Source of the DNA: a virus
Length of the DNA stretch: 64,000 nt
IMG/VR virus record: IMGVR_UViG_3300008267_000019
Location: 1 to 64,000 of that record
Reading direction: 5' to 3' (one strand)
Part shown: positions 1-64,000 of the stretch, in pieces
How the letters are laid out: each line of letters begins with the position of its first letter
How positions within the stretch are numbered: the stretch's first letter is position 1
The notes under the pieces: model-generated
Databases searched by the model: none
Told to the model about the DNA's origin: nothing
What the model saw: only the letters and a program-made list of their open reading frames with translations
Made by a program: the position numbers and the translations under genes

Positions 1-305
1 AGTTTAAATGGGAAAAGATTTCTAACTTAACAGAAGCTTTTAAGAATCTAGTACTATCAGATGTAGAAAGAGCGTTAGTTAATTGGAACGAAATTATGAC
101 AATGAGAGATACTTCGCTTAAAGATCTTTATAGAACAGCTATAGAACAAGGAGATACTGACGAGTTAGTTAAACTAGATAAAATGCTAAGTAATACTCCT
201 AAAATGTTTGAAGACTATAAAAAGATCAAACGAGATTACGAAGAAGAAAAGACAACTAAGAAAGGAAAAACTATATCATCACTATCTGACTCAGGGGAAC
301 TATGA
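1..305 (+). CDS. 5'-truncated hypothetical protein directly upstream of the terminase (possible small terminase subunit)
   Basis: The frame is open from base 3 (FKWEKISNLTEAF...) through the 96..305 ORF. Its stop overlaps the terL start (ATGA). Confidence 0.6.
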   Translation, partial: FKWEKISNLTEAFKNLVLSDVERALVNWNEIMTMRDTSLKDLYRTAIEQGDTDELVKLDKMLSNTPKMFEDYKKIKRDYEEEKTTKKGKTISSLSDSGEL

Positions 306-2479
306 TAGTAAACAATTCTAATTTTAGATTAAGTTCTATTCCTAACTTCCATCCAGAGTTAGAATACTATGAGCGCGTTTCTTTTTGGAAAGATGAAAAA
401 CGTAAATGCATAGAAGGCTACTGGTCATCTGGTAAGTGGATGCCAGGACCGTTATATTATTACATTAACTTTCACAACATACAATTCGAGGACGACTCTT
501 CTGTAGCACAGGCTTTTGGTTTGCCATTTCTACGCGACATAGATTGGGAGTTGTTTTTATTATATGAAGAATGTAGAGGCTTCTCAGGATTCTCCGATGA
601 TAAAAAATCTACATGTGATAGGCGTTACGGGCCCGAAAGAGAATTAAGTATTAAACTTAAAAGAATAACAGAAGCTGAAGCAGAATCTATGGAATACATT
701 CCTGCTAGAGAATATCTAAGAAAAAACCACGGTAAATCTTTAGGAAAGCCGTTATACAAAAATGCAGCAAAGCACTTTATGTCTATCCAAGCCAGGGGTT
801 CTGGAAAGAGTTACTCTACATCTGCTATAGTTGCCCATAACTTTTTATTTGACGGAGCCACTGATTATGATGATTATTTAGATAGAAGAAAGCTTAAACA
901 GTATATATCATCTGAAAGTATAATAGGCGCAATTGATACTAAGTATACTATACCCCTAATTGACAAAGTCAAAATAGCCTTTGAATTATTGCCAGGATCT
1001 TTTCATATGGGAGATGAGGAATATCCTGCGCCTTTAGCAGTAGGCTTCACAGGATCATTACAACCTAATAAACTTATTACAAGTAATCTTTCTAAAAGTA
1101 AACTATACCATAGAACCTTTAAAGACAACCCACTAGCAGCCAACGGAACCAGAGCAAACTTAGTAGCACTAGATGAAGTAGGTTTCATGTATAACATTAA
1201 AGAATCTTGGGGAGCCATTGAAGCTATTCAGGCATCAAAAGCTAAAAAGAATCTTGTTATATGGGCACTAGGAACGGGAGGTCTTGTATCAGGACGAGCA
1301 GCATTGTATGCAGAAAGTATATTTAGAAATCCTAGTGATTATAACTGCATAGACTTTGAAGATATATTTGAGCATAGAGGTAAGATAGGATACTTTGTGC
1401 CGTATTCTAAAACAATGAATGAGTTTAAGGATAAACCTAACTTTGATACTAATGAAGATTTAGCTAGATTATTTATAGAAAATAAACGCCAGGTAGCCAA
1501 GAAATCCCCTGATCCTACAGTATACCAAACAGAAATTATCAACGGTCCTATGGTTCCGTCAGAAGCTTTCTTAGTTTTAGAGGGCGCATTCTTTCCAACG
1601 CTACAACTTAAAGAACAGCTAGCTGAAGTAGAAGGAGGTAAGTATAAAAAATACACAGAAGCAAGTTTTAAAGGGCACATAAGTTTTAATGATAAAAACG
1701 AACCAGAGTTCTACACAGAACAAGATGTATTGCCTATAAGAAAGTTCCCGCTTAATCGTAATGATGATAAACGAGGCTGCATAGAAGTATGGGTAAAGCC
1801 TCAAAAGAATTCTGAAGGAGTTATACCTAGAGGAACTTATATAGCAGGCATTGACGTTGTAGATAAAGATAAAGCTACTACTGATTCTTTACCATGTATA
1901 ATGGTTATGAACAGATTTACACGACAAATAGTCGCTGAATATACAGGGCGTACAGGAGAAGCAAAAGATTTTTATGAAGTTTGTCGTAAGCTTTTATTAT
2001 ATTATAATGCAGTAGGTATGTATGAAAAGAACCTTATAGGCCTCTATAATCATTTTGATCAAAATAAATGTACGTATTTACTTGCAGAAACACCTTATCA
2101 ATTAAGATCAGTAGATACATATAAAGCAGGAACTAATACGTCTAAAGGTATTAATGCATCAGGATCAGTAAATGCAGAGGGAAGAAATATGGTTAAATCC
2201 TGGTTGCAAGAAAGAATAAGTGTAACTTCAGAGACTAGAGTATATGAAACTATTTATTCTTCAGCATTAATTACTGAATTAGTTATGTGGAACCCACAAG
2301 GAAACTTTGATAGAGTTTCTGCGTTAATAATGCTAATGTGGTTAGACTCTACTATGTTTAAAGAAGTAACACAACGTGTAGAAGAAGTAAAGACTTTTTT
2401 AGATAACGATTACTTTGCTAATATGGGAGTTTTAAAAAAGAAACCTATAGGAACTATAGATTCAAATTTTTATTCATAG
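302..2479 (+). CDS. terL: Terminase large subunit
   Basis: Walker A-like QARGSGKS, Walker B LVALDEVG, RNase H-like nuclease motifs YIAGIDVV and NFDRVSAL; precedes the portal gene. Confidence 0.93.
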   Translation: MIVNNSNFRLSSIPNFHPELEYYERVSFWKDEKRKCIEGYWSSGKWMPGPLYYYINFHNIQFEDDSSVAQAFGLPFLRDIDWELFLLYEECRGFSGFSDDKKSTCDRRYGPERELSIKLKRITEAEAESMEYIPAREYLRKNHGKSLGKPLYKNAAKHFMSIQARGSGKSYSTSAIVAHNFLFDGATDYDDYLDRRKLKQYISSESIIGAIDTKYTIPLIDKVKIAFELLPGSFHMGDEEYPAPLAVGFTGSLQPNKLITSNLSKSKLYHRTFKDNPLAANGTRANLVALDEVGFMYNIKESWGAIEAIQASKAKKNLVIWALGTGGLVSGRAALYAESIFRNPSDYNCIDFEDIFEHRGKIGYFVPYSKTMNEFKDKPNFDTNEDLARLFIENKRQVAKKSPDPTVYQTEIINGPMVPSEAFLVLEGAFFPTLQLKEQLAEVEGGKYKKYTEASFKGHISFNDKNEPEFYTEQDVLPIRKFPLNRNDDKRGCIEVWVKPQKNSEGVIPRGTYIAGIDVVDKDKATTDSLPCIMVMNRFTRQIVAEYTGRTGEAKDFYEVCRKLLLYYNAVGMYEKNLIGLYNHFDQNKCTYLLAETPYQLRSVDTYKAGTNTSKGINASGSVNAEGRNMVKSWLQERISVTSETRVYETIYSSALITELVMWNPQGNFDRVSALIMLMWLDSTMFKEVTQRVEEVKTFLDNDYFANMGVLKKKPIGTIDSNFYS

Positions 2480-2484
2480 ATTTG
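2477..2484 (+). promoter_or_regulatory. Bacteroidota-type -7 promoter element (TAGATTTG) upstream of the portal gene
   Basis: Matches TAnnTTTG and lies 21 nt before the portal ATG. The same box precedes three other module-starting genes. Confidence 0.5.
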
Positions 2485-2505
2485 TATTTTAAATAAATTA
2501 TTACT

Positions 2506-5010
2506 ATGGCTCAGAGTTCACCAGTAAAAATGCAGGGCTATATAAGCTTCCCTCGCCAAAAATTACCTGATAGCAAAAAGGATGATAATTGGTTCATGAA
2601 GAATATAGACTTTGCAGAACATTTATTAACATCCGACGTAAACCTACGCTCTAATTTTAAAAATAAAAAATCTAATTATAATCTTAGAGCTAATATCATT
2701 AACGTCAAAGACTTTGAAAAGTTTATAAATCCTGATAATCTAGATTTAGAATCTCTTCCTGCAAGCTTCCAGCACATAGGAATAGAAAACTCTAAGATTA
2801 ATTTACTACTAGGTGAATACGCTCAACGTAAAAAAGAGTTTAAAGTTTATATATCTGCTAATGATCAAGACGGTATTTCCCGCAAGGAACAACTGTTAAT
2901 GGAACAGATAAAACAAGAACTTACAAATATAATTAAGACTAAGTCTATTTCTGAAGAAGAAATTGCTAAACGTCTTGATCAACTTCAGAAATTTCAAACA
3001 TATGAATTTCAAGATGTAGCAGAAATTACAGCTAATAAAATTCTCAAGAAAGAATGGAAAGAGAATGATTTTGACTTTATATTCTTGCGCACCTTTGAAG
3101 ACCTACTAGTTGGAGGCGAGGAAATAATGTACTGCGGTGTATTAGGCGGCAATCCAGTAATGAGACGTGTTAATCCTATGAATTTATATACTCTTGGGGG
3201 TAACTCTATGTATATAGAAGATGCAGATATCATTGTTGAATATGGCTATAAAACTGTAGGCCAGGTAATAGATGATTATTGGGAAGAACTATCAGAAGAC
3301 GATATAGATTTCTTAGAGCGCGGTAAAACTGACGCTTCTATGGGAGGCGGAGGTATAGGCCTTAACCGTGATGTATCAGTATATGACTATTACGGTGAGC
3401 AAGGAGCTCTAAGCATATTTCATCCTAATGAGATGGGAACAAGAACATTTGCTGGTGCATTTGATACCTATGGTAATGTAAGAGTTTTGAAAGTATGTTG
3501 GAGATCTAGAAGAAAGATAGGTGAACTTACTTATTTTGATGAAGACGGTGTAGAACAAAAAGACTGGGTCCCTGAAGATTATAAACCACAAAAAGAATTA
3601 GGAGAAACTGTTAGATGGATATGGGTAAATGAGTGGATGGAAGGTACAAAAATAGCTGACCATATCTACACAGTAATGCGTCCTGTACCATATGCAAGTA
3701 AATCTTTAGTAAATAAATCTAAAGGAACTCCGCCATATGTAGGATCTGTTAATTCTACTAATGATTACAAAGTACAATCTCTAATGGATATAATGAAGCC
3801 ATTAGCTTATTCTTATGACATTGCTTATTACAAACGAGAACTTGCTATTGCTACTTACAAAGGATCTTTTACCGCTTTAAACTCTTCTTTAGTTCCAGCA
3901 GGATGGGATCCAAAAGAATGGATGCGATATGTTACTATAAATAAATTTGCTTGGTTAGACCCTACTAATGAAATACTTAAAGGACCTTCTCAAGGCAAAT
4001 CAGCTGGAGCATTTAATACTCTTACTGCTCAACAAATCCAAATTGGTGATGTTAATGAAGTAGGTATGTATACTAATCTATTATTAGATATAGAAAATAC
4101 TCTAGGTAAATTAGCAGGTGTATCAGGTGCACGCGAAGGAGAAATTTCTAACCGTCAAACTAACGGTAGTGTAGAAACACAAATAACACAAACTTCTAAT
4201 ATTACTGAGAAGTGGTTTGCTATTGATGCTAACTTCCGTAAAAGAGTTTTAACTAAATTTTTAGAGTGTTGCAAATACGCTTATAAACGCAATCCTAAAA
4301 AAGGACAATATTTACTTGATGATCTTGGACAACAAATAGTTGCTAAGTTTGATGAGTTTGTAGCCTCTGAATATGACATACATGTATCCAACTCCACTAA
4401 TGATACTATGTTGTTTAATGATTTAAGAGCCCTTTCACAAGCAGCTATACAAAATGGACAAGCTACTATTGGAGATCTTATTGCTATTACACAATCTGAA
4501 TCTGTACAAGAAGTTGCTAGAAGACTTGAAGACTCTGCTAGAAAAATACGTGAAGAGAATCAAGCAATGCAAGAAAAACAACTTCAGGCTCAACAGCAAC
4601 AACAACAAATGTTGATGCAGCAAGAGCAAGCTAAACAAATGTTTGAGATGAAGAAACATGAAGATAAGATAGCAGTTGATAGAGAAAAAATACAAGCAGA
4701 TTTACAGATAGCAGGATTAAACAATTCAGTACAAGCAGATAGAGTATTATTAGATGCAAATAAAGTAATGATTGATAATGACACTGTAAATAGAGCTAAT
4801 CTAGAAAAAGCTAGAATAGATTCTGATAAAAATGGTATTGATGACTTCTTAGACTTACGACGCACAGATGTAGATGAAAACTACAAAAGAGAGCAAGTAA
4901 GAATAGCTGATGCTAAACTTGTAGAAACAGTTAGATCAAATAAAGCTAAGGAAGAATTAATGCAAAAAAGTATTAATAATAAAGCAGAAGGAGATAAATC
5001 TAAGAAATAA
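2506..5010 (+). CDS. Portal protein
   Basis: 834 aa, follows terL, long helical body and Q-rich coiled-coil C-terminus typical of crAss-like portals. Confidence 0.88.
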   Translation: MAQSSPVKMQGYISFPRQKLPDSKKDDNWFMKNIDFAEHLLTSDVNLRSNFKNKKSNYNLRANIINVKDFEKFINPDNLDLESLPASFQHIGIENSKINLLLGEYAQRKKEFKVYISANDQDGISRKEQLLMEQIKQELTNIIKTKSISEEEIAKRLDQLQKFQTYEFQDVAEITANKILKKEWKENDFDFIFLRTFEDLLVGGEEIMYCGVLGGNPVMRRVNPMNLYTLGGNSMYIEDADIIVEYGYKTVGQVIDDYWEELSEDDIDFLERGKTDASMGGGGIGLNRDVSVYDYYGEQGALSIFHPNEMGTRTFAGAFDTYGNVRVLKVCWRSRRKIGELTYFDEDGVEQKDWVPEDYKPQKELGETVRWIWVNEWMEGTKIADHIYTVMRPVPYASKSLVNKSKGTPPYVGSVNSTNDYKVQSLMDIMKPLAYSYDIAYYKRELAIATYKGSFTALNSSLVPAGWDPKEWMRYVTINKFAWLDPTNEILKGPSQGKSAGAFNTLTAQQIQIGDVNEVGMYTNLLLDIENTLGKLAGVSGAREGEISNRQTNGSVETQITQTSNITEKWFAIDANFRKRVLTKFLECCKYAYKRNPKKGQYLLDDLGQQIVAKFDEFVASEYDIHVSNSTNDTMLFNDLRALSQAAIQNGQATIGDLIAITQSESVQEVARRLEDSARKIREENQAMQEKQLQAQQQQQQMLMQQEQAKQMFEMKKHEDKIAVDREKIQADLQIAGLNNSVQADRVLLDANKVMIDNDTVNRANLEKARIDSDKNGIDDFLDLRRTDVDENYKREQVRIADAKLVETVRSNKAKEELMQKSINNKAEGDKSKK

Positions 5011-5098
5011 AGCTATAGTACTATAGTAAAACAATAAAGATTTTAAAAGCTAATTATTAAAATAATTTTAATATTGTAACCAAATAAAGACAGCATAT

Positions 5099-6268
5099 AT
5101 GAGTGATAACAACGAAGAGTTATTTGAAGGACTTCAAATAATGTCGCCAGAAGAACTGAATTCTGCAGTAAAAGCTGAAGATGTAGGTTCGGAAGATATA
5201 AGCAATTCAGTAGGAGAATCTGAAGAGTTTATATTAAAACCTGTAGCAGCAGAAACTGGAGATGATGCAACTACAAGGGAAAGTAAGGAAACTTACGTAC
5301 AAGAAAAAACTTCTGCTTCTAACGAGAACAGGGGTGAAACTGTTTATAAGGCTTTATTAAAAGAACTAGTTAAAGAAGGAGTAATTACTGCAGAAGAAGC
5401 AGAACTAGAACAATTACCTGGAAACTTTGACACTATAAAAAGTTTAGTTAATAAAACTGTAGAAACAAGTTTTAAAAATAAAGAAGAAAATTGGAAGCGT
5501 AATCTTTCTCCTGAGAAAAAAAGATTCTTAGAAATAGAAGATGCTTTTGATGAAACGGACCATGCAATCTTAATGGCCCAACGATTAGAGTTCTTTGAAA
5601 ATATCAGTGTAGATGCTATTAAGACAGATACAAACCTTCAAAAGCAAATTTACTTTGAGCAGTTAAAAGCTAAAAACTTTTCTGATCAAGAAGCAGTAGA
5701 AGCAATAGAAGATGCAGTTGCAATTAATAAATTAGAGGACAAAGCTTTAAAAGCAGTTCCTGAATTAAAAGCAATGTCTGAAGCAATCGTAGAACAATCT
5801 AGATATCAAAAAGAACAACAAACAAAAGCTGCTATAGAGCAACAAACAAAAGCTTTTGAGAGTTTGCTAGCTAATATAGATACTAGAGATCATTTTATAG
5901 ACGGTTTAAATCTTAATAAGATCACAAAAGATAAATTAAAAAATAACATTACAAGTCCAATATACAAAGATCCTAAAACAGGAAAAGAGTATAATTCTTT
6001 AATGTACAAACAAGCTAGAAATCCTGTAGAGTTTGAAATGTTAATAAACTACTATGACACTTTAGGATTATTTAATTTAGATAAAGAAGGCAAATTTAAA
6101 CCAGATATTTCTAAATTAAAAAACGTAGCAAAAACAGCAGCAATAAATGAGCTCGACAAAATTATTGCAGCAGAAGAACAAAGAGGAGTTGGCAGAAACA
6201 CATCTGTTGAGACTTCTCAAAGAACCGAGGGAATTTTAAGTATGCTAGAAAAAGCAACTAAAAGATAA
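5099..6268 (+). CDS. Acidic helical protein between portal and MCP (probable scaffold/assembly protein)
   Basis: Very acidic N-terminus, coiled-coil character, position directly upstream of the MCP. Confidence 0.6.
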   Translation: MSDNNEELFEGLQIMSPEELNSAVKAEDVGSEDISNSVGESEEFILKPVAAETGDDATTRESKETYVQEKTSASNENRGETVYKALLKELVKEGVITAEEAELEQLPGNFDTIKSLVNKTVETSFKNKEENWKRNLSPEKKRFLEIEDAFDETDHAILMAQRLEFFENISVDAIKTDTNLQKQIYFEQLKAKNFSDQEAVEAIEDAVAINKLEDKALKAVPELKAMSEAIVEQSRYQKEQQTKAAIEQQTKAFESLLANIDTRDHFIDGLNLNKITKDKLKNNITSPIYKDPKTGKEYNSLMYKQARNPVEFEMLINYYDTLGLFNLDKEGKFKPDISKLKNVAKTAAINELDKIIAAEEQRGVGRNTSVETSQRTEGILSMLEKATKR

Positions 6269-6306
6269 ATAATATATTCGTCTAACAATTAAAATAAAAA
6301 CAACAA

Positions 6307-7818
6307 ATGGCTCAATTACTTCCATTACAAAGGTATGAAGCTAAAGACTACAATGGTTTGGTTACTGATAACCACTTCCATTCTTTGTACCAGCAAAAGC
6401 CTCAGTTGATTAGCAACGTGATTAAACAAATCTACAAGACTAATCTTCAAGGTAAGCTGCGTGAATTCGTAGATCGTTTTCCTGTTAAAGAAGTTGAACA
6501 AGAAAATGGATTCTACAACTGGTTATTGCAAGGTCAACATGACAAAAACTTGCCACTAGTAGACGCAGAAACAATCAACGGTCTTACTATTTCTGCAGGT
6601 ACTTTTCCTGCAAACATAGGAGCAAACGGTGAAAGATTTTACTTAATCTTTGACGAACCTCTATTTGAAGAAACTAATGTTCTTCGTGGTGAGGTTGATG
6701 ACTATCATTTATTGGTTAAAAAAGCAATGGATGCTGGTTCTCGTTACAAAGTAGAAGTAGAACTTGTAACTGACAATCCTAATAAAACAGTTCCTTCAGA
6801 AGAACTTGCTATTGGTACTCGTTGGTCTAAATTTTACTCTTTGTCTCCTTCAACACTTTCTTATCAAGGTGCGAAGCCGTATTTCACTTCTCCTTGGAGA
6901 ATGGAAAACCGTCCTTCTACTTTGAGAATGGAGTATGAAGTAGCAGGCAACACAATCAACAAAGGTAAAAACGAACCATTAGAGTTTGGTTTTGCTTACA
7001 AAGGACAAACAGAATCTATTTGGATTAACTATCAAGATTTGGTAGCACACCACCAATGTGAAGAAATGTTTGCTCGTATGTTGATGTACGGTAAGAAAAA
7101 CTGGACTTCTGATCACAAGTACTTAAACAAAGATGACAAGACTAAATATGCTGTTGAGTCAGGTGCTGGATTCTTTGATCAAATCGCTCCATCAAACGTA
7201 CACTACTACAACTCTTATGATTTAGATTGGCATCTTGAGTTATTACTTGACATGGGTGTTGGTAAGATTGAAAGAGGTAAGCGTGTTATTCACTTGTTAA
7301 CTGGGGAATTTGGTGCTATCGAAATCTCTAAGCAAATCCAAGCTAAAACAGGTACAGGTAAATTTACTGTAATCTCTGACAAATTCTTGTTTAAAGATAC
7401 AGATCCAGGAAACCTTGGTGGTAAAAACACTAAAGGAGCTATGGAGCCACAGTGGAATGTTTATGAGTGGTACAACGGTGTTGTTATCATGGTTGAAATC
7501 CTAGATTTCTTTGATGATGATGTATACTTCCCACAAAGACATCCTGATGGAAAAGGTATCGTAGAATCTCACAGAATTCTTGCTCTTGATTATGGTGATA
7601 CTGCTGGTATCTACCGAGTTAAGCCTAAAGGAGTTCCTGATTACAACTGGGCATACATCCCTGGTATGAGAGATCCTTTCTCTCCTGCAGGTAAAGGTTC
7701 GCCTAAGATGGTTGCTTCTCGTGTTGATGGTTATGAAGTTCATTTCCAAAAATGGGGAGGTATGATGATCGAAGATCCTACTAAAGTAGTTGATTTACGT
7801 TTGAACGTATCTCGATAA
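6307..7818 (+). CDS. Major capsid protein
   Basis: 503 aa, crAss-like MCP size and position, codon usage of a highly expressed gene (many TTC/TAC/AAC/CGT), C-terminal YIPGMRDPF...DGYEVH segment. Confidence 0.88.
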   Translation: MAQLLPLQRYEAKDYNGLVTDNHFHSLYQQKPQLISNVIKQIYKTNLQGKLREFVDRFPVKEVEQENGFYNWLLQGQHDKNLPLVDAETINGLTISAGTFPANIGANGERFYLIFDEPLFEETNVLRGEVDDYHLLVKKAMDAGSRYKVEVELVTDNPNKTVPSEELAIGTRWSKFYSLSPSTLSYQGAKPYFTSPWRMENRPSTLRMEYEVAGNTINKGKNEPLEFGFAYKGQTESIWINYQDLVAHHQCEEMFARMLMYGKKNWTSDHKYLNKDDKTKYAVESGAGFFDQIAPSNVHYYNSYDLDWHLELLLDMGVGKIERGKRVIHLLTGEFGAIEISKQIQAKTGTGKFTVISDKFLFKDTDPGNLGGKNTKGAMEPQWNVYEWYNGVVIMVEILDFFDDDVYFPQRHPDGKGIVESHRILALDYGDTAGIYRVKPKGVPDYNWAYIPGMRDPFSPAGKGSPKMVASRVDGYEVHFQKWGGMMIEDPTKVVDLRLNVSR

Positions 7819-7826
7819 TAGAAAAA

Positions 7827-7868
7827 TAAAATGATCCCCTAGGAGGTGAAAGCCCTGGGGGACATTTT
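7827..7868 (+). terminator. Stem-loop after the MCP gene (terminator, processing or stability hairpin)
   Basis: TCCCCTAG/CTGGGGGA stem, GA bulge, GGT-GAAA-GCC tetraloop cap, closed by AAAATG/CATTTT. Confidence 0.7.
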
Positions 7869-7902
7869 AAATAAAGAGAATTAATAATAGACAGCAAATA
7901 AA

Positions 7903-8838
7903 ATGGAGACAGCAACAAAAGAAAAAGTGGTTTACGGATCATTTTTACAAGACAGAATAGTGTCTGTAAAACCCGTAGAATCATCAGGGAAATGGAGTAA
8001 CTTATTAGTACAAGGACAAGAAAGGATGAAAGATCCATTTTTGTTAAACAAAGCTAAACGAAGCTACCAAGTACCACTTAACAGTGAAGTTAGTGGAGGA
8101 GGAGTAAAAGTAATTTTGGATGATCAAAAGAGAGTTAAGATCCAAAAATACTTAGAAAGTTATCCAAACGGGATGACACAAAAAGAGTTCTTTGAAAAAG
8201 AATTAGGAGTAAATTTAAACCCTACTCTTAAACAGGAAGATAACTTCTGGAGAATTGATAGAAGAGGCAGAGTAGTATTGACTAAAGAAGGAACTACTTT
8301 AAATCTTAACAATGCATTAGATATGTTAAAGTATTTAATCTTGTTATCTAACAAAATGCTTATTTCTCCTTCTTATGAAGAGAGAACTTTAAAAGCAACT
8401 TATGAGTTTATGATAGTAGATGAAAGCAAAGTAACTACTATGCAACTTGAAGAAGCAGATATTAAAGCTAAAGCATTTATCAAATTTGCAGAAGTTACAA
8501 ACAGCAAAAAAGCTACTATTGGATTTATCAAATCACTTGGTAGAACAATTCCTGCTACAGCTACAGAAGATTGGCTAAAACGAGAAGTATTAAATATTGT
8601 AGATAGCAATCCTAAATATTTCTTAGAAATAGTTAATCATCCTCAATATGATGAAAGAATATTTGTTCAGGAAGCAATTGAGGCGGGAGCAATTATCCGC
8701 AAAGGAGAAAAAAGATACACTCTTGACAATGGTGCAGAGTTAGGTGATTTAACAGATACAATAAATTACTTACTTAATCCAGACAATCAAGAAGTAAAAT
8801 TAAGAATTAAAGCAAAAGTTGACTTAGCAAAAAGATAA
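7903..8838 (+). CDS. Conserved crAss-like protein downstream of the MCP (function unknown)
   Basis: 311 aa, A-rich leader, occupies the conserved post-MCP position. Confidence 0.7.
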   Translation: METATKEKVVYGSFLQDRIVSVKPVESSGKWSNLLVQGQERMKDPFLLNKAKRSYQVPLNSEVSGGGVKVILDDQKRVKIQKYLESYPNGMTQKEFFEKELGVNLNPTLKQEDNFWRIDRRGRVVLTKEGTTLNLNNALDMLKYLILLSNKMLISPSYEERTLKATYEFMIVDESKVTTMQLEEADIKAKAFIKFAEVTNSKKATIGFIKSLGRTIPATATEDWLKREVLNIVDSNPKYFLEIVNHPQYDERIFVQEAIEAGAIIRKGEKRYTLDNGAELGDLTDTINYLLNPDNQEVKLRIKAKVDLAKR

Positions 8839-8844
8839 TAGACT

Positions 8845-9612
8845 ATGACTGCAAATGAAATGGCAAACGAATTAGAATTAGAACTTGATAGAAGCTCTAG
8901 TTATGGTTCACCAGGATACGAAGATTTTGAATTATCTTCTGTACTGACTAAAGCTGTGAATTTTTATGTCAAAAAGTTTTATGATGAAGTTAACAACCGT
9001 AAAGGCAAAGGCTTTGAAGAAATAGAAATTAGGAACCAAGGATTAGCGGCATTAGTTAAAGATGCCGCGTCCTTAACTCCCTCTGCTTCTCAAGTCGGAG
9101 TAATAGTAAATAACAATGTAACTGGAAAGTTCTTTGATTTACCGAGTGATCACATGTATACTATCTATGAAGAATGTGTAATAGATAAAACAGAATGTGG
9201 TACAGAAAATACACCAATTATTGCATATGTCGTGCCTACAGCGCACAATGAAATGCAAAGATTTAATTGGAGTAAATATAAAAGACCATTTTATAAATCT
9301 TATGGCGATGCTAGAGTTTGGCGTTCAGAATTTTCCAGACTAGTAGATGGTGTGGACCCTGCCCCTCCTGCAACAGCAAAGCGTCATGAGTTATTTACAG
9401 ATGGTACTTTTAATATTGTTACTTATCATATGAGATACTTAAAAAATCCATCTGATATAGTAGTTGATAGAACTACTCCTGCCAATCAACAAAACTGCGA
9501 ATTAGATATTTCTACTCACAGAGTAATTATAGGAATAGCAGCAGACTTGATGATGGAAAGAGTTAAAGAACAAAAAATGCAAATAGTAGAAGGTCTTAAA
9601 GACTTAGAATAA
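8845..9612 (+). CDS. Putative head-tail connector / neck ring protein
   Basis: 255 aa; N-terminal MTANEM...ELD and C-terminal YLKNP...CELD..TH..I pattern seen in crAss-like ring proteins (from recall). Confidence 0.6.
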   Translation: MTANEMANELELELDRSSSYGSPGYEDFELSSVLTKAVNFYVKKFYDEVNNRKGKGFEEIEIRNQGLAALVKDAASLTPSASQVGVIVNNNVTGKFFDLPSDHMYTIYEECVIDKTECGTENTPIIAYVVPTAHNEMQRFNWSKYKRPFYKSYGDARVWRSEFSRLVDGVDPAPPATAKRHELFTDGTFNIVTYHMRYLKNPSDIVVDRTTPANQQNCELDISTHRVIIGIAADLMMERVKEQKMQIVEGLKDLE

Positions 9613-9644
9613 AAATAGATTATTAATTATAAAAACAAAAACAA

Positions 9645-10952
9645 ATGTTAAGAAAAGCAAACAACGTATTTAGCGTTATTCTTGGAGATGTTACTGTTAC
9701 TACTGCTGCAGTAAACGCAGCTGTTCCTGTAGGAACTGTAGTAAGTAACTTAAACTTACCAAATAATGCAGTCGTAATTACAGATGCAGGTCTTCGCAGA
9801 TTAGATGCAGCAGCTTATACTGCTCTTGCTACTGGAGATCAATTTTTCGTAATTCAAGGAAGAGGAGCAACTCAACCATTGATGAAATCTCCTATCCTTA
9901 CTAAAGGAAAGATTAAGTTTTCTATTGCACCGCATAAAAGAGCTCAACAACAATCTACTGCAGTTGGTTACAACGGAACAACAGGAGCTTTACCTGTAGC
10001 TAACAACACTAACTTTTTTATCAAAATTCGTAAAAGAGATAATGATGCAGCTAACCGTTCTCAACCTTTCAGTTTATTTGCAGGACCTGTTCGCACAGAC
10101 GCTACAGGTACTCAAGCAGAGTTAGCTTCTTTGTTAGTTAGCAATGGTTGGTTAAACTTTAAAGATGAGCCAGCTAGATATTACTTACGTTTTGAAGCTC
10201 TTTGTGATAACGTAGGAGCTCCTACAACTGCTGCAACAGGTACTTTAGCTGCTACAAACGGATCTTTGTTTGTATCTGCAACTGTATCAGGAGCTGCTGA
10301 ATTCTCTGTAGGTGATTATGTACGTTTTGGTACTGCTACAACAGATCCAGTTTATAAAGTAGTTGCTACTGCTGTTGGAGGTATTACTTTAGATTCTCCT
10401 TATGTAGGAACTACAGGTACTTTTGCTGCAGGTGCTGCTGAATTTATTACAGCTGCTTTAGCTGCTGTTGCTAATTTTGGTGTAAGAATGACTGGTGATG
10501 TAAATCCATTTGATGTAAATCAGTGGAGAGATTACTATGCAAATAGATTCACTGTTTCTTTCTCTGACTCTACTACATTGCTTACGCATTTGCAAGGAGC
10601 ATTTAACGGAAACGGAGTATGGCAACAAGTTGCAATGGATGAATATCTTTCTTACGGTTATGAAGGAGAAAACAACCAATTGGCTGTTCCTTCTATCCCA
10701 AGAGACCAAACAGTTAAAATCCCAGGTATTGGCGGTAACACTGTTAATACTTCTAAATATTCAGCTTTGAATATTGCATGGGAAGAAAGTATTTCTGGAC
10801 TTGTATCTATGGATGGAGGTAAAGGTAATGTACTTGTGTACTTTAACCTTGATAACTCTGCTCCAGGTGCAGGAGTTGTTACAGGGACTTCTATAGAAGC
10901 TAATACAATTCTTACTTTAGGATTGACTGTAGCAAACTTTAATGAAGTGTAA
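9645..10952 (+). CDS. Putative auxiliary capsid / head decoration protein
   Basis: 435 aa, A/T/G/V-rich beta-structure, high-expression codon usage like the MCP, followed by a strong terminator. Confidence 0.6.
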   Translation: MLRKANNVFSVILGDVTVTTAAVNAAVPVGTVVSNLNLPNNAVVITDAGLRRLDAAAYTALATGDQFFVIQGRGATQPLMKSPILTKGKIKFSIAPHKRAQQQSTAVGYNGTTGALPVANNTNFFIKIRKRDNDAANRSQPFSLFAGPVRTDATGTQAELASLLVSNGWLNFKDEPARYYLRFEALCDNVGAPTTAATGTLAATNGSLFVSATVSGAAEFSVGDYVRFGTATTDPVYKVVATAVGGITLDSPYVGTTGTFAAGAAEFITAALAAVANFGVRMTGDVNPFDVNQWRDYYANRFTVSFSDSTTLLTHLQGAFNGNGVWQQVAMDEYLSYGYEGENNQLAVPSIPRDQTVKIPGIGGNTVNTSKYSALNIAWEESISGLVSMDGGKGNVLVYFNLDNSAPGAGVVTGTSIEANTILTLGLTVANFNEV

Positions 10953-10964
10953 TTCTCCAACCCC

Positions 10965-11020
10965 TAGTAGCCTGCCACAATTTGCTGTCTAAAAAAGTGG
11001 CGGGCTACTATATTTTTATT
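10965..11020 (+). terminator. Rho-independent terminator with an unusually large loop
   Basis: 14-bp stem TAGTAGCCTGCCAC/GTGGCGGGCTACTA (one G-U pair), 18-nt loop, followed by TATTTTTATT. Confidence 0.85.
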
Positions 11021-11028
11021 TATCTTTG
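11021..11028 (+). promoter_or_regulatory. Bacteroidota-type -7 promoter element (TATCTTTG)
   Basis: TAnnTTTG immediately after the terminator and 17 nt before the ATG at 11046. Confidence 0.6.
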
Positions 11029-11045
11029 ATAAACCTTTAAAATAA

Positions 11046-11876
11046 ATGTCTTTAGTTCCTAAAATATCACTGTCTCTAGGTAATAAATGCAACTTAGTTA
11101 ATCTTATAGAAGAGACAAATCCTTATGAATTTACAACAAATCCTGGAGGATGGGGGGGCCCTAACTTAGACGCTTCTAGTATATTAACTGCAGTAGTTAA
11201 TATTTTTCCTTTTACATATACGCCTACAACTAATGCAGTATCAACAGGAAGTATTTCAGGAAACATATTTACAGATACTACACATTTAGCAGGAGTATTT
11301 GCAATAGGACAAACTTTAACAGGACCTGGAATTTTACCAGGAACTATAATTACAGCTTTAGGAACAGGTACAGGAACTAACAATGGAGGTACTTATATTG
11401 TAAACCTTTCTCAATCAGTAGGACCTATCACAATAACAGGTACTACTGTTTTAGCAAGTTATACCTTAAAGAATCCTAGTATTGATGTCTATACAGGACA
11501 AACAGGATATCCTGTATTAAATACATTTACTGCATTATCTGATCAACCTTGGAATGAATCAGATGGTATATATCAAATAATCTATACTATAGAAGATATA
11601 GGTTATACTAAATACACTAATGAAACTACACATCAATTATTTATATGTAATATATGTAATTGTAAAGACTCATTAGTTGTTAAACTAATAGATGCATGCG
11701 ATGCTATCACTGTTAAAAAACTTAAAGAACAAGTAGATCAAATGGAAGTATTTATCTACGGAATTCAATCCGCATTTGCATGTGGAGATTTTGATACTGC
11801 AGATAATATAATTATCGCAGCAACTAAATATTGTCAAACAGTAGTCAACTGCGGCTGTGATTGCGGAGACTGTTAA
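11046..11876 (+). CDS. Virion structural protein (possible tail hub / fibre anchor) with Cys-rich C-terminus
   Basis: Beta-rich N-terminal part with a GGWG motif and helical C-terminus ending CGCDCGDC; first gene of the fibre cluster. Confidence 0.55.
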   Translation: MSLVPKISLSLGNKCNLVNLIEETNPYEFTTNPGGWGGPNLDASSILTAVVNIFPFTYTPTTNAVSTGSISGNIFTDTTHLAGVFAIGQTLTGPGILPGTIITALGTGTGTNNGGTYIVNLSQSVGPITITGTTVLASYTLKNPSIDVYTGQTGYPVLNTFTALSDQPWNESDGIYQIIYTIEDIGYTKYTNETTHQLFICNICNCKDSLVVKLIDACDAITVKKLKEQVDQMEVFIYGIQSAFACGDFDTADNIIIAATKYCQTVVNCGCDCGDC

Positions 11877-11887
11877 TATAATTTAAA

Positions 11888-12619
11888 ATGTGTAACTGTA
11901 AAGATTGTAAAGGAATAACATTATTAAAAGGAACCGACGGAGTAGGTATTGTATCTATTACCGATAACGAGGATGGTACTTTTACTATTTTATTATCTAA
12001 TGGAACTACTTTTATTTCTCCTAATTACACGGGACCTATAGGACCTCAAGGAGATCCAGGAGAAGATGGCCAAAGTATTGATCATGTAAGCTTTACTTCT
12101 ACTACAAATCCAGGAGGAACTCCAGGTGCTGCAGGACAAACAGATACTTACACAGTATGGGGAGATGTTGCAGAAACTATTAATTTAGGAACCTTTGAAG
12201 TCTACAATGGCACTAATGGAGTTGACGGAGGAAGTTGTTGTCCTACTATTTCTATAAGAGATAATGAAGATGCACAAACTGCTCCAGTAGGAACATTAAA
12301 TGCGTTAATTATAAATCAATATGACGCTAATCCATATTCTCAATTTAATTTACCTTCTACAGCTGCTTTAGGATCTTATGTAGAAATAGTAGACGAAAAA
12401 TCTAGTTTTCCTACTAAAACAAGAGTTAGAGCTGCAGCAGGACAAACAATTTATTTTTCAGGATTTGGAAGTACTGCTTCAGGAGGTTATATAGAGAGTG
12501 ACAATAGTACAAATGGTTCTATTAAATTAGTATGCACACAGGCTAACACAAAATGGGCAGTAGTTAATTATGCATATTTTGATAATGCAGGTTTAATGTT
12601 AGTACCTACTTTAGTGTAA
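11888..12619 (+). CDS. Tail fibre-like protein with short collagen-like segment
   Basis: Starts MCNCKDC; contains DGVGIVSI and GPIGPQGDPGEDG fibre-type motifs. Confidence 0.6.
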   Translation: MCNCKDCKGITLLKGTDGVGIVSITDNEDGTFTILLSNGTTFISPNYTGPIGPQGDPGEDGQSIDHVSFTSTTNPGGTPGAAGQTDTYTVWGDVAETINLGTFEVYNGTNGVDGGSCCPTISIRDNEDAQTAPVGTLNALIINQYDANPYSQFNLPSTAALGSYVEIVDEKSSFPTKTRVRAAAGQTIYFSGFGSTASGGYIESDNSTNGSIKLVCTQANTKWAVVNYAYFDNAGLMLVPTLV

Positions 12620-12622
12620 ATA

Positions 12623-13552
12623 ATGGAATGTAACTGTACCATATCAATTAGTTACTCTATCTATATAGATCCAGATACTATAGAAGTACTAGAGTTTGAA
12701 TTAACTCCGTTACCTTATTTATATAATAATCAATCTATATATCAATGGACAGACACTAATCTTAATAAAGATTTTTTATTAAGATTTAATGGAGTTAATT
12801 GGGTAATAGTCACAGTGCTTGGAGGTGTACTATGTAGTACACTAACATCACCATTAGCTCTTATATGTCCAATACAAGAAAGTCCAGATAATAATTGGGT
12901 AGATGCAGAAGAATCGCCTTTATTTCATGTAATAACATATGGATCATGTGAAGTAAATCCTGTTTGTGTAGCATGGAATACAGATCCTGCAGAAACTATC
13001 CCTGATCCCTGGGATCAATATACTTTTGTTTTTGATGAAACTCCTGCAAATTCTAGTTTTTATGTAGGACAAGGTATAACATATTTTAGCAGTATGTTAC
13101 CATTAACTTATCCAGGTACAGAAGTTTATTATGTGTTTCTTATTTTTTACACTTCTGATGGAGTTAATTTTTACACTGAAGACGGCCCAGGAAGATATAT
13201 TTATGGAATAGTATTAGAAGATTCTGATGGAGAGTATATTATACCACAAACTAGAACTTTAAATACAGGATATTTATGCGTAGAACCTGCATATAGTACT
13301 CCAGATGAAATTAACCAAGAATGCTTTGATATATTAGTTTGGAATAAACAATGCGAATTTGCTCAATGCGTTTTAAACTATAGTAAGCTTTTAAAATTTG
13401 GAATAGCTCCTTGTGACATGTTAGATAATCTAAAAAACAAACGAAGAGTATTAGAGATTTTAAATTGCTATGATACTAGAGATATAGAAAATGATACTAC
13501 AGATTACAATGTATTATCATACAGTACAATAAAAAAACTATTAAATTATTAA
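12623..13552 (+). CDS. Hypothetical virion protein (Cys-containing, acidic)
   Basis: 309 aa ORF tightly packed within the fibre cluster. Confidence 0.55.
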   Translation: MECNCTISISYSIYIDPDTIEVLEFELTPLPYLYNNQSIYQWTDTNLNKDFLLRFNGVNWVIVTVLGGVLCSTLTSPLALICPIQESPDNNWVDAEESPLFHVITYGSCEVNPVCVAWNTDPAETIPDPWDQYTFVFDETPANSSFYVGQGITYFSSMLPLTYPGTEVYYVFLIFYTSDGVNFYTEDGPGRYIYGIVLEDSDGEYIIPQTRTLNTGYLCVEPAYSTPDEINQECFDILVWNKQCEFAQCVLNYSKLLKFGIAPCDMLDNLKNKRRVLEILNCYDTRDIENDTTDYNVLSYSTIKKLLNY

Positions 13553-13554
13553 TT

Positions 13555-14763
13555 ATGAACTACGAAATAAAGTCTGCTTTAACTGCATCTGTAAGAGAAA
13601 TATATTATGATAAGAACCTAAATAGAATGGCGTTTAAAAACGATTTAGGTATTATTACTCCTTTAGATAATATTAGTGTACCTGGACCTCAAGGACCACA
13701 AGGTCCTACAGGAGCAACAGGTGCAACTGGAGCTACTGGTGCAACAGGTGCTACAGGGCCCGCGGGTGCGCAAGGTCCTGTAGGTCCTGCAGGATTAAAT
13801 TGGCAAGGAGCGTGGTCAGCATCAGGAACTTATGTAGTAGACGATGCAGTAGGATATGGAGGTGCATCTTGGTTTTGTATAGCTAACGTAGGCCCTTCTG
13901 TAACTACACCTGATTTAGATCCTACTAATTGGGCATTATTAGCATCTCAAGGAGCAGTAGGTCCGCAAGGGCCTGCAGGAGTTAATGGCGCAGCAGGTGC
14001 AGCAGGAGCACAAGGACCTCAAGGTATTGCAGGACCTAATATAGTAGTAATTGATTCTACAGGTATTACTAGTGGTACAGCTACTAGAGTGTTATTTGAA
14101 AGCACTGCAAATCAAGTAAGTGAAGATGCAAGATTTTTATATAACTCAGCAATAAGCTCATTAAATAATACAGGTAAAGCAAATGTTTTAACAAATACTG
14201 CTTTTGGACATGAAGCTTTATCAAATACTTCTGCAACAGGAAATACTAATACTGCTATAGGATACTCAGCTCTTACTAATACTACTACAGGATTTTCAAA
14301 TACTGCCGTAGGGTATAATACTTTAGCATCTAACACAATAAACACAGGAAACACTGCAATAGGTTATAGTGCATTAGCAAATAATAATGGAAATGACAAT
14401 GTTGCACTAGGATATGAAGCATTACAAGGAAATGGCGCAGGAAGTAATAATGTTGCAATAGGGTACGGTACATTAATTGCCAATGATACAGGTTCTAATA
14501 ATGTTGTATTAGGTTATAAAGCAGCACAAGATAATATTTCTGGAAATAATAATATAGTAATAGGAGACAATGCTTCTACAGGTGACCAAAATTATTGTTT
14601 AGTAATAGGTACTAATGCTATTCCACAATTTGATAATGAAGTAGTAATAGGATCTTCTACAGAACCTTTAGGAACTGTTAGCTCAGGAGCCCCTACTGCA
14701 ACTGATAAATGGGAAATAAGAATTAATGGAATTAGATACTATATTCCTTTAGAAGCAATATAA
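13555..14763 (+). CDS. Tail fibre / adhesin with collagen G-X-Y repeats and beta-roll repeats
   Basis: [15 protein letters not shown]... repeats, followed by about ten ~14-aa [18 protein letters not shown] repeats resembling trimeric autotransporter (YadA-like) heads. Confidence 0.8.
13684..13795 (+). repeat. Collagen-like 9-bp-period coding repeat
   Basis: Runs of GGAGCAACA/GGTGCAACT/GGAGCTACT encoding (G-A-T)n and (G-P-Q)n. Confidence 0.8.
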
Positions 14764-14765
14764 TA

Positions 14766-14903
14766 ATGGACAAACAAGAAGCTATAAATATTTTAGAACA
14801 AGCTTTAAATGCTGCTAATCTAAAAGGCGTATATTCACTTGCTGATATACAAACTATATTGACAGCATTAGAAGTTATTAAAAACGACATAATTAAAAAT
14901 TAA
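14766..14903 (+). CDS. Small hypothetical protein, 45 aa (not in ORF track; possible fibre chaperone)
   Basis: MDKQEAINILEQALNAANLKGVYSLADIQTILTALEVIKNDIIKN* fills the gap between 14763 and 14909. Confidence 0.7.
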   Translation: MDKQEAINILEQALNAANLKGVYSLADIQTILTALEVIKNDIIKN

Positions 14904-14908
14904 ATATC

Positions 14909-15364
14909 ATGCCACAATTACAAGCAGCCATAGTAGGCCATAATAATACAAGAGCAGCAGTAACAGGTCAAGAAGAATTACTTGTAAGAGTAAATTCTAC
15001 TGGTACTTTTAGTCAAGATGTAAATATTAAAAATCCTCTAAGTCAATTAATTGCAACAGACTCTGTATCAGTAGTATTAACTTCTGACCAAGCTGATTTA
15101 GTAATTACTCCTGTTATTATTGTATCATCAGGAGATTCGTCTACATTAATTGGTAACAGCACTAGGTCTATTTCATTTGCAAGTAATGGAACAGCTAATG
15201 CACTAGTAACATTTGACGGAGGCGCTACAATAGTAGCGTTACCTGCAGGAACAACTGTTAATATGGACGCAGGAGGATTAGGTAATTTTTATCAAGGAAA
15301 TAGTTTCGGATATGATACTGCTACTAATGCTGGAGCTTCTTTAATAATTACTTATAATATATAA
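14909..15364 (+). CDS. Hypothetical beta-rich virion protein
   Basis: 151 aa, S/T/G/V-rich, within the fibre cluster. Confidence 0.55.
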   Translation: MPQLQAAIVGHNNTRAAVTGQEELLVRVNSTGTFSQDVNIKNPLSQLIATDSVSVVLTSDQADLVITPVIIVSSGDSSTLIGNSTRSISFASNGTANALVTFDGGATIVALPAGTTVNMDAGGLGNFYQGNSFGYDTATNAGASLIITYNI

Positions 15365-15369
15365 GTAAA

Positions 15370-16614
15370 ATGGGAACAATTATCTCTACACCTGGATTAA
15401 ATAATTTTAATTTATTAAATAATCAACCTATGCTTGCTGATGCATTTGGTAGATTAAGAGTATCCACACCTTTAACTTTATTTGATTCTTCTCATAGATA
15501 CAAAGACAATGGTTTATGGAATACGTATACTGCTAGTGGAGGTACTGCCGTATTTAGTCCTAATGAAGGTTTGATGAATCTAAATGTAGATACTACAGCT
15601 GGATCAGAAGTTCTTAGAGAAACTACTAAAGTGTTCTCCTACCAACCAGGTAAGTCATTACTAGTATTAAATACATTTGTAATGGCTCCTAGTCAAAAAT
15701 TTTTAAGACAAAGAGTAGGTTACTTTGGTACAGATAATGGTATTTATTTAGAGCTTAATGATACTGATGGATTATGTTTTGTAGAAAGAAGTTTAGTAAC
15801 TGGAGTTGCTACAGATACTCTTGTTCCTCAAAACTCTTGGAATGTAGATAGATTAGATGGCTCTGGACCTTCAGGAATTGTTTTAGACATAAGAAATGCT
15901 CAAATCATGTTTATGGATATTGAGTGGTTGGGAGAAGGAACTGTAAGAATAGGTTTTATTATAGACGGTAACTTTATACTTTGTCATAGATTTAATCATG
16001 CCAACTTAATTACATCAACATATATTACTACAGCATCTCTTCCGTTAAGATATGAGATAACTAACTTAGGTGTTACAGATAATCCAAGCACATTAAAACA
16101 AGTTTGTTCTAGTGTTATATCTGAAGGAGGATATGAACTTAGAGGAGCTCAATTGGCTATTGGTACAGATATCACAACACCCACAAGTTTAGCTGTAGCA
16201 GGTACTTATTATCCTATTGTTAGTATAAAACTTAGATCAGCTTATGAAGATGCAGTAGTTATATTAACTGCTTTATCTATTATGGGTGTAGCAACTGGTA
16301 TATATAACTGGAAAATAGTAGCTAATGGTGCTACAGCTGGAGGCGCATGGGTTCCTGCAGCAGTAGATTCTGCTGTAGAATATAATATAACAGGAACTAG
16401 TTTTGCAGGAGGTAGAACACTAGCATCTGGATTTATTACGTCAACTGCACAAGCTTCAGTTAATCTAGATATACTTAAAGAAGCTCTATTTAACTTTCAG
16501 TTAGAAAGAGATACATTTACAAGTAAAACTTTTGAGATTACATTAATAGTAAGTGCTAGTACTAATACAGAGTTGATTTATGCATCAATGGACTGGGAAG
16601 AAGTAAGCAGATAA
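15370..16614 (+). CDS. Putative tail-associated beta-sandwich (lectin-like) protein
   Basis: DAFGRLRVS, YQPGKS and WLGEG motifs recalled from a family common in aquatic phage tail clusters. Confidence 0.55.
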   Translation: MGTIISTPGLNNFNLLNNQPMLADAFGRLRVSTPLTLFDSSHRYKDNGLWNTYTASGGTAVFSPNEGLMNLNVDTTAGSEVLRETTKVFSYQPGKSLLVLNTFVMAPSQKFLRQRVGYFGTDNGIYLELNDTDGLCFVERSLVTGVATDTLVPQNSWNVDRLDGSGPSGIVLDIRNAQIMFMDIEWLGEGTVRIGFIIDGNFILCHRFNHANLITSTYITTASLPLRYEITNLGVTDNPSTLKQVCSSVISEGGYELRGAQLAIGTDITTPTSLAVAGTYYPIVSIKLRSAYEDAVVILTALSIMGVATGIYNWKIVANGATAGGAWVPAAVDSAVEYNITGTSFAGGRTLASGFITSTAQASVNLDILKEALFNFQLERDTFTSKTFEITLIVSASTNTELIYASMDWEEVSR

Positions 16615-16624
16615 TATATAAGCA

Positions 16625-17233
16625 ATGAGTACAAGAATAGATATAAAGCCAGAATCTGATCCACCTGTAGGAGCTACTCTAATGAAGAGTGGACAGACTA
16701 CATCTTACCGTACAGGAGATGATGGAGATATAGAAGCTGGTAGAGCTACTTCATTTAGTGTACTTGCAAGTAATAATCCATTTGGAAACACGAATAGATT
16801 TACCGATGAGTTAGGCAATCAAACGTATACGAATAATATTGTAATTGATTGGTCTACTTACAACGGCTCTAACGTACTTGGAATTTCAAGAATAGCTATA
16901 CCAACGGGGAACACTTGGAACCAAGCAATAGATAATTCTTTGTCTTATTCGATAGGTTCTTTTACAACGGGTTGGAGATTACCAAATATAAAAGAGATTT
17001 TCAACTTAATGAATTTCGCAAACGACCAAAACAACTTATTAAATTACTCCCCATTCAATTTTTCTTCTGTAGGTAGAGTATATTGGAGCTCAAATACTGT
17101 CTTAAACGCAACTACACAAGCATATGTATTGACAAATATTGGTACATTGAATGTGTCTGCTAAAACAACTTCTGTTGCCTACACCTATTTCAGAGTAAGA
17201 ACATTCACAGTAACGGGAACAACTTTAACTTAA
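16625..17233 (+). CDS. DUF1566 / Lcl C-terminal (C-type-lectin-fold) domain protein, putative receptor-binding
   Basis: TWNQA...GWRLPNIKEI...YWSS motifs; N-terminal SGQTTSY..GDDG. Confidence 0.75.
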   Translation: MSTRIDIKPESDPPVGATLMKSGQTTSYRTGDDGDIEAGRATSFSVLASNNPFGNTNRFTDELGNQTYTNNIVIDWSTYNGSNVLGISRIAIPTGNTWNQAIDNSLSYSIGSFTTGWRLPNIKEIFNLMNFANDQNNLLNYSPFNFSSVGRVYWSSNTVLNATTQAYVLTNIGTLNVSAKTTSVAYTYFRVRTFTVTGTTLT

Positions 17234-17240
17234 AAATATT

Positions 17241-17474
17241 ATGGCAACTTATAAATTTCCTCAATTTAATACAGAAATTACTAACCCAACTGTGACAGTA
17301 ACAGTTGTTAATGATTTTATTCAAGAAAGACTTTGTAATGCAGAAGTAATACTTTCTGTACCAGATGCAAACTTTGGTGTAATATTTTATGGTTATACTT
17401 ATACTACAGATTGGAATGACCAGGATATTATAGCTTGGGTAAATAATGTTGAACTTCCCAAATATGAAATATAA
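17241..17474 (+). CDS. Small hypothetical protein
   Basis: 77 aa; stop overlaps the next start (TAATG). Confidence 0.6.
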   Translation: MATYKFPQFNTEITNPTVTVTVVNDFIQERLCNAEVILSVPDANFGVIFYGYTYTTDWNDQDIIAWVNNVELPKYEI

Positions 17475-17974
17475 TGAAGGAAGAGGCAACATCAGGTTTT
17501 ATAGGATTTAGTAGCCCATTAGATTTTTTCTATTCACTTGTTGGTGCTAAAAGTTGGACAATTAATGCTGGTGCAGCATTTATTGCAGGATTAACTTCTT
17601 TTATTACAAATTATATTTGGGATGATCCTACAGCAGTATATACTCTTTGGTCATTAATGTTTGCAGATTGGATGTCAGGTATTATTAAAGCAGTTGTTAA
17701 TAAACGTTTTGTAAGCTTTAAAATATGGAGAATGCCTTTATATTTTGTAGCTACTTCATATATTTTACACATATCTTGGTATATGGCAAAAAGCAACGGG
17801 ATATATTACTATTTACCAGCAGTTGTAATAGGCGGATTCTATTCTGTATATTTTGTATCTTTATTAGAAAACTTAGGAGATATAAAAGCACTGCCAAAGC
17901 CTTTAGTAAAAATTCTTAAATCTAGATTTGGTTTAAAGAAGTTAATAGAAAAAGACGAAAAAAATGATGAATAG
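17474..17974 (+). CDS. Holin (phage holin 4 / toxin-secretion-holin-like)
   Basis: Three to four hydrophobic helices, D..SG..KA motif, SLLENLG..LPK.L motif and a charged C-terminal tail. Confidence 0.75.
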   Translation: MKEEATSGFIGFSSPLDFFYSLVGAKSWTINAGAAFIAGLTSFITNYIWDDPTAVYTLWSLMFADWMSGIIKAVVNKRFVSFKIWRMPLYFVATSYILHISWYMAKSNGIYYYLPAVVIGGFYSVYFVSLLENLGDIKALPKPLVKILKSRFGLKKLIEKDEKNDE

Positions 17975-18146
17975 ATATTATAGACCAACACCTCTTAAAT
18001 GGAGAAAAATAGGAGATACTTTATTAATAATTAGTACTACTATTACTACATTTGCAATAACTGAGCAAATAGAGTGGCTAGCGTATGTTGCTTTATTTAT
18101 AGGTGTAGTAGGTAAATTTTTAAGTAACTTGTTTGTAAAAAAATAA
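17964..18146 (+). CDS. Small two-helix membrane protein (holin-like)
   Basis: Basic N-terminus (PTPLKWRKIGD) followed by two hydrophobic segments. Confidence 0.6.
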   Translation: MMNRYYRPTPLKWRKIGDTLLIISTTITTFAITEQIEWLAYVALFIGVVGKFLSNLFVKK

Positions 18147-18179
18147 CAAGTTATATTATATAAATCAAATAAAAACAAC

Positions 18180-18476
18180 ATGGCAAAGAAAAACGTAAAA
18201 AACGTTGATGTAACTGTAGAAGCAGGAAAAGCAAAAGTTACAGTAGTAAAGAAAGAAAAGCAAGTTAAAGTTGCAGTAGATACTCCTAATGTAGATGTAA
18301 CATTTAACAAAGAAGATGAAAACAACAAAGAGTTTGTATTAGATACTAAAAAACTTGATGTTACCGTAAAGAAAGAAGAAGGTGTTACTACAGTAGAAGT
18401 AAAGTCAGAAAATGGATTACTTAGACAAGTAGGTAAAATTCTTTCTAAAGTTATTTTAAGAAGAGCTAATAAATAA
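18180..18476 (+). CDS. Small K/V/D-rich beta-repeat protein
   Basis: 98 aa with repeated VDVT/LDVT-like strands; A-rich leader. Confidence 0.6.
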   Translation: MAKKNVKNVDVTVEAGKAKVTVVKKEKQVKVAVDTPNVDVTFNKEDENNKEFVLDTKKLDVTVKKEEGVTTVEVKSENGLLRQVGKILSKVILRRANK

Positions 18477-18480
18477 CAAA

Positions 18481-19599
18481 TTGAAAAATCTCCCAAAAGA
18501 AGAGTTATTAAGTAGGCTAGAAGCAATTAACAGAAGTAATGCTATTATCTACTTTGACCTTGCTGGTATTATACTAGGGGTCAATGACATTTTTTTGGAG
18601 GCAATGGGTTATGGTAAAGGCAACCATGATGATATCATTGGTAAACACCATAGCATTTTTGTTTGTGAAGATTATTCAAAATCATTTGAATATGAGAAAT
18701 TTTGGGATATTCTAAGAAGTGGTAAGTATTACACTGGAGAATTTGAAAGAAGAAAAAAGGATGGAAGTCTTATTAATCTTCAAGCAACTTACAATCCTAT
18801 ATTTAATGAGGATGGTAAGATTACCAAAGTTATGAAGATTGCTACTGACATTAGTTTAATTGTCAATAGTAAGAAACAGATAGATGCCATCAACCGAAGT
18901 ACTGCTCTTATTAGTTTTAACACAGATGGTTTTATAACAGATGCTAATTCTATATTTTTAGAAACAATGGGATATAAAGCCAATGAAAAGGCTAAAGTCA
19001 TTGGGAAACATCACAGCATTTTTGTTAGCTACGAGTATTCTAAATCTGATGAATATGCTAAGTTTTGGGAAAGTCTGAGAAAGGGTAAGTTCTTTGATGG
19101 AATATTTGAAAGAAGAAAAGTAGATGGATCTACTGTTTATTTACAAGCATCTTATAATCCTGTAGTAGACAGCAAAGGAAATATAACAGATGTAGTTAAA
19201 ATTGCAACTGATGTAACTGAAGCTGTAAACAATGAAAAAAAGATAGAGGATCTTTCAAAAAATCTACAAATAGAACTAGACAACTCTCAAAAACTTAAGA
19301 ATGCAATAGAGATAGAAAAGGATGCAGCTTTGAATGACTTAGATGTAATGATGAAAAAAAGCCAAAGTGAGCTAATTAAAATCATTGTTAAAGTTGCATT
19401 GGCTGTTATAGTTGGAGTTGGACTTGTAACAACACTATTATATTGGGTTGCCATTGTAACAAGTCAAGATACTCAGATCATTGGATCAACTTGGAGTAAT
19501 ATGTTTAGTGTATTATTAACTAATGCCTTTTCAATAGTAGGTACAATCATGGGTATCAAGTATGCTACTCAGGAAACTGGAGGTAAACAAAAAAAATAA
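18481..19599 (+). CDS. Tandem PAS-PAS sensor protein with coiled coil and two C-terminal transmembrane helices
   Basis: Two BdlA-like PAS/PAC repeats (AINRS.A.I.F...N..FL..MGY...IGKHHSIFV...FW..LR.G...YNP....G....V.KIATD). No MCP, kinase or GGDEF output domain. TTG start codon. Confidence 0.9.
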   Translation: MKNLPKEELLSRLEAINRSNAIIYFDLAGIILGVNDIFLEAMGYGKGNHDDIIGKHHSIFVCEDYSKSFEYEKFWDILRSGKYYTGEFERRKKDGSLINLQATYNPIFNEDGKITKVMKIATDISLIVNSKKQIDAINRSTALISFNTDGFITDANSIFLETMGYKANEKAKVIGKHHSIFVSYEYSKSDEYAKFWESLRKGKFFDGIFERRKVDGSTVYLQASYNPVVDSKGNITDVVKIATDVTEAVNNEKKIEDLSKNLQIELDNSQKLKNAIEIEKDAALNDLDVMMKKSQSELIKIIVKVALAVIVGVGLVTTLLYWVAIVTSQDTQIIGSTWSNMFSVLLTNAFSIVGTIMGIKYATQETGGKQKK

Positions 19600-19605
19600 A
19601 ACAAT

Positions 19606-19890
19606 ATGAGAAAATTTTTTAGAGAGCTAGTCTCAGAAAACAACTATATAAATGAACAAACATTTGTGGGTGTAGTAGCTTTTTTTGCTATGGTATTTAT
19701 TTTAATAGTTGATGTAGTTACAGGCATTTGGGGTAAAGAATTAATCATCAAAGAATTTATTTTTGATGGATTTATGATTATCACTCTAGGTGCATTTGGA
19801 ATTACTACAGCTGGTAAAATACTTTCTCAGAAGAAAAAAGAAGAAGTAAAAGAAGAAGAAGAAGTAAATAATCAAGAAGAAATAGGATAA
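19606..19890 (+). CDS. Two-helix membrane protein with charged C-tail (holin-like)
   Basis: Hydrophobic segments FVGVVAFFAMVFILIV and FMIITLGAFGI, KKKEEVKEEEE tail, directly upstream of the endolysin. Confidence 0.65.
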   Translation: MRKFFRELVSENNYINEQTFVGVVAFFAMVFILIVDVVTGIWGKELIIKEFIFDGFMIITLGAFGITTAGKILSQKKKEEVKEEEEVNNQEEIG

Positions 19891-19892
19891 TT

Positions 19893-20702
19893 ATGGTACT
19901 AAAAAAAGGAGACAATAATGATACTGTTAAGAAGATTCAAGCAGTATTAGGTGTAGAACAAGTAGGTAACTTTGGACCAAAAACAGAAGCTGCTGTTATT
20001 GAGTTTCAAAAAAAACATGGTCTTACTCCAGATGGAGTTGTAGGACCTTCTACATTAGCTAAAATGGGTATTACATTAGATTCTGCACCAGCAGCTGCTA
20101 AACCAGCGGTTGCTTCTAAATATACAGCAGCTCAAGTAAAAACTGCAGTAGCATCTAAAAGCTACAAATGGTTTGAAGGTAAAGATTTAATGTTAAATAT
20201 TGTAGGAATACGTAATTCTTTTACAGGTCAAAAAGTAACTAATTTATTTGACGATCATTTAACTTTAACTTATACAGTTAACGGTGTAGAACATTTTCAT
20301 TGCTGGCCAGCTACTACAGATCCTGGAACTAAAGGTGTAATGCAGTATGGAAACAAAGCTGGTGTAGCTAGACTAGTAGAAGGACAGTACATCAACTCAC
20401 ACATCATGCGTTTACATGCAGGTAAGTATGAAGCACTAGGACAAAACAAACCAGTTAAAGTATTCCGTGATCCAAACAAAGATATGGTATATGATGAAAA
20501 GTCAATACAAGAAGGATTATTTGGAATCAATATTCACAAAGCTGGAGCAGATTCAACATTTGTAGAAAACTGGTCAGAAGGATGTCAGGTATTTAAGAAG
20601 TCTGCAGACTTTGAAGAGTTTATGGCAATATGTAGAAAAGCAAAAGCTATACACGAAAACAACTTTACATATACTTTAATCGAGTCAAACGACATTGTAT
20701 GA
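19893..20702 (+). CDS. Endolysin: N-terminal peptidoglycan-binding domain plus YkuD/L,D-peptidase-like catalytic domain
   Basis: PG_binding_1 motif FGPKTEAAVIEFQKKHGLTPDGVVGPST, A/P-rich linker, GINIH...WSEGCQV His/Cys motif. Confidence 0.82.
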   Translation: MVLKKGDNNDTVKKIQAVLGVEQVGNFGPKTEAAVIEFQKKHGLTPDGVVGPSTLAKMGITLDSAPAAAKPAVASKYTAAQVKTAVASKSYKWFEGKDLMLNIVGIRNSFTGQKVTNLFDDHLTLTYTVNGVEHFHCWPATTDPGTKGVMQYGNKAGVARLVEGQYINSHIMRLHAGKYEALGQNKPVKVFRDPNKDMVYDEKSIQEGLFGINIHKAGADSTFVENWSEGCQVFKKSADFEEFMAICRKAKAIHENNFTYTLIESNDIV

Positions 20703-20857
20703 AATTTAGAAATAACTGGAAATCTAAAAATAGACAATGGGATAAACTAATGATAAGAATTAGAATTAGTTCTCTAGATATATTTACTGCAGAGTTAGAT
20801 ATATCTAGAGAGTTCTATCTTATTACTATTTTAAATTTAACTTTTAAAAATAGATAA
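20699..20857 (+). CDS. Small hypothetical protein, 52 aa (not in ORF track)
   Basis: MKFRNNWKSKNRQWDKLMIRIRISSLDIFTAELDISREFYLITILNLTFKNR*; ATGA overlap with the endolysin stop. Confidence 0.65.
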   Translation: MKFRNNWKSKNRQWDKLMIRIRISSLDIFTAELDISREFYLITILNLTFKNR

Positions 20858-20859
20858 TC

Positions 20860-21000
20860 ATGGCTAAAATTAAAGAACAAGGATTGTCATTAAAAAGAGA
20901 TACTAAAGTATCTAGACCAGGCATCCATGCTAAGACTAAAACTTCTGTAAGTAAAAGCTCTAAAAATTATAGAAAAGCTTACAAAGGACAAGGAAGATAA
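20860..21000 (+). CDS. Small highly basic protein, 46 aa (not in ORF track)
   Basis: MAKIKEQGLSLKRDTKVSRPGIHAKTKTSVSKSSKNYRKAYKGQGR*; packed 2 nt after the previous stop. Confidence 0.7.
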   Translation: MAKIKEQGLSLKRDTKVSRPGIHAKTKTSVSKSSKNYRKAYKGQGR

Positions 21001-21015
21001 TTAATAAAATAATCT

Positions 21016-21023
21016 TATATTTG
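21016..21023 (+). promoter_or_regulatory. Bacteroidota-type -7 promoter element (TATATTTG)
   Basis: TAnnTTTG only 5 nt before the ATG at 21029, which would give a leaderless or near-leaderless transcript. Confidence 0.5.
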
Positions 21024-21028
21024 CTATT

Positions 21029-21739
21029 ATGCTATCACTAGACGACTTACATGCTCAATTAGATGAAACACTGGCAATTAACTCAGTAGAATCATCTTAC
21101 TCATATGAGTTCTATACAGATCTTATAAATGAGCAAAGATCTCTTTGGCTACGTAATGAGTATAATAAAAACCGCAGCATAGATCCTTATATCATACAAA
21201 ATCTAAATTGCGTAGAATTAGAACATGTAAATCCTATAGATTGCTGTATAGAAGTTCCAGGATTATGTCAAGTATTAAGAACAAAAAAGAAAATTCCTAA
21301 TACTATAGAGTTTAACTTTACAAAAGGAATAGTAGCTGTAGGCCCTGCAGAAATAACAAAACCAAGATATATTTTAATAGATTACTCTAGAGTTCCTTAC
21401 GCAGGTAACGGACGTACTACTAAAAATTCTATATATGCATTTTTATATGGAGGATATTTGTATATCATTAGTAAAAATCCTAATGTAAATCTTTTACAAT
21501 ATATTACAATTAGAGGTTTATTTGAAGACCCTACTAGTTTAGGAGAATTTATTAATTGTGAAACAGGAAATAGTTGTTGGAAACCTTCTGACCCTTATCC
21601 AATAAATCAATGGATGTGGGCATATATTAAACCAATAGTAATTCAATATTTAATGCAGAAAGGAATGTTCCAATACGATGATGCAAATGATGCACAAGAT
21701 AGCAGAATTAATCCTCCAAGTCAAGCAGGTACAGAATGA
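21029..21739 (+). CDS. Putative tail/neck ring protein
   Basis: 236 aa with IRGLFEDP...DPYPI motif recalled from crAss-like ring proteins; upstream of the IHF-like and tube genes. Confidence 0.6.
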   Translation: MLSLDDLHAQLDETLAINSVESSYSYEFYTDLINEQRSLWLRNEYNKNRSIDPYIIQNLNCVELEHVNPIDCCIEVPGLCQVLRTKKKIPNTIEFNFTKGIVAVGPAEITKPRYILIDYSRVPYAGNGRTTKNSIYAFLYGGYLYIISKNPNVNLLQYITIRGLFEDPTSLGEFINCETGNSCWKPSDPYPINQWMWAYIKPIVIQYLMQKGMFQYDDANDAQDSRINPPSQAGTE

Positions 21740-22278
21740 TAGAAAACTCTACATATCTTAAAAGGGGCGAAGGCAAATTAAAAGGAGCTATTAAAAAAAA
21801 TAGCTTTTATAATTATTATATAAAAAATGCTAAAGAAACTATAGTATCTAGAAGCGTATATAATAATTTTTTAAAAGAATTACTTCAAGCTTTTAGTACA
21901 AGTATTGTAGAAATAGGGTTAGAGTTAAAGATTAATAAAATAGGAAAAATTAGAATTAAAAGTAATAATTTAAATATATTAAATAAAGAAGGTAAAGTTA
22001 CTAAAGCTTTAAAAGTAAACTGGAAAGCTACTTGGGATTACTGGCAAAATAAATATCCAGGATTAACAAGACAAGAAATTACAGAATTGCCTGACAAAAG
22101 AGTTTTGTATCACGATAATGAGCATACTAATTACGAATTCTATTCTCATTATTGGGATAATTTAAGTATACCTTTAAAATTTAAAAGCTTTTATAGTTTT
22201 AAACCGTCTAGACAATATTCTAGATTAATTGCCAAAATAGTTAAAGACCCAAATAGAAAAACATTTTATTATGGATAA
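21736..22278 (+). CDS. IHF/HU-like DNA-binding protein (crAss-type)
   Basis: Basic; helix followed by LKINKIGKIRIK, VNWKAT and FKPSR motifs; conserved position before the tail tube gene. Confidence 0.65.
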   Translation: MIENSTYLKRGEGKLKGAIKKNSFYNYYIKNAKETIVSRSVYNNFLKELLQAFSTSIVEIGLELKINKIGKIRIKSNNLNILNKEGKVTKALKVNWKATWDYWQNKYPGLTRQEITELPDKRVLYHDNEHTNYEFYSHYWDNLSIPLKFKSFYSFKPSRQYSRLIAKIVKDPNRKTFYYG

Positions 22279-22564
22279 GTTAATGATGGCCGAAATGGCC
22301 GAAATGAAAAACCCAATCATGAACAACAAAGAGGTTGAATCAGAATGTAAAACTGTTAGAAAAGAATTTGCTGACGGAAGTTCTGAAGAAGTTCGTGTAG
22401 AAAAAGTTGATGGGGGATATATCAAAACTGTATGTAAAAAATACAAAGATAAAGAAGGCTGTTGGCAATGGGATGAAGAAAAATCTGTTCACACAGAAGA
22501 TCCTTTAGAAGATAAAACAAGTATAGTAGATAGACTGGCAGCAGTCATGAAAGGCTTAGAATAA
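22271..22564 (+). CDS. Hypothetical protein
   Basis: 97 aa, overlaps both neighbours. Confidence 0.6.
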   Translation: MDKLMMAEMAEMKNPIMNNKEVESECKTVRKEFADGSSEEVRVEKVDGGYIKTVCKKYKDKEGCWQWDEEKSVHTEDPLEDKTSIVDRLAAVMKGLE

Positions 22565-23397
22565 TGCACGCAGGAAAAACAGTTTCATATAAAGCAATCC
22601 TTGATAAAACTATCAGGGATTTTGGCTTTAATTATGATATAATCGAAGAAGAAGGTATTGAATGGTTAGCAGAGTTCATGGCTCACACCAATGTAGGCGT
22701 GACTATGGAGGAAAAAATTGCATATATGGAAATATGTGATGCTCGCGGAGATCTTCCTTTTGATTTATATAAAATTGGCCAAGCAGCACATATTGAAGGA
22801 GTAGAAACTATTGAAGAAGCTATGTGTGGTAAAGGACGTATGTTTCCAATGAGATGGAAAACAGATTACTTCCACAAACGCTACCATAGAGACGATAGAG
22901 ATTATACAACAGAATCTAGAGAAACTTATACTGTAGGTCAAGGATATATTTTCCCAAGTTTTAATAGAGGCATTGTAGCAATGAGTTACACTGCTATACC
23001 AACAGACGATTGCGGATACCCTACTATTCCTGCAGAGCAAGAATGGTTAGAAGCAGGGGCTCATTATATTGCATATAAAATTGCTAGAAAACTGTGGTTA
23101 AGAAATGAATTAGCTTCAGATAAGTTTCAAATTATAGAACGAGATAGAGATTGGTATTTTGCACAAGCAGTAAATCATGCTAAACAATGGAATGGTGTTG
23201 ATGAAGCAGAAACAGTTAAAAACTCTGTACTTAGAACTATTCCTGATGTACAAGCGCATGCAAGCTTCTTTGCTAATATGCAATTACCTGAACAACGTAA
23301 ATTTAGACCTAAAGCAGGTGTAGGTTTAGTATCAACAATTAATGTATTAACTCACGGACAAAATCCAGCAACTGTAGTACCATCTAACACTCCATAA
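22564..23397 (+). CDS. Tail tubular / ring protein (P22 gp4-like position)
   Basis: 277 aa, G.V.MSY.AIPTDDCGYP.IP motif, directly upstream of the stabiliser. Confidence 0.7.
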   Translation: MHAGKTVSYKAILDKTIRDFGFNYDIIEEEGIEWLAEFMAHTNVGVTMEEKIAYMEICDARGDLPFDLYKIGQAAHIEGVETIEEAMCGKGRMFPMRWKTDYFHKRYHRDDRDYTTESRETYTVGQGYIFPSFNRGIVAMSYTAIPTDDCGYPTIPAEQEWLEAGAHYIAYKIARKLWLRNELASDKFQIIERDRDWYFAQAVNHAKQWNGVDEAETVKNSVLRTIPDVQAHASFFANMQLPEQRKFRPKAGVGLVSTINVLTHGQNPATVVPSNTP

Positions 23398-26300
23398 TGG
23401 AATCTCAAATAAATACATATCAGGGAATGAATAAAGATACTGCTTACGATACTATCGAAGCATCTCTTTATATTGACGCAAAAGATATTAGAATAACAAC
23501 CACCAACGGAGAATCTATTGGTGGTTTTACTAATATTAAAGGAACAGAGTTTTCTTTTGCAATACCTTTAAGAGGCACATTTCCTAGTAACCCTGTACAA
23601 GTTTGGGTAGCAGACAATCCTGCAGTTATAGGATATACTACTATTAGAAATAAAATAATTTTATTTGTTGCTGATGATAGCAATGAAAAAGGTTGGATAT
23701 ATGAAGTACAATATGATCCTGCAACTAGGCAAGTACTATCAGGATTTCCATTATTAAAATATTATAATTCTCTTTTATATTTTAAAAAAGAATGGCCTAT
23801 AGAAGCACTTGGTCGCTATGAATCGGATACTATACAAAGAGTTTATTGGACAGATTATAATAATTATTTTAGAGCAATAAATTTAGAAGAAGCAGATTTA
23901 GCTAATCTTCCTGTAGGACAAATAGATATTTTTCCAGATGTAACTTACACACAACCTTTATTAAAAACAATTTCAGGAGGAGGAGCTTTACTATCAGGGG
24001 AATATCAAATAAGTTACAGATTAATTACAGTAGATGGCAAACAAACTTTAATAGCTCCTCCAAGTAATTTAATACATATAACATCTCCTTCAGAAACATT
24101 AATACAATCAGCGCAATATACGGGAGATCTTGCTGCAGTCAATACAGGCAAAGCAATTAGTATAGAAGTTGACACAAGTAATTATGGAAATTTTGATAAA
24201 ATAGAATTTATTGCAGTATATCATTCTGCACAAAATTCTGTCCCTGTAGTTACTAGTATAGAACAGATGGGAATAGGTTCCGCTACTACAGTTACTTTTG
24301 TTTATACAGGAACTGAAGGAACGGCTATACCTGTAGAGTTATTTACTTTTACTACTAAAAATTACGCATTCAAAACTCCTAAAACTATTACTCAAAAAGA
24401 TAGTTCTTTAGTAATAGCTAATATAAAAGGCTCTAATATTTCTGTACAAGATTTACTTACAACAGGAAGTTTTGATGCAAAAACTAGAAGATATAGAAAC
24501 AATGGCGTAGACCCCATTGCTCCTCCATTTCCTCCAGGACCAGGTAATGATTTACTAAATGCATTTAACGAAGAGTATAATAAAGATGCACATTGGAGTA
24601 GAGATTGGAATATAAATTCTCAATATAGATATCAATCTGATGGAGCAAGACTAGGTGGCGAAGGACCTAATATTTCATATACGTTTCATTTAGAAACTTA
24701 CACAATGGATGGTAGTGCTACACCAGGTTTTGCCAATGTAGCTAATATACCAGATTTTGTATATACTCACGATTTAAATGACGGTTATGGAACCTACGCT
24801 AACACTACTTTTCCTAATCATGCTTCTCCATTTATATCAGGATTATTAAGAGGATACAAACGCGGTGAAACATATCGTTTTGGAATTGTGTTTTATACTA
24901 TTAAAGGGGAAACTACTTTTGTTGAATATATAGGTGATATTAAATTTCCAGATATTTCTGAGGAAGATTCTGTAAATAATTCTTCTACTACTAAATTTTG
25001 GCCTTTATCTCAAACAGGTACTCCTTCTACAGTAACCCTAGGTTATTCTATGGGTATACAATTTAGTATAGATTTAAGTTCTTGTCCAGAGTTGTTAAAC
25101 CAAATTACAGGTTATCAAATAGTAAGAGTAGAAAGAACAGAAGCTGATAAACGACGATTAACTCAAGGTATTTATAAAGGATTTTATTTTAATAGAGTAT
25201 TAGCTCCAAACCGTTCATTTAATTTTGATTTACAAATAGAAAATCAAGAAGAAGTTTTACACCTTTACCCTTACTACCCAGATACTTTAGAAGACAATGG
25301 ATGTTTTTCAACTTTAGGGGGAACAGGTTATATTCCGCAATATTTGCAATATATTATAAAAGGAGAATATTTAGGATTTTATAGCCCAGAAATTTCTTAT
25401 GATTATAATAATGTTAGAGATATAGCAAGAAACTTAGGAAGTAATCCTTGTTTACTTTTAACAGGAGCATATGGAGTTAAAGATAAAAATTCTCCTAGCC
25501 CAATTGATTTAAACTCTATAGATTTAGGAATAAAAGATTATGATTATAGAGTCACTTTAAGATCTACATTACCTGTAACATTTAATAGTATTAACAATAT
25601 TAAAAAATGGAAATTTATTAATCTATTTACAATGGAAGATACTAGTGACTACAAAACAAAAGTCACTGGAGATTTAGATGGATATTACATGCGTAATTAT
25701 TGGTGTTTAGATAATTGGTATTATAAAGGACTTCCTGGCCCAGGTATAGATCCTAATGATCCTTCTAATGGAGTAAACTACGCTAGTACTTCTTATGATC
25801 TTGCAGAATTTTATAAAGCAGGTACAAGTTTAGTAGGAAAAATAGATTTAATACAAAATGATCTTTTAACGGGAGCTCCTTTGCCTTTAAATTCTATAGC
25901 ATTAACTTCTTATTTTTGGACTCCATTTAATGGTAATGATCCTAACGGAAATCCTAAAATATTAATTAGAAATATAAGCACAGGAGCAAGTATAAACGCT
26001 ACTGATACTAATACTTATAACAATGCTTACCCTATACTAGATTTTTTAATTCCCAAAAAAGAAGTTTATGGAGGATCTTCTCAAGATGCTCTAGAAGCTA
26101 ATATATTTATTCCTGCGTCTCCATTTATAAGTTCAAGTAATTTAGTTGGATTAACAGATACATTTATTGTATTTGGTGGAGATATATTTATTAATATGTT
26201 TACTCTTCAACCTGGTATGACAGAATTTAATGAAGAGTTTTATCAAAATAATATTGCATTTAATAATCTTAGATATATACAAAATAATAGTGTTACCGAA

Positions 26301-27806
26301 GTTTATCCTGTTGAGACTAGTATAAACATAGATTTAGCAGCAGGTTCTACAATTAAAACAGAAGTTAAATATGATTACAACGGCAATGAATATACATTAT
26401 TTAGACAAGAATTAAATAATAGTTTTATAGGATATGCACAGAGTAATACAATGTATAGTTACAACACAGTATATTCTAGAGAAAGTAAAGATGTTACATT
26501 TTTTATAGAACCTGCAGGAAGTAACGGCAGTTCTAATTTAAATGATATTAGAGCATATTTATCTAATGTAAAAATTAACGGAGAAACTATAGATTCCTGG
26601 ACAAAGTTTGGATCAAATAATTATTATGATGTTGATGATTATGGACCTATAAATAAAATATTAAACTATAAAGATTCCGTATTTTTTATTCAAGATAAAG
26701 CTGTAGGTATTTATGCCATAAACAGAGCCGCTATTACTACTACTGCTGACGGAGTTCCTACACAATTAGGTCTTGGTCAAGGATTTGGGAAACATCAATA
26801 TTATTCTAAAGAAAATGGTAGTATACATCAATATGGAGTAAAAGTTGCCCCAGAAGGAGTTTACTTTTTAGATGCAATTCATAGAAAAATATTTTTACTT
26901 CAAAGCTCTGGAACTCAAAGTCAAAATGATCCTATATCAGAACTTAAAGGAATGCATAGTTATATACAAGCATTACCTAATGGAGTATTCTTACGCAAAG
27001 AAGATGGAGGAGATAATCCTATTTTAAAACGCGGAATTACTATAGGAAAAGATAAAATAAATGATGAAATTTTATTTACTTTTTTAGGAACAGGAGACTT
27101 TGTAGTATTAGGTCCTAATACAACTTATACTGTAGGCACAATTGTATATGAGCCTGCTAGTGGATTATATTATATAGTAACTTCAGAATTTACATCAGGA
27201 GAAACTAAACTACAGGCTATAAGAGATTTATTAGAAAACTCTCAAGTAGCAACAGAAAAAGATAATTTTAGAGATGCAACTCTTGTATTTGACGTTTTAA
27301 TGAATTCTTTTTCTTCTACGTATTCAGCAAAGCCAACTATTTATATAGAAAACGGAGATATAATTCAGAGTCCTGATCCAAATAATAACAATCTTATATA
27401 TACTCATAATATAGGAACTTATGGAGAATTTTATGGTAATGTAGAAGAATGTTATTTAACTCTTGTAATTAATCCTCAAGCAGATATAAATAAAATTCTT
27501 AGAACTTTAGAATTTAATTCTATAGTAAGAGATGATAATAAAGTAATAGATAGAACAGAAACTATTACTGCATTTCAAATTACTACTGAATATCAAGATA
27601 CAGGTAAAGTGCCTTATAGCTCTGGAAGAATTAAAAGAAAGTTTGATAAATGGCGTGTAAAAATTCCTAGAAATCAATTAAGTATTTCACAACAAGATCG
27701 TTTGAGAAGTACTCATTTTGTTTTAACTTTATATTTTGATAATTTAAATCAAAAACAAATTATAGTAAATAGATTAATTTCTTATGTAGACTATCAAATG
27801 TTCTAA
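23397..27806 (+). CDS. Tail stabilisation / muzzle protein (P22 gp10-like)
   Basis: 1469 aa; N-terminal GMNKD...AKDIRI, RVYWTD, GYKRGETYRFGIVF, FGGDIFI and YGPINKI motifs; C-terminal RLRS. Confidence 0.82.
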   Translation: MESQINTYQGMNKDTAYDTIEASLYIDAKDIRITTTNGESIGGFTNIKGTEFSFAIPLRGTFPSNPVQVWVADNPAVIGYTTIRNKIILFVADDSNEKGWIYEVQYDPATRQVLSGFPLLKYYNSLLYFKKEWPIEALGRYESDTIQRVYWTDYNNYFRAINLEEADLANLPVGQIDIFPDVTYTQPLLKTISGGGALLSGEYQISYRLITVDGKQTLIAPPSNLIHITSPSETLIQSAQYTGDLAAVNTGKAISIEVDTSNYGNFDKIEFIAVYHSAQNSVPVVTSIEQMGIGSATTVTFVYTGTEGTAIPVELFTFTTKNYAFKTPKTITQKDSSLVIANIKGSNISVQDLLTTGSFDAKTRRYRNNGVDPIAPPFPPGPGNDLLNAFNEEYNKDAHWSRDWNINSQYRYQSDGARLGGEGPNISYTFHLETYTMDGSATPGFANVANIPDFVYTHDLNDGYGTYANTTFPNHASPFISGLLRGYKRGETYRFGIVFYTIKGETTFVEYIGDIKFPDISEEDSVNNSSTTKFWPLSQTGTPSTVTLGYSMGIQFSIDLSSCPELLNQITGYQIVRVERTEADKRRLTQGIYKGFYFNRVLAPNRSFNFDLQIENQEEVLHLYPYYPDTLEDNGCFSTLGGTGYIPQYLQYIIKGEYLGFYSPEISYDYNNVRDIARNLGSNPCLLLTGAYGVKDKNSPSPIDLNSIDLGIKDYDYRVTLRSTLPVTFNSINNIKKWKFINLFTMEDTSDYKTKVTGDLDGYYMRNYWCLDNWYYKGLPGPGIDPNDPSNGVNYASTSYDLAEFYKAGTSLVGKIDLIQNDLLTGAPLPLNSIALTSYFWTPFNGNDPNGNPKILIRNISTGASINATDTNTYNNAYPILDFLIPKKEVYGGSSQDALEANIFIPASPFISSSNLVGLTDTFIVFGGDIFINMFTLQPGMTEFNEEFYQNNIAFNNLRYIQNNSVTEVYPVETSINIDLAAGSTIKTEVKYDYNGNEYTLFRQELNNSFIGYAQSNTMYSYNTVYSRESKDVTFFIEPAGSNGSSNLNDIRAYLSNVKINGETIDSWTKFGSNNYYDVDDYGPINKILNYKDSVFFIQDKAVGIYAINRAAITTTADGVPTQLGLGQGFGKHQYYSKENGSIHQYGVKVAPEGVYFLDAIHRKIFLLQSSGTQSQNDPISELKGMHSYIQALPNGVFLRKEDGGDNPILKRGITIGKDKINDEILFTFLGTGDFVVLGPNTTYTVGTIVYEPASGLYYIVTSEFTSGETKLQAIRDLLENSQVATEKDNFRDATLVFDVLMNSFSSTYSAKPTIYIENGDIIQSPDPNNNNLIYTHNIGTYGEFYGNVEECYLTLVINPQADINKILRTLEFNSIVRDDNKVIDRTETITAFQITTEYQDTGKVPYSSGRIKRKFDKWRVKIPRNQLSISQQDRLRSTHFVLTLYFDNLNQKQIIVNRLISYVDYQMF

Positions 27807-30800
27807 TGAAAAATAAACCTAAAAATATACCTACTTACTACAAGTTTCCTGGAACTCCAGTCTATAGAGATACTACAGCTTTACCTTTTAAAGCTGGTGG
27901 TAGTTTGTTTCCATCTTTATATGGAAATTCTTTTTTAGAAAATAATGATAAAGAAAAAAAGAAAAAAAGAAAAACAAAAGAAGATTTAAATGAATCATCT
28001 ACACAAGGTGATATAGTAGAAGCTATAGAAACAGAAACAGGACTTGATCCAAATCTTACATATTATAAAGGACCAACAAACTGGGGTGATAGATTATTTG
28101 CAAAAGATGCATCAGGTGCTTGGTATTCAATAGAAGCAGGTCAAGCATTACCTTTTTCTTATGATCCTGATTACTTAAATCAAAATACTACAAAAGCAAG
28201 TGATGAAGAAGCATTAGGAAGACTGCTTCAATCAAAAACACTTAATGAAGTAGCTGTAACTGGAGAAAAACTTTCTTGGCAAAAGTATCAAGATGAATAT
28301 GAAAAATCTAATCCTAGAGGAGAATATTTAGAAAAAAGAAAAAAGAATTATTTAAAATCACATCCTGGATTAAACAGAGCAATGGGAGTTACTATGAATA
28401 ATTTCCCAGAAGATGCTCTTGCAAGATTTAATGACAAGTATAATAAAGAAAGAAATACTTATGCACTTGAAAAATTTGTAGATAAAGATTTAGAAGAAGA
28501 TATAGACAAAAGAGGACGATGGATAGATGATGTAGAAAAAAGTCCAGGACTTTATAATATGGTTATTAACTCTAAATATGGATATAATTTAAAACCAAAT
28601 ATATTTTCAAGAACGCTTGCAGGCGCAGAAAAATTAGTAGACTGGATACCAGGAGTAGATCCTCTTTTAGATTGGGCTACAGGTAAAAATAGATATAATG
28701 ACATTCTTACTGAACAAGAACAAAAAGATGTAACAGGATGGGATGCTTTAGCATTTACAGAATATCCTGGTCAAGTTTTAGCTAATATGATAGCAGAAGG
28801 AATAGATCCTAATTCAAATGCTTCTTGGGAAACATTTTCAGGAAGTTCTTCTCCAATTGTTACAGCAAATCCTCAATTAGAAACAATGACCCAATTAGCA
28901 ACGGGAGCAATTGGTTTACCATTTAATGTAATGGGAATGGCTAATTTAGCTAAAAATGTAGGAAAAGGAGTTTCTAATGTAGCTAAAGCTAATTATTATG
29001 ATCTTTTTAAAAAAGGAAATAATTCTTTTAATGATATTAATTTTCAAAATTTTAAAACTGCCGAAAATACAGCAGGAGAATTAGCACAAGGAGTAAATAC
29101 AATAGATAATACAGGGGCAACTGCATCATTAAATACTGGACAAAATGCTACAGGAGCAAATAAAATATTAACAAATGAAGAAATTAAAAACATAATAGTA
29201 AACGAACAAGTACCTAGTCCAAAAACATTATTATCAACTGAAGGAGAAATACTTCCTGAGTCTGCTTCATGGCATACTATAATGGAAGATTTTAAAACAA
29301 AATTACGCGAAGTAGATCTTACAAAACCTTTAACAGATGAAGATTATATTAAAGCTGCTAATGCAATTAATCCTGAAATAAGTAAAGTAGCAAGTTTAGA
29401 TGAAATTAAAGCTGTACATCAAGAAGCTCTTGATTATTTTAAAGGAGAAAAAGATCCTGAAGATATAGCATTATATATAAGAGATGCATTAGCAGAAAAA
29501 TTACCATCAATAGGAGAAGCTCCTACTATGGTTGACGGGTATCCAACATATTCTGCAGGATTTTCAGTAAGTCGTTCTTTAGATCCTAATGCTGCTCAAT
29601 ATTATGGACCAAAAAGTGTTTTTGATAAAGCAAAGGACTGGGGATATGATTTAAATAATCTAACTCCTAAGCAACAAAATATGTTAGCTGCTTATACAAA
29701 AGGATATGATTTTCCTATAAATATTGGTAAAAGATTTGGATTTCAAGATATGGGTATTAGAGGAGATTTTTATCAAAAAAATGCTAATACATTACTTGAC
29801 GCTATTCTTGCTAATAAATTTCCTAATGACACCTCAGTAATAAGAAGTATAAAAACAAATTATCCGCTTACTTTATTAGATAAAAATAAATTATTAGAAA
29901 CAAAGGATATATCATTATCAGAAACACCAAGTACTAAATATAGAGGAAACCTTCAAAAAAGTGATGTAATAGGAGATAAAGGATTTTTATCTACTAGTTT
30001 AATTCCAGATTTAACATGGGGTAAAGCTAGATTAGGAGAAAGAATTATGATTCCAGGAGGAAATAAACAATCTTATGGTTTTCCTAATGCATCTTCAGCA
30101 AGTTCTTCTCCTTTTGAAGGAGAAATAGTGTTGCCATCTGGTTTAGGAAGAGAAGTTATTGACGTATTACCTGATAATCTAGCAAATGTTGTCGGTTATA
30201 AATATATAACAAAAATATTAAATCCATATTTAATGCCTGCAGCAATAGGAACAACTGCTACTGGAACTTTTTTTGGAAATAATAATAATAATTATGGAGC
30301 TTCTTTTGATACTCCTAATATGCAAGAATATTTGAATTCTTTAATGTGGGATTCTGGAAAATCTGTATTATTAAATTCAGGTTATTTTAAAGCATACGGA
30401 GGCCCATTAAATGATAGAAACATTAATGGCAAATTATTGCAAAGTACTTACGCTAGTCCTTTAGGAAACATGTTTAGAGAAGGAGGACCTTTTGGTGAAG
30501 ATAAAGGAACCTTTGATTATGCTACTAGTATTTATGCTTCTCAACCAGGTAATTATTATAATAATGGCGGGGAAATAAATCCAATGAATGCAATGATGAA
30601 AGCAAGACTTGCTTATGCAAATGAGTTTGGTAATCCTGCAGCAAAAAGAATGGTAAATTTACCTGATAATCCTTATATTTTTACAGGACAAGAGCCTTAT
30701 ACAACTCCAGATATGGCAGGTGCATTAGGAACACATTATATGTTTTCTCAAGATAATTATGCTATTCCCACAATACAACAAGGAGAAAATGGACAATTAT

Positions 30801-31327
30801 ATTATAATCAAAATGCAAATGCAGCTGATAAAGAGGCAATAAAATTTGATAGCCCAGAAGATGCTGAATATTTTGCAGAACATTATAAAGAAGTTTCTCC
30901 AGGGTTTATTAATAATAATTATAGAACAGGAGGACAATTTCCTAGACCATATAGTTTACCAGAAGATAGTTTTAAACAAGGAGGAAGAAATTTACATAAC
31001 AGTGTTTATGCTTCTTCTAATGCTCAATATCCTGCTATATATAAATTAGGAGGAAATATTAATGTATATAAACAAGGAGGCAGTGTATTATCAATGTCTA
31101 ATACACCTCAATTACAAGGTGAAGGAAAAGATTTAACTGTACCAGAAAATGCTTATATTTACGCTGGCGGAGGATTAATTAAACGTGCTGATGGAAGTTA
31201 CTCACAACGTGGTTTATGGGATAACATTCGTGCAGCAGCACAACGTAATAAAGCAATGGGTAAAACAGGTAAACAACCTACAAAACAAATGTTACAACAA
31301 GAAAAAAAGATTAATAAAAATAAATAA
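27806..31327 (+). CDS. Putative ejected cargo protein containing an ADP-ribosyltransferase (VIP2/Alt-like) domain and [FY]xxGG-delimited modules
   Basis: AYT..YD..IN, R680, S729-T-S731 (DKGFLSTS), E771-G-E773 (FEGEIVLP); nine xxGG motifs. Confidence 0.7.
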   Translation: MKNKPKNIPTYYKFPGTPVYRDTTALPFKAGGSLFPSLYGNSFLENNDKEKKKKRKTKEDLNESSTQGDIVEAIETETGLDPNLTYYKGPTNWGDRLFAKDASGAWYSIEAGQALPFSYDPDYLNQNTTKASDEEALGRLLQSKTLNEVAVTGEKLSWQKYQDEYEKSNPRGEYLEKRKKNYLKSHPGLNRAMGVTMNNFPEDALARFNDKYNKERNTYALEKFVDKDLEEDIDKRGRWIDDVEKSPGLYNMVINSKYGYNLKPNIFSRTLAGAEKLVDWIPGVDPLLDWATGKNRYNDILTEQEQKDVTGWDALAFTEYPGQVLANMIAEGIDPNSNASWETFSGSSSPIVTANPQLETMTQLATGAIGLPFNVMGMANLAKNVGKGVSNVAKANYYDLFKKGNNSFNDINFQNFKTAENTAGELAQGVNTIDNTGATASLNTGQNATGANKILTNEEIKNIIVNEQVPSPKTLLSTEGEILPESASWHTIMEDFKTKLREVDLTKPLTDEDYIKAANAINPEISKVASLDEIKAVHQEALDYFKGEKDPEDIALYIRDALAEKLPSIGEAPTMVDGYPTYSAGFSVSRSLDPNAAQYYGPKSVFDKAKDWGYDLNNLTPKQQNMLAAYTKGYDFPINIGKRFGFQDMGIRGDFYQKNANTLLDAILANKFPNDTSVIRSIKTNYPLTLLDKNKLLETKDISLSETPSTKYRGNLQKSDVIGDKGFLSTSLIPDLTWGKARLGERIMIPGGNKQSYGFPNASSASSSPFEGEIVLPSGLGREVIDVLPDNLANVVGYKYITKILNPYLMPAAIGTTATGTFFGNNNNNYGASFDTPNMQEYLNSLMWDSGKSVLLNSGYFKAYGGPLNDRNINGKLLQSTYASPLGNMFREGGPFGEDKGTFDYATSIYASQPGNYYNNGGEINPMNAMMKARLAYANEFGNPAAKRMVNLPDNPYIFTGQEPYTTPDMAGALGTHYMFSQDNYAIPTIQQGENGQLYYNQNANAADKEAIKFDSPEDAEYFAEHYKEVSPGFINNNYRTGGQFPRPYSLPEDSFKQGGRNLHNSVYASSNAQYPAIYKLGGNINVYKQGGSVLSMSNTPQLQGEGKDLTVPENAYIYAGGGLIKRADGSYSQRGLWDNIRAAAQRNKAMGKTGKQPTKQMLQQEKKINKNK

Positions 31328-31333
31328 GATACT

Positions 31334-34300
31334 ATGAACTTTAAATCCAACGCTGCATATAAAAGATGGTTAGGATATGGCCATGCTTCAGGAGAATTTG
31401 CTAAGACTCCTGGAAATCAACCTGTAAGCATAAAAGGACAATCTCATAAAGTAAAACATGAAATGGGAGGTAATATGTATGCTGACGGAGGAAAGTTTAA
31501 TAATAGTGGCTTCAAAGCTTTGCCTGTAGAGATTCAGAATAAAATTAAAAAGAACTTTATGGCTATGGGAGGAATGATGCCTACACAAATGCCTATGCAA
31601 AATCCTTATAATTCAAATTTTTTAAATAGCGGAATAACTCAAAATTTTGCATTTGGAGGAAGAATAAATAGTTATGCTGGAGGAGGTATGTTAGATAACC
31701 AACTTACGCAATTTACTAATGGGGGTAAACATGAAGAAAATCCAATAGGCGGAATTCCTCAAGGGTTTTCCCCTGATGGTAGAGTTAATTTAGTAGAGCA
31801 AGGAGAAACTAAATTAAATTCTGCAGATTATATATTTTCTGATACTTTAAAAGTTACTAAAGATATTGCGCTTGATTATGGTTTACCTAAAGATACTATA
31901 GGTAAAACATTTGCAGATGCTTCTAAAAAAATGAATAGACCAAATTCTCGTAGAGAAAATGATACTATAGAAGAAGTAGCAAAGCAAAGAGACTTAGATA
32001 ATTTAATGCAAGCTCAAGAAGATTTTAAACAAAGAGATCTTCAAAAAGACATAGACATGATGGCTGAAAAACATCCTGAGTTTATGCAACAAATGATGGG
32101 TCAAGGACAGCCAGAAGGAATACCTCAAGAATTATTAGCGCAAGGAGTTCCACCAGATCAAATGATGGCAGCAGAAGAAATGATGGGAGGACAAACTCCA
32201 CAATCTGTGCAACCAATGGGAATGCCGCAAGGAATGCCTATGGACCCTAATCAAATTCCGCCAGAGATGTTAGCGCAAATGCCTGAAGCACAAATGGGAC
32301 AACCTGTTATGGCTTATGGAGGACATATATATAAATGCGGAGGTAAGATGTATAACTTTGGAGGACATATGTATGCTAATGGAGGTCATATGTATGGAGA
32401 CGGAGGGTTTTTTCAAGGAATGGGAAATGTATTACAATCTGTAGCGCCTATAGCAGGACAAGCTCTTAATACTGTTATTCCTGGTTCTAGTGTAGTAATT
32501 TCTGGAGCTCTTAGTGGTTTAGGAGCAGGATTACAAAATGTAGGCACAGGAGCAGATTTTAAAGAAGTTGCTAAAGATGTAGGAATAGGCGCAGCTAAAG
32601 GTGCTATTGGAGGTATTGTACCAGGAAAAGATATAAGTAAATTAGGACAATTAGCATTAGACACTGCTCCTCAAGTAATGGATGTATTAGGAAATACTAT
32701 AAATGCTAATACTAATGATGCCTCAGAAATGAGTTTAATACGACAACAAGAAGCGTTAAATGCTCCTAAAATGGTATCAGGTTATAATATGTCTCCTACT
32801 CCTATGCAAATGAAGTACGGTGGATATAAAGCACAAGCACCTTGGCATAATTTTCCACAATATACTCCTAACTATCCTGGTAACGCAGGTCCTATGTATA
32901 TGGGATTAGGAACTAATTTATTTGCTGATGGAGGAATGATGATGCCTGGCCCAGGAGATCCTCCTAAAAATGATGCAACAACTTTAGATGAAGTTGTAGT
33001 AACTGCTGGTCCACAAGGTCCTGTTATAATAGACAATCCTATATACAGTAATTTAATGGAACAATATACTGCAGGATTACCTAAAGGAGGAACTTACAAT
33101 AATAAAACTTGGTCTGGAACATCCGTAAGAGATGCAGATCTTACAAGAAAACTTACTGATGAAGAACTAGCTAATTGGACAAAATATTATCAAAATAGAA
33201 CTAGACAAGAAATAAATAGTTTAAAAGCACAAGGACAAGATTATAGTGAAAAATTAGCTCAATATAATTTTATACCTAAAGCAATGTATGTTCCCGCTAT
33301 TCCTACAGGAATGGGAGAAGATTATTATTCTAATCCAGAAAATTGGTATTATAATACAAAACATTTAGGAGAAAATTATTCTAAACCTTCTAAACAAATA
33401 GAAGATATTTTTGCTGTTAATACTACACCTCAAATTATTCAAGAACAAGCCCCTGTATTACCTACTATTACAATGGCTGAAGCAGAAGCTATGAAAAATA
33501 AAGCAATGCAAGAATTTGGTTCTGGTGTATTACAAGGAAAAAATTGGAATTATAATGAACAACCTAAAAATTATACAGGAACTCAAGCAGGGGGAGGTAT
33601 GTTTAATTACTGGGATGAAAGTGATCCTACTCAAGCAGCTAATCAAAAAGAATATGAACAATTTATTCAAGATCAATTAGTTGCAAATCCTGATAAAGTT
33701 TTATACTCTAATTTATCAGGAGTAGATATGTATTCCAATCCTAACTATGAAGCTGAATTAGCAAAAAATATTAATGAAGGTCCTCAAGGTCATTTATATG
33801 ATCAATTTATTGCTAAAAAATATAATGAGTATATAAATAACCCAGAATGGGTAAATAGTTTATCAGAAGAAGATAAAGCAAAATATTTATTTGATAATAG
33901 TAAATATAATGTTCAAATGAATGTCCCAGAAGTAATGGGATTTGCTAATGGAGGTTATATAAATAGAAATAATACTATGTATTCCCCTGACCTTACTTAT
34001 GCTGCAAAGATGGGAGGTCGTATATATAACTACGGAGGAGGGTTAAAAAATCCTTTAATGTCTTTACCTCAAGATAATTTTATTAGATATGATGAAGGGG
34101 GTAAAATAGTACAAGGAGCAGGCACAGATACTTATCAATATAAATATGAAAATGGCAATTACTATACTGCTAAAAAAGGAACTGCTGATTGGAAAAAAGT
34201 AGAACCTACAAATAAAACTGTTTATACTGCTGTAAAAACTTTAATAGATAATTATAAACCAGAAGTTGGAGGTCCAGGCGGAGGTAGTCAATATGATTTA

Positions 34301-35134
34301 ATGATGTCTAATATTGCAGCAGAAGAATCTGGTGAATTAATTCCCCCTACTATGGCAGAAGTAGAGGCTAATCGTGCTATTGCAGACGCACAAGAAAAAA
34401 TGCAAAATGCAGAAACTTCTGAAGAATACCAAGAAGGTGTTAAAGAATATGAATATGGAGTAAGAACTGCAGAAGAAGCATTAAAAGATAAAAATTTAAA
34501 ATTATCTATGGCACAAAGTATAGGCTCAGGATTAGCAATGGCTGCTCCTGCTGCATATAATTTAACTACAGGATTATTTGGAAAACCAGAACAATTAGAT
34601 TATAAAAATTATGAGATTGCTGCTGATATAACTCCTTATGAATATAATATTAATCCTCAGTTAGCAATGGCAAATCAGACTTTTGCACAAGCTCAAGAAG
34701 CTGCTAGAAATGCTTCTAATGCAGGAAATTATTTATCTAATATGCAAGGATTAGCTAACTTGAGAAATCAAACTGTTGGAGAGTTATACACTAATAAAGA
34801 AAATTTAGATGCTGCTCAAATACAAGCCGCTAAGACTGCTAATAAACAAATTGAAACTGATAACTTAACTAGAAGATTAGAAGTAGAAGATTTTAACAGA
34901 TTATCTAAAGCACAAAAAACTGAAGCTCTTAAAGCTGGATTAGTGCAAATGGCAGACATAGGTAAAAATATGGAAGAGAAAAAAATGCAGTTAGCATTAA
35001 TTAAAGCAATGGCTCCTGATTTTGCTAATACTTTATCTTATAGTACTATAGGAGAACAACTTTTAGAATATTTAAAAAATCAAAAAGCTGCAGGAAATAC
35101 TTCAGCAGAAAGTGAAATATTAAAAACTAAATAA
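31334..35134 (+). CDS. Ejected cargo protein with many [FYM]xxGG motifs and M/Q/P/G low-complexity tracts
   Basis: GGKHEENPIGGIP...VEQGET...YIFSD motif recalled from crAss-like cargo proteins; Gly-rich amphipathic helices; coiled-coil C-terminus. Confidence 0.7.
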   Translation: MNFKSNAAYKRWLGYGHASGEFAKTPGNQPVSIKGQSHKVKHEMGGNMYADGGKFNNSGFKALPVEIQNKIKKNFMAMGGMMPTQMPMQNPYNSNFLNSGITQNFAFGGRINSYAGGGMLDNQLTQFTNGGKHEENPIGGIPQGFSPDGRVNLVEQGETKLNSADYIFSDTLKVTKDIALDYGLPKDTIGKTFADASKKMNRPNSRRENDTIEEVAKQRDLDNLMQAQEDFKQRDLQKDIDMMAEKHPEFMQQMMGQGQPEGIPQELLAQGVPPDQMMAAEEMMGGQTPQSVQPMGMPQGMPMDPNQIPPEMLAQMPEAQMGQPVMAYGGHIYKCGGKMYNFGGHMYANGGHMYGDGGFFQGMGNVLQSVAPIAGQALNTVIPGSSVVISGALSGLGAGLQNVGTGADFKEVAKDVGIGAAKGAIGGIVPGKDISKLGQLALDTAPQVMDVLGNTINANTNDASEMSLIRQQEALNAPKMVSGYNMSPTPMQMKYGGYKAQAPWHNFPQYTPNYPGNAGPMYMGLGTNLFADGGMMMPGPGDPPKNDATTLDEVVVTAGPQGPVIIDNPIYSNLMEQYTAGLPKGGTYNNKTWSGTSVRDADLTRKLTDEELANWTKYYQNRTRQEINSLKAQGQDYSEKLAQYNFIPKAMYVPAIPTGMGEDYYSNPENWYYNTKHLGENYSKPSKQIEDIFAVNTTPQIIQEQAPVLPTITMAEAEAMKNKAMQEFGSGVLQGKNWNYNEQPKNYTGTQAGGGMFNYWDESDPTQAANQKEYEQFIQDQLVANPDKVLYSNLSGVDMYSNPNYEAELAKNINEGPQGHLYDQFIAKKYNEYINNPEWVNSLSEEDKAKYLFDNSKYNVQMNVPEVMGFANGGYINRNNTMYSPDLTYAAKMGGRIYNYGGGLKNPLMSLPQDNFIRYDEGGKIVQGAGTDTYQYKYENGNYYTAKKGTADWKKVEPTNKTVYTAVKTLIDNYKPEVGGPGGGSQYDLMMSNIAAEESGELIPPTMAEVEANRAIADAQEKMQNAETSEEYQEGVKEYEYGVRTAEEALKDKNLKLSMAQSIGSGLAMAAPAAYNLTTGLFGKPEQLDYKNYEIAADITPYEYNINPQLAMANQTFAQAQEAARNASNAGNYLSNMQGLANLRNQTVGELYTNKENLDAAQIQAAKTANKQIETDNLTRRLEVEDFNRLSKAQKTEALKAGLVQMADIGKNMEEKKMQLALIKAMAPDFANTLSYSTIGEQLLEYLKNQKAAGNTSAESEILKTK
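32309..32407 (+). repeat. Five tandem 21-bp (7-aa) repeats encoding MAYGG-HIYKCGG-KMYNFGG-HMYANGG-HMYGDGG
   Basis: The periodicity is visible directly in both DNA and protein. Confidence 0.85.
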
Positions 35135-35136
35135 TA

Positions 35137-37740
35137 ATGACAATTACTCCATATACTACTCCTCTACAGTATGAGTATAAACCATTAAATCTTCTTGCAT
35201 TTGCTGCACCATTAAGCAAAATGCAAGAAGAATTTGATTTAGTTACATCCGCTGTAGACGAAGCAGATTTTGATATTAATTATTTGCCTTATGGAACAGA
35301 TCCAGAAAAAGCAAAAGAATTATTAAAAGTTGTAGAAGGTAAAAGAGATGAGTTAGCTCAAAATTTAGCAGAGACTAAAAATTATAAACAAGCTGCTAGT
35401 AAATTAAAAGAACTTAATACTCTTTGGCAAGAAGATCCTGAATTAGTTGCTATACAAAGTAACTATGCAAAATATGCTACCGATGTACAGTTAGCTAAAG
35501 ATAATGTTAAGTCTGGATATTGGAATCAAACTTATGCAGATCAATGGTTAAACCGTGCAAAACGAGAATACACAGGAACTAATTTTACTGCTGATTATGA
35601 TAATCCTGAAGGAGATTATCAAGTATTTGGAAGAAATCCTAGAGTAAAAGATATTCAAAAAGATTTTGATGAATTAGCTTATAAAGTAGCAGCTGCAGTT
35701 CCAGGAACTACTAGAGAAGGAGCTTTACAAGAAGCAGGAATTGATGTTAGTTTAATGAGTAAAAAATTCTTACAAGAAATTGTAGAAGAAAAAGACGCTA
35801 ATATAGTAGCACAAAAAGTAAGTGCTTATTTAAAAACTCTTCCTCAATATGAAGAATATTTTAGAGAAAAAGCAGATTATGATTTTGCCGATATTAAAGC
35901 AGATCCTGATTTATATAAAGCAACTGCAGTAAGTTTAAATAATGAGTATATAAAAAATTTAGATGCTGAAATAAGTCAAATTAAAGCGGCTGCTAAAAAA
36001 GATAAAAGTTTATTAACTAATCCTGATTATTTAGCTTTATTAGAAGAAAGAGAAGTAGCTGTAAATTCTAAAAATACTGGAGAGTATGATGAAACTGGTA
36101 TTAAAAATTTATATCAAAATGCTTATTTAGCAGATGCATATGATATGACTGCATTAGGAAAAGTATTTGCATATAAAAATGTTAAAAGAAATTATAGCTG
36201 GCAAGATTTATATATTCCTCCTGTTAGTAGTAGTGGTGGTAGTGGCGGAGACGGCACTGACTGGACAGGTTTAGGCGGAGGATTTTGGAAAGAGGCGGGG
36301 GAAGAAACCTTAGATTATTCTACTCTAAAAGATTTAAGAAATAAATCAGCTGCTAGTTTAAGTCCTATTGTACAAAATATTGGAAAACTAGCAGGAAGTG
36401 CTGTAGCAAGAATTACTATTGGAACAGCAGGAAGTGATTTATACAAAAAAACAAAATACGATCAATCTTTAATTTGGAATAATCAGCAAAAATTACTTAA
36501 TGTGATTACCCAAAGTGGGGGAAATGCTAATACTATTATTGCTAAAGCAAAAGAAGTTGGATTAACAGTTTCTGCAGCAGATGCTAAAAGATTAGTAACT
36601 GCTTTTGGAAAAAGTGGTGAAGCTATAGGAGATTATCAAACTTTATTAGAACAAGGTAGGTCTTATAAAAATAGTATGACTTCCGCGGGAACTGCTGTAG
36701 ATAATATGATTAAAAATAGTGCTGCAGGTACTGGTATGTTTGCTATGGGATTAGCAGGTTTAGGAAATTCTCCTATATTTCCTGAAGCAGGTCCTGATCC
36801 TATAAGTTATCAAATAGGAAATCCAGGAGTAGGAGTTTCTTTTGGATTAGAAAGTTATGCTTTTAAAGGAGCAGCGGATAAAGAAGTTGCGAAAAAAACT
36901 TGGAATCAACTTGCTAAAGAAAAAGGTTATGATAATCTTCAACAAGCAGTTGCTGCAGGAGAATATTTTGAAGATGTTAAACCTGGAGGAATTAAAGCCG
37001 CATTTGCAGCATTAGGACCTTCAAAAGATGCTACTATAATGACTTATGAATATATAGATGGAAGTAAAAAAGTAAATAATTATGTTGCTAGTATGTTTAG
37101 TACTCCAGATGATTTATTGAATCTTGATCCTGCATATTATGGAAACTGGAGTGATGTTCCTGGATTTAGAGAAGGTGATACAGATGTAAAAATAGATATA
37201 AGCGGAAATACTCAACCTAGACTTGTTAAAGCAGGAGATCAAATACTTTATGAGGTTCCTATAACATATAAAGAAGGTGAAATATTAAAATCAGGAAGAG
37301 TTACAGTAGTACCTTCTGCAGCATTAGGATTACAAAATCAAAAAGTATTAAGAAATATGGATATAATGAGTAGCTCTGATGATGCTGCAGATATCCAAAC
37401 AAATTCTACTATTAAATCTGCAAGGTATGATAGAATATATGAAGGAAATGCTTTAAATGATTATACTTTAAAAAATACTTCAATAACTAAAGGAGGAACT
37501 CCTGTTACTTTAGATATAATACCTTATGATGCATCTACAAGTATTATAGTAGAAAAAACATATGATGCAAATAGTTATGGTCCTAAATTAAAAGTAAAAG
37601 CTGTAAATACTACAACAGGAGAAAGTCAATATTTAACAGATGCATCGGGTAAAATTTGGTATACAGACGCAAGTTCTGTAGGAGCGGCTGATGCAGCAAA
37701 AGCATTTGTAATGAGTGTTATAGATCCTGTAACTCCGTAA
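35137..37740 (+). CDS. Ejected cargo protein (helical N-terminus, Gly/Ser linker)
   Basis: 867 aa; N-terminal Y.PL...F pattern; lies between the GG-motif cargo gene and the RNAP gene. Confidence 0.6.
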   Translation: MTITPYTTPLQYEYKPLNLLAFAAPLSKMQEEFDLVTSAVDEADFDINYLPYGTDPEKAKELLKVVEGKRDELAQNLAETKNYKQAASKLKELNTLWQEDPELVAIQSNYAKYATDVQLAKDNVKSGYWNQTYADQWLNRAKREYTGTNFTADYDNPEGDYQVFGRNPRVKDIQKDFDELAYKVAAAVPGTTREGALQEAGIDVSLMSKKFLQEIVEEKDANIVAQKVSAYLKTLPQYEEYFREKADYDFADIKADPDLYKATAVSLNNEYIKNLDAEISQIKAAAKKDKSLLTNPDYLALLEEREVAVNSKNTGEYDETGIKNLYQNAYLADAYDMTALGKVFAYKNVKRNYSWQDLYIPPVSSSGGSGGDGTDWTGLGGGFWKEAGEETLDYSTLKDLRNKSAASLSPIVQNIGKLAGSAVARITIGTAGSDLYKKTKYDQSLIWNNQQKLLNVITQSGGNANTIIAKAKEVGLTVSAADAKRLVTAFGKSGEAIGDYQTLLEQGRSYKNSMTSAGTAVDNMIKNSAAGTGMFAMGLAGLGNSPIFPEAGPDPISYQIGNPGVGVSFGLESYAFKGAADKEVAKKTWNQLAKEKGYDNLQQAVAAGEYFEDVKPGGIKAAFAALGPSKDATIMTYEYIDGSKKVNNYVASMFSTPDDLLNLDPAYYGNWSDVPGFREGDTDVKIDISGNTQPRLVKAGDQILYEVPITYKEGEILKSGRVTVVPSAALGLQNQKVLRNMDIMSSSDDAADIQTNSTIKSARYDRIYEGNALNDYTLKNTSITKGGTPVTLDIIPYDASTSIIVEKTYDANSYGPKLKVKAVNTTTGESQYLTDASGKIWYTDASSVGAADAAKAFVMSVIDPVTP

Positions 37741-37747
37741 AATTGTT

Positions 37748-37755
37748 TATTTTTG
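37748..37755 (+). promoter_or_regulatory. Bacteroidota-type -7 promoter element (TATTTTTG)
   Basis: TAnnTTTG in a 32-nt intergenic gap, 17 nt before the ATG at 37773. Confidence 0.5.
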
Positions 37756-37772
37756 TTTAAGATATTTATACT

Positions 37773-40700
37773 ATGAAGGCTCCTAAAAAAGAACTTAAAC
37801 CAAATCCTTTACATCAACAATTAAAAGATTTTGCTACAAAAAATGCAGATAATATAGGATATAACAAAGAATATGTAGAAGAATTAAGTACTATAACTCC
37901 TGAAAATACTTCATATAAAGGAGTAGAAGCTTTACATGCTCCTAAAGAAGCCGATATTTATGATCCATATGAAGCATATATAAATAGAACAGAACTTCAT
38001 AGTGGAAGATTTGATATAAATGAATTAAATAGGCTTAGAGCAGAAAATCAATCTAATTGGGCCCAGGCAGGTAATGCTATAGGACAACTTGCTGTTAACA
38101 TAGTTCCTCAAATTGCTTCTACTGTTAGTAACATGATAAATGTTCCAGGATGGTTTTCTGCAGAAGCAGCTGCTGCTAATCCTATACAAGAATGGGCTAG
38201 TGGAATAAAAGAATGGTCTCAAGAAGCTATGCCTATTTATGAGGAAACTCCAGGGCAAATGAATATGGCAGATCCTGCATGGTGGTTTAGCAGAGGAGAA
38301 GGTTTAATAGAATCTATGACATCTTTTGCTATACCAGGAGGTATAGCAGGTAAAGCTGTATCTGCAGGTTTTAAAGGATTAGGAGCAGTAACGAGAGGTA
38401 AACAATTAGTAAGAGCTGTATTAGGAGCAGAAAAGTCTGCAGGGTTATTAAAAGGAATGAGCACATTAGGCACAGCTGCTTTATTAAATCAAGCAGAAGG
38501 TGCTACAATTGCTGCAGATGTTTATAAAAATACTTTAGATTATCAATTAAAGAAAAATGGAGGTAATGTAGACTTAGCTAAAAAGATGGCATCAGAAGCT
38601 GCAGCTACTGCTATGAGTATTAATAGAATTAATATTTTACTAAACCTTACTTCTGCTAGTGCTTTTTTAACTCCTTTTAAACAAACAAGAAATCTTTTAA
38701 AAACTCAAGGAATAGGTTCTACTTTAAGTAAAATAGGTCTAGAAGCAGGTCAAGAAGCTACAGAAGAATTAATAAACCTTGTAGGACAAAAAGCAGGAGA
38801 AGCAAAAGGACGAGAGGAAGAAGATTACGTAGCTAAAGGTCTTGAAGCTATTGGTACAATGGAAGGTTTTGAATCTGTTTTTTTAGGAGCTTTAGGCGGT
38901 GCGGGTCAAACAGGATTAGTAGATGCTAGTCAATATTCTAAATATGGAGCAGGATCAACTAAAGATGCAGAAGGTAATAGAATTAGTTATGCCCAATATC
39001 AAAGTGATCTTTATAATCAACAACAACAAACAATTAAAGAATTAGAAGACCAAGGTGTTCAAGTAAGTGATTCTTTAATGAATGTTAAAGATGCTGTTGT
39101 ATTTAATGAAAAAAGAAATAAAGCAGCTGCTGAAGGAAATCAAGAGGAGTATGATAGACTTAATAATCAAATGTTTGAAAATCAAGCATTAAAAGCATTT
39201 CAATCTGGAACTACTAAAGTATTAGAAAATTTATACAAAGCTGAAGCAGAAAGAGATGTTGAAGAAGTTGGACAAGAATATATTGACAAAGCAAATCAAG
39301 CTGTAAAAGATTTACAAACTCTTGAAAGTGTTTATAATAATTTTGAAGAATATACTAATGTAAATGATATATTCTTTAATCGTGCTAATAAAATTAGAAC
39401 AGATAGAAATTTAGGATACATTCAAGATGCTGCTAAAACTAATAATTTAGAATTAGCGCAATTAGTAAGAAACATAGCAGGTAAATATGAATATGACGTT
39501 GAAAGAGAAGTTCTTTATAAAAAAGAAGGAGAAGTTGAACGTACAGAAACAGTAACAGAAAAAGCACCATTGACATACTCAATGAGTGACTTAGAAAATA
39601 ACACAGGACAAACAGAAGGACAGAAAAAGGTTTATAATAAATTTTTAAAAGAAGTAAAAAAACTTGATGCTTATAAAAGAGAAGTGGGTTACCAACAAGC
39701 TATAAGTAATGGAGAAAAAATTTTAGAAGATAATAATAAAGAATTTGCAGAGTTAACAAGTCCTGAAGCACAAGAAGCTGCTTTATTAAAACAAGAAAAA
39801 GTAGCAGCTATTAAAAGTGCTTATAAAGAAGTAGCAAGTACTAGTTCTAGAGCAAGAATACAAGCTCTAATGGACACTATTGAAGATCCTGATTTTAAAA
39901 GAGTAGCACAATTAAGATTAGATGCTTTAGATAAAGCTAAAGCAAGTAACTTACAACAAAAGAAAAAAGACTTTGCTACTAAAACAATGGAGTCTAAAAT
40001 TTCTAAAGCTAGTTTAGAAGAGTTAGCAACTATTCAAGAAGAAATTAATAAGGCAGATCCTAATGATATTTCTAAAACAGCTAAAGCAGCTTTATTAAAT
40101 AAAGTAGAATTTAGAGCTAGACAGTTAAATAATCAAGTATTAGATCCACAAGAAACCGCAGAAATTCAAGATCCTTTTGCTGACTTTGATTCTCGGTCCC
40201 CAGAAGAATTAGAAAATGAAATAGAGTTAGAACAAAAATCCTTTGATACTACTATTCCTTCAGATTTTCCTAATAATGAAAAAGAAGGTAAAGATGTAGA
40301 AACAGAAGTAGAAAATGCTGCTGTAGATTTATTAGGTTCTGATAAGAGTTTAATAATAGGTACAGATGAAAACGGCAACTTAGTTTATAACTATGAAAAA
40401 AGTGCTGAAGGTTACAATCGCGCAGCTTTCTTATCAAGGGAGTTTAATCAAACAGAAAATGTAGGAATAGTAGATCGAGAAGAAATAACTAATGATGTTA
40501 TTAATTCTAAATTACTAGATCCTGATTTTTTGTTAGCAGGTACTGCATTAACAATGGAAGTTGACAATGATTACACAGGAGAAAAATACGACCCAACTTC
40601 TACAACAAGAGAAACTATTGCTTGGCCTCTTAGATTAAAACAAATTATAGATAAATATGAAGTATTAGGACAAGACTATAGACAATCATATGAATATATA

Positions 40701-43700
40701 ACAGAAGCTCCTATTAAAGTAACTACAGCAGATGGACAAACAGTATTTTATGTACATGACAATGCTTGGTATAAAGCAGAAAATTTAAGTGCTAGTCCTG
40801 AAGAAATTGCTATTGATAAAGAAAAGAATTTCTTAATAAGAAAAGCTATTATCTCTAAAGGAAAAGTAAATAGCAAAGTAGATTATAAAAGCTTTGGAAG
40901 ATTATTTAAAACAGCTGACGGTAAAAAAGTGACTGTATCAGAAGCTATGCCTGATAAAAATTTAGTATTAGGTATAGGAAAAGATGGAGCTATAGAACTT
41001 TCTGGAAATAGTTCAGAAGTTATGAAAGATGCTAAAATCTTAAAGAATAATCCTGAAGATGGTAGGTTATATGCAGTTGTTAAAGTAGGACCTAATGAAT
41101 ACATGCCTATTCCTTTACAAAGAAAACCTATAAACCAAGAAACTGTAGATTCAATTATTTTAGCAATTGAAGCTCACTTAACTAATGATCCTGAAAATGC
41201 TGTAGTAAAAGCTATTGCAGAATCTTCTTTAGGATTAGACATTACTACTACTAAAGGATTATCAGATTACTTGAGTCAGTTTATTTACATATATCCTACT
41301 GAAGGTAAAGAAGGTTTAGAAAATGCATTAATTAGCAACGGTGGTACTAAAAGTACTTTAAAGTCTTCTATGCCATTAATTACTGTAACTCCTACAGGAA
41401 TACAATTTGGTAGACCAGGAATACAAGCGGCCAATTATATGGACGCTAATAATAATAAGATAGTACAGTATGCTATTAATATTTCTCAAAATTTTAATAA
41501 AACTACTGCAGGAGAAGCTAGAAATAGTTTAAACTTAAATAAACTAAGAACAGTATTAGAATCAGGTAAAGTATTAGCTAATGCTAATAAAAATACTTTA
41601 AGCAAAGATGGTAACTCTGTAATTATATTAAATCCTGAAGGAGATACTAAAACAGATACTTATAGAGAGTTTGTAAAAGAGAATTACGAAAGTAATATCT
41701 TGTCAGTAAACATAGGCTCAGATGAAAATCCTAAATGGGCCTATACTATACAACCTACTATTTTATTTGACACAGCATTTGCTAACATGCCTACTCAAGT
41801 AGTTGCATCTAAAGCACAGTCTACTGTAGCACCTGTACCTAGCCAAACTGCACGTACTACACAAGAACCTACTCAAGCTGTAGAAAAACTTTATTATAAA
41901 GGAGTAAATCCTACAGTAGATACAATTGTAACTTCCGATGATAGGGTATTACTTATTAAACGTAAAGAAGGAGCTACAGAAGGGGGCAAGTGGGCAATTC
42001 CTGGCGGCTTTGTAGATACTAATTCTAAACCAGGTGAAGCTTGGACTCCAGGAAAAGAAACAGTAGAAGAAGCAGCTGTTAGAGAAATTAAAGAAGAAAC
42101 AGGTCTTAAAATTTCTCCAAAGTCAGTAGTATTTTCTGAAAAAATTGATGATAGATCTAGAGATCCTAGAAACACAGAAGAGTCTTGGATAGAGAATTCT
42201 CTTTATACTGTTAATATTCCAGCAAAACAAATGCAAAAAGCAAAAGGAGCAGACGATGCTTCTGAAGCTAGATGGTTTACTAAAGAAGAACTATCTCAAA
42301 TGCCTGCATCTGATTTTGCTTTTGATCACAGTAAAGTATTAGAAAGAAATAATTTAAGGACACCTTTAACAGCTAATAATAATATAGAATCTCAAAAAGC
42401 TGATATAGAAAGAAGAAGACAAAAAGCAATTGAATTTAATAAAGGAGCTAAACCTGTTACTGAAGAAGATTTTAAAGAATTTGATGAAAATTTTGTACTT
42501 ACAGAAGAATATAAAAAATTATTAGGTACGTATGATTTTGATTTAGATCCAGAATCTAGATCTGATAATGATTTAGTAGGTAATATTAAATCTATACAAG
42601 AAGGTATAGATTTAATTAATGCCAAATATGATGCAGAGTTAGCAGCTTTAGAACAACCTTCTACAGACATAGAAGTTAAAAGAGCCGATATAGAAAGAAG
42701 AAAAGCTTTAAGTAAAATAGTTGAGTTAGACACAAGAATATCTGATGAAGAAGTCGATGCAGTACAACCTGAACCAGGAGTAAGGGTTACTTATTATTTA
42801 CCAGAAGGTAAAACTACAGATGGAAGAGATATTTCAAAAATACCCAGAGGTTCTATTGAAAGATATACTACAGAAACTAAAGTTTTTTATGGTTTTGAAG
42901 AAGCTGAACAAGAAGCAAAAGCGTGGATTAAATCTAAATATGATGAAGAACTAGCAGCTTTAGAAGCTGCTCCTATTGCATCTGAGATTTCTGTAGAAGA
43001 GCAAGTAGAACAAAATGTTCCTACATCATTAGCAGAAAATATATTAGCGCAAGGAGTTGATTTAGCAGAAATTAATGATACTATCGAAGCATTAAATAGT
43101 GGTAATATTAATGAAGAAGCTTTAGCAGAAGCGGGTTATGAATCTACAGAACAAGCATTAGCAGCTTATCAAGAGGCTAAAGATTTATATAATAAAAGAG
43201 CTGAAGATACCGAGACTATTACTTTGCCTAACGGTGAGACTATCACTATTACAGGTAATGATTTAGATATTAACGATCTAGCAGAGGATGAAATAGATGA
43301 TTTTTTAGTTAGAACATTAACTAAAGAACAAATAGAAGCGCAAAAAGGAGAAATAGATGAGATGATCATCTATGGTTTAAATACTACTACTCAGTCATCT
43401 TTAATAGCTTTTTTATCAGCTGATATAATTAATGCTGCTTTAAATGCTAAAGAAGTTGGAGGCAAACGCAGCGTAAAGGCTAAAGAAATCTTAGACAAGC
43501 ATGAAGAGTCTTTTAAAATATTATCTGAATTCTTTAAAAAGAAAAATTTAGTAAATAGAGCAAAACATGTTGATGCTGTATTAAGTCAATTTGATAAAGT
43601 AAGAAGATTAGTAAACCAAAACATGAGTAAGTTTACTACAGGAAATTTATCAGAAGAAGTAGAATACGATGATAATCAGCAAGCAGTAGGACTAGAGCGT

Positions 43701-46700
43701 ACCTACGCAGATGATTGGACCTTCACAGTAGACTCTAAGAATACTGCTTCTGCTGATTTAAAACAATTTTTCAGTGTAATAACAGCTCAAGATGAAAATG
43801 GTGTAATTAAAAATCCTCTAGGATTTAATGAGATTATTCCTTTTGATGTTGTGTATAATACTCTTCATGAACTACTGGCTAATAAGCCTGCTGATTATGA
43901 AACAATGATAGATATCCTAGAGTTAAATTATAATAGATTTCCTTGGATAAAATCAGTAGTAGAAAAATTAGAAGCAGCTCCTGAAAGAATTCAAAACGAG
44001 TTTGTTTCTGATATGTCTAAGCATCATATAGACATGCAGTTTGTTATGTGGTCAAAAGATCCTAATGGAAATTATTTATTACAAACATGGTCTGCTAATA
44101 AATCATCTATTGAAAATAGACTTAGAGCTATATGGTCTTCTAATTTAAAAGGTGTAGCAACTCAAAGTAACTTAGTTTATGTAGATGAAAATGATGTTTA
44201 TCAATTTAATCGTACTGTAGCAGATAGTTTAATAGCGCAAGCAGAAGAATTTGGTATGAAGCCTGAAGATGTAACCAATGAAGCATTAGCTACATGGTTA
44301 GGAAATTTTGGTATAGTACTTAATGACGAAACTTATAATGATCTTAGAAAAGGAAGATACTTTAATAATGGCAGACAAGACTGGAATAAATTATTTAATA
44401 GCTCTAAAGGAATTGTAAAAGTACTTGCTAAAGAACTAAAGAAAAAAATAGACGGGGAAATAGATGTTGAAAATTCTAATATATTAAATGACACAGCAGT
44501 AAAAGCATTAGCTTCTTTGGATGCAGCTAATACTTTAAATTCTTTTAGTAACTCTTTTAGAGCAGGTGGTAAAACTGTTTACTCTTATGGAAATAATAAT
44601 TTCTTAGTAAATCGCATGCGAGATTTAACAGCATATGATTCACAGAATAAAATGTTTTTAAATCCTGATTTAATAGATAATCTAAAAAACATTTCTTTTA
44701 GTCGTGATAGTTTATGGCTGGATGAATTAACTAGTGATAAAGAAATAGGAACAAAAACTAGACAAACATTAAAAGTTGGTTATCTATCATTAGAAGCTTT
44801 AAAAAGATTATATACTAAATCTGAAGACAATAGAAAATTAAATAATCTTACTGCTGCAGAACATGAAGTAACTAAATTAGGTTTTTTCCAAAATGTATCT
44901 GGAGAAATTTTTGACAAAGAAGGCAGAAGAGTCGTAGACTTTTTCTATCCTACTATGTCTGATAAGACTACTATGCTTACGATCAAAGCCCTCGCAAGAG
45001 AGATAAGCTATACTAATTCTAAATTATCTGAGGAAAATTTAAAGTTATTATATAAAGCAATAGTACAACCAGAAATAAATAGAATTAGAGACAAGCAAGC
45101 TAAAAATGTAAAAGGTTATGAACCTAATTATTTTTATTTCTTGCCTGCTTTAAACAAATTAACTATAGATGTTAATGGTGTAACTAAAAGATTCTTAGAT
45201 ATAGTTTTAGATAAAACAGATGTATTATACGATCCTGCAGTACAAGCAGCTGTAATGTCAGAAATTTCTACAACATTTAATAAATTAGTTTTAGATAAAT
45301 TAGATGAGTGGAATACTTTAGGTATAGGTAAAATTATAGTAGATGAAAACGGAAAAGTTACCGACAACTATACTTTTATGGATAAATCCTACATGGAAAC
45401 AGTTGCAAAAGGAACTAAAGGAAAAGGACGTGTAGAATATGCCGCAGCAGATTTTGTATATAATTATTTAATTTCTAATGCAGAAGCCTATAAATTATTT
45501 GCTGGGGATCCTGCTTTATATGCTAAGTTTAAAACTAAAAAGAAATATGCCGAAAGCATTAACAAAACCGTAGAAACTTTAACAGAAGAAGACTTAGAAA
45601 CTTGGTTAGATCAAAACCTACAAGAAACTTTTATAAACATAGGTAAACGTCTTGCAGGAGATATTGCTCCAGGTATGGAGCTAGCTAATAGTATGGATAA
45701 TGTTTACTATCAAGTTTATTTAGAAGATAAAGAAATTGCTAGTAATAATGTTAAGGATAGTGTTCAGAGAGAATTCTTTGAGAAAATAGTTAGTACATAT
45801 GCTGATAAGAAAAAAGGATATGGAGCTATAGAAGGATCAGATGCGCAGGAATATACTACTTGGCAAGAGCATTTATATGTAATGAAGCAACTAGGTAGGT
45901 TGACTAAAAAGCAATTTGATACTTTTACTAAAAAACTTACTGCGCAAAGTCAAGGTAATTTTAGCAAAGAAAATAGGTTAACTTACGACGAACTAGGAAT
46001 AATTTTACAGCCAATTAAACCTGTATATGTAGGTAACATAGCTTCTAAAGAAGAAAATGTAGATCGTAGAATATATATTAAATCTTCTAGCTTTCCATTA
46101 ATCCCAGAATTAACGTCAGGCCTCCAGATAGATAAAATCCGTAAAGGATTAGAAAAGTTTGAAACAGAAGTAGGAAAGACAGTTACTAAGGACGGAGTTC
46201 CTGCTTTTGTTCGAGCTTCTTTTGGAACTGCTAATAAAGTAGGAGCCGTTAAAAATTCTGTAGAAACATTTGATGACAATGGCAATGTATTAGATAACTT
46301 TGAAGTTAAACCTGAAAATACTTTATTACTATCAAGAGCTAACTTTAGAATACAGCAAGACGTGCCATATAAACGCGAAAAAGATAGCATCAATGTAGGA
46401 ACCCAGGAAGCAGTGTTATTATTTGTAAATCTTCTTAATACGCAAGTTACTACCGATAAAACAGGTAAAGAATTACTAGATAATTACAATAAAAACTATC
46501 AAGAATTATTTGCTTACAATCAAGAAAAGTTGGCTAAAAAATTAGGACTTATAGAAGAAGTTGCAGATGGTGCAGATCTTAGTAACCTAACAAGTATTCC
46601 TACAACTGATGTATTTACTAAAGTAGAAGAGTTTAATAACAAACTAAAAAGTGCATCTCCAATTAAAAAAGTATCTATGCAAGAGGTTTTTGCAGAAGAA

Positions 46701-46829
46701 GTTGGGGAAGATACACTAGAAAGAGTTAACTTTATAAACAAAAATTTTGATAAAATCGTAGAAGAGCTAGCAAAAGCTAAAGTTAATATCTTCTTTGATG
46801 AAAATAACGAATTTAAAAAATGTGATTAA
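37773..46829 (+). CDS. Giant virion cargo protein carrying the N-terminal half of the crAss-type virion RNA polymerase, with an inserted Nudix hydrolase domain
   Basis: 3018 aa. Gly/Ala-rich membrane-like N-terminus, Nudix box near 42003-42107, and C-terminal PTMSDK, KRL, DAQEY, KPVY, IKSSSFPL and RIQQDVP motifs recalled from crAss RNAPs. Confidence 0.78.
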   Translation: MKAPKKELKPNPLHQQLKDFATKNADNIGYNKEYVEELSTITPENTSYKGVEALHAPKEADIYDPYEAYINRTELHSGRFDINELNRLRAENQSNWAQAGNAIGQLAVNIVPQIASTVSNMINVPGWFSAEAAAANPIQEWASGIKEWSQEAMPIYEETPGQMNMADPAWWFSRGEGLIESMTSFAIPGGIAGKAVSAGFKGLGAVTRGKQLVRAVLGAEKSAGLLKGMSTLGTAALLNQAEGATIAADVYKNTLDYQLKKNGGNVDLAKKMASEAAATAMSINRINILLNLTSASAFLTPFKQTRNLLKTQGIGSTLSKIGLEAGQEATEELINLVGQKAGEAKGREEEDYVAKGLEAIGTMEGFESVFLGALGGAGQTGLVDASQYSKYGAGSTKDAEGNRISYAQYQSDLYNQQQQTIKELEDQGVQVSDSLMNVKDAVVFNEKRNKAAAEGNQEEYDRLNNQMFENQALKAFQSGTTKVLENLYKAEAERDVEEVGQEYIDKANQAVKDLQTLESVYNNFEEYTNVNDIFFNRANKIRTDRNLGYIQDAAKTNNLELAQLVRNIAGKYEYDVEREVLYKKEGEVERTETVTEKAPLTYSMSDLENNTGQTEGQKKVYNKFLKEVKKLDAYKREVGYQQAISNGEKILEDNNKEFAELTSPEAQEAALLKQEKVAAIKSAYKEVASTSSRARIQALMDTIEDPDFKRVAQLRLDALDKAKASNLQQKKKDFATKTMESKISKASLEELATIQEEINKADPNDISKTAKAALLNKVEFRARQLNNQVLDPQETAEIQDPFADFDSRSPEELENEIELEQKSFDTTIPSDFPNNEKEGKDVETEVENAAVDLLGSDKSLIIGTDENGNLVYNYEKSAEGYNRAAFLSREFNQTENVGIVDREEITNDVINSKLLDPDFLLAGTALTMEVDNDYTGEKYDPTSTTRETIAWPLRLKQIIDKYEVLGQDYRQSYEYITEAPIKVTTADGQTVFYVHDNAWYKAENLSASPEEIAIDKEKNFLIRKAIISKGKVNSKVDYKSFGRLFKTADGKKVTVSEAMPDKNLVLGIGKDGAIELSGNSSEVMKDAKILKNNPEDGRLYAVVKVGPNEYMPIPLQRKPINQETVDSIILAIEAHLTNDPENAVVKAIAESSLGLDITTTKGLSDYLSQFIYIYPTEGKEGLENALISNGGTKSTLKSSMPLITVTPTGIQFGRPGIQAANYMDANNNKIVQYAINISQNFNKTTAGEARNSLNLNKLRTVLESGKVLANANKNTLSKDGNSVIILNPEGDTKTDTYREFVKENYESNILSVNIGSDENPKWAYTIQPTILFDTAFANMPTQVVASKAQSTVAPVPSQTARTTQEPTQAVEKLYYKGVNPTVDTIVTSDDRVLLIKRKEGATEGGKWAIPGGFVDTNSKPGEAWTPGKETVEEAAVREIKEETGLKISPKSVVFSEKIDDRSRDPRNTEESWIENSLYTVNIPAKQMQKAKGADDASEARWFTKEELSQMPASDFAFDHSKVLERNNLRTPLTANNNIESQKADIERRRQKAIEFNKGAKPVTEEDFKEFDENFVLTEEYKKLLGTYDFDLDPESRSDNDLVGNIKSIQEGIDLINAKYDAELAALEQPSTDIEVKRADIERRKALSKIVELDTRISDEEVDAVQPEPGVRVTYYLPEGKTTDGRDISKIPRGSIERYTTETKVFYGFEEAEQEAKAWIKSKYDEELAALEAAPIASEISVEEQVEQNVPTSLAENILAQGVDLAEINDTIEALNSGNINEEALAEAGYESTEQALAAYQEAKDLYNKRAEDTETITLPNGETITITGNDLDINDLAEDEIDDFLVRTLTKEQIEAQKGEIDEMIIYGLNTTTQSSLIAFLSADIINAALNAKEVGGKRSVKAKEILDKHEESFKILSEFFKKKNLVNRAKHVDAVLSQFDKVRRLVNQNMSKFTTGNLSEEVEYDDNQQAVGLERTYADDWTFTVDSKNTASADLKQFFSVITAQDENGVIKNPLGFNEIIPFDVVYNTLHELLANKPADYETMIDILELNYNRFPWIKSVVEKLEAAPERIQNEFVSDMSKHHIDMQFVMWSKDPNGNYLLQTWSANKSSIENRLRAIWSSNLKGVATQSNLVYVDENDVYQFNRTVADSLIAQAEEFGMKPEDVTNEALATWLGNFGIVLNDETYNDLRKGRYFNNGRQDWNKLFNSSKGIVKVLAKELKKKIDGEIDVENSNILNDTAVKALASLDAANTLNSFSNSFRAGGKTVYSYGNNNFLVNRMRDLTAYDSQNKMFLNPDLIDNLKNISFSRDSLWLDELTSDKEIGTKTRQTLKVGYLSLEALKRLYTKSEDNRKLNNLTAAEHEVTKLGFFQNVSGEIFDKEGRRVVDFFYPTMSDKTTMLTIKALAREISYTNSKLSEENLKLLYKAIVQPEINRIRDKQAKNVKGYEPNYFYFLPALNKLTIDVNGVTKRFLDIVLDKTDVLYDPAVQAAVMSEISTTFNKLVLDKLDEWNTLGIGKIIVDENGKVTDNYTFMDKSYMETVAKGTKGKGRVEYAAADFVYNYLISNAEAYKLFAGDPALYAKFKTKKKYAESINKTVETLTEEDLETWLDQNLQETFINIGKRLAGDIAPGMELANSMDNVYYQVYLEDKEIASNNVKDSVQREFFEKIVSTYADKKKGYGAIEGSDAQEYTTWQEHLYVMKQLGRLTKKQFDTFTKKLTAQSQGNFSKENRLTYDELGIILQPIKPVYVGNIASKEENVDRRIYIKSSSFPLIPELTSGLQIDKIRKGLEKFETEVGKTVTKDGVPAFVRASFGTANKVGAVKNSVETFDDNGNVLDNFEVKPENTLLLSRANFRIQQDVPYKREKDSINVGTQEAVLLFVNLLNTQVTTDKTGKELLDNYNKNYQELFAYNQEKLAKKLGLIEEVADGADLSNLTSIPTTDVFTKVEEFNNKLKSASPIKKVSMQEVFAEEVGEDTLERVNFINKNFDKIVEELAKAKVNIFFDENNEFKKCD
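42384..42965 (+). repeat. Two ~95-aa cassettes with conserved ends (IE..KADIERR ... KYD.ELAALE) and unrelated cores
   Basis: GATATAGAAAGAAGA occurs near 42402 and 42687; AAATATGATG.AGA.(T/C)TAGCAGCTTTAGAA occurs near 42624 and 42936. Confidence 0.8.
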
Positions 46830-47302
46830 TGGAAAAATTACTTACAGACATAGAACAAAAAGAGCTTAATAAATTTGGAAAGTTAGAACTTACTGCTTCC
46901 CAAGTTTATTTGCATTTGTCTAACCGCATGAAAACATTAGGTTACTTTGGTGCAGAAAAATTTTTCTTATCAGAATCTAATAGTGAAAGAGAACACTATG
47001 GTAAAATAGAAAAATTTGCTAATGATTTAGGATGTGAACTTTCAGTAGAAGCTTTAGATGCTGTAGAATGTAATTGCACAGATATTAAATCTGCTTTACA
47101 AATGGCATATGATATGGAGAAAGAGTTAATGAATTCTTATGAAACTTCTGCTAGAAAATCTGATTTAACATTAAAAGTAGTTTTATTGTTACAAGACTTT
47201 ACTACTCACCAAGTAGGAGCCGTAGGAGAATATGGTGATTTGCTAGCAAGATTAGCTCTTACAGATAACATGTTATTATTCGATCAAGAATTAGGCAACT
47301 AA
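46829..47302 (+). CDS. Ferritin (FtnA-like, non-haem)
   Basis: 157 aa; E..AS..Y, G...FF..ES.SEREH, AYDMEK and HQ ferroxidase-type motifs. TAATG overlap with the upstream stop. Confidence 0.85.
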   Translation: MEKLLTDIEQKELNKFGKLELTASQVYLHLSNRMKTLGYFGAEKFFLSESNSEREHYGKIEKFANDLGCELSVEALDAVECNCTDIKSALQMAYDMEKELMNSYETSARKSDLTLKVVLLLQDFTTHQVGAVGEYGDLLARLALTDNMLLFDQELGN

Positions 47303-47313
47303 AATAATTTATA

Positions 47314-50300
47314 ATGGCTTGTCAGTATTTTGTTAACGGCAACTGGGTTACAGAAGAGCAGTTTAAAGAAATTTTAAATAATGGTTTATTAGACAATCTA
47401 ATTGCTGATAATACTGTTAAATTAAAAAACTTTAAAATAGATCAATCAAAAGTATTATCTAGAGAGACTAGACGAGTAGAAAGAAAAACTATTCCCGCTG
47501 CAAAGCTTGCTGATATATTAGCAAAAGAAATTAAGTCTCGTCAAGGATATCCTTCAAACTTACTTTCTGCTTTAGAACTTACTGAAGATGGCCAAGATTT
47601 TAAGATTCCATTATGGGCATCTCCTTATGCTGCAAAATTTGAAAGCTTACTTACTTCTCTCGTTACTAATAAAGTTATTAAACAAAAGTTTGCAGGAATG
47701 TCAGGAGTCCTTGGATCAGAAGAAGGATTTAGAATTAAACAAGGAGATGCTGCTGCAGGAGAATTAAAAAATTCAGGTATTGTATTTACTAAAAACTTTG
47801 ATCCAGAAAAAGGATTACAACCATTACGTGTAGATCCTGAAACAGGTAAAATGCTTCCTGCACAAATAATGTTGCCTTTTAAATTTAGAGACGAATCTGG
47901 AAAAATTTTGCCTTTAGAAGATTTTTTAATTAAAGATGAATCTGGAAAATTTATATTAGATACTTCTAAATTTCCTCAAAAATTATTAAATCTTTTTGGT
48001 TTCCGTATTCCTACACAGGAACGTAACTCTATGGCAGCTGTAGAAATAGTAGGATTCTTACCTGAAGCATCTGGAGATCTAATTTTAGCACCTAGAGATT
48101 TTACAAAACAAATGGGTTCTGACTTTGACGTTGATAAGTTATATACTTATATGTACAATCATTTCTACGACAGAAATACAGGAAAGATCTATACTAATTT
48201 TATATCTAATAAAGAAAAATTAGAAAAATTAATTAAGATTCAAAAAGAAACTATTGAAGATTTAAAAGCAGAGTTTAAATTAAATAAAGAAGATAGAAAA
48301 CTAATTGATGCATATATTAAAGAAAAATTAGAATATACATCAGAAAATGAAGAAATACCTAGTGAACTATCACAAAAAGCTTCTGAAATAATTTCTAAAA
48401 GTTTATCAGAAGATTTACAAAATAAATTAGATGCAGCTTTTGATTCATTATCAGTATTAAATAGATCTTATAAATCTTCTAGACAAAATAATATACTAGA
48501 TGTGCATCTAGATATTATGACTAGTAATAATCCAGAAGTTATTTCTAGTATTATAGCATTAGATTCCTTTGGGGAATTTGAAGATCTAGCTGCTGACATA
48601 AGTAAAATACGTAAAGCTCAAGGCTTAATTTCTGATCCTGTTACTATTCTTTCAGATTCTTATCAAAGAAAAAAGTTTATTAATGCAACTGAAGGTAAAA
48701 ATGGAGTAGGTGCATTCTCTTTAGACTCTACTTTTAATGCTACAGCACAAGGAAAAGATTTGTTATACGTCAATATGAGCGACGAAACATATCAAGATAT
48801 TATAAATAATAATGCTCCAGGTAGTATAGCTGCAAAATTATTAGAAAACAATAATCCTGTAACTAAATTTGGAGATACTGTTTCTATGGGGGATCTTTCT
48901 AATGAATATACTTTAAGATCTCAACAGCTTATTATTAAAGCTAAAGCAGAAAAAAGAGAATTAACTAAGAAAGAAAAACAATCTTTAAAATTTAAGTCTA
49001 ATATTATTAGGGCCCTACAATCTACATCAGTGGATAATGAAAAAGCACAGATCTTAGATAAATTAAACATTAATGATAATACTTTTGATGCTATTAGAGC
49101 ATTAGTGCAATTAGGTTTTGAAGAAAAAGATATCGTAGGTTTAATTACTCAAGAGATTGTTTGGGAATATGTAAGTAATTTAAAAGAAGCAGGATCTTCT
49201 TTAATGGGCTATACTCCTAATATGGAGCAAAAAGTTTATGAAGATCTTATAAAAAAATATGACAAACAAGAAAGATACAATAAACTTACTGTTGCACAAA
49301 TAGAACAGTTTAGTTCTGGATCTAGTGAAAAATTATTAGAAAATATAGCTAATAAAAAATTACAAGAGTCTAATAAAGAAACTACTACACCTGATTATAA
49401 TATAGAACAGCTAGCATTACTAGATAAATTTAGATATTTAACAGAAGTAGGAAAAGATATTAAAAAACTACAATCAGGAATAAATGCATTCTCTAAAGGT
49501 CTTCCTAAATCTTTAATAGAAGTACAAAGTAAAATCAAACAAATAAGCAATTTAACTACTTCTAAAGTATACAATGCCGATAAGTTATTAGGAGAAATTA
49601 ATAATGAAGGGATATTAGTAAATCCTACTACTCTTAATGGATTTGCTAGTTATTATGGAACTAACTTTGCAGATAAAATATTTAATAATTATTTTCCATA
49701 TAATATTCAAGGATTTAAAAGTGTAACACAGGAAGTGCAAGCTCACATGCCTCAAGGAGCAGATATAAGTGTTACTCGCCAAGCAGAATTACAACAAGAA
49801 ATATTTAATAATGTAAAGTCTTTCTTGTATGCAAATTCTGATACTAATCTATTTGGGGAAGATCCTGATTCAGAGCGCAGAAGATTATTTGTAGATTCTA
49901 AAGATAATATGAGTCTTGCAACTATTCTATCTAAGTTATCTAGTCAAGAATGGTTTCAAAAAAATGGTTTCTTAAACAAACTTTCTTTTGATTTAAATAA
50001 AAACGGTAAAGTTTCTAGAATAATGTTTGAATCTGCAACAGGTGAAAACTTTGATGAAAGAGATATATATGATGGATTTAATTATTTATTAAGTAAAAAT
50101 TTTCCAATAAAAAATCCATCATCCCCAGATGGCACTTTTAATAGTATAGAATATACTTCTAGAATGCTGGCACAAGAACTTGTAGCTGCTGCATATTTAG
50201 AGGGCGGTACTCAAGGAGCTGCACAATATTTAAAATATATTCCAATATCTTATTTAAAATCTTTAGGATTTGGCGAATACCTAGCTAATAGTCCATTTGA

Positions 50301-51753
50301 TTTTGCTAGTACTTTTTTTGGTAATTTATCTACAGGAGGGCCTATATATACAATGCCTTCTGCATTTACTAGACAATATTTTCAAAATAATCCTAGTGCT
50401 ACAAAGACTATAACTATGTCAGATATAGAAGGAGCACCTGATAAATTAGAAAATAGTTTTAAACTAAATAAAGAAGCTACTAAAAATAACTTTGTAGATA
50501 TTATAGATCCTGCTACTGGAGATCTTACACAAACACAAACTAAATTTATTAGCATCTATGCCCCTAAAGAAGTAAACAAATATGTTTTATATGAATTTGA
50601 TGAAGTAGCTAGAGAATATAAGAAAATACCTGTACTATCTGATAAATACGACTTTGTAGCTTATAACTCAGAAAGAAGATTCTCTACACCTATAGAAAGT
50701 GGAGAAATAGTTACTACTACTCCTCCGCAATTAAACTTACCAGGATACGGCATTAACAGTATACCTGTAGAGCCTAGTAAAGAGTTTAACATTAATGTCG
50801 TAAATAATACTGCTAAACCTGCTACAGGAAATAGTTTAGCTATTTCTAAAGATTTATCAGGTACTAAAGAAGCTGTAGATGATTTATTTAATGTCTTAGA
50901 AACTGCGCCAGGTATATCTAAACTTAATGCACAATTGATGGTGTTATTAAGAACTTTAGAACTTCCTAAAGGATTTAAAGTTGAGTACGCAAAGAAAGGT
51001 AAAACAATTAAAGGAGGTTATAATTATAAAACAAATACCTTAACAATAAATACAGATATTTTTAACGAGTTATCTACTGATGAAATAGCTACTACTATAA
51101 ATCATGAATTAATTCATGCAGTTACAGGAAAAGCTATTAAACTTTATGAAGCAGGAAAATTTGATGAACTTACTGATAAACAAATTGAAGTTATTCAAAG
51201 ATTACAAGAAGTTCAAAAACAATATATTGATTATTTAATAAGCACTGAAGGAACAAAAGGAATAGAAACTTTTGCTAAAGCTTATGCAGAATTTAAAGAG
51301 TTAGGTAAAAAAGGAAATTGGACAGATGAGGAGCTTAGTAAGTACTATGGTGCTATAAAACTTTCTGAGTTTGTAACAATGGCTCTTACAGATTCTAAAT
51401 TCCAAGAGCACTTAAATCAAATACCTGGAGATAATAATAGAACTCTTTGGGAGCAAATTAAAGATTTACTTGCTAGTTTAGTTAATGCATTAGGATTAGA
51501 TATTAAACCAGGTTCTGCTCTTGTAGTAGCAATAAAAGATTCTTTAGATTTAATTAATGTAAATCAAGAAATTTTTAAAGATCAGAAAGTTACTAATCAA
51601 CCTACTCAACCATCTATTCAAACTAATGAAAATATGTCTTTAGAAGATTGGGAAAATTATAGTAGTATTAATGATCTATTTGACGAATCTATTACAGAAT
51701 CATTGATTAGTAGGGATAAATACGAAAACTATTTGTTAATTTGTGGAAAATAA
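47314..51753 (+). CDS. C-terminal (catalytic, beta'-like) half of the virion RNA polymerase with a C-terminal zincin-like metallopeptidase domain
   Basis: GFRIPTQ...S, GSDFDVDKL (48115-48141, DxDxD Mg-binding loop), VDNEK; HELIH at 51103-51117 with downstream EFV. Confidence 0.88.
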   Translation: MACQYFVNGNWVTEEQFKEILNNGLLDNLIADNTVKLKNFKIDQSKVLSRETRRVERKTIPAAKLADILAKEIKSRQGYPSNLLSALELTEDGQDFKIPLWASPYAAKFESLLTSLVTNKVIKQKFAGMSGVLGSEEGFRIKQGDAAAGELKNSGIVFTKNFDPEKGLQPLRVDPETGKMLPAQIMLPFKFRDESGKILPLEDFLIKDESGKFILDTSKFPQKLLNLFGFRIPTQERNSMAAVEIVGFLPEASGDLILAPRDFTKQMGSDFDVDKLYTYMYNHFYDRNTGKIYTNFISNKEKLEKLIKIQKETIEDLKAEFKLNKEDRKLIDAYIKEKLEYTSENEEIPSELSQKASEIISKSLSEDLQNKLDAAFDSLSVLNRSYKSSRQNNILDVHLDIMTSNNPEVISSIIALDSFGEFEDLAADISKIRKAQGLISDPVTILSDSYQRKKFINATEGKNGVGAFSLDSTFNATAQGKDLLYVNMSDETYQDIINNNAPGSIAAKLLENNNPVTKFGDTVSMGDLSNEYTLRSQQLIIKAKAEKRELTKKEKQSLKFKSNIIRALQSTSVDNEKAQILDKLNINDNTFDAIRALVQLGFEEKDIVGLITQEIVWEYVSNLKEAGSSLMGYTPNMEQKVYEDLIKKYDKQERYNKLTVAQIEQFSSGSSEKLLENIANKKLQESNKETTTPDYNIEQLALLDKFRYLTEVGKDIKKLQSGINAFSKGLPKSLIEVQSKIKQISNLTTSKVYNADKLLGEINNEGILVNPTTLNGFASYYGTNFADKIFNNYFPYNIQGFKSVTQEVQAHMPQGADISVTRQAELQQEIFNNVKSFLYANSDTNLFGEDPDSERRRLFVDSKDNMSLATILSKLSSQEWFQKNGFLNKLSFDLNKNGKVSRIMFESATGENFDERDIYDGFNYLLSKNFPIKNPSSPDGTFNSIEYTSRMLAQELVAAAYLEGGTQGAAQYLKYIPISYLKSLGFGEYLANSPFDFASTFFGNLSTGGPIYTMPSAFTRQYFQNNPSATKTITMSDIEGAPDKLENSFKLNKEATKNNFVDIIDPATGDLTQTQTKFISIYAPKEVNKYVLYEFDEVAREYKKIPVLSDKYDFVAYNSERRFSTPIESGEIVTTTPPQLNLPGYGINSIPVEPSKEFNINVVNNTAKPATGNSLAISKDLSGTKEAVDDLFNVLETAPGISKLNAQLMVLLRTLELPKGFKVEYAKKGKTIKGGYNYKTNTLTINTDIFNELSTDEIATTINHELIHAVTGKAIKLYEAGKFDELTDKQIEVIQRLQEVQKQYIDYLISTEGTKGIETFAKAYAEFKELGKKGNWTDEELSKYYGAIKLSEFVTMALTDSKFQEHLNQIPGDNNRTLWEQIKDLLASLVNALGLDIKPGSALVVAIKDSLDLINVNQEIFKDQKVTNQPTQPSIQTNENMSLEDWENYSSINDLFDESITESLISRDKYENYLLICGK

Positions 51754-51759
51754 AATACG

Positions 51760-54700
51760 ATGGCAGAAGTCTGTGCAAATAAAAATAGTAAGGAATGGAA
51801 GATGCTAGTTTCTCAAACAGGAGAGACTTTAGCAAATCTTGCATTCATGGCAAATGGTAATCAAATTCCCGATGTTAAGCCTATTACAGAAATTAAAAAA
51901 GAAATAGGTTTTAAACCTTTAGTAGAAAACTTTGCAGGAATAGGTAATAAATTAAGAAAGTACAATCAAAAAAACGGAACGTCACATTATTTTATAAAAG
52001 AAAGAGCTTGGGGTAATACTTTTAGATTAACTCTAAAGTATAACTACTTACCTGTTAATATAGAAAGACAACGTCAAAGAATGGCTGCTAAAGGGGATCC
52101 TTTATATGTTATTAATGACTTTGATCCAAAAGCATTTAGTGATATTTATCCTAATGTACCTACTCCTCAAATTATAACACCTCCTACACAGCCAGGCAAA
52201 CAGTTAGATATATTTTCTGATGACATAGATGAGTTACTTACAGGATCAGAAACTAGAGTAACTGCTGTAGAGCAGAAAAGAAAACAAAAGATTAACACTG
52301 ATATTATAAAACAACGTGAGCAATTAAAAAAAGCAGATACTCCAGAAGAAGTTAGAAGTATATATGCTAAATTAGAAAAACTACAAAAAAGTTTAGACTT
52401 AGCAGAAAAAAGAACTATTTTATCTAGAAATATAGAAAGCTTTGAAGATGTAGAAAAGTTTGGTAAAGTACAATTAAAAGAAATAGAAACTTTACTTAAA
52501 AATCCTGCAATAAGTTATGATGATGTTTATTATGCTCAAAGGATTCTTAATTTATGGACAAAAGCAGGAGATTTTTCTAGTAAATCTAATGAACATATTT
52601 TTTTAGATCCTGAAGAATTTGAATCTTCTGAAGATGTAACATTACCTGATGGTACTGTAGTACCTTCTGTACGTTCTAGATTTAGAGCTTTAGGAGCTAA
52701 GGCAGAAGATTTACAAAGTCAACTTACTACTATTAGAGATCAATACGTTACAGATTTTGTAAATCAATATACTGATGGGGGATTAACTCAAGAAGAAGTT
52801 TTTAAGGCTATGAAAGATGTCCATAAGATGGCAACTTTAACTTTAAATCTATCTCGTCATGATGATGCAATGTTGCAAGCTATATTTCTTTCTGTAGAAT
52901 CTGCTAATATAAAAGCACAGCAAGAAGTAGATGAAGTTTGGAAAAAGCTTGATAGCCTGACCCCAAAATTTTTAAGAAAAGCAGGCGGTAATTTTGAAAT
53001 TTTAAAACAAAAAGATTCTTCTGGTAAAGAAACAGGAAGAATAGTACATAGATTTTCTGCAGACTTTTTTGACATTAGAAATAATCTAATGATGGAAGCT
53101 TTTTATAAAAAAGATCTTAACACAGGAGATTACAAAAAAAATCCTGCAGGAATAAAAAGCTACTATGATTGGATTAATAAAAATACTATTTCATTTGATC
53201 CAAGAATGTTATTTGAAGATAGCCTTCTTGAAGATGGTTCTATGCCTGAAGAGTTTTTATACAATAGAGTTAAATTTGATGAAGCTCAAAAGCAGGCTCA
53301 TATTGCAGAATTAAAAGCACAGTTAGGCGAAAAAGGTTATAATTATTATCTCCAACAAATGGAGAAAAGAATTGAGAAATTTAAAGTTCGTAGAGAAGCT
53401 ATATATGAAAGCATGCAATCAGAACCTGAATTATCTCAAGTAGAAAAAGATGCTTTATTTGAAAACTGGCTAAAAGAATATTCTCCTTATTGGGGAGTTG
53501 ACATGGTAGAAAATCCTGCTCAAAGAGAAAAAGGCACTAGTACAGAAGGAAAAAAAGAATACTATTCTCCAAAAGGTTTAAGAGAATATGTAGAACAAGT
53601 TCCTAGAAAATTTGTAGATGGTAAAGAAACAGGATGGTACGATAAAAACTTTCAAAAAATAGAAGCAGATGAAGATCTATTAGCTTATCATACTTTTCTT
53701 AATGAAACTCTTAATACATTAAAATATACTTTACCTGATAATAAACAAGCAATACTAGGAGAAGGTGTATTACCTACTGTCCAAAAATCTTTAATGGATA
53801 TTTTTAAAGAAAAAGGATTAATGATGGGTGTTGTTCCTTTTTGGGACAAAATGAAAGAATTACAGACCACTACTGATTTATCTACTACAGTAACTACTGA
53901 TGTAGATGATTTAACAGGAGATAGAGAAAAAAATATTCAAATACAATTTTTAGAAGACCCTACTAATAAAATAAAAAATCTAGTTAGAGAGATGGCTATA
54001 CGCCATAAACAGGAAACAGGAAAACCTGCTACTGCTGCAGACATGGCTAGATTTAAAAGAGAAGCACAAGATACTTTATCTAAACAAAAAAGTTGGGACG
54101 TTACTAAAGTACTTAAAGCATGGTCTTTAACAGTATTAGCACACAAACATAAATCTTTTATAGAGCCTCAGATTAGATTAGCAGATCAAGCTTTTAAATC
54201 TAGAAAAGAAATAGTAACTAATAAAGCAGGATTACCCCAAGAAAAAGATGGTCAACCTTTAAATGAAACAGGTTTAAATAACTTACAGTCCGCATTAGAT
54301 TACTATTTAGATGTAGACATGTGGGGTATAGGCGGAAGAAAAGTAGAAGGTGTTACTAAAACTAAATTATATACTAAAGAAGAGCAAAAAAGAAAAAAAG
54401 AATTGGAAGCTTTATTAGTTTCTGAAGAAGATGAAGAAAACAAACAGTTTATTCAAAATCAAATTGATGCTTTAGGAGGATTTAGAACAGGTAGTGGTGT
54501 AGTAGATACAGTGCTTAAATATCAAACCTTAAAAGGACTAGGGTGGAACTTATTTTCTGCAGCATCTAATATTGGATTTGGAGCAATTTCTAATATAATA
54601 GAAGGAGCTGACGGTAGAAATTATTCTACAAAAGATTTGCGTAAAGCAATGTTACTTACTACTAATTCTATAGGAAGAAATCTATTTTTTAATACTTGGG

Positions 54701-55884
54701 AAGGTGTAAATTCTAATGCTGTTAAAATTAGAACATTAATGGATAAATGGGATTTAATGAAGACTTCTAATAATGAAACCTTCAATACTTCTCAAAAATC
54801 TTCAATGTCTAAATTAAAAAGATTTGGACCATTTACTTTGCAAGAAAGATCGGAGTACTTAAACCAGGCTCCTATTATGATAGCAGTAATGATGTCAACA
54901 AATGAAGACGGTTCTCCAAGATTTCCTGCAAAAGATGCAGAAGGAAATACTGTTACTATTTGGGATGCTTATGATGTTAGAACAGGTAGTTTAAAACCTG
55001 GATTTACAACTGATGTAGATGAAGTAAAAATGATTCAAAAAATAAAAAGAATCATTGAAATGAATCACGGTGATTACGCTAATCCTCTACAAATAAAATC
55101 TACTGCATTAGGAAGAGCAGCATCCCAGTTTAGAACTTGGATGTTTGAAGGATTTGCTAGCCGTTTTGAATCAGAAAAAGTAGACTATGCTTTATCCTAT
55201 GGTTTAGATGAACCTTATATACGCAAAGGTCGTTACCGTAGTTATAGTAAAGGACAATTAGTTACTGCAGGAGCAACTTTAGGCACAACATTTTTACCAG
55301 GTATTGGTACTGCAATAGGTGCAGGAGCTGGTTATCTGGCAGGTAAATTTTTTGGAATGCAGACTAATGAATCTGTTATAGGAGATACATTGTTTACATT
55401 AAAACAATTATTAAGAAAATTAATTTTTAAACCTACACAATTCCAAGATAAATTTAATGCTACAGATGCTGCTAATATGCGTAAAAATATGACAGAGTTA
55501 TATGTGTTATTAACATTAGCAGGTGTAGGACTATTACTATCAGGTCTTGCAGGAGATGATGATGACGAGGATGAAGCAATGGTAACTAATTTCTTGCTTA
55601 ATCAAACTATTAGACTCCGTACTGATGTAGGATTTTATACTAATCCTTTAGAATTTGAAAAACTTACTAAAACAGCTATTCCAATGGCAAGTTTAGTAGA
55701 AGAAGTAGCTACACTATTTGCCGATATAGGAAATTATTTTGGAGAAGATTCTAAAGAAAAGTCAATTTTTGAATCAGGACCGTTTAAAGGAAGACCTAAA
55801 TTTTTAATACATGCAGGGCAATTATTACCAGGAACTGCACAAGGTATTAGATTATACAAAAGTGGAACTAAAGTACTAGATTAA
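51760..55884 (+). CDS. Large ejected cargo protein, last of the RNAP cluster, with C-terminal membrane-like segments
   Basis: 1374 aa, helical; HGDY...GR...QFRTW motif; Gly-zipper and hydrophobic helices near the C-terminus. Confidence 0.65.
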   Translation: MAEVCANKNSKEWKMLVSQTGETLANLAFMANGNQIPDVKPITEIKKEIGFKPLVENFAGIGNKLRKYNQKNGTSHYFIKERAWGNTFRLTLKYNYLPVNIERQRQRMAAKGDPLYVINDFDPKAFSDIYPNVPTPQIITPPTQPGKQLDIFSDDIDELLTGSETRVTAVEQKRKQKINTDIIKQREQLKKADTPEEVRSIYAKLEKLQKSLDLAEKRTILSRNIESFEDVEKFGKVQLKEIETLLKNPAISYDDVYYAQRILNLWTKAGDFSSKSNEHIFLDPEEFESSEDVTLPDGTVVPSVRSRFRALGAKAEDLQSQLTTIRDQYVTDFVNQYTDGGLTQEEVFKAMKDVHKMATLTLNLSRHDDAMLQAIFLSVESANIKAQQEVDEVWKKLDSLTPKFLRKAGGNFEILKQKDSSGKETGRIVHRFSADFFDIRNNLMMEAFYKKDLNTGDYKKNPAGIKSYYDWINKNTISFDPRMLFEDSLLEDGSMPEEFLYNRVKFDEAQKQAHIAELKAQLGEKGYNYYLQQMEKRIEKFKVRREAIYESMQSEPELSQVEKDALFENWLKEYSPYWGVDMVENPAQREKGTSTEGKKEYYSPKGLREYVEQVPRKFVDGKETGWYDKNFQKIEADEDLLAYHTFLNETLNTLKYTLPDNKQAILGEGVLPTVQKSLMDIFKEKGLMMGVVPFWDKMKELQTTTDLSTTVTTDVDDLTGDREKNIQIQFLEDPTNKIKNLVREMAIRHKQETGKPATAADMARFKREAQDTLSKQKSWDVTKVLKAWSLTVLAHKHKSFIEPQIRLADQAFKSRKEIVTNKAGLPQEKDGQPLNETGLNNLQSALDYYLDVDMWGIGGRKVEGVTKTKLYTKEEQKRKKELEALLVSEEDEENKQFIQNQIDALGGFRTGSGVVDTVLKYQTLKGLGWNLFSAASNIGFGAISNIIEGADGRNYSTKDLRKAMLLTTNSIGRNLFFNTWEGVNSNAVKIRTLMDKWDLMKTSNNETFNTSQKSSMSKLKRFGPFTLQERSEYLNQAPIMIAVMMSTNEDGSPRFPAKDAEGNTVTIWDAYDVRTGSLKPGFTTDVDEVKMIQKIKRIIEMNHGDYANPLQIKSTALGRAASQFRTWMFEGFASRFESEKVDYALSYGLDEPYIRKGRYRSYSKGQLVTAGATLGTTFLPGIGTAIGAGAGYLAGKFFGMQTNESVIGDTLFTLKQLLRKLIFKPTQFQDKFNATDAANMRKNMTELYVLLTLAGVGLLLSGLAGDDDDEDEAMVTNFLLNQTIRLRTDVGFYTNPLEFEKLTKTAIPMASLVEEVATLFADIGNYFGEDSKEKSIFESGPFKGRPKFLIHAGQLLPGTAQGIRLYKSGTKVLD

Positions 55885-55911
55885 AAAGAGCAGTATTAAT
55901 TACTGCTCTTT
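55885..55911. terminator. Bidirectional terminator hairpin at the convergence of the two transcription units
   Basis: Perfect 11-bp inverted repeat AAAGAGCAGTA-ttaat-TACTGCTCTTT between convergent stop codons. Confidence 0.8.
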
Positions 55912-56136
55912 ATGTAATCTTTCAAAAAGTTTTTCTGCACAATCTACAGCAAGATCGGCTAAAACATCAGTACGATGTTTAACATATTCAGGATTACTAA
56001 GCATTCCTTGCAAAGCTAACATAGCACAATATTCAAACTTATTTAAGCCCATAAATCCTTCTAAATGATTAGGATTTTCTGTTACTACGCCTTTATCATC
56101 AACTATTGGATGTATCGGCAATTCTTTTTGTTTCAT
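55900..56136 (-). CDS. Small conserved phage hypothetical protein
   Basis: GL.K.EY.A..ALQG.L.NP...AV..A..L pattern familiar from small phage ORFs. Confidence 0.7.
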   Translation of the reverse strand: MKQKELPIHPIVDDKGVVTENPNHLEGFMGLNKFEYCAMLALQGMLSNPEYVKHRTDVLADLAVDCAEKLFERLHKEQ

Positions 56137-56494
56137 GGTATTGTTCTAATTCTTCGTCTGTTAACTCTTTTAACACACATCTGGAAAGATCTATCCCTGA
56201 GCGAGTTAAATTAGTTATCAAATGTAGAATTTTTCCATCAGATTTTGCTATTTGTTCTCCAATAAATTCTATGCCCATCATAGTATTAGCAGCATTAATT
56301 TCATCAGTTTGCCAAATTAAATCCCTGTTCTTGCTATTTTTTAAATTTAACGCATTAATAGCTTCTCTAACTTTTTGTTTTATATTACCTTGATCATACA
56401 CAGTTCCTTCAAGTTCTAGTTGACAATTTAATACAACCTGCATAGCAGATAAAAGAATAATATATGTTATTGCTTCTTCACTAGGTTCTTCCAT
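56099..56494 (-). CDS. Hypothetical protein
   Basis: 131 aa in a tightly packed minus-strand operon. Confidence 0.6.
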   Translation of the reverse strand: MEEPSEEAITYIILLSAMQVVLNCQLELEGTVYDQGNIKQKVREAINALNLKNSKNRDLIWQTDEINAANTMMGIEFIGEQIAKSDGKILHLITNLTRSGIDLSRCVLKELTDEELEQYHETKRIADTSNS

Positions 56495-56496
56495 AT

Positions 56497-56688
56497 TTAA
56501 ATTTTATTTTGTCTTTTATAATCCATAAAAAATCCTATAGCTACTATAATGTTCATACCAATAGAAGCTATTATTTCATATATATCGTCGTATACGTTTA
56601 CACTAAGATGTATATGTCCTACCATCCAAAATGGAATAGCAAGATTCTGAGAAATCCATATTATTAAAAATACTAGGAAGTTTCTCAT
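56497..56688 (-). CDS. Small membrane protein
   Basis: 63 aa with two hydrophobic segments. Confidence 0.6.
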   Translation of the reverse strand: MRNFLVFLIIWISQNLAIPFWMVGHIHLSVNVYDDIYEIIASIGMNIIVAIGFFMDYKRQNKI

Positions 56689-57137
56689 AGATCAGGTTCT
56701 TGAAACCTATGTGATTTTAATACTTTATTGTCAGACAAACGGTAAGTTATAAAATAGTCTCCTACTTTTTTAGAATATGTTTGTATATTTCGGTCTAAAT
56801 ACTTTTTATAAGTAATAGTTGCATCTTCTTCAGAGACATCTGCTTTTGACATATTAGACTCATAAATTTTAGAAATAACCTCATGCGGATCTATACCAAA
56901 TTCCATCATAGCTCTAATAGTAACCCATAGTAAATCGCCTAAACCATCTTTAGTAGCTTTAAAGTCTTTATATCCTACTGCTTCTGCAGTTTCTAAAAAC
57001 TCTTCGTCAATAAGATCTAATGCTAATTTAGCCCTAGATACTTCAGGAAATTGCTCTTCTGTTAATACAGGCAATCCAAAAGTCTCACTCCAATGTTTGA
57101 TCATTTCTACGATACCTTTTTCTGAATTTTTTTTCAT
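56685..57137 (-). CDS. MazG-like / all-alpha NTP pyrophosphohydrolase
   Basis: LIDEEFLE...DGLGDLLWV...SNMSK...KVLK motifs. Confidence 0.85.
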   Translation of the reverse strand: MKKNSEKGIVEMIKHWSETFGLPVLTEEQFPEVSRAKLALDLIDEEFLETAEAVGYKDFKATKDGLGDLLWVTIRAMMEFGIDPHEVISKIYESNMSKADVSEEDATITYKKYLDRNIQTYSKKVGDYFITYRLSDNKVLKSHRFQEPDL

Positions 57138-57432
57138 AATTTAAATAAAATTGTTTTTCATAATAATCTAAATCTTCCCAATTGTATACAGGAGTAGTTA
57201 ACATTTCTTCTTCTGTAAAATAACTAGAATCTTTATGCCCTAAGCAAGTTCTTTTTTTACTAGCTAATATTAAATATTGATCTATGACTTTAAATACTTT
57301 AGGAACTCCTACATTAAAAATATTAGCTATTTCTGCTGCAGATTTCCCATCTTCTATACATTTCCCTACAAATTTAATTTCTTCAGCAGAAAAATATGTA
57401 AACTTACCAGGAGAGTATTGCTTCTTTTCCAT
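57085..57432 (-). CDS. Helix-turn-helix protein
   Basis: GKSAAEIANIFNVGVPKV HTH pattern. Confidence 0.65.
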   Translation of the reverse strand: MEKKQYSPGKFTYFSAEEIKFVGKCIEDGKSAAEIANIFNVGVPKVFKVIDQYLILASKKRTCLGHKDSSYFTEEEMLTTPVYNWEDLDYYEKQFYLNYEKKFRKRYRRNDQTLE

Positions 57433-58087
57433 ATAAACTTTCTAATAATTTATCTACTTGTTTAAAATTAGGACACTGCCATTGTCTAAATGCTTTATTA
57501 GCTACCATAGGATGTTCCCAAGAAAATACATGATGATTAATAGAGAGTATCTCTGCATATTTATTAGCTTCTTTACCCCATAATAAAAATATAGTACCTG
57601 GTTTGTATTTTTCTATAACATATAATATACTACCAAAGAATTTTTTAAACTTTTCACGATGAGATTTAGGAGTATCTTTTCTTGCAACTAAGCTTCTGTT
57701 AAGCATTAGTATTCCTTGTTCTGCCCATCTTTCAAAAGTATTATCAAAGTCTAATCCTAAGTCATTATTATAGTCACTAACGCAGCGTCTTATAGCTTCA
57801 GCTGAAGAATTAGTATAGATAGAAGAAGTATCAGAAAATGCTAAAGGACCAAACCCTGTATACATTCCAGGTTCAGTAGATATTATTACTATTTTTAATT
57901 TATCCCAAGGACATAATTTAAAAGCTTTAAATACATCTTGTAATCTTTCAGGATACATATCAGATAATGCATAGTCTATATTTAAACTATTCATTAATTC
58001 TCCCATATAATCACTTTTTAATAAAGGCTTTAAAACTTCTGTCCAGCTTTCTCCTAATTGGTCAGTCCAATATTTTTTTGTCCTCAT
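57404..58087 (-). CDS. ung: Family-1 uracil-DNA glycosylase homologue with divergent active-site motifs
   Basis: W...L, YP...VFKAF.LCP...LKIVII, LAFS, WAEQGILMLN, FLLWGKEA and HP motifs. The start is probably the ATG at 58087 rather than 58132. Confidence 0.82.
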   Translation of the reverse strand: MRTKKYWTDQLGESWTEVLKPLLKSDYMGELMNSLNIDYALSDMYPERLQDVFKAFKLCPWDKLKIVIISTEPGMYTGFGPLAFSDTSSIYTNSSAEAIRRCVSDYNNDLGLDFDNTFERWAEQGILMLNRSLVARKDTPKSHREKFKKFFGSILYVIEKYKPGTIFLLWGKEANKYAEILSINHHVFSWEHPMVANKAFRQWQCPNFKQVDKLLESLYGKEAILSW

Positions 58088-58259
58088 TTTTTTTATTTTC
58101 TTCTTTCCAAAAATGATTACAAATTGCTTCATTTTTGTTCATTACATAAGGAGGTTCCATAAAATAAGCTTGTCTAAATTCATCAGGAGTAGCCGTAAAT
58201 CTATAGCAAGAAAATCTTAAAGGACATTTATGTCCATCACACATTGTTATATCTGGCAT
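58062..58259 (-). CDS. Small Cys-rich hypothetical protein
   Basis: MPDITMC...CP....CYRF...QAYF...C..FW; probable metal-binding protein. Confidence 0.7.
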   Translation of the reverse strand: MPDITMCDGHKCPLRFSCYRFTATPDEFRQAYFMEPPYVMNKNEAICNHFWKEENKKNEDKKILD

Positions 58260-58273
58260 ATCGTAAAAATTAA

Positions 58274-58297
58274 GGAGGAGTTAATTAAAACTCCTCC
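58274..58297 (-). terminator. Hairpin overlapping the stop of 58285..58920
   Basis: GGAGGAGTT-6 nt-AACTCCTCC, followed on the minus strand by TTAATTTTT. Confidence 0.6.
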
Positions 58298-58920
58298 GAT
58301 GGTATTAAATTAATTTTAGTAGGCAAAGATATTAATGTTTCTTTACTTAATGTCTCCTTATCTAGTTCTAATATTGGCCAAACTTCCTGATCATATAAAA
58401 ACCCAGGAGAATAATAAGTTTCAGTTTTTAAGCTTAACCTTTCTTCCCAACTAATTTTTAATGCTTCAGCTTTATTTAATATTAAAGGCAAAGTATAAGG
58501 CTTACCGCTAAAGAAATGATTGCTTAGAATTAGTTTTTTAGCCTTTGCAGTAATCTTAGAATATGCGCCTATCATAATAAATTTAAAATCTATGATGTTA
58601 TACTTAGGAATTTTCATTACAAAGATTAAGCATTCTCCTATACTATAATCATCTACATAATTTTCAAATGCAGTTATTGTAGAATAAAAAGAATCAAAAT
58701 CTTTGTCTCGATAATCTCTTACAGTAATAAACACATATTTATTATCTTCATCACTTTGATATTTAATAATATTAGCATCTTGCAAATAAGCATTTAAGAA
58801 TCTATTAGTATATTTTACCCTGCCAAACATGTCAGTAATATTGCAGGTAAATAAATCTTTAGGAACTTCTAATAACGGAAAAATAAAAGTTGCTGTTTTT
58901 GTGAATTTCATACTACTCAT
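58285..58920 (-). CDS. Conserved hypothetical protein downstream of the PD-(D/E)XK nuclease
   Basis: TK...FIFP, FLNAYL and GAYSKI motifs; ATGA overlap with the upstream gene. Confidence 0.65.
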   Translation of the reverse strand: MSSMKFTKTATFIFPLLEVPKDLFTCNITDMFGRVKYTNRFLNAYLQDANIIKYQSDEDNKYVFITVRDYRDKDFDSFYSTITAFENYVDDYSIGECLIFVMKIPKYNIIDFKFIMIGAYSKITAKAKKLILSNHFFSGKPYTLPLILNKAEALKISWEERLSLKTETYYSPGFLYDQEVWPILELDKETLSKETLISLPTKINLIPSEEF

Positions 58921-59945
58921 AACTCAATATACATTTCTCCATCATTATCATAATACTCCATAGGATATTCCCAAGCATTGTTGTTCATAGCGTACTCATA
59001 TCTTAACATTGCTTGTTCAAAACCATCTAAAGATTTGCCATTAGACAAAGTTCCCCCAGAAAATCCTATATCAAGAACTTTTTGATTTACTATAAAAACC
59101 ATAGGAGAATTAAAAAGATTTTTTTCTACAACAATATATAAAAAGTCAGAAATCTTATAATCTTTATCTAAATACTTAGCAATATCATCATGAAGAGTAA
59201 GGCCATATTTATACACAGCTGCTTGGAAATCATATCTATAATACCAAAAATCAGAATTAAATCCTAAAACACTTTTACCTGTAGATTTAAAATCTATAGG
59301 AATAATAGTTTTATCATTATGATCTATAATTACTCTGTCTAACTCGCCTTTAATATTATAACCTCGCCAATTAAATTCTATAATAAATTTATCTAAGATA
59401 TCTCTGTTAGATTTAGCTTTTTTTACTACAAACTCCCTAGTGTATTTATCACTGGACAATGCCATTTTACAAGCTACTGCTTTAGCATACTCAGTTTCTG
59501 ATACTACTATTTTTCCTATAGTATTTTTTATTTCTTCAAAATAGCCGTTACCTAATTCTATGATTTTATTTACCCTAGTTTCCTCTTTCCATACAGGATA
59601 TAGACCTAGATAATTACAATGCTGCAAAATTAAGTCTCTCATAGAATCTAGAGTCACATTAGTAAGATCCATATTTAGACTATTGCATTCTTCAATAATA
59701 TTATCTATCACTGATTTTACTGATTCAGTACATTTAATAGCGTCATCTACTACGGCATATTTACTTTCAAATTCTTCTTTTGTACCAGTAAGCATGATGT
59801 CTAATATAGAACCAAATATAAAATGGTCTTCAGTAGTTTTTCTGTTTTCTTGTTGAGCCTTTTTTGCTTGCAAATAACTTTGAGGACTCTCAAGAATTTT
59901 CTTTAGACTACTTTGATTTAGTGCATCTATTTCTCTATACTCCAT
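58917..59945 (-). CDS. PD-(D/E)XK nuclease (RecB / exonuclease VIII-like)
   Basis: LNQSSLK, FGS..D, KGELDRV, IDFKST and YDFQAAVY motifs. Confidence 0.88.
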   Translation of the reverse strand: MEYREIDALNQSSLKKILESPQSYLQAKKAQQENRKTTEDHFIFGSILDIMLTGTKEEFESKYAVVDDAIKCTESVKSVIDNIIEECNSLNMDLTNVTLDSMRDLILQHCNYLGLYPVWKEETRVNKIIELGNGYFEEIKNTIGKIVVSETEYAKAVACKMALSSDKYTREFVVKKAKSNRDILDKFIIEFNWRGYNIKGELDRVIIDHNDKTIIPIDFKSTGKSVLGFNSDFWYYRYDFQAAVYKYGLTLHDDIAKYLDKDYKISDFLYIVVEKNLFNSPMVFIVNQKVLDIGFSGGTLSNGKSLDGFEQAMLRYEYAMNNNAWEYPMEYYDNDGEMYIEL

Positions 59946-60439
59946 TATCTTTTAATTGTTTTAAGTTTATATACTAATTTTCTATCTTTTAGGTTATTGA
60001 CAGGAATAAATTCATAGGTAGTGCGACGAAGATACTCCACAGTATCATCGGGAAGAATTCCTTTCTTAATTAACACGTCATCTAGGCATTTAAGCCAGAT
60101 GAGTGCTAGATTACCAATATCCCAATTAGGTTTATAACCTTCAGGAGCAGGTCTCCATTGCACTTTTCTTTTATTAGTTTCCTTGTCTAAAACCATTTTC
60201 ATGTTTCCAAAATTTATTGGAGCATATACAGTAAGCCTTGTTTCAACAGGTCCTTGAATAGTAAGATTCTCAGGAATATGTTTTTCTATATATCCATGCA
60301 TGGCTGCCACTAGGGCAGCTCTTGTAGTATAATGTGCTGATGCATGAATTTTATTATAGCCTATTTTAACCCAGATCTTTTTGCTTTGTGGAATATGCGT
60401 GATAAATTCTGGAAATTCTAATTTGAGTTCACTTACCAT
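59945..60439 (-). CDS. RusA-like Holliday junction resolvase
   Basis: DIGNL...KCLDDVL...GILPDD pattern matches the RusA D..N..K...D......DD motif. Confidence 0.7.
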   Translation of the reverse strand: MVSELKLEFPEFITHIPQSKKIWVKIGYNKIHASAHYTTRAALVAAMHGYIEKHIPENLTIQGPVETRLTVYAPINFGNMKMVLDKETNKRKVQWRPAPEGYKPNWDIGNLALIWLKCLDDVLIKKGILPDDTVEYLRRTTYEFIPVNNLKDRKLVYKLKTIKR

Positions 60440-60456
60440 AATTTTTAAATTTTAAT

Positions 60457-61614
60457 TTATAGCCAAGTTAAGGATTCAGGAGTAGTATCGTCACTATTTT
60501 CCTGTGCAATCTCTTCTTGCACAGTAGGAACAAACTCAGCCATTGTTTTAAATTCATAATTATGATTTAAAAATGCTTTTAACTCGTCACTGATAGTAAT
60601 AGATTTTACTTTGAAAGCTGCTTGATTGCCACCATGTATAATTTCACCCGCATATCTATGCATCAGTATATCTAAAGCTTCTACAGTTAATACTCCTTTA
60701 TCTTTTAAACTTTGGATTATTGTGTCTAAATGACTAGAAAAACTATATCTATCTTTGCCCAAATAAGTTAGTAAGCTCTTGAAATTCACATGGTTCTTAG
60801 TATTAGAATTGTGCATTACATTTCCATATTCTTTAAACAAAATATGTATATACAGCAAGCTCTCTTTGTATTTACTATTAGCCATAATTTCCATAGCAAT
60901 TACATGATTATCTTGATCAGAACTTTTAAACATAGTGCTTAATTGATCAAATACTTCAGAATCTATTAATATAGCATCGTCGCTATTTAGTTTATCAATT
61001 AACCCTGTTTCATGTGTAATAATTCTATCTTCTAAATCTTTTGCTAAATCATAATATTCAGAATGTACTTCATATAAATAATCAGATTCTCTACATTGAT
61101 AAGCAACTGCTCCAGGATTTATTATGGAACTTTTATAGCATTCTAAATTAGCATCACTAATAAAATTTATAGACTGCCAATCTGAATATACATAATTTAA
61201 AGTATAAAATTCTAAAGCAGTAACTATATTATCATATTCATGAACATCTAAATGAGGCTTTAATGCTTCTACACAATCTTTAAAAGCATTAGTTTTAATT
61301 TTATATAACCATTTAGATTCTGATAATTTACTCTCAGTATTCTTTCCACCAAATATAACAGTAGCATTATTTACATCTCTAGCTATAGAAATATTGTAGT
61401 CTAAGATTAACTCTTTAACTTTTACTCTAGGAATATTTACACCAGGTAAAAAATATAATTTATCACCTATTTTAGGAGTATAATCCTGTTGTACAATTTT
61501 TAAAGAGTTTCTTTTAGAAAAAGCACCTACCATGTCTATTTTTATAGAGAAATACCCAATTTTTCCAGAAGTCTCAACACCTGCGTCTATATTAAATTTT
61601 AAACAATTTTCCAT
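60457..61614 (-). CDS. Hypothetical protein co-transcribed with the AAA+/vWA pair
   Basis: 385 aa; helical-repeat-like C-terminal half (S.D..N..IAMEIMAN). Confidence 0.65.
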   Translation of the reverse strand: MENCLKFNIDAGVETSGKIGYFSIKIDMVGAFSKRNSLKIVQQDYTPKIGDKLYFLPGVNIPRVKVKELILDYNISIARDVNNATVIFGGKNTESKLSESKWLYKIKTNAFKDCVEALKPHLDVHEYDNIVTALEFYTLNYVYSDWQSINFISDANLECYKSSIINPGAVAYQCRESDYLYEVHSEYYDLAKDLEDRIITHETGLIDKLNSDDAILIDSEVFDQLSTMFKSSDQDNHVIAMEIMANSKYKESLLYIHILFKEYGNVMHNSNTKNHVNFKSLLTYLGKDRYSFSSHLDTIIQSLKDKGVLTVEALDILMHRYAGEIIHGGNQAAFKVKSITISDELKAFLNHNYEFKTMAEFVPTVQEEIAQENSDDTTPESLTWL

Positions 61615-61623
61615 AATTTTTAA

Positions 61624-62793
61624 TTATTTAATAGCCATTTGAGCTACTTTAGGATTTAACATTAATTTGCTAAACTTAGGTTTGTTACCATTAAGTAATT
61701 CTTTAATGACATAATATTTTAAGTCATCAGTAAATACCTTGGCATCAGTAGTAAGTTTTGTAAGTCTATCTATAACATCTTGAGAAATAGATTTAGTAGT
61801 TGCTTGAGTTAGGCAATAATTTATAACCCTAGTTGCAATAACACTAGATAAATCAGCTCTAAAATCATCATCTTCTCCTATTAAGTTCTTTAAAGACCCC
61901 ATTACATAGACTTCGTCCTTAGTCAAGATATCTTCAGGAGATAAGATTTTATCTAGTTTATTATTAATAAACATAGTAAACATAGAACTAAAATCATAGC
62001 CTACAGAACCTTCACCAATCATCTGAATCAGCGGCAACTCTTCCTCAAATTTTTCTATAGAACTAATAGAGTTAAAGAACGTAGTAATAGATCTTGGATT
62101 AACCTTTTGAGTTACTAACTCAGGATTCATCAACATGAAATTAATACAACGATTATCTATCTCTACTTCTTCTGCCCAACGAGCCCATACTTTCTCGTCA
62201 AACTTTAGATCTACAGAAATAAATCTAGTTTGTTGCGCAACGTCTAAGCTAGTAACATTATAGTCGCCATTGTCAGGATTAGTAGTTAATACAACATGCC
62301 AATTTTTAGGTAACTTCCAGGAAATATATTCTTGCCTATCACAAATTTCCATTACTGCTTGCATAAATCTATGATCAGCACGAGTAAAATCGTCTAGGAT
62401 TAATATACCACCTTCGCCTTTACCTTCGATCCATTCTGGCGCAGCATGAGACATCCTTTTACCTACTACTCTATAACCTTTAGCACTTGCTGTTTCAATT
62501 TCTTGCTCAGTAATCCATAGAGTTTTACCTTCTGAATTTTTAACTTGAAACTCTTTAATAGGAAAGCCGATTAAGTCACCCAATTCTTCTAGTTGAGAAA
62601 GATTTAACTTAACTACATTTAAGTTTAACTCTTTACCTAACTGCAAAATACTAGAAGTTTTACCAAGACCAGCATCACCAGAGATATTTACAGTCACAGG
62701 AACTTTTCCTTGGTTTTGAATAAATTGATTGTTTTTAACAATATGCTTCATGAAGCTTTTTAATTCATCTACATTTAATTGTATTTGATTCAT
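61624..62793 (-). CDS. MoxR-like AAA+ ATPase
   Basis: Walker A GDAGLGKT, DLIGFP, Walker B ILILDDFTRA, TTNP, arginine finger D.A..TRF, NPRS. Confidence 0.9.
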   Translation of the reverse strand: MNQIQLNVDELKSFMKHIVKNNQFIQNQGKVPVTVNISGDAGLGKTSSILQLGKELNLNVVKLNLSQLEELGDLIGFPIKEFQVKNSEGKTLWITEQEIETASAKGYRVVGKRMSHAAPEWIEGKGEGGILILDDFTRADHRFMQAVMEICDRQEYISWKLPKNWHVVLTTNPDNGDYNVTSLDVAQQTRFISVDLKFDEKVWARWAEEVEIDNRCINFMLMNPELVTQKVNPRSITTFFNSISSIEKFEEELPLIQMIGEGSVGYDFSSMFTMFINNKLDKILSPEDILTKDEVYVMGSLKNLIGEDDDFRADLSSVIATRVINYCLTQATTKSISQDVIDRLTKLTTDAKVFTDDLKYYVIKELLNGNKPKFSKLMLNPKVAQMAIK

Positions 62794-62805
62794 AGTTTTA
62801 ATTTT

Positions 62806-63984
62806 TTAAAGTTCTAATTTTATTACTTTGCCAGGAAGGCTGTTATTTAATTCTGATTTTTCTGATAATACCCAAAGAATATCTTTATTAGGCTTTAGAC
62901 TAGTGTCACATTCACCGTCAGTAAAATAGATTAAGCTAGTATATTCTTTGTGTTGCATATAATATTCTAACACAGGGTCAAAACTAGTTCCACCACGGCC
63001 AGAGACTTTTAACTCAAACTTGCCTTTATAATCTTCTATACTATTAATTTTAGTGTCACATTGTATAATAGTAATATCTACTCCTGCTTTATGTAAATGA
63101 TAAATCTCATTCATAAATTCTTTTAATTCATCATTACTTACTGAACCAGAAGTGTCGATACCTAATAGCATCTTTTGGCGCATTTTAATCTTCAGACCTG
63201 GATTGTCAGAGTATCTTTTGTTATCTTTTCTACGAAGTTTTTTAGTAAATATTTTAGTGCTTACACCAGTATACCTTCTAATATATCCTCGCCAATCAAA
63301 CTTAGGTTTTAAGATTTCTTCGATAATTATCAATCCCTCTATTTCTCCAGGAACATGGCCGCGTTTTTTAAGAGTCTCTTCTTTAGCATCAGACATTAGT
63401 TTTTGAACTTGTCGCTCAATTAACTTTTGCTCAGCTTCAGATAAATCTTCAAACTCTTCCCAAGTGCTATGATCAGGTAAATTGCCATTATCTAGATCAT
63501 CTAAAAGCTTATCCATGTTCTCATTACCAGAAGTTCCAGTTTTATCTTTTTGATCTTTAAAATCTCTTAGCTTATCATAATAATATCTACAGCCTGCTTT
63601 GCGATCTAATTTTAGATCTTCATAGTTATCTATATCAATGCCGCCTTCGGGAAGATATTCTTTATTGATATATTGATTAATCTCCATATCCATAGCTACG
63701 TTAGCAAGTTTACGATCAGAGAATTTAAAGAATATACCTAGATGATTAAAAGCAATATGAAGCAGCTCATGTTTTAATAAACCTAATTTGTGATCATCAG
63801 ATAAACTATCCCAAAACTCAGGATTAATAGCAAGTTGATAGTTAATACTATTTTTACTAACACCCGCAGTAGGAAGATTATTACGCCAGACTTTATTTAG
63901 TTTAATCAAAAAGAGCCCGTAATAGGGCTCCTTAAGTATTAAATCCTTGCTGATTTTACTCAGCGATTCAACTTTATCTCTCAT
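62806..63984 (-). CDS. DUF2201-type putative metallopeptidase plus vWA domain protein
   Basis: PTAGV, HELLH zincin motif, N.A.D.EIN; MIDAS IDTSGS, GRGGT.F and YFTDG. Confidence 0.88.
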   Translation of the reverse strand: MRDKVESLSKISKDLILKEPYYGLFLIKLNKVWRNNLPTAGVSKNSINYQLAINPEFWDSLSDDHKLGLLKHELLHIAFNHLGIFFKFSDRKLANVAMDMEINQYINKEYLPEGGIDIDNYEDLKLDRKAGCRYYYDKLRDFKDQKDKTGTSGNENMDKLLDDLDNGNLPDHSTWEEFEDLSEAEQKLIERQVQKLMSDAKEETLKKRGHVPGEIEGLIIIEEILKPKFDWRGYIRRYTGVSTKIFTKKLRRKDNKRYSDNPGLKIKMRQKMLLGIDTSGSVSNDELKEFMNEIYHLHKAGVDITIIQCDTKINSIEDYKGKFELKVSGRGGTSFDPVLEYYMQHKEYTSLIYFTDGECDTSLKPNKDILWVLSEKSELNNSLPGKVIKLEL

Positions 63985-64000
63985 AATTTCTACATACTAT

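Follow-up and report, generated by a model that had tools for sequence, protein, structure and literature searches.

In icaR-type regulation, a short pyrimidine-rich motif at the 3′ end of an mRNA pairs with the translation initiation region; in icaR, this pairing blocks the initiation complex and creates a substrate for RNase III. The c4 antisense RNA of phages P1 and P7, reportedly described by Citron and Schuster in 1990, is said to belong to the same operon as its target and to cover the ribosome-binding region with two short complementary segments, its specificity reportedly differing between the related phages by matched two-sided changes. It is also said to lie upstream of its target, to be cut out by processing, and to control an antirepressor for immunity. 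3′ UTR-derived sRNAs such as CpxQ and SroC share the terminator of their parent mRNA and act in trans on other start regions through a conserved seed. In MS2, long-distance pairing inside one small genomic RNA couples translation, and lambda sib retroregulation acts through decay triggered by RNase III rather than by masking a start site.

Here, we describe an element from a group of uncultured freshwater crAss-like phages that is a variation on these known forms of 3′ UTR and antisense control. The window analyzed is a stretch of 64,000 nt, positions 1 to 64,000 of IMG/VR record IMGVR_UViG_3300008267_000019. The 3′ end of the gene 9645 mRNA would act as an antisense regulator inside a terminator, using two seeds (Table 1). 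One, b′ (UUUGCUGUCU), is the exposed loop of the terminator hairpin T2 and would pair with a GACAGCAA box, b, which lies at, or overlaps, the start codon in genes 7903 and 5099. The other, a′ (UAAUUCUC), is single-stranded, lies just past the stop codon, and would pair with a (GAGAAUUA), a purine box that precedes the gene-7903 b box by a few bases.

As in icaR, a short pyrimidine-rich motif at the 3′ end is matched to an initiation region, the motifs are conserved, and the a′ and a cores (UUCUCC and GGAGAA) resemble the UCCCCUG/Shine-Dalgarno pair. Unlike in icaR, the main seed lies in the terminator loop itself, there are two seeds and at least two target genes, and the targets, part of a phage structural module, are found 3 and 6 kb upstream. 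Further differences are that the target is not a Shine-Dalgarno sequence, that the inferred host does without Shine-Dalgarno use, and that action in cis is only a candidate. The locus recalls c4 in its two short, discontinuous complementary segments (a:a′ and b:b′) with matched changes between relatives, but both of its targets are upstream of it, and it is itself the 3′ terminator of a capsid-protein mRNA in a lytic structural module. Like CpxQ and SroC, it has a conserved seed next to or in the terminator hairpin of the parent mRNA; it differs in placing a seed in the terminator loop, which is unusual, in being phage-encoded, and in having a presumed host without a known Hfq/ProQ context. 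With MS2 pairing and sib it would share the control of an upstream or neighboring phage gene by a distant downstream RNA structure, and it differs from both in using a terminator loop as the seed.

Genomic setting and level of chance

Table 1. Features of the locus, with positions in the window
Feature	Position	Strand	Description
Putative host-type −7 promoter box of gene 5099, TAATATTG	5069–5076	+	Within conserved block
b box copy, AGACAGCA	5088–5095	+	Short leader of gene 5099, 3 nt ahead of ATG 5099
Gene 5099	5099–6268	+	Acidic helical scaffold-like protein, 389 aa; BLASTP to phi14:2 gp103, E 5e-12
Major capsid protein gene	6307–7818	+	PF23898 Crass_capsid, E 3.9e-83; phrog_11589
T1	7827–7869	+	Hairpin and T-run after capsid gene, partial terminator; predicted fold
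a box, GAGAATTA	7876–7883	+	Purine-rich; between T1 and b box
b box, TAGACAGCAAAT	7888–7899	+	Gene 7903 leader, ends 3 nt ahead of ATG
Gene 7903	7903–8838	+	Conserved crAss protein, 311 aa; hhalign to phi14:2 gp101, probability 99.4%, E 1e-21
Second box copy	7907–7915	+	Codons 2–4 of gene 7903; AGACAGCA at 7907–7914
Ring protein 3/4 gene	8845–9612	+	PF25710, E 8.8e-24
Gene 9645	9645–10952	+	Auxiliary capsid protein (AUX); AF2 model pLDDT 75.7; Foldseek
a′ box, TAATTCTC	10950–10957	+	Overlaps gene 9645 stop codon; complementary to a box
T2 terminator hairpin	10965–11010	+	Arms 10965–10978 and 10997–11010; 14 pairs including one G-U
b′, ATTTGCTGTCTA	10980–10991	+	Within 18-nt T2 loop, 10979–10996
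T-rich run 3′ of T2	11011–11021	+	Conserved in alignment of 46 unique sequences
11-nt box copy in PAS gene	19166–19176	+	AGACAGCA at 19167–19174

The block TTTTAATATTGTAAC around the putative −7 box of gene 5099 is conserved in the IG0 rows of relatives, and the box itself is one that we take to be akin to the Bacteroidota TAnnTTTG consensus. According to the phi14:2 preprint, the gene located between portal and capsid is preceded by a promoter motif for the host RNAP. In the phi14:2 record, gp103, the counterpart of gene 5099, is not among the structural proteins found by mass spectrometry. T1 is a hairpin with covarying arms in the IG1 rows of relatives. The product of gene 7903 returned no Foldseek match; its C-terminal residues 248–311 resemble the RecA C-terminal domain (Z 9.7). 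Gene 9645 had no sequence match in Pfam or PDB, and its model matches 7qof_a by Foldseek (E 1.8e-8, TM 0.45/0.56, 11% identity), a chain of 333 residues. In PMC10172136, gp36 of crAss001 is given the same length and, like the capsid protein, nine copies per asymmetric unit. On this structural comparison, the gene 9645 product is identified as an auxiliary capsid protein with the fold of phicrAss001 gp36, equimolar with the major capsid protein.

A sequence-only reading of this DNA had reported that the T2 loop holds the exact reverse complement of a box ending 3 nt upstream of ATG 7903, with core copies 3 nt ahead of ATG 5099 and inside gene 7903. On the sequence, each of these matches is confirmed and every coordinate holds. 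The observation is exact, but the window by itself leaves chance possible. Inverted 12-mer pairs number 842 in the window versus 491–607 across 20 dinucleotide shuffles, and 796 of its 63,983 18-nt windows (1.2%, a count that takes in trivial self-matches of minus-strand genes) are antisense over 12 nt to some start region among 46 crude ORFs. The b box 12-mer has two exact copies and one single-mismatch copy (19166–19177) in the window; shuffles hold a mean of 0.69 copies, and 3 of 100 get to three. GACAGCAA occurs just 5 times in the 84,121-bp genome. The predicted b′:b duplex of the loop with the gene-7903 leader (−17.3 kcal/mol) ranks first among 6,397 plus-strand windows, and the copy in the PAS gene has a predicted duplex with the loop of −16.0 kcal/mol. 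The original caveat that chance was not excluded stands for the window alone and falls once related contigs are compared, since the relatives show conservation and covariation that lift the match above chance.

Conservation of the loop and the start-site boxes

Loop and leader boxes were tallied in the window and 93 distinct contigs (94 records). Across 46 unique sequences, the T2 stem comprises 13 pairs with 99.8% of cells paired, and both sides have changed at 8 of the 13, a count reached by none of 500 shuffles. On this alignment, T2 is a real RNA hairpin with the G+C-rich stem and U-run expected of an intrinsic (factor-independent) terminator. GCTGTC is invariant in the loop (46 of 46) while stem and flanks vary, and it is present in all 81 readable records (75 with TTGCTGTC, 6 with TAGCTGTC). 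AUX protein identity drops to 40–45% across the compared contigs; with a cited range of 40–72%, an artifact of near-identical genomes is ruled out. Rfam 15 covariance models gave no match at E ≤ 1 on either strand of region 4900–11200.

On the target side, GACAGC lies in the gene-5099 leader within 34 nt of the ATG in all 62 records (56 with GACAGCAA) and in the gene-7903 leader or start in 85 of 90 (80 with GACAGCAA); the five gene-7903 leaders without the box count against the pairing reading. The box occupies −15 to −4 or, in two clades, the AUG itself, and that of gene 7903 is unpaired with a predicted probability of 0.94. No consistent Shine-Dalgarno motif stands at the usual spacing before the ATG among the 32 upstream regions listed; the b box is neither purine-rich nor Shine-Dalgarno-like, and the Shine-Dalgarno-like a box is 20–27 nt from the ATG. 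The case in which relatives keep neither the loop nor the leader motif, named beforehand as telling against an antisense role, is clearly not what the 94 records present. The copy at 7907–7915 was rejected as a conserved box, as relatives read GAAACAGCA, GAAACACAG, GCAAAGACA, and others there.

The loop is predicted to form a duplex of −13.1 kcal/mol with the gene-5099 box of the window. With one representative per 70% cluster, the loop:start-region duplex averages −12.8 at gene 5099 (21 representatives) and −13.3 at gene 7903 (27 representatives), whereas the same loop yields means of −4.1 at the capsid gene, −3.3 at AUX, and −4.5 at the next gene. Two b variants in one relative (L087; GACAGCGA and GGCAGCAA) retain pairing through G-U. 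Sequence flanking the gene-5099 box shows no covariation with the loop (8.57 native versus 8.69 permuted). The 6–8-nt core is invariant throughout the main clade, so the case for its covariation depends on a single further lineage, whose six contigs diverge little from one another.

A second, covarying pair of boxes

The a box is unpaired with a predicted probability of 0.97, and relatives carry a pyrimidine box 0–19 nt past the stop of gene 9645. At least eight matched a forms occur (GAGAATTA, GGAGAATTTA, GGAGAAAAA, TGGAGAAAAA, TTGAGGA..AAAAT, GAGAGAAAA, GGAGAGAA, and AGAGAG), with the complement of each past the stop; the forms are clade-specific on the protein tree, both sides changing in step. 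When partners were swapped among 27 cluster representatives, a test in which relatedness remains, none of 20,000 permutations reached the native mean for the longest a:a′ complement (7.52 nt, versus 6.16 nt permuted, SD 0.21). Taken alone, a:a′ is weak, its −8.3 kcal/mol being equalled or bettered by 590 of 6,397 windows. The lengths of a and b trade off (Spearman −0.54, n = 27), and L024, L045, and L085, which have no b in IG1, yet keep an a:a′ of 9–10 nt. Counted against the pairing reading are L007, which is without an a box, and L088, whose a boxes are one base apart in length.

The boxes run a-b in the leader and a′-b′ at the 3′ end. This crossed order means that both helices together would need a pseudoknot-like wrap around the hairpin, which rough geometry alone suggests is possible. 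An invertible DNA segment was rejected as an explanation: the a-b and a′-b′ orders are not mirrored, and six genes mapped by tblastn have the same order and strand in the loci mapped.

Replacement of the boxes in an independent lineage

Six contigs (L113, L114, and L140–L143) form an independent lineage with the same gene order, in which the capsid protein is 56% and AUX 33% identical to those of the window. Their terminator loop, of 31–33 nt, holds GTCTGCCA, and their two start sites, ATGGCAGAC and ATGGCAGGC, both read ATGGCAG(A/G)C, unrelated in sequence to the box of the window. The predicted duplexes are −16.1 and −14.7, versus −2.1 to −6.8 at four control start regions, and 1 of 3,000 shuffled loops attains both values. 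Loop and start sites are unchanged within the lineage while AUX is only 64–66% identical internally. Relatives show both conservation and covariation of loop and leader, the latter a check that the sequence-only reading had suggested: the boxes are kept in the 94 records, the second box pair covaries, and the distant lineage has swapped both partners. The feature is absent from three lineages of like gene order, namely phi14:2, the L119–L135 clade (with 4-nt loops), and L115–L118. In phi14:2, the two homologous start regions have an 8-mer in common, and its terminator carries no antisense copy.

Codon choice at the ring protein gene

At codon 2 of the ring protein gene (8848–8850, ACT in the window), ACA would create a b box. 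Among 69 Thr codons at this position in the main clade, ACT is used 51 times, ACG 13, ACC 5, and ACA never; the rare ACG or ACC is chosen 18 times. In the window as a whole, 39% of Thr codons are ACA, and lineages with other loops have it at this codon in 22 of 23 loci. On these codon counts, the avoidance is more easily read as the dodging of a harmful, repressive contact.

RNA contigs from river metatranscriptomes

The RNA data are assembled contigs from four river metatranscriptomes, maybe of one campaign, and such contigs do not show ends, strand, level, or pairing. Mean word depth, a weak measure, is 8.5–23 over the capsid gene and gene 9645 and about 2–8.5 over genes 5099, 7903, and 8845. 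Capsid-gene contigs stop at 7775–7803 in three of the four runs, with a separate contig starting past T1; the remaining run has a high-depth contig that breaks off within T1, at 7850. One low-depth contig bridges T1 (7803–8137), and none spans 7888 to 10991. Contigs of gene 9645 stop at 10947–10975, and lower-depth ones resume at 11021–11110, again as contigs rather than true ends. Adaptor junctions occur at 10947 and 10957.

These patterns weakly suggest that the capsid gene and gene 9645 are on separate abundant RNA segments, which makes the earlier placement of the targets and the abundant capsid proteins on the same mRNA doubtful. With separate segments, action in trans becomes at least as likely as action in cis.

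A proposed role in translation and its alternatives

Judged by comparative sequence evidence, pairing of the loop with the start regions is very probably under selection. We further think it reasonably likely that the 3′ end of the 9645 mRNA pairs with both start regions to repress translation. The inferred host is Bacteroidota-like. Ribosomes there leave Shine-Dalgarno sites unused and depend on a leader that is open and A-rich, so a duplex across −15 to +3 should block initiation. Output of genes 7903 and 5099 would stay low beside that of the two ~500-copy capsid proteins encoded nearby, whether the pairing acts in cis on read-through transcripts or in trans through the 9645 mRNA, which is abundant, or a 3′ fragment of it. 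We infer repression from the position of the box on −15 to −4 or the AUG, from its avoidance at the ring-gene start, and from the dependence of Bacteroidota initiation on unstructured leaders, as stated in PMC6847099. A scaffold role for gene 5099 would require many copies and fits repression poorly. The original proposal of an antisense element acting on the starts of genes 7903 and 5099 is thus upheld by conservation, a:a′ covariation, and the lineage swap, and its second half, lowered translation, keeps the conditional standing given here.

The same pairing could instead be positive or structural: it might fasten the 5′ region of the low-level message to the stable 3′ hairpin and so shield that message from nucleases, or it might couple the 9645 stop to the 7903 start over a long range, translation of one gene opening or feeding the other. 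The whole conservation evidence fits such a role as well as it fits repression; a′ overlaps the stop or lies 0–19 nt from it in all forms, so terminating ribosomes would melt a:a′, and a few bases separate the gene-5099 box from the 5′ end predicted for its transcript. We nonetheless consider it unlikely, if well short of negligible: the box sits where pairing normally blocks initiation, the ring gene avoids gaining it, and, as a weaker point, the box genes 5099 and 7903 are covered only by lower-depth RNA contigs. A related arrangement, improbable in our view, is that the helices set the 9645 stop beside the 7903 start, a′ overlapping the stop and b abutting the AUG. Each ribosome terminating on 9645 would then melt a:a′ and briefly unmask the 7903 start or hand itself over. 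If true, this would be a long-range, possibly intermolecular translational gearbox fixing the ratio of low-copy assembly protein to high-copy shell protein in hosts with ribosomes blind to Shine-Dalgarno sites.

Explanations that dispense with pairing between loop and leader are given less weight. As its alternative, the sequence-only reading had offered a protein-binding site. Were the box double-stranded DNA bound by a phage or host regulator, occurring three times without regard to orientation and only incidentally in the loop, this would account for a core invariant in the main clade and for only 5 copies in 84 kb. Such a site is now very unlikely, given that the third copy is in every case antisense to the other two and in every case occupies the unpaired loop of a hairpin with a covarying stem, that the flanking a:a′ covary in length and sequence like paired strands, that variants retain G-U pairing, and that the second lineage changed all three sites together with the antisense copy again in a large terminator loop. 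There is a slim chance that the leader box by itself serves as a translation signal, read for example by host rRNA or a host factor, with the terminator loop a decoy mimicking that partner; two genes do carry it at equal distance from the ATG, and the homologous phi14:2 starts share their 8-mer with no antisense terminator copy. A wholesale change of box between lineages, however, suits a co-evolving phage partner better than conserved rRNA. That unrelated conserved elements merely chance to be complementary is scarcely credible: it is true that the window is rich in inverted 12-mers and that a match to some start region occurs in 1.2% of its 18-nt windows, but exact complementarity of two separately conserved 8-mers would be very unlikely, the relation recurs with other sequence in the second lineage (1 of 3,000 shuffles), and the second box pair covaries.

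Implications for crAss-like phages

Few viruses of Bacteroidota are as abundant as the crAss-like phages, yet to our knowledge, their post-transcriptional control is almost wholly undescribed. Literature searches on crAss-like phages and Crassvirales turned up no earlier account of this element. The crAss capsid module interleaves ~500-copy genes with few-copy genes, and the repressive pairing proposed here would be a compact answer to this problem of dosage. With it, a conserved regulatory RNA-RNA contact would be proposed for the order for the first time, and a terminator loop would serve, as it rarely does, as an antisense seed. The locus would also provide a natural setting in which to study how structure at the start site controls initiation by ribosomes blind to Shine-Dalgarno sequences, with the two lineages as ready-made compensatory variants.

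Organization of the structural module

The window covers the leftmost 64 kb of an 84,121-bp virus record that has direct terminal repeats. A DNA similarity search against 50,697 phage records returned no match, and the capsid protein is at most 30% identical to those of cultured crAss-like phages. The phage therefore belongs to an uncultured lineage, to which no cultured model or its RNA-seq is applicable. Runs containing this lineage carry freshwater or riverine labels. As in Bacteroidota phages, the upstream regions of window genes that we examined lack a consistent Shine-Dalgarno motif at the expected distance.

Features of the structural module and associated RNA elements (genes named by start coordinate)
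Feature	Coordinates	Details
Large terminase	302-2479	
Portal	2506-5010	
b-box copy, gene 5099 leader	5088-5095	AGACAGCA
Gene 5099	5099-6268	389 aa
Conserved block ahead of capsid gene	6273-6288	TATATTCGTCTAACAA and variants
crAss-type major capsid protein	6307-7818	PF23898, E 3.9e-83
Hairpin T1	7827-7869	after capsid gene
T1 loop	7842-7854	9-10 nt
a box, gene 7903 leader	7876-7883	GAGAATTA, purine box
b box, gene 7903 leader	7888-7899	
Gene 7903	7903-8838	311 aa
RecA-like region of gene 7903	8644-8835	residues 248-311
Tail ring 3/4 protein (ring gene)	8845-9612	PF25710
Gene 9645 (AUX)	9645-10952	435 aa
a' box	10950-10957	TAATTCTC, pyrimidine box
Terminator hairpin T2	10965-11010	14 pairs, 18-nt loop, then T-run
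b' (T2 loop complement of b)	10980-10991	
TAnnTTTG box	11021-11028	TATCTTTG, exact
Box copy in PAS gene, lysis cassette	19166-19176	11 nt

The AF2 model of the gene 9645 product (AUX, an auxiliary capsid protein; pLDDT 75.7) matches chain a of the phicrAss001 capsid structure 7qof (Foldseek E 1.8e-8, TM 0.45/0.56). The capsid auxiliary protein of that phage, gp36, is described as having 333 residues and nine copies per asymmetric unit, as has the major capsid protein (Bayfield et al., PMC10172136). The gene 9645 product is therefore required in as large an amount as the capsid protein. Comparison of the AUX profile with gp099 of Cellulophaga phage phi14:2 by hhalign was not significant, and PDB sequence searches with the products of genes 9645, 7903, and 5099 gave no match. 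The gene 7903 product, homologous to phi14:2 gp101 (hhalign probability 99.4%), has no Foldseek match; the C-terminal 60 residues of its model superpose on the RecA C-terminal domain (VIA Z 9.7, rmsd 1.6 A, 18% identity), with no match for the remainder. The gene 5099 product is acidic, helical, and homologous to phi14:2 gp103 (BLASTP E 5e-12). In the phi14:2 record, gp101 and gp103 lack the mass-spectrometry virion mark that their neighbours have. Because AUX matches the capsid protein in amount and gp101 and gp103 are not marked in virions, two shell genes, both high-copy, alternate with low-copy or non-virion genes, and it is the latter that the boxes described here mark.

Other leader features were also seen. 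The conserved block lies ~20-30 nt ahead of the capsid-gene ATG in relatives, and higher-depth RNA contigs start at 6251-6264; the block may represent a promoter or a site of processing. AAAAACAA..ATG is common to the leaders of the capsid gene and AUX. Gene 11046 probably has its own promoter, given the TAnnTTTG box between T2 and this gene and similar boxes in relatives.

A terminator loop complementary to two start regions

The sequence-only reading held that the loop of T2 is antisense to the leader of gene 7903, and its coordinates all proved correct. The loop contains ATTTGCTGTCTA, the exact reverse complement of the b box, which ends 3 nt from the gene 7903 ATG; the shorter copy stands at the same distance ahead of the gene 5099 ATG. 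Within the window alone, this complementarity is weak evidence, because inverted 12-mer pairs are abundant (842, against about 490-610 in shuffles) and, for ~1.2% of all 18-nt windows, 12 nt are antisense to one start region or another. None of the 6,397 windows tested gives a better duplex than loop:leader (-17.3 kcal/mol), and the b and a boxes of the gene 7903 leader are both predicted to be open (unpaired 0.94 and 0.97). A general late promoter was rejected as a reading of the box, since GACAGCAA has just five copies in the whole genome, and an invertible segment was rejected since box order is not mirrored. One genomic copy, at 79276, is apparently a chance occurrence, lying antisense to a small minus-strand ORF. 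The copy in the PAS gene has the second-best predicted duplex with the loop in the window (-16.0 kcal/mol).

Rfam returned no matching family. T1 and T2 are missing from a sigma-70/terminator consensus scan because it admits loops of 3-8 nt only. The T1 loop is also long, with a semi-conserved GGAG.TGA.AGCC when compared with the corresponding region of relatives; no complement to it was found elsewhere in the window.

Conservation in the main clade

Scanning IMG/VR three times, with the 435-aa protein and with two of its relatives as queries, yielded 93 distinct contigs that share the gene order of the window and whose AUX identity runs from 72% down to ~40%. A search outward from L107 and a P0050 query added no contigs. 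Three intergenic regions were taken per contig wherever the contig extends that far, and tallies exclude 15 loci that are second copies of the same contigs. Both motifs of the sequence-only reading are conserved. The loop 3' of gene 9645 contains GCTGTC in 81/81 records (TTGCTGTC in 75, TAGCTGTC in 6), and GACAGC occurs in the gene 5099 leader in 62/62 (GACAGCAA in 56) and in the leader or first codons of gene 7903 in 85/90 (GACAGCAA in 80), the exceptions being L024, L045, L050, L085, and L106. In one clade, box and start codon overlap (ATGACAGCAAAA). Rare variants of the b core maintain pairing via G-U.

Among 46 unique hairpin sequences, the aligned T2 stem has 13 pairs, 8 of them changed on both sides, with 99.8% of cells paired; neither 500 shuffles nor any slid register approached this signal. 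As read from the alignment, the stem is kept by compensatory change, and the loop core is unchanged in all 46. Computed duplexes are specific to the two start regions: for cluster representatives, the loop averages -12.8 with the gene 5099 start and -13.3 with the gene 7903 start, compared with -4.1, -3.3, and -4.5 at the starts of the capsid gene, gene 9645, and the next gene. Flanks of the gene 7903 b box covary modestly with the loop (native 9.96 vs 9.41; 18/20,000 permutations as high), and those of gene 5099 show no covariation (8.57 vs 8.69).

The ring gene, which starts ATG ACT GCA AA, would gain a perfect b box if codon 2 were ACA. Among the 77 main-clade records with an aligned start, the 69 Thr codons at this position comprise 51 ACT, 13 ACG, 5 ACC, and no ACA. 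Thr codons across the window are 39% ACA and 6% ACG or ACC. In lineages with different loops, ring-gene ACA is found in 22/23 loci. Inheritance accounts for part of the avoidance. That rare codons recur here while the common ACA never appears suggests that gaining a box at the start codon may be harmful, as a repressive contact would predict.

A second, covarying pair of boxes

Another complementary pair, absent from the sequence-only reading, consists of the a box, just upstream of the b box, and its complement a', which overlaps the gene 9645 stop codon just ahead of T2. Matched forms are clade-specific on a tree of the capsid, gene 7903, and ring proteins: GGAGAATTTA with TAAATTCTCC, GGAGAAAAA with TTTTTCTCC, TGGAGAAAAA with TTTTTCTCCA, TTGAGGA..AAAAT with ATTTTTCTCCTCAA, GAGAGAAAA with TTTTCTCTC, GGAGAGAA with TTCTCTCC, and AGAGAG with CTCTCT. 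By our count, these imply at least five matched changes on the tree. Pairs were scored by longest complement, as duplex energies are confounded by T1 G-runs pairing with the C-rich spacer. For 27 cluster representatives (70% AUX identity), the longest perfect complement averages 7.52 nt natively vs 6.16 nt (sd 0.21) when permuted, a mean reached by 0/20,000 permutations in a test that is inflated by relatedness. The complement is 8 nt or longer in 58/77 records having both regions. There is no a box in L007, it is lost in L071, L078, and L079, and in L088, a and a' are unequal in length by one base. Lengths of a and b trade off (Spearman -0.54, n=27).

At the 3' end past the AUX stop, a' in some clades pairs locally with a GGAG-like copy of a that lies upstream of it, forming a small hairpin (L045 7318-7332, L060 7335-7349, L047 7333-7350). 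Such folds suggest that access to the seed is regulated.

Replacement of the complementary sequences in an independent lineage

A profile search with the 435-aa protein gave 867 library representatives, and four of these proteins were then queried in IMG/VR. One lineage, comprising L113, L114, and, from the metagenome scan, L140-L143, has an unchanged gene order, and its identity to the window is 56% for the capsid protein and 33% for AUX. Its AUX terminator has a 31-33 nt loop containing GTCTGCCA, and the starts of its gene 5099 and gene 7903 homologues read ATGGCAGAC and ATGGCAGGC, giving 8 Watson-Crick pairs, or 7 plus one G-U, over the start codon. The duplexes (-16.1 and -14.7, vs -2.1 to -6.8 at four control start regions) have energies both reached by 1/3,000 shuffled loops; when windows are slid along the locus, 25 of 1,890 are at least as strong as the first duplex and 55 as the second. 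Loop core and both start sites are constant while AUX is just 64-66% identical inside the lineage. Since loop and starts are complementary with other sequence, the loop and the two start sites changed together. The covariation between loop and leader that the sequence-only reading had proposed to look for thus appears as a joint swap between lineages.

The feature occurs in two of five lineages of like gene order examined. phi14:2 has the gene order and T1- and T2-like hairpins, with no antisense copy in a terminator; the starts of its gene 5099 and 7903 homologues share an 8-mer, GGAACTGA (5806-5813 and 8563-8570), whose only same-strand complement is inside the gp103 coding region. The feature is also absent from a 17-locus clade (L119-L135), whose AUX terminator forms a long, perfect hairpin closed by a loop of 4 nt. 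TAnnTTTG-like boxes stand directly ahead of both genes in that clade, ~15-30 nt before the starts, with the leader AATAAGAA in common; these may be a transcriptional answer to the same dosage problem. L115-L118, also alike in gene order, yielded nothing clear.

RNA contigs from river metatranscriptomes

Nine RNA-labelled runs contain part of the stretch, and the assembled contigs of four river metatranscriptomes, possibly from a single campaign, were compared. In all four, mean word depth is 8.5-23 on the capsid gene (about 6251/6264 to 7775-7850) and on gene 9645 (9597-9632 to 10947-10975); genes 5099, 7903, 8845, and the next gene have short contigs only, at a depth of about 2-8.5. Such depths cannot rank genes, contigs do not give RNA ends, and uncovered parts prove nothing. 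The uneven cover argues for RNA and against contaminating DNA. In two of the four runs, the gene 9645 contig enters Illumina adaptor (at 10947 and 10957), 8-18 nt ahead of T2. Many inserts terminate at the a' box. These junctions could mark a true RNA end or arise because the hairpin affects cDNA priming. The contigs fit, weakly, with T1 and T2 as terminators and with an abundant gene 9645 message bearing a' and b'.

Proposed mechanism and relation to known systems

Taken together, the element combines a structured terminator whose exposed loop does not vary, a complement at two start sites, a covarying second complement, and a lineage-level swap. We consider it very probable, from these comparative patterns, that RNA pairing is under selection; that its effect is repression we favour with moderate confidence. 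Initiation in Flavobacterium is described as tuned by mRNA structure and upstream nucleotides, not by Shine-Dalgarno pairing (PMC6847099). In the model we propose, the 3' end of the AUX message would pair with the start regions of genes 7903 and 5099, in trans or in cis on read-through transcripts, and lower their translation. As the abundant late AUX message builds up, both assembly genes would be turned down. Box order is crossed, with a then b in the leader and a' then b' at the 3' end, and forming both helices at once would require the leader to run along the hairpin. By a rough estimate, simultaneous helices are geometrically allowed (14-bp stem, 8-10 bp a:a', linkers of 4-8 nt).

Among phages, the two-segment pairing resembles the P1/P7 c4 antisense RNA, itself a two-segment phage antisense RNA. 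The element also resembles 3'UTR-derived small RNAs, as well as icaR, in which the 3'UTR is described as pairing with the initiation region (PMC3868564). It belongs to none of these types: its seed is within a terminator loop, its target is not a Shine-Dalgarno sequence, and it lies downstream of its targets. Unlike them, it would serve a lytic structural module, in a host whose ribosomes do not respond to Shine-Dalgarno sites.

Follow-up and report, generated by a model that had tools for sequence, protein, structure and literature searches.

A tandem-PAS protein with a C-terminal membrane hairpin, encoded in a phage lysis cassette, as a candidate signal-dependent regulator of holin triggering

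The gene at positions 18481–19599 (plus strand) of the window, i.e., the whole stretch of 64,000 nucleotides of viral DNA analysed here, encodes a 372-amino acid (aa) protein that combines two PAS domains, a long helix and a two-helix membrane hairpin. Comparison with related loci suggests that this protein is the one-piece form of a phage kinase-REC-hairpin unit in which the relay has been short-circuited. The chances appear about even that the protein functions as a one-piece signal-to-membrane switch of the lysis apparatus and regulates holin triggering. The original prediction, a sensor-gated lysis system, holds up with respect to the architecture, the variety of the sensors and the linkage to endolysin genes; the holin-like nature of the hairpin and the derivation of the sensors from a chemoreceptor, which were part of the same prediction, do not.

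Architecture of the protein and its PAS domains

From the N-terminus, the protein (delineated with the ORF list, Pfam, NCBIfam, an AF2 model and dN/dS; all features on the plus strand) comprises PAS domain 1 (aa 21–123, positions 18541–18849; the Pfam PAS_3 stretch 33–120 and the AF2 strands and helices), PAS domain 2 (aa 142–244, 18904–19212; the Pfam PAS_9 match at 147–247 and the AF2 model), the cytoplasmic, coiled-coil part of a long helix (aa 246–299, 19216–19377; AF2 and the family alignment), TM1, which runs on from the coiled coil (aa 300–326, 19378–19458; hydropathy peak of 2.61 and AF2), an amphipathic TM2 (aa 336–361, 19486–19563; family alignment columns and hydropathy) and a short basic C-terminal tail (19564–19596; net charge of +3 over aa 360–372). 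This succession of two PAS domains, a long helix with a coiled coil and two membrane helices had been recognized in the original prediction, as had the lack of any output domain (kinase, MCP, cyclase or other), and both are confirmed, the former by Pfam, AF2 and hydropathy and the latter by Pfam and by NCBIfam, where all matches are of the PAS type. The AF2 model (mean pLDDT 78.8) places the elements in the order PAS 21–123, linker helix 125–140, PAS 142–244, helix 246–326, loop 327–331 and helix 332–365, and the hydropathy profile contains two membrane segments, at approximately 300–326 and 336–361. Given that the helix 246–326 is unbroken in the model, the coiled coil of about 50 aa passes straight into TM1; residues 246–299 align to the coiled-coil stretch in those members of the hairpin family described below that are ~190 aa long. 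Each PAS domain is closed by the motif ATD(I/V)(S/T), and a helix begins directly after it. The positive charge of the protein is located on the tail rather than on the hairpin loop, which suggests that both protein ends of the hairpin are cytoplasmic. The polar and small residues of TM2 occupy one continuous face of the helix. A spanin identity can be rejected because the coiled coil lies in the cytoplasm, judging from the presence of PAS domains and the distribution of charge, and identity with a known defence system is ruled out given that PADLOC matches none.

The TTG start codon, which had been considered weak, is real, as indicated by the alignment of start codons across 70 related loci (those of the 80 fetched in which a script found the ORF): at the aligned position, 57 loci have ATG, 11 have GTG and one has TTG, with one locus unplaced. 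The ratio dN/dS for the sensor-hairpin gene is 0.076 (dS 0.85; 400 random pairs of 81 homologues), so that this is a real gene under purifying selection. The ratio is lowest in the hairpin (0.051), and the C-terminal tail is the least constrained part (0.27).

A Pfam search identifies PAS_3 in two stretches of the protein with a score of 86 bits against a cut-off of 25.6 (E 2.1e-24), and the matches to PAS_9 (72.6 bits), PAS (57.2 bits) and PAS_4 (42.6 bits) are also above cut-off; the NCBIfam model TIGR00229 matches at 98.5 bits. The AF2 model includes two units with the five-stranded antiparallel sheet and adjoining helices that characterize the PAS fold, with pLDDT mostly between 80 and 90. 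PAS domain 1 shows 55.6% identity to PAS domain 2 and up to 59% identity to PAS domains of phage histidine kinases. As anticipated in the original prediction, this PAS subtype is found in cellular chemoreceptors, in tandem arrays with 37–49% identity that are mostly associated with PF00015; more generally, it is common to many host chemoreceptors and c-di-GMP enzymes within the same range of identity. The name “methyl-accepting chemotaxis protein” that JGI assigns to homologues of the 372-aa protein derives from the PAS similarity to multi-PAS chemoreceptors. The protein itself has no match to the MCPsignal domain, PF00015 (Pfam, E up to 0.1), so a chemoreceptor identity is ruled out, and it has neither the HATPase_c domain nor the dimerisation/phospho-acceptor domain of sensor histidine kinases (Pfam, NCBIfam). 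A chemoreceptor origin of the sensors, as originally proposed, is improbable given that the nearest outgroup in the PAS tree consists of PAS domains of phage histidine kinases (support 0.85).

The closest solved relatives are tandem-PAS sensors of redox state, oxygen or light that have helical linkers to their outputs, namely MmoS (3ewk), NifL (2gj3, 9qq6), Aer (8dik), DosP (9cdr) and LOV-HK (6ph4), which are matched with E values of 4e-9 to 5e-5 by sequence and 4e-16 to 1e-13 in Foldseek. As in the window protein, a signalling helix comes immediately after the PAS core in these sensors. Unlike the window protein, none of them ends in a bare membrane hairpin; kinases, phosphodiesterases, MCP domains or partner proteins serve as the output instead. 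The nearest relatives by sequence, MmoS, Aer and NifL (3ewk, 4.1e-9; 8dik, 1.4e-7; 2gj3, 5.3e-6), are flavin-type redox sensors, in agreement with the link between this PAS subtype and redox sensing that the original prediction had drawn; the Aer PAS domain aligns to PAS domain 2 with the E value of 1.4e-7. A conserved histidine and the tryptophan of an FW motif align with MmoS, NifL and Aer, but the residues after the histidine differ, and the Aer-specific residues near this histidine, which we take to be involved in FAD binding, are not kept in the phage PAS domains. The PAS pair is probably dimeric and possibly holds a cofactor.

The hairpin family and its gene units

The C-terminal coiled coil and hairpin represent a separate, new protein family that is seen almost only in viral contigs. 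An exhaustive search with the C-terminal part alone (about 120 aa), which the original prediction had proposed as a check, identifies 101 proteins, most of them 130–260 aa long with the module at the C-terminal end, and includes other sensor domains, GAF and two types of PAS; when aa 250–372 of the window protein are used as the query, 71 proteins are found at E values up to 1e-10. Conservation across the family is highest in TM2, and both this nearly invariant segment and a conserved motif preceding TM1 are present in the alignment columns of the window protein. A scan of viral contigs for the module detects at least 578 relatives, and none is found in 50,697 GenBank phage records. In a set with one genome for each of 185,579 species, there are four matches, all on MAG contigs from four different phyla; the kinase and hairpin genes are intact on three of these contigs, whereas the remaining one contains fragments only.

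The original description of the hairpin as holin- or antiholin-like is not borne out, in that Pfam, NCBIfam, PADLOC, PDB and Foldseek return no match of known function. A search of the ESM Atlas likewise yields no relative of known function, and a PDB profile search with the hairpin alignment produces coiled-coil noise only (E of 0.08 or above). Foldseek retrieves one uncharacterised family member from BFVD and nothing from PDB at E of 0.001 or below. The only match in PHROGs is phrog_1544, a family of unknown function (E 0.003–0.007; 0.0066 for the window protein).

The usual form of the hairpin protein (~190 aa) is encoded by the third gene of a unit in which a membrane histidine kinase is followed by a REC-only response regulator and then by the hairpin protein. 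In the 67 loci of this default type with 2 kb or more of upstream sequence, the kinase and the REC gene are both found in 67 of 67, and the REC gene is directly upstream of the hairpin gene in 66. The phage kinases contain HATPase_c together with PAS or GAF domains, and the 145-aa regulator matches Response_reg (Pfam), with the acidic pocket, the phospho-acceptor aspartate, the serine and the lysine invariant in 24 sequences. Complex prediction for REC and residues 1–80 of the default hairpin protein gives scores of 0.31, 0.04 and 0.01 (mark 0.32) and weighs neither way.

At least three types of kinase sensors (GAF, PAS-a and PAS-b) are each also found fused to the hairpin. These fusions are independent: in the hairpin tree, the fused forms belong to separate clades (PAS-b, support 0.995; GAF, 0.994; PAS-a together with four default members, 0.84). 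No kinase or REC gene is found near the GAF-fused and single-PAS hairpin loci, and no kinase, HATPase_c or REC is encoded in the whole 84-kb record of the phage from which the window is taken. In the window, as in the other fused forms, the hairpin gene does not follow a kinase and a REC gene; instead, the hairpin is fused to the sensor itself. Proteins with SOUL, glycosyltransferase, dehydrogenase-like and zinc-finger N-termini (P0134, P0152, P0125 and P0122) are not counted as fusions because they are single database proteins that could be chimeras or miscalled genes; the first 53 residues of P0134 are covered by no IMG/VR locus.

The sharing of the PAS subtype with host sensors and the lack of an output domain are also compatible with a membrane-tethered decoy or sponge, in which the PAS pair would mimic host sensors and titrate a ligand or a partner, with the hairpin serving as a mere anchor. 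However, it is the hairpin and not the PAS pair that is most conserved, and such constraint is unexpected for an anchor. Furthermore, the hairpin is also present in forms with GAF or with a small non-sensor N-terminal domain, and its usual form comes after a dedicated kinase-REC pair, so that the decoy explanation appears very improbable.

Linkage to lysis genes

As stated in the original prediction, the sensor-hairpin gene lies inside a lysis cassette. All genes are on the plus strand, with a holin of the Phage_holin_4_1 type on one side of the sensor gene and an endolysin with PG_binding_1 on the other. The canonical holin candidate (17474–17974, 166 aa) matches Phage_holin_4_1 with the E value of 1.3e-9 (38.6 bits against a cut-off of 22.2; Pfam) and the holin family phrog_199 (4e-7); the NCBIfam match, holin_tox_secr (1.3e-4), is below cut-off. 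The stop codon of this gene is overlapped by the gene for a small membrane protein of 60 aa with one hydrophobic segment in the hydropathy profile (17964–18146), followed by the gene for a Lys-rich soluble protein of 98 aa (18180–18476; ORF list); neither of the two has a family match in Pfam or PHROGs. In 19 of 80 related loci, the gene immediately preceding the sensor gene encodes a homologue of the Lys-rich protein. Between the sensor gene and the endolysin gene stands the gene for a 94-aa protein with two TMs in the hydropathy profile and an acidic tail (19606–19890), for which Pfam, PHROGs and NCBIfam give no family match. No other gene is found so often directly next to the hairpin gene: 32 of the 80 PAS-PAS loci have a homologue within 4 genes, in 29 cases immediately beside the hairpin gene, and 27 of 112 kinase-type loci have one in the neighbourhood scanned. 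The endolysin (19893–20702, 269 aa) is identified by PG_binding_1 (9.4e-14; Pfam), phrog_3000 (1.2e-32) and several endolysin PHROGs. Its N-terminal domain matches peptidoglycan-binding proteins in PDB, where no solved relative of the C-terminal domain is found by sequence. A promoter and terminator scan of positions 16500–21200 yields 22 and 2 predictions compared with 22.0 and 1.5 in shuffles, respectively, and does not give an operon boundary. The sensor, 19606 and endolysin genes are partly covered by contigs from two riverine metatranscriptome runs; these contigs show neither level nor strand, DNA might be present in the libraries, and they are not counted as evidence of expression, just as gaps in the coverage carry no information.

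Homologues of the protein stay beside endolysins even though the endolysin family changes (PG_binding_1/phrog_3000, Peptidase_M15_3, GH19-like and Phage_lysozyme). A lysin of the PG_binding_1, M15_3 or GH19-like type is encoded within 4 genes in 70 of the 80 PAS-PAS loci and in 56 of the 59 that have at least 1.5 kb of sequence on each side, leaving three well-flanked loci without one; lack of linkage to lysis genes, which would have spoken against the original prediction, is not what is observed. A Phage_lysozyme gene is found in 32 further or overlapping PAS-PAS loci. In the single-PAS loci, the lysin gene is directly downstream in 8 of 8 and is often overlapped by the hairpin gene, and a GH19-like lysin is encoded within 3 genes in 2 of the 3 GAF loci. 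Of the 112 kinase-type loci, 55 have a lysin nearby and 57 have no recognisable one within the 6 kb scanned (28 and 29, respectively, of the 57 loci flanked by at least 4 kb), these being raw counts over about 6 kb per side. Thus, the lysis link is strong for the fused forms and only partial for the parent kinase-type system.

The 372-aa protein might itself be a holin, with the hairpin oligomerising via TM2 to form a lesion in the membrane, a process that the PAS pair together with the coiled coil would inhibit until a cytoplasmic signal arrives. Class II holins and pinholins have two TMs, cytoplasmic ends, a charged C-terminal tail and a polar helix face, and are encoded beside the endolysin, and all these traits are shared by the window protein, with its tail of charge +3 and the continuous polar and small-residue face on its best conserved segment. 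The single-PAS genes, directly upstream of the endolysin gene, occupy the classical position of a holin gene, and no other small protein with at least two TMs is encoded within 3 genes in 10 of the 59 well-flanked PAS-PAS loci. However, such proteins, Phage_holin_4_1 members among them, are present in the other 49 loci, which fits a regulator better than a sole holin, and the window already contains a canonical holin at 17474. Moreover, the window protein contains about 300 extra cytoplasmic residues and has no homology to holin families in Pfam, PHROGs or NCBIfam; at 372 aa it is not small, and all holins known to us are far smaller. This possibility therefore appears unlikely.

An explanation unrelated to lysis timing, in our estimate also an improbable one, is that the protein is a membrane effector, e.g., a modulator of host membrane energetics or transport late in infection, or a device for superinfection exclusion or signalling, that is encoded in the lysis region merely because this region is expressed late and offers permissive sites for accessory genes. 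Accessory genes commonly insert in lysis regions. An effector of this kind would be compatible with the kinase-type loci that have no recognisable lysin in the scanned flanks, with the lack of homology to lysis proteins in Pfam and PHROGs, and with an accessory-like mobility of the gene: the sensor-hairpin protein shows 84–94% identity among related loci in very different phage backgrounds, where the neighbouring genes differ widely and the structural genes of the window have homologues in at most 17 of 80 loci (most of them in none, one or two). Nevertheless, three independently fused forms all adjoin endolysins, which belong to several unrelated families, the commonest neighbour clusters of the kinase-type loci after the kinase and REC are those of an endolysin and of the small two-TM proteins, and the defence-system models of PADLOC are unmatched.

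Proposed mechanism and comparison with known systems

Under the preferred reading, regulation of holin triggering, the two cytoplasmic PAS domains would read a state inside the infected cell, and the signal would travel from the PAS pair along the continuous helix into the phage-specific hairpin. The hairpin would be the output, with the conserved amphipathic TM2 most likely binding to, or co-assembling with, the adjacent holin-type proteins. This contact could either advance or delay hole formation, so that the protein would act as a signal-dependent antiholin or co-holin. We infer the action of the hairpin on lysis, its control by the PAS domains and the nature of the signal from the architecture and the gene neighbourhoods. 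Such a protein could have originated by direct fusion of a kinase's sensor domain to the hairpin, with the loss of the phosphorelay.

To our knowledge, the cases in which lysis timing has been worked out are holin accumulation and the antiholins that report superinfection in T4 and ICP1. In T4, lysis inhibition depends on the holin T and the antiholin RI, a superinfection sensor that binds the periplasmic domain of the holin. A membrane-bound antiholin is reported to be able to block holin oligomerisation (PMC11413866). The arrangement proposed here, from sequence comparison, is similar in that an additional phage protein beside the holin would tie the time of lysis to a sensed condition. It differs in that the sensors are cytoplasmic PAS domains in the window protein and GAF or a phosphorelay in its relatives, and no sequence or fold relation of the T4 proteins to the hairpin is detected (PHROGs, PDB, Foldseek). 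ICP1 provides a second, non-homologous phage holin/antiholin pair for conditional lysis, TeaA and ArrA (PMC7182436); a PAS- or GAF-type sensor is not described for either protein in the abstract, and neither is homologous to the hairpin family. A further parallel comes from bacterial cells, where the LytSR/LytST two-component systems are reported to control the holin-like LrgAB/CidAB proteins in response to oxygen and metabolism (PMC3507848, PMC6997555). The shared feature is the pairing of a two-component system with membrane proteins of the holin/antiholin-like kind, although for the hairpin this pairing is only a candidate. In contrast to the phage unit with its REC-only regulator, the control in these cellular systems is transcriptional, through a DNA-binding regulator, and in the window protein direct fusion replaces the relay altogether. 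The divergent REC domain discussed in PMC7824862 is unrelated. A search of the literature, with subscription journals and supplements outside its reach, found neither a PAS-gated lysis protein nor a phage kinase-REC-hairpin unit.

If correct, the proposed function would amount to a different principle of lysis timing, whereby the phage measures a condition inside the cell and adjusts the time of burst via a membrane protein of the lysis cassette. The pathway would exist in two forms, the full kinase relay and the one-piece PAS or GAF protein. The one-piece form from the window would be the simplest experimental handle because a single gene can be tested together with a holin and an endolysin, and its signalling architecture would also be unusual, in that a soluble sensor would be followed by nothing but a transmembrane hairpin as the output. 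More speculatively, hundreds of uncultured phages could possess their own pathway, from a GAF/PAS kinase through a CheY-like REC protein to the hairpin, that decides when the host bursts; the hairpin would then define a new class of signal-gated holins or holin partners, with the relay short-circuited in at least three lineages and the PAS pair of the window reading the redox or energy state, such that lysis occurs when the host fails. This extended scenario is offered tentatively, as somewhat doubtful.

The hairpin family is strongly constrained and common among viral contigs of freshwater and marine origin, yet no cultured phage carries it, as judged from the GenBank phage records. Fifteen DNA runs from 7 studies contain a fraction of 0.27–0.77 of the sampled words, and 11 of these runs (5 studies) are labelled freshwater metagenome.

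A PAS-PAS sensor gene among phage lysis genes

The viral record (84,121 bp, with direct terminal repeats, the window being its first 64 kb) encodes the sensor protein of 372 aa at positions 18481–19599 on the plus strand. PHROG matches identify structural genes around it, namely the large terminase subunit, portal and major head protein genes and the virion structural protein genes at 15370 and 21029. Between 16625 and 20702, every gene is on the plus strand and, judging by the ORF coordinates, consecutive genes overlap or are at most 35 nt apart. The holin-like genes and endolysin noticed around the sensor gene in the original prediction are indeed present: the gene at 17474 encodes a Phage_holin_4_1 protein, those at 17964 and 19606–19890 encode small membrane proteins without a family (the latter with 94 aa and two TMs), and 19893–20702 encodes a PG_binding_1 endolysin. 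The only matches to the C-terminal domain of this endolysin (aa 110–267), which is presumably catalytic, are phrog_3000 (“unknown function”) and, at a weak score, phrog_33083; Pfam has no model of it, and sequence comparison finds no solved relative. Some relatives consist of this domain alone (e.g., L109:3373–3984 in a related viral locus). Directly upstream of the sensor gene (18180–18476) is a gene for a 98-aa lysine-rich protein that looks beta-rich and has neither a family nor a TM segment.

Pfam detects two PAS domains in the sensor protein and nothing else, and NCBIfam agrees. The AlphaFold2 model (pLDDT 78.8, input alignment of 41 sequences) places PAS1 at aa 21–123, a linker helix at 125–140, PAS2 at 142–244, a single helix at 246–326 and, after a five-residue loop, the last helix at 332–365; hydropathy indicates membrane segments at about 300–326 and 336–361. 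Thus, the predicted architecture of two PAS domains, a coiled coil and two membrane helices with no output domain stands. The net charge is -1 in the hairpin loop and +3 in the tail, so both ends of the hairpin are predicted to be cytoplasmic, on the same side as the PAS domains. Each PAS domain closes with the motif ATD(I/V)(S/T), and a helix starts directly after it; in PAS-coiled-coil sensors, an ATD-type end before a helix is the usual junction that passes the signal into the helical linker. The weak TTG start is supported by the relatives: of the 70 loci in which the ORF was found (out of 80 fetched), 57 have ATG at the aligned start, 11 GTG and 1 TTG, with one unplaced.

The protein database contains 4,291 homologues with E ≤0.001 among 8,000 candidates scored, the best 120 of which show 87–94% identity; IMG/VR contains 237 relatives, the best 80 of which (84–94% identity) were kept. 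For 400 random pairs from 81 sequences, dN/dS is 0.076 at a dS of 0.85 once saturated pairs are dropped (leaving, e.g., 316 of the 400 in the case of the coiled coil), and therefore the high protein identity reflects selection rather than recent copying. By region, dN/dS is 0.079 in PAS1, 0.073 in PAS2, 0.075 in the coiled coil, 0.051 in the hairpin and 0.27 in the tail. The gene is real and constrained. The phage backgrounds of the 80 relatives are widely different: most structural genes of the window have homologues in 0, 1 or 2 of these loci (the virion protein at 15370 in 17), and the shared neighbours are far more diverged than the sensor protein, with mean identities of 60% for the 94-aa protein (27 loci), 74% for the endolysin (28) and about 46% for the 98-aa protein (19, in each case directly upstream of the sensor gene).

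The hairpin family and the kinase-REC-hairpin unit

The C-terminal part was searched alone, as had been proposed: an exhaustive phmmer search with aa 250–372 retrieves 101 proteins (71 at E ≤1e-10), mostly of 130–260 aa with the hairpin module at the C-terminus, and the module recurs with other sensors. The default form, of about 190 aa, starts with a small conserved domain, continues with a coiled coil whose length varies and ends in the same hairpin, the second helix of which is nearly invariant; its model (pLDDT 90.9) comprises a 37-residue head, one helix at 38–151 and another at 156–189. TM2 is amphipathic; in the window protein, S339, N340, S343, T347, N348, S351, G354, T355 and G358 are within one half of the helical wheel. 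Searches of Pfam, NCBIfam, PADLOC, PDB sequences, Foldseek and the Atlas link the module to no known function, and it is a new protein family in its own right.

This family is essentially viral. IMG/VR holds at least 578 hairpin relatives, 50,697 GenBank phage records hold none, and one genome from each of 185,579 species yields only four matches, all on MAG contigs assigned to four phyla. Three of the four carry intact kinase and hairpin genes (two also a REC gene) and the fourth fragments only. These contigs (L162–L165), which bear the labels Bdellovibrionota, Gemmatimonadota, Verrucomicrobia and Alphaproteobacteria, resemble phages in gene content; probably, phage sequences were binned into these MAGs.

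In loci fetched with the alignment of default proteins, a membrane histidine kinase gene is followed by a gene for a REC-only protein of 143–148 aa and then by the hairpin gene. Among 80 such loci, 76 have the kinase, 79 have REC and 78 have REC at most 900 nt upstream of the hairpin gene (67, 67 and 66, respectively, of the 67 loci with at least 2 kb upstream); the single locus without REC has only 55 nt of upstream DNA. Gene ends overlap (e.g., in L091, REC spans 5534–5971 and the hairpin gene 5971–6543). The kinases, with two N-terminal TMs and 295–711 aa depending on the number of cytoplasmic sensors, contain HATPase_c with PAS or with GAF+PAS+PAS. The small regulator matches Response_reg (31.2 bits, cut-off 30.2), and two acidic residues, the phospho-acceptor Asp, a Ser run and a Lys are invariant in 24 sequences chosen to be less than 80% identical. 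Altogether, over 100 IMG/VR loci of non-crAss-type phages (L082–L240) encode a complete two-component pair followed by the hairpin gene (e.g., L091:4299–6543, L109:1141–3073, L099:3442–5577); their REC proteins are 67–86% identical to that of L091, with all canonical phospho-acceptor residues invariant, and GAF/PAS sensors are optional in the kinases, and the regulator is REC-only.

All three sensor types of the kinases are also found fused straight to the hairpin module. The GAF-hairpin fusion is represented by P0135 and three full-length IMG/VR loci (76–81% identity), and the MmoS-like PAS-hairpin fusion by a single database protein, P0130, with which an IMG/VR scan finds no locus of this form. 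The PAS type of the window occurs singly, in P0123 and eight loci (245–261 aa), and doubly, in the window protein and its 80 relatives. Neither kinase nor REC is encoded within 5–6 kb of the GAF or single-PAS loci, or in the whole 84,121-bp record. A tree of the last 115 residues was built from 123 sequences, of which 109 have the default form, 2 (of 81) a double PAS, 5 a single PAS, 4 a GAF and 3 another form. The three kinds of fusion are separated in it: those of the window type make up a clade with 0.995 support inside the default members, those with GAF make up another (0.994), and P0130 groups with four default members (0.84). This makes at least three independent fusions. A PAS tree was computed for 262 domains out of 743 unique hits, comprising every viral one (112) and the 150 cellular ones with the best scores. 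In this tree, both window domains cluster with the PAS of P0124 and P0123 (0.96), followed outward by five single-PAS fusions (0.75), the PAS of three phage kinases (0.85) and a poorly supported (0.42) mixture of PAS from phage kinases (71) and cellular proteins (149). PAS1 and PAS2 share 55.6% identity; relative to phage-kinase PAS, identity reaches 59% for PAS1 and 54% for PAS2, and relative to cellular multi-PAS chemoreceptors and GGDEF/EAL proteins it is 37–49%. The simplest history, with a cellular sample of proteins longer than 651 aa, would be that a kinase-type PAS was fused to the hairpin once and then duplicated in tandem; a closer cellular donor may exist, the sample being restricted to that size.

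Linkage to lysis genes and predicted function

Homologues of the sensor gene are linked to lysis genes, as the original prediction of sensor-gated lysis implied. Neighbour clusters were scanned with Pfam, one representative each, and counted if no more than four genes away from the sensor gene. Of the 80 double-PAS loci, 32 have Phage_lysozyme (152 aa, E 7.6e-43) and 32 have the 94-aa two-TM family, which is the immediate neighbour in 29; the PG_binding_1/phrog_3000 lysin is found in 28, Peptidase_M15_3 in 26, a GH19-like lysin in 18 and two Phage_holin_4_1 clusters in 19 and 13. Even with Phage_lysozyme not counted, a lysin is found in 70 of the 80, in 56 of the 59 with at least 1.5 kb on both sides and in 36 of the 39 with at least 3 kb. 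Of the three exceptions, two carry holin-like genes and members of the 94-aa family, and the third (L047) has none of the counted families. A lysin gene is directly downstream in all eight single-PAS loci (GH19-like in six, M15 in two), and a GH19-like lysin is at most three genes away in two of the three GAF loci, the third having a 1225-aa gene next. The kinase type was represented by 112 hairpin sequences, the non-redundant set from 159 loci. The commonest neighbour clusters are the kinase (100) and REC (99), then the PG_binding_1 lysin, counted 47 times, and the 94-aa family, counted 27 times. A lysin of some kind is encoded near 55 of the 112, and near 28 of the 57 with at least 4 kb on both sides; by chance, we would expect this in a few per cent of cases, an estimate rather than a computed null, because contigs of these phages span tens to hundreds of kb.

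The 94-aa protein has homologues of 75–100 aa (e.g., L091:7126–7374) that are the commonest direct neighbours of the hairpin gene, whether the locus is of the fused or the kinase type; this family, for which Pfam, PHROG and NCBIfam give no match, could be a holin or a binding partner.

The hairpin is unlikely to be a mere anchor in any form because it is the best-conserved part of every one. Given this conservation, the unbroken helix that always joins it to a regulatory head, and its encoding among holins and endolysins, the hairpin is most likely the output of the protein. In the default form, REC would convey its state to the head; the PAS pair would replace this input in the window protein. 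The hairpin itself could form the lesion, as a sensor-gated holin, but this is unlikely considering that small multi-TM proteins accompany the sensor gene in 49 of the 59 well-flanked double-PAS loci and that the window encodes a canonical holin. For the same reasons, we prefer a regulator of holin triggering, an antiholin or co-holin, to which we give about an even chance. A membrane effector unrelated to lysis is less likely, to about the same degree as the sensor-gated holin. Among solved structures, the PAS domains closest to those of the window protein come from sensors that detect redox state and oxygen by means of flavin or haem, which would fit the energy or redox signal suggested for the PAS pair in the original prediction.

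The nearest known systems in function are T/RI of phage T4 (PMC11413866), TeaA/ArrA of phage ICP1 (PMC7182436) and the bacterial LytSR-LrgAB circuit (PMC3507848, PMC6997555); as far as the cited accounts go, none is related in sequence to the window protein or has its sensor type or cytoplasmic input. No description of the window protein was found in literature searches. On sequence grounds, this protein would be assigned to a known kind of system, conditional control of phage lysis, made from a new protein family.

Accessory genes adjoin the hairpin or lysis genes of related phages, encoding a non-specific endonuclease, an AdoMet decarboxylase-like protein, a family-2 glycosyltransferase and a metallophosphoesterase (L167:8155–8748, L168:5589–5981, L049:4472–5614 and L220:3345–4034). 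Just upstream of the lysis genes of the window, 16625–17233 encodes a 202-aa protein with an Lcl C-terminal domain match (PF07603) of 34.5 bits, slightly below the 34.9 cut-off. The 402-aa protein encoded at 13555–14763 has long collagen-like Gly-X-Y runs near the N-terminus and Asn/Gly-rich repeats after them; it is probably a tail fibre. The GC skew peaks over the lysis genes (0.28 at 18001–20000, compared with about 0.1 nearby) and is negative beyond about 56 kb (56001–64000), where genes change to the minus strand.

Follow-up and report, generated by a model that had tools for sequence, protein, structure and literature searches.

The two adjacent cargo genes of a divergent crAss-like phage encode proteins composed of short interchangeable pieces joined by a conserved aromatic-x-x-Gly-Gly motif, a principle of construction that is new to the literature. 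The genes are located in a window of 64,000 nucleotides (positions 1 to 64,000 of IMG/VR record IMGVR_UViG_3300008267_000019). The phage has an 84-kb genome and a major capsid protein with approximately 30% identity to its counterparts in known crassviruses; the gene order muzzle, cargo, giant RNAP-associated genes is common to the window, crAss001, Dulem virus 41 and cr85_1. The preliminary description had named both products cargo proteins, and this designation is kept: the genes are placed between those of the muzzle and the RNAP-associated proteins, and one product contains a crAss_CARG1 domain. By homology, both proteins are presumed to be packaged in the virion and injected into the host. 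The features discussed below are listed in Table 1.

Table 1. Position of the cargo genes, their modules and associated features within the window (+, strand as presented; aa, residues of the encoded protein).
Feature	Position	Strand	Basis
Portal protein, presumed docking partner of CARG1	2506..5010	+	P22_portal match, E = 1.5e-5, below cut-off
Muzzle gene, upstream of the cargo genes	23397-27806		crAss_MUZ, 438 bits
Gene of P0001, the 1173-aa cargo protein, made up of leader, inserted payload (predicted ADP-ribosyltransferase domain) and motif-rich trailer	27806..31327	+	ORF
Leader module M1, aa 1-34, FKAGG (aa 28-32) at its end	27806..27907	+	N-terminus of many relatives, 62-77% identity
Variable payload, aa 35-859, between FKAGG and FKAYGG	27908..30382	+	BLAST coverage, HSP maps
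Predicted ADP-ribosyltransferase domain, aa 610-781	29633..30148	+	Pfam ADPrib_exo_Tox (PF03496), 28.1 bits (cut-off 23.4)
Trailer, aa 860-1173, modules M2 to M5	30383..31324	+	Motif positions
Module M5, aa 1123-1173, basic KRADGSYSQRGLWDNIRA-type peptide	31172..31324	+	Recurs in IMG/VR
Junction of the two cargo genes: TAA stop and two codons, in frame with both genes	31325..31333	+	Fused relative
Gene of the 1266-aa cargo protein 1 orthologue P0002	31334..35134	+	ORF, CARG1 domain, gp45 similarity
MNFKS... mini-domain at the N-terminus, aa 1-45, with YADGG after it	31334..31468	+	AF2 pLDDT 69-86 over residues 1-40
crAss_CARG1 portal-binding domain, aa 106-238	31649..32047	+	Pfam PF25725, 102.9 bits (cut-off 27)
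Heptad array MAYGG, YKCGG, YNFGG, YANGG, YGDGG, aa 326-358	32309..32407	+	Motif search
Gly-rich segment with many small residues, aa 360-430	32411..32623	+	Sequence
Second motif cluster FANGG, YNYGG, YDEGG, aa 870-923	33941..34102	+	Motif search
C-terminal region conserved in the cargo protein 1 family and free of motifs, approximately aa 985-1266	34286..35131	+	Alignment consensus and motif positions
Gene of the 1479-aa RNAP-associated protein	47314-51753		
SprT-like zincin segment of the 1479-aa protein, HELIH at aa 1264, candidate protease only	50968..51126	+	Pfam 24.9 bits (cut-off 25.6)
DUF2201-type metallopeptidase, second candidate metalloprotease	62806-63984		

In the 1173-aa protein, leader and trailer modules known from the cargo protein 1 family enclose an inserted payload of approximately 825 aa. 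Across 167 relatives, wide conservation is limited to residues 1-34 and 860-1173; BLAST coverage calculated per 30-aa block amounts to 5-18 relatives over most of aa 61-840 and to about 90-130 over the trailer (aa 871-1170). In relatives with an N-terminal M1, the leader runs straight into the segment starting at residue 863, and the M1 leader followed by [FY]xxGGPL forms the start of 75 stored proteins. The payload is predicted to bear an R-S-E ADP-ribosyltransferase domain, which is the only enzyme domain recognized by Pfam in this protein. A pattern search found the triad in the correct order (YRG 712-714, STS 729-731 and EGE 771-773) and the precomputed ADPrib_exo_Tox family is assigned to the closest relatives too, while a PDB sequence search with this enzyme gave zero matches at E ≤ 0.01. 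The trailer (AF2 mean pLDDT 39.9) is divided by the separators FKAYGG, FREGG, YNNGG, YRTGG, FKQGG, YKLGG, YKQGG and YAGGG, and its modules are found in other orders among relatives. Module M5 is present at no fewer than 545 IMG/VR loci; the 78 occurrences that were read comprise 24 stand-alone ORFs (47-66 aa, mostly 47-52 aa), as well as 21 N-terminal, 29 C-terminal and 4 internal copies. Where the window has the junction of the two cargo genes, a fused relative reads YKQGG-T.

The second gene encodes an orthologue of cargo protein 1 (gp45) of crAss001. Residues 105-243 of the 1266-aa protein match gp45 residues 424-551 (7qog_M) in a phmmer search (E = 9.6e-20, 42% identity), and 7qog_M is also the best Foldseek match of the CARG1 region (E = 1e-3, TM(target) 0.52), the query in this case being a low-confidence model. 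The first third of the CARG1 domain contains FAFGG, YAGGG and FTNGG. In 16 proteins the MNFKS module stands at the N-terminus; in 32 others it is internal, and each of these 32 copies directly follows [FY]xxGG-x-[ML]. The fivefold tandem array reported in the preliminary description was confirmed at residues 326-358, with five motifs at a 7-residue period; in 60 aligned sequences Y340 and all six GG residues of repeats 1-3 are invariant, and one relative has an insertion of approximately 190 aa within the array. The segment that follows, aa 360-430, may correspond to the glycine-zipper or transmembrane segment found in relatives, some of which have Gly-zipper Pfam matches. AF2 pLDDT is below 50 over residues 79-160 and 319-519, and the models of the two cargo proteins give a confident structure for none of the joints.

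The strict motif was defined as [FYM]xxGG, with the aromatic position counted as -3 from the first Gly, and the expected numbers for the two cargo proteins are means of 5000 residue shuffles each. The 1173-aa protein contains 9 strict copies (0.99 expected; shuffle maximum 6) and the 1266-aa protein 15 (1.77 expected; shuffle maximum 9). The copies in the former are FKAGG 28, MIPGG 748, FREGG 890, YNNGG 918, YRTGG 1039, FKQGG 1056, YKLGG 1079, YKQGG 1088 and YAGGG 1119. The total of nine given previously for this protein is correct, but the list differs: KAYGG is part of the variant FKAYGG, in which F occupies -4 and Y occupies -1, and MIPGG had been left out. For the 1266-aa protein about 17 motifs had been counted; it is indeed motif-rich, but with 15 strict copies. 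Phe or Tyr occupies -3 in 7 of 10 GG runs of the 1173-aa protein (binomial P = 6e-6) and in 11 of 24 runs of the 1266-aa protein (P = 9e-7). In the remaining 28 plus-strand ORFs of the window the corresponding proportion is 5 of 58, equal to the background of 0.088, and these ORFs contain 7 strict motifs in total, approximately the number predicted from composition. Within the window, the enrichment is confined to the two cargo proteins.

The same signal is found in the stored set of 231 proteins, composed of 229 relatives and window proteins together with gp45 and gp46 of crAss001. The median is 10 motifs per protein (1.2 expected), and 222 of the 231 contain five or more. At 4177 GG sites, -3 is F, Y, W or M in 56% (background 12%), these residues account for just 7% at -2, and Cys is enriched 31-fold at -1. 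Downstream, Pro makes up 9% of the residues immediately after GG, being among the commonest there, and the position after GG-x is occupied by M (18%), L (18%), I (9%) or F (7%). The resulting family consensus is (M)-[YF]-[AKR]-x-G-G-x-[MLIF], and the sites recur with a 7-residue periodicity. Relatives retain the aromatic residue and GG and vary at the x positions; in 60 aligned sequences the GG of YADGG, YAGGG, heptad repeats 1-3 and MKYGG is invariant or nearly so. Purifying selection acts on the motif.

Judged from comparison with relatives, the motif is the joint between short modules of 30-140 aa, which are seen in varied orders, fused, or as separate small genes. It is the place of insertions (among them those of approximately 190 and 400 aa, located at GG sites), of fusions and of gene splits, and stand-alone module genes have their termini there, in agreement with the clustering at module boundaries noted earlier. 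In the 1173-aa protein this holds for the leader (one copy) and the trailer (seven strict copies and FKAYGG), but not for the variable payload, where no motif separates sub-domains and the only copy, MIPGG, falls within the enzyme domain. A motif is no more than 10 aa away from 44% of the 35,363 HSP breakpoints (16.8% expected), with starts peaking at the aromatic residue and ends at GG, although these statistics rest on redundant proteins and BLAST extension into the common motif inflates the on-motif peak. A motif GG is located no more than 4 aa upstream in 262 (19%) of 1366 internal sites matching the N-terminus of another protein (background 3.5%). The swappable set of enzymes proposed in the preliminary description is also seen among relatives, which exchange ART (two families including ART-PolyVal), SET, YkuD, Amidase_2, glucosaminidase, VanY and lysozyme domains.

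We put the chances at about even that the joints stay uncleaved. On this reading each joint would be a Gly-Gly turn or hinge, anchored by the aromatic residue, in a mostly disordered ejection protein that resembles a thread. Each module would fold or dock independently on inner surfaces of the virion, as CARG1 does on the portal wing, and the chain could be kept in compact form until its extrusion by way of portal and tail. The low AF2 pLDDT of the trailer and of residues 79-160 and 319-519 of the 1266-aa protein would fit disorder or folding upon binding. Joints that are structurally autonomous would tolerate insertion, fusion and fission, and for this reason payload swaps would pile up at them. 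The crAss001 virion model bears on this reading. Residues 425-552 of gp45 are resolved there (deposited chain 7qog_M, 126 residues), and the stretch begins at AFGG and holds two more GG sites; all three align with FAFGG, YAGGG and FTNGG of the 1266-aa protein, and are looser variants than the strict motif. A second resolved segment, 214-245, directly follows FSAYGG-PLE. Two 12-copy parts of gp45 are located on opposite sides of the portal, and the chain connecting them is an assumption of the authors of the model. Cleaved fragments would look identical to resolved segments that open at or just after joints, and free permutation together with stand-alone module genes fits independent, possibly released, units.

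Docking itself was suggested in the preliminary description, which regarded the motifs as possible capsid-docking tags; by homology to the solved crAss001 virion, one motif-rich stretch probably belongs to a portal-docking domain. The predicted CARG1-portal complex had an ipSAE of 0.56 (best of three controls 0.00). Of 80 solved complexes 58 reach the mark, as do 2 of 110 mismatched pairs; since just 7 of the 80 but both of these mismatches reach it with a score of 0.60 or under, the support for docking is weak. Moreover, a similar complex is already solved and the pass may reflect memory. At least 80% of contacts agree between runs, and partner pLDDT is at least 63.

A rather unlikely alternative, in our estimation, is the Gly-Gly processing put forward in the preliminary description, in which a protease would cut at the joints, in the virion or after injection, and the cargo proteins would be true polyproteins. 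The products would be peptides like the basic 48-aa M5, docking pieces and free enzymes, and the proteases an SprT-like zincin, a DUF2201-type metallopeptidase or a host enzyme. As in GG-directed viral processing, GG after a hydrophobic residue recurs in virion core proteins and one flanked module is a small basic peptide. Sites of the adenain, PLpro and ubiquitin type have their hydrophobic residue at P4, with Gly at P2 and P1. The likeness drawn earlier to adenovirus, ASFV and ubiquitin-like sites fails on this register, which is off by one: the aromatic residue would be P5, with F, Y, W or M in only 7% of sites at the would-be P4, which does not match an adenain- or pS273R-type site. Cutting of the 7-aa-spaced arrays would release heptapeptides, Pro is frequent right after GG, and the three homologous GG sites in the crAss001 virion lie within a stretch deposited as one chain. 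Profiles of Peptidase_C48, C39, S78 and ClpP gave zero matches in the 84-kb record; a C5 protease profile search was uninformative, its control having stayed silent. Pfam scans of 35 window ORFs found metallopeptidase-like domains as the only peptidases. The zincin that had been placed on the RNAP chain does exist as a zincin-like HExxH domain, the sole HExxH among 30 plus-strand ORFs, but in the 1479-aa protein and not in the 3018-aa one, and with a score just below the cut-off. Cleavage is favored by these two candidate metalloproteases, by joints that match the natural termini of stand-alone module genes and one gene boundary, by the free order of modules, and by the crAss001 segments that begin at joints, with two gp45 parts flanking the portal. 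Published passages also propose zincin processing of packaged polyvalent proteins (PMC5512222) and processing of fused RNAP polyproteins in crass-like phages. Against it, the crAss001 RNAP-associated cargo proteins are described in the text as detected among virion bands that include approximately 150, 270 and >300 kDa, and a term search of the text of the two crAss001 papers found no mention of cleavage or proteolysis.

Two further readings concern the motif itself. It could be a self-association element, with Gly-spaced aromatic stickers or short beta-hairpins in heptad arrays, through which about 12 chains would pack densely in portal and tail, as a plug or a rod, or would build a trans-envelope conduit after ejection. 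The heptad periodicity, the hydrophobic residues on either side of GG, the enrichment of Cys at -1, the position of the heptad array beside a Gly-rich hydrophobic segment, the predicted disorder of the region, and the account in the crAss001 paper of a rod-like density within the portal and of cargo packed very densely are in line with this idea. We nevertheless find it distinctly improbable: AF2 yields no structure and support from models or experiments is nil, a generic sticker has no need of a fixed -3 register, and the location of the motif at module joints and gene boundaries is left unexplained. Still harder to credit is a motif without function at the protein level, left by recombination at DNA microhomology (TAT/TTT ... 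GGA GGA) or by internal translation starts (GGAGG then ATG). Most copies do use GGA GGN, which contains GGAGG, and Met is common after GG-x at module starts, but GGA in the motifs mirrors overall Gly codon usage (148 of 230 Gly codons), the shared DNA is just 6-9 nt, any hydrophobic residue is found after GG-x, and the aromatic residue and GG are kept in the protein despite changes at the x positions. Shine-Dalgarno sites are also little used in Bacteroidota, to which the hosts of crass-like phages usually belong.

The closest known system is crAss001 gp45 (PF25725; PDB 7QOG chain M and related entries), which shares with the 1266-aa protein the CARG1 domain, the gene position between muzzle and RNAP-associated genes, the conserved C-terminal region and a Gly-rich hydrophobic segment; a TM helix is predicted at 136-158 of gp45. 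The motif is weaker in gp45 (3 strict copies, 1.2 expected; F, Y or W at -1 to -3 in 9 of 20 GG runs). Unlike gp45, where CARG1 comes after the Gly-rich segment, the window protein has CARG1 before it, and carries 15 strict motifs, the fivefold heptad array and additional modules, the MNFKS mini-domain among them. The window also differs from the gp45 locus in that the cargo protein 1 gene is preceded by another cargo gene, which likewise bears the motif and has an enzyme payload. T4 Alt is a packaged and injected ADP-ribosyltransferase, from which the prohead protease cuts an N-terminal targeting peptide. The 1173-aa protein would resemble it as a virion-packaged ADP-ribosyltransferase with a short conserved N-terminal leader; in contrast to Alt, no T4-type protease or LxE-type sites are evident and the leader ends in aromatic-x-x-GG. 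Polyvalent proteins of phages and conjugative elements, as portrayed in the relevant sections of Iyer et al. (2017; PMC5512222), are packaged, injected and multidomain, with rapidly shuffled effector domains. On that portrayal they share with crassvirus cargo relatives the shuffled effectors ART, SET, lysozyme and peptidases, and with the present system associated zincin peptidases, proposed as processors; text of the same article matching "linker" or "glycine" describes no junction motif. Unlike polyvalent proteins, the present system has many short non-enzymatic modules, which also exist as genes of 47-66 aa, and it occupies the crassvirus cargo locus.

The virus record has a length of 84,121 bp and direct terminal repeats, and the window takes in its structural and early part. 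The source is a divergent crAss-like phage, whose capsid protein shares only about 30% identity with those of named crassviruses. The two cargo proteins of the preliminary description correspond exactly to two adjacent ORFs, P0001 and P0002 (see the table). Together with the four proteins encoded downstream, this cargo pair occupies the position of the cargo/RNAP-associated genes of crAss001, the reference crassvirus with a solved virion. An assignment of the 867-aa protein as cargo protein 2 was unsupported, since BLASTP against crAss001 gp46 detected no similarity. The NUDIX hydrolase domain of the 3018-aa RNAP-associated giant protein was identified with E = 5e-18. Amid the structural genes, a 372-aa product is encoded that contains two PAS domains (PAS_3, E = 2e-24; PAS_9, E = 4e-20), a sensor-type domain that is unusual for a structural gene block.

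Features of the window and of the loci related to its cargo proteins
Feature	Position or loci	Strand	Remark
P22-like portal	2506-5010		Pfam
Crass_capsid	6307-7818		Pfam
Collagen-repeat protein, Lcl_C-domain protein, holin, PG_binding_1 protein	13555-14763, 16625-17233, 17474-17974, 19893-20702		structural block
Protein with two PAS domains	18481-19599
Tail ring proteins 3/4, 2 and 1			Pfam
Muzzle protein	23397-27806		Pfam
P0001	27806-31327	+	1173 aa
TonB-box-like stretch of P0001	28241-28264	+	aa 146-154
Counterpart of the fusion junction	31325-31333	+	between P0001 and P0002
P0002	31334-35134	+	1266 aa
YKCGG	32330-32344	+	second heptad-array repeat
TonB-box-like stretch of P0002	32984-33007	+	aa 550-558
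TcpC-like segment of P0002	33017-33247	+	aa 562-638
867-aa protein			3' of cargo pair
3018-aa protein			3' of cargo pair; NUDIX domain at 41910-42341
1479-aa protein			3' of cargo pair; SprT-like HExxH segment (HELIH), candidate metallopeptidase-like domain
1374-aa protein			3' of cargo pair
DUF2201_N	62806-63984	-	candidate metallopeptidase-like domain
DUF2201_N with adjoining AAA-type ATPase	61624-63984	-
Complete 47-66-aa M5 genes	L005, L012-L019, L021, L026, L028, L034, L036, L038-L039, L048, L052-L053, L057, L059, L062, L069, L072, L077		IMG/VR

Both proteins belong to known kinds, i.e., crassvirus cargo protein 1 and packaged ADP-ribosyltransferase (ART) or polyvalent effectors. Residues 106-238 of P0002 match the portal-binding domain crAss_CARG1 (102.9 bits) and the solved chain of crAss001 cargo protein 1, gp45 (E = 9.6e-20), which was also the only match reaching E ~0.001 in a Foldseek search with P0002. 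The ART domain of P0001 (ADPrib_exo_Tox; 28.1 bits, cut-off 23.4) has YRG, STS and EGE in the expected order, and on this sequence evidence P0001 is a predicted packaged enzyme effector, of which Alt of phage T4 is a known parallel. Searches of PHROGs and Pfam with the whole proteins and with separate modules revealed nothing besides ADPrib_exo_Tox and crAss_CARG1 (module matches all with E ≥ 0.02), and tblastn of P0001 against 50,697 phage records gave no match. As leads only, the ESM Atlas indicated similarity of two P0001 trailer modules, M5 (basic and C-terminal) and M3, to unnamed small viral proteins (scores 0.93 and 0.89, respectively), and DUF6321 scored only 0.84. A segment of P0002 weakly matches the conjugation protein TcpC (PDB 3ub1_A, "ORF13-like protein"; E = 0.0026).

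The claimed excess of [FYM]xxGG motifs in both cargo proteins was borne out: P0001 carries 9 strict copies (shuffle mean 0.99, maximum 6) and P0002 carries 15 (mean 1.77, maximum 9; 5000 shuffles each). Phenylalanine or tyrosine occupies the third position ahead of GG in 7 of 10 runs for P0001 (P = 6e-6) and in 11 of 24 for P0002 (P = 9e-7); for the 28 other plus-strand ORFs (15,504 residues) this applies to 5 of 58 runs, which is the background level, and their 7 strict motifs in total approximate the expectation from composition. Eight of the nine motifs listed earlier for P0001 fit the strict pattern, whereas KAYGG is only a variant (FKAYGG). An additional copy absent from that list, MIPGG, is located within the enzyme domain and is probably due to chance. 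The five-fold tandem array was also found as described, at residues 326-358 of P0002, with a period of 7 residues.

Database searches yielded at least 934 relatives of P0002, 167 relatives of P0001 and 1145 shorter proteins matching the P0001 trailer. In a stored set of 231 proteins (crAss001 gp45 and gp46 in addition to 229 relatives and proteins of the window), in which motif-rich proteins were possibly favoured by the underlying word-based search, the median number of motifs is 10, compared with 1.2 expected, and 222 proteins contain at least five. Position -3 of 4177 GG sites is mainly Y (28%) or F (21%), with M enriched at -4, A, K or R at -2, and a hydrophobic residue following GG-x, while Gly peaks at -7/-6 and +7/+8 show heptad arrays. 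Across the family Cys is approximately 31-fold enriched at -1 of GG, and again 7 residues to either side, which may reflect a disulfide or metal site common to several chains; most sequences have this residue in the second heptad-array repeat. In close relatives the aromatic residue and GG are fixed and the x positions vary. A GG pair that is invariant or nearly so among 60 aligned sequences is seen in YADGG, YAGGG, MKYGG and each of the first three heptad repeats. The enrichment is weaker in the cargo protein 1 orthologues of gut crassviruses (3-5 motifs versus ~1.1-1.2 expected), whose adjoining genes encode 0-1 motifs.

The proposal that the motifs mark module boundaries holds for the short conserved modules, which they delimit, but not for the sub-domains within the P0001 payload, which are not separated by motifs. 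Wide conservation of P0001 is limited to residues 1-34 and 860-1173. Because a P0001-type leader directly abuts the segment from residue 863 onwards in many relatives, residues 35-859, including the ART domain, constitute an insertion between FKAGG and FKAYGG. One relative has ~190 additional residues within the heptad array, and in several others the CARG1 region is broken by ~400-residue insertions at the GG equivalent to gp45 434-435. An 1828-aa relative is a fusion of P0001-like and P0002-like proteins with the junction ...INNN-YKQGG-T-MNFKS. The window counterpart of its YKQGG-T comprises only TAA and two codons (GAT ACT), and both cargo genes are in the same frame. Stop readthrough producing a predicted 2441-aa fusion is conceivable; in another relative the upstream cargo gene is in a different frame. 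The MNFKS module, the N-terminal mini-domain of P0002, has an N-terminal location in 16 proteins and an internal one in 32, and all 32 internal copies are preceded by [FY]xxGG-x-[ML]. Among 35,363 alignment breakpoints, 44% are no more than 10 residues away from a motif (16.8% expected), and a motif GG occurs within 4 residues upstream of 19% of 1366 internal sites equivalent to an N-terminus (background 3.5%) and of 10.5% of those equivalent to a C-terminus (3.4%), figures that are description and not independent tests, since the proteins are redundant and BLAST is prone to extend alignments into a common motif.

The M5 module was found in at least 545 IMG/VR loci. In 78 occurrences that were read, it makes up a whole ORF in 24 cases (47-66 aa, mostly 47-52 aa) and is N-terminal in 21, C-terminal in 29 and internal in 4. 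Of the 33 copies that are C-terminal or internal, 26 are closely preceded by GG; of the 25 that are N-terminal or internal, 19 are followed by a motif. In six loci (L028, L038, L039, L052, L053 and L069) the M5 gene lies within 10 kb of terminase-like and portal genes resembling those of this phage.

According to the text of the crAss001 structure paper, only fragments of cargo protein 1 were resolved: gp45 residues 425-552, which fold into a compact domain at the wing of the portal, and residues 214-245, which bind rings R1 and R2 within the tail barrel, each in 12 copies and with a connecting chain through the portal that was assumed but not seen (Bayfield et al., 2023, PMC10172136). Both segments begin at joints, i.e., motif copies between modules, residue 425 being the A of AFGG and residue 214 following FSAYGG-PLE. 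Three GG sites of the deposited 126-residue chain (425-552) align with FAFGG, YAGGG and FTNGG of P0002. A proposed equivalence of module M2 with the barrel-bound helix 214-245 was dropped, as hhalign of a profile of leader and M2 (built from the first 125 aa of 75 proteins) with the first 430 residues of gp45 aligned the motif alone (probability 0.14). AF2 models of P0002 residues 1-560 and of the P0001 trailer (from a shallow, mosaic alignment of 32 rows) have low confidence in every motif-rich stretch, and therefore the structure of the joints is unreadable from them. These stretches include the initial third of CARG1, a part that is ordered on the portal in crAss001, and this agrees with folding on binding. 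In complex prediction, the window portal with P0002 residues 98-245 scored 0.56 versus 0.00 for the best of three controls, with ≥80% of contacts agreeing between runs and a partner pLDDT of at least 63. Among solved complexes 58 of 80 passed the mark, as did 2 of 110 mismatched pairs, but since scores up to 0.60 comprise only 7 of the 80 solved complexes and both passing mismatches, the prediction lends weak support to portal docking; the score may also reflect memorisation, as a similar complex has already been solved.

With moderate confidence, we favour joints that are uncleaved, aromatic-anchored Gly-Gly turns or hinges, which would allow modules to dock independently and insertions to be tolerated; this preference derives from the evidence against general cleavage, the low AF2 confidence and the portal-docking result. 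It is rather unlikely that the joints are instead protease cleavage sites of cargo polyproteins, as the preliminary description had suggested as one option. Such cleavage would agree with joints that act like protein termini, with the free module order and with the start of the resolved gp45 segments at joints, and earlier reports propose that packaged polyvalent proteins, and likewise fused RNAP polyproteins of crass phages, are processed. Against it, gp45 425-552 was resolved as one chain despite its three GG sites, the array sites follow one another every 7 residues, GG is often succeeded by Pro (one of the most frequent residues there), and the joint aromatic would occupy P5, where adenain-type sites use P4. 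Virion bands of crAss001, among them some of ~150, 270 and >300 kDa, and the detection of the three RNAP-associated proteins may also speak against cleavage (Shkoporov et al., 2018, PMC6235969); gp45 goes unmentioned in the text of that study. Likewise, Pfam models of C48, C39, S78 and ClpP found nothing over the whole 84,121-bp record, and a C5 search was uninformative. The zincin suggested on the RNAP chain exists as an SprT-like segment, but it is located in the 1479-aa protein, and the 3018-aa chain, devoid of HExxH, was ruled out. A second candidate protease, the putative DUF2201_N metallopeptidase, which has a VWA-like domain and adjoins the AAA-type ATPase, is encoded outside the virion gene block.

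We consider it unlikely that crassvirus cargo proteins are true polyproteins, cut at the joints by a protease specificity so far unknown in tailed phages. If they were, cutting in the virion or after injection would yield docking pieces, free effector enzymes (e.g., the ART) and small basic peptides, including the 48-aa M5 module, which is a separate tiny gene in other phages, and would explain the presence of gp45 parts on both sides of the portal. A role of the heptad arrays as a self-association element appears quite improbable. The motif is very improbably a neutral by-product of recombination or internal translation starts; DNA-level microhomology and internal translation starts were considered as its origin and rejected. 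The motif makes it precisely testable, at named sites, whether the cargo proteins undergo processing or pass through as single chains.

Crassviruses are among the most abundant viruses of the human gut, and the joints bear on the packaging of their cargo proteins, the threading of these through portal and tail, and their delivery to the host. The conserved motif provides a readable grammar for these proteins, which predicts module borders, marks spots of effector-domain insertion, and links large cargo proteins with tiny stand-alone genes, which at least 545 viral contigs of IMG/VR contain. Both the motif and the module grammar, including the tiny genes, appear new: a full-text literature search covering main texts returned no description of either or of processing of these proteins, and neither is described in the text of the crAss001 structure paper (PMC10172136) or of the polyvalent-protein paper.

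Both cargo proteins also contain a short stretch, TLNEVAVTG in P0001 and TLDEVVVTA in P0002, which we take to resemble a TonB box as found in outer-membrane receptors and in colicins. A loose pattern of this kind is present in 26 of the 231 stored proteins, about 20 of which carry seemingly true variants (LPEVTVTP, LPDVEITA and similar).
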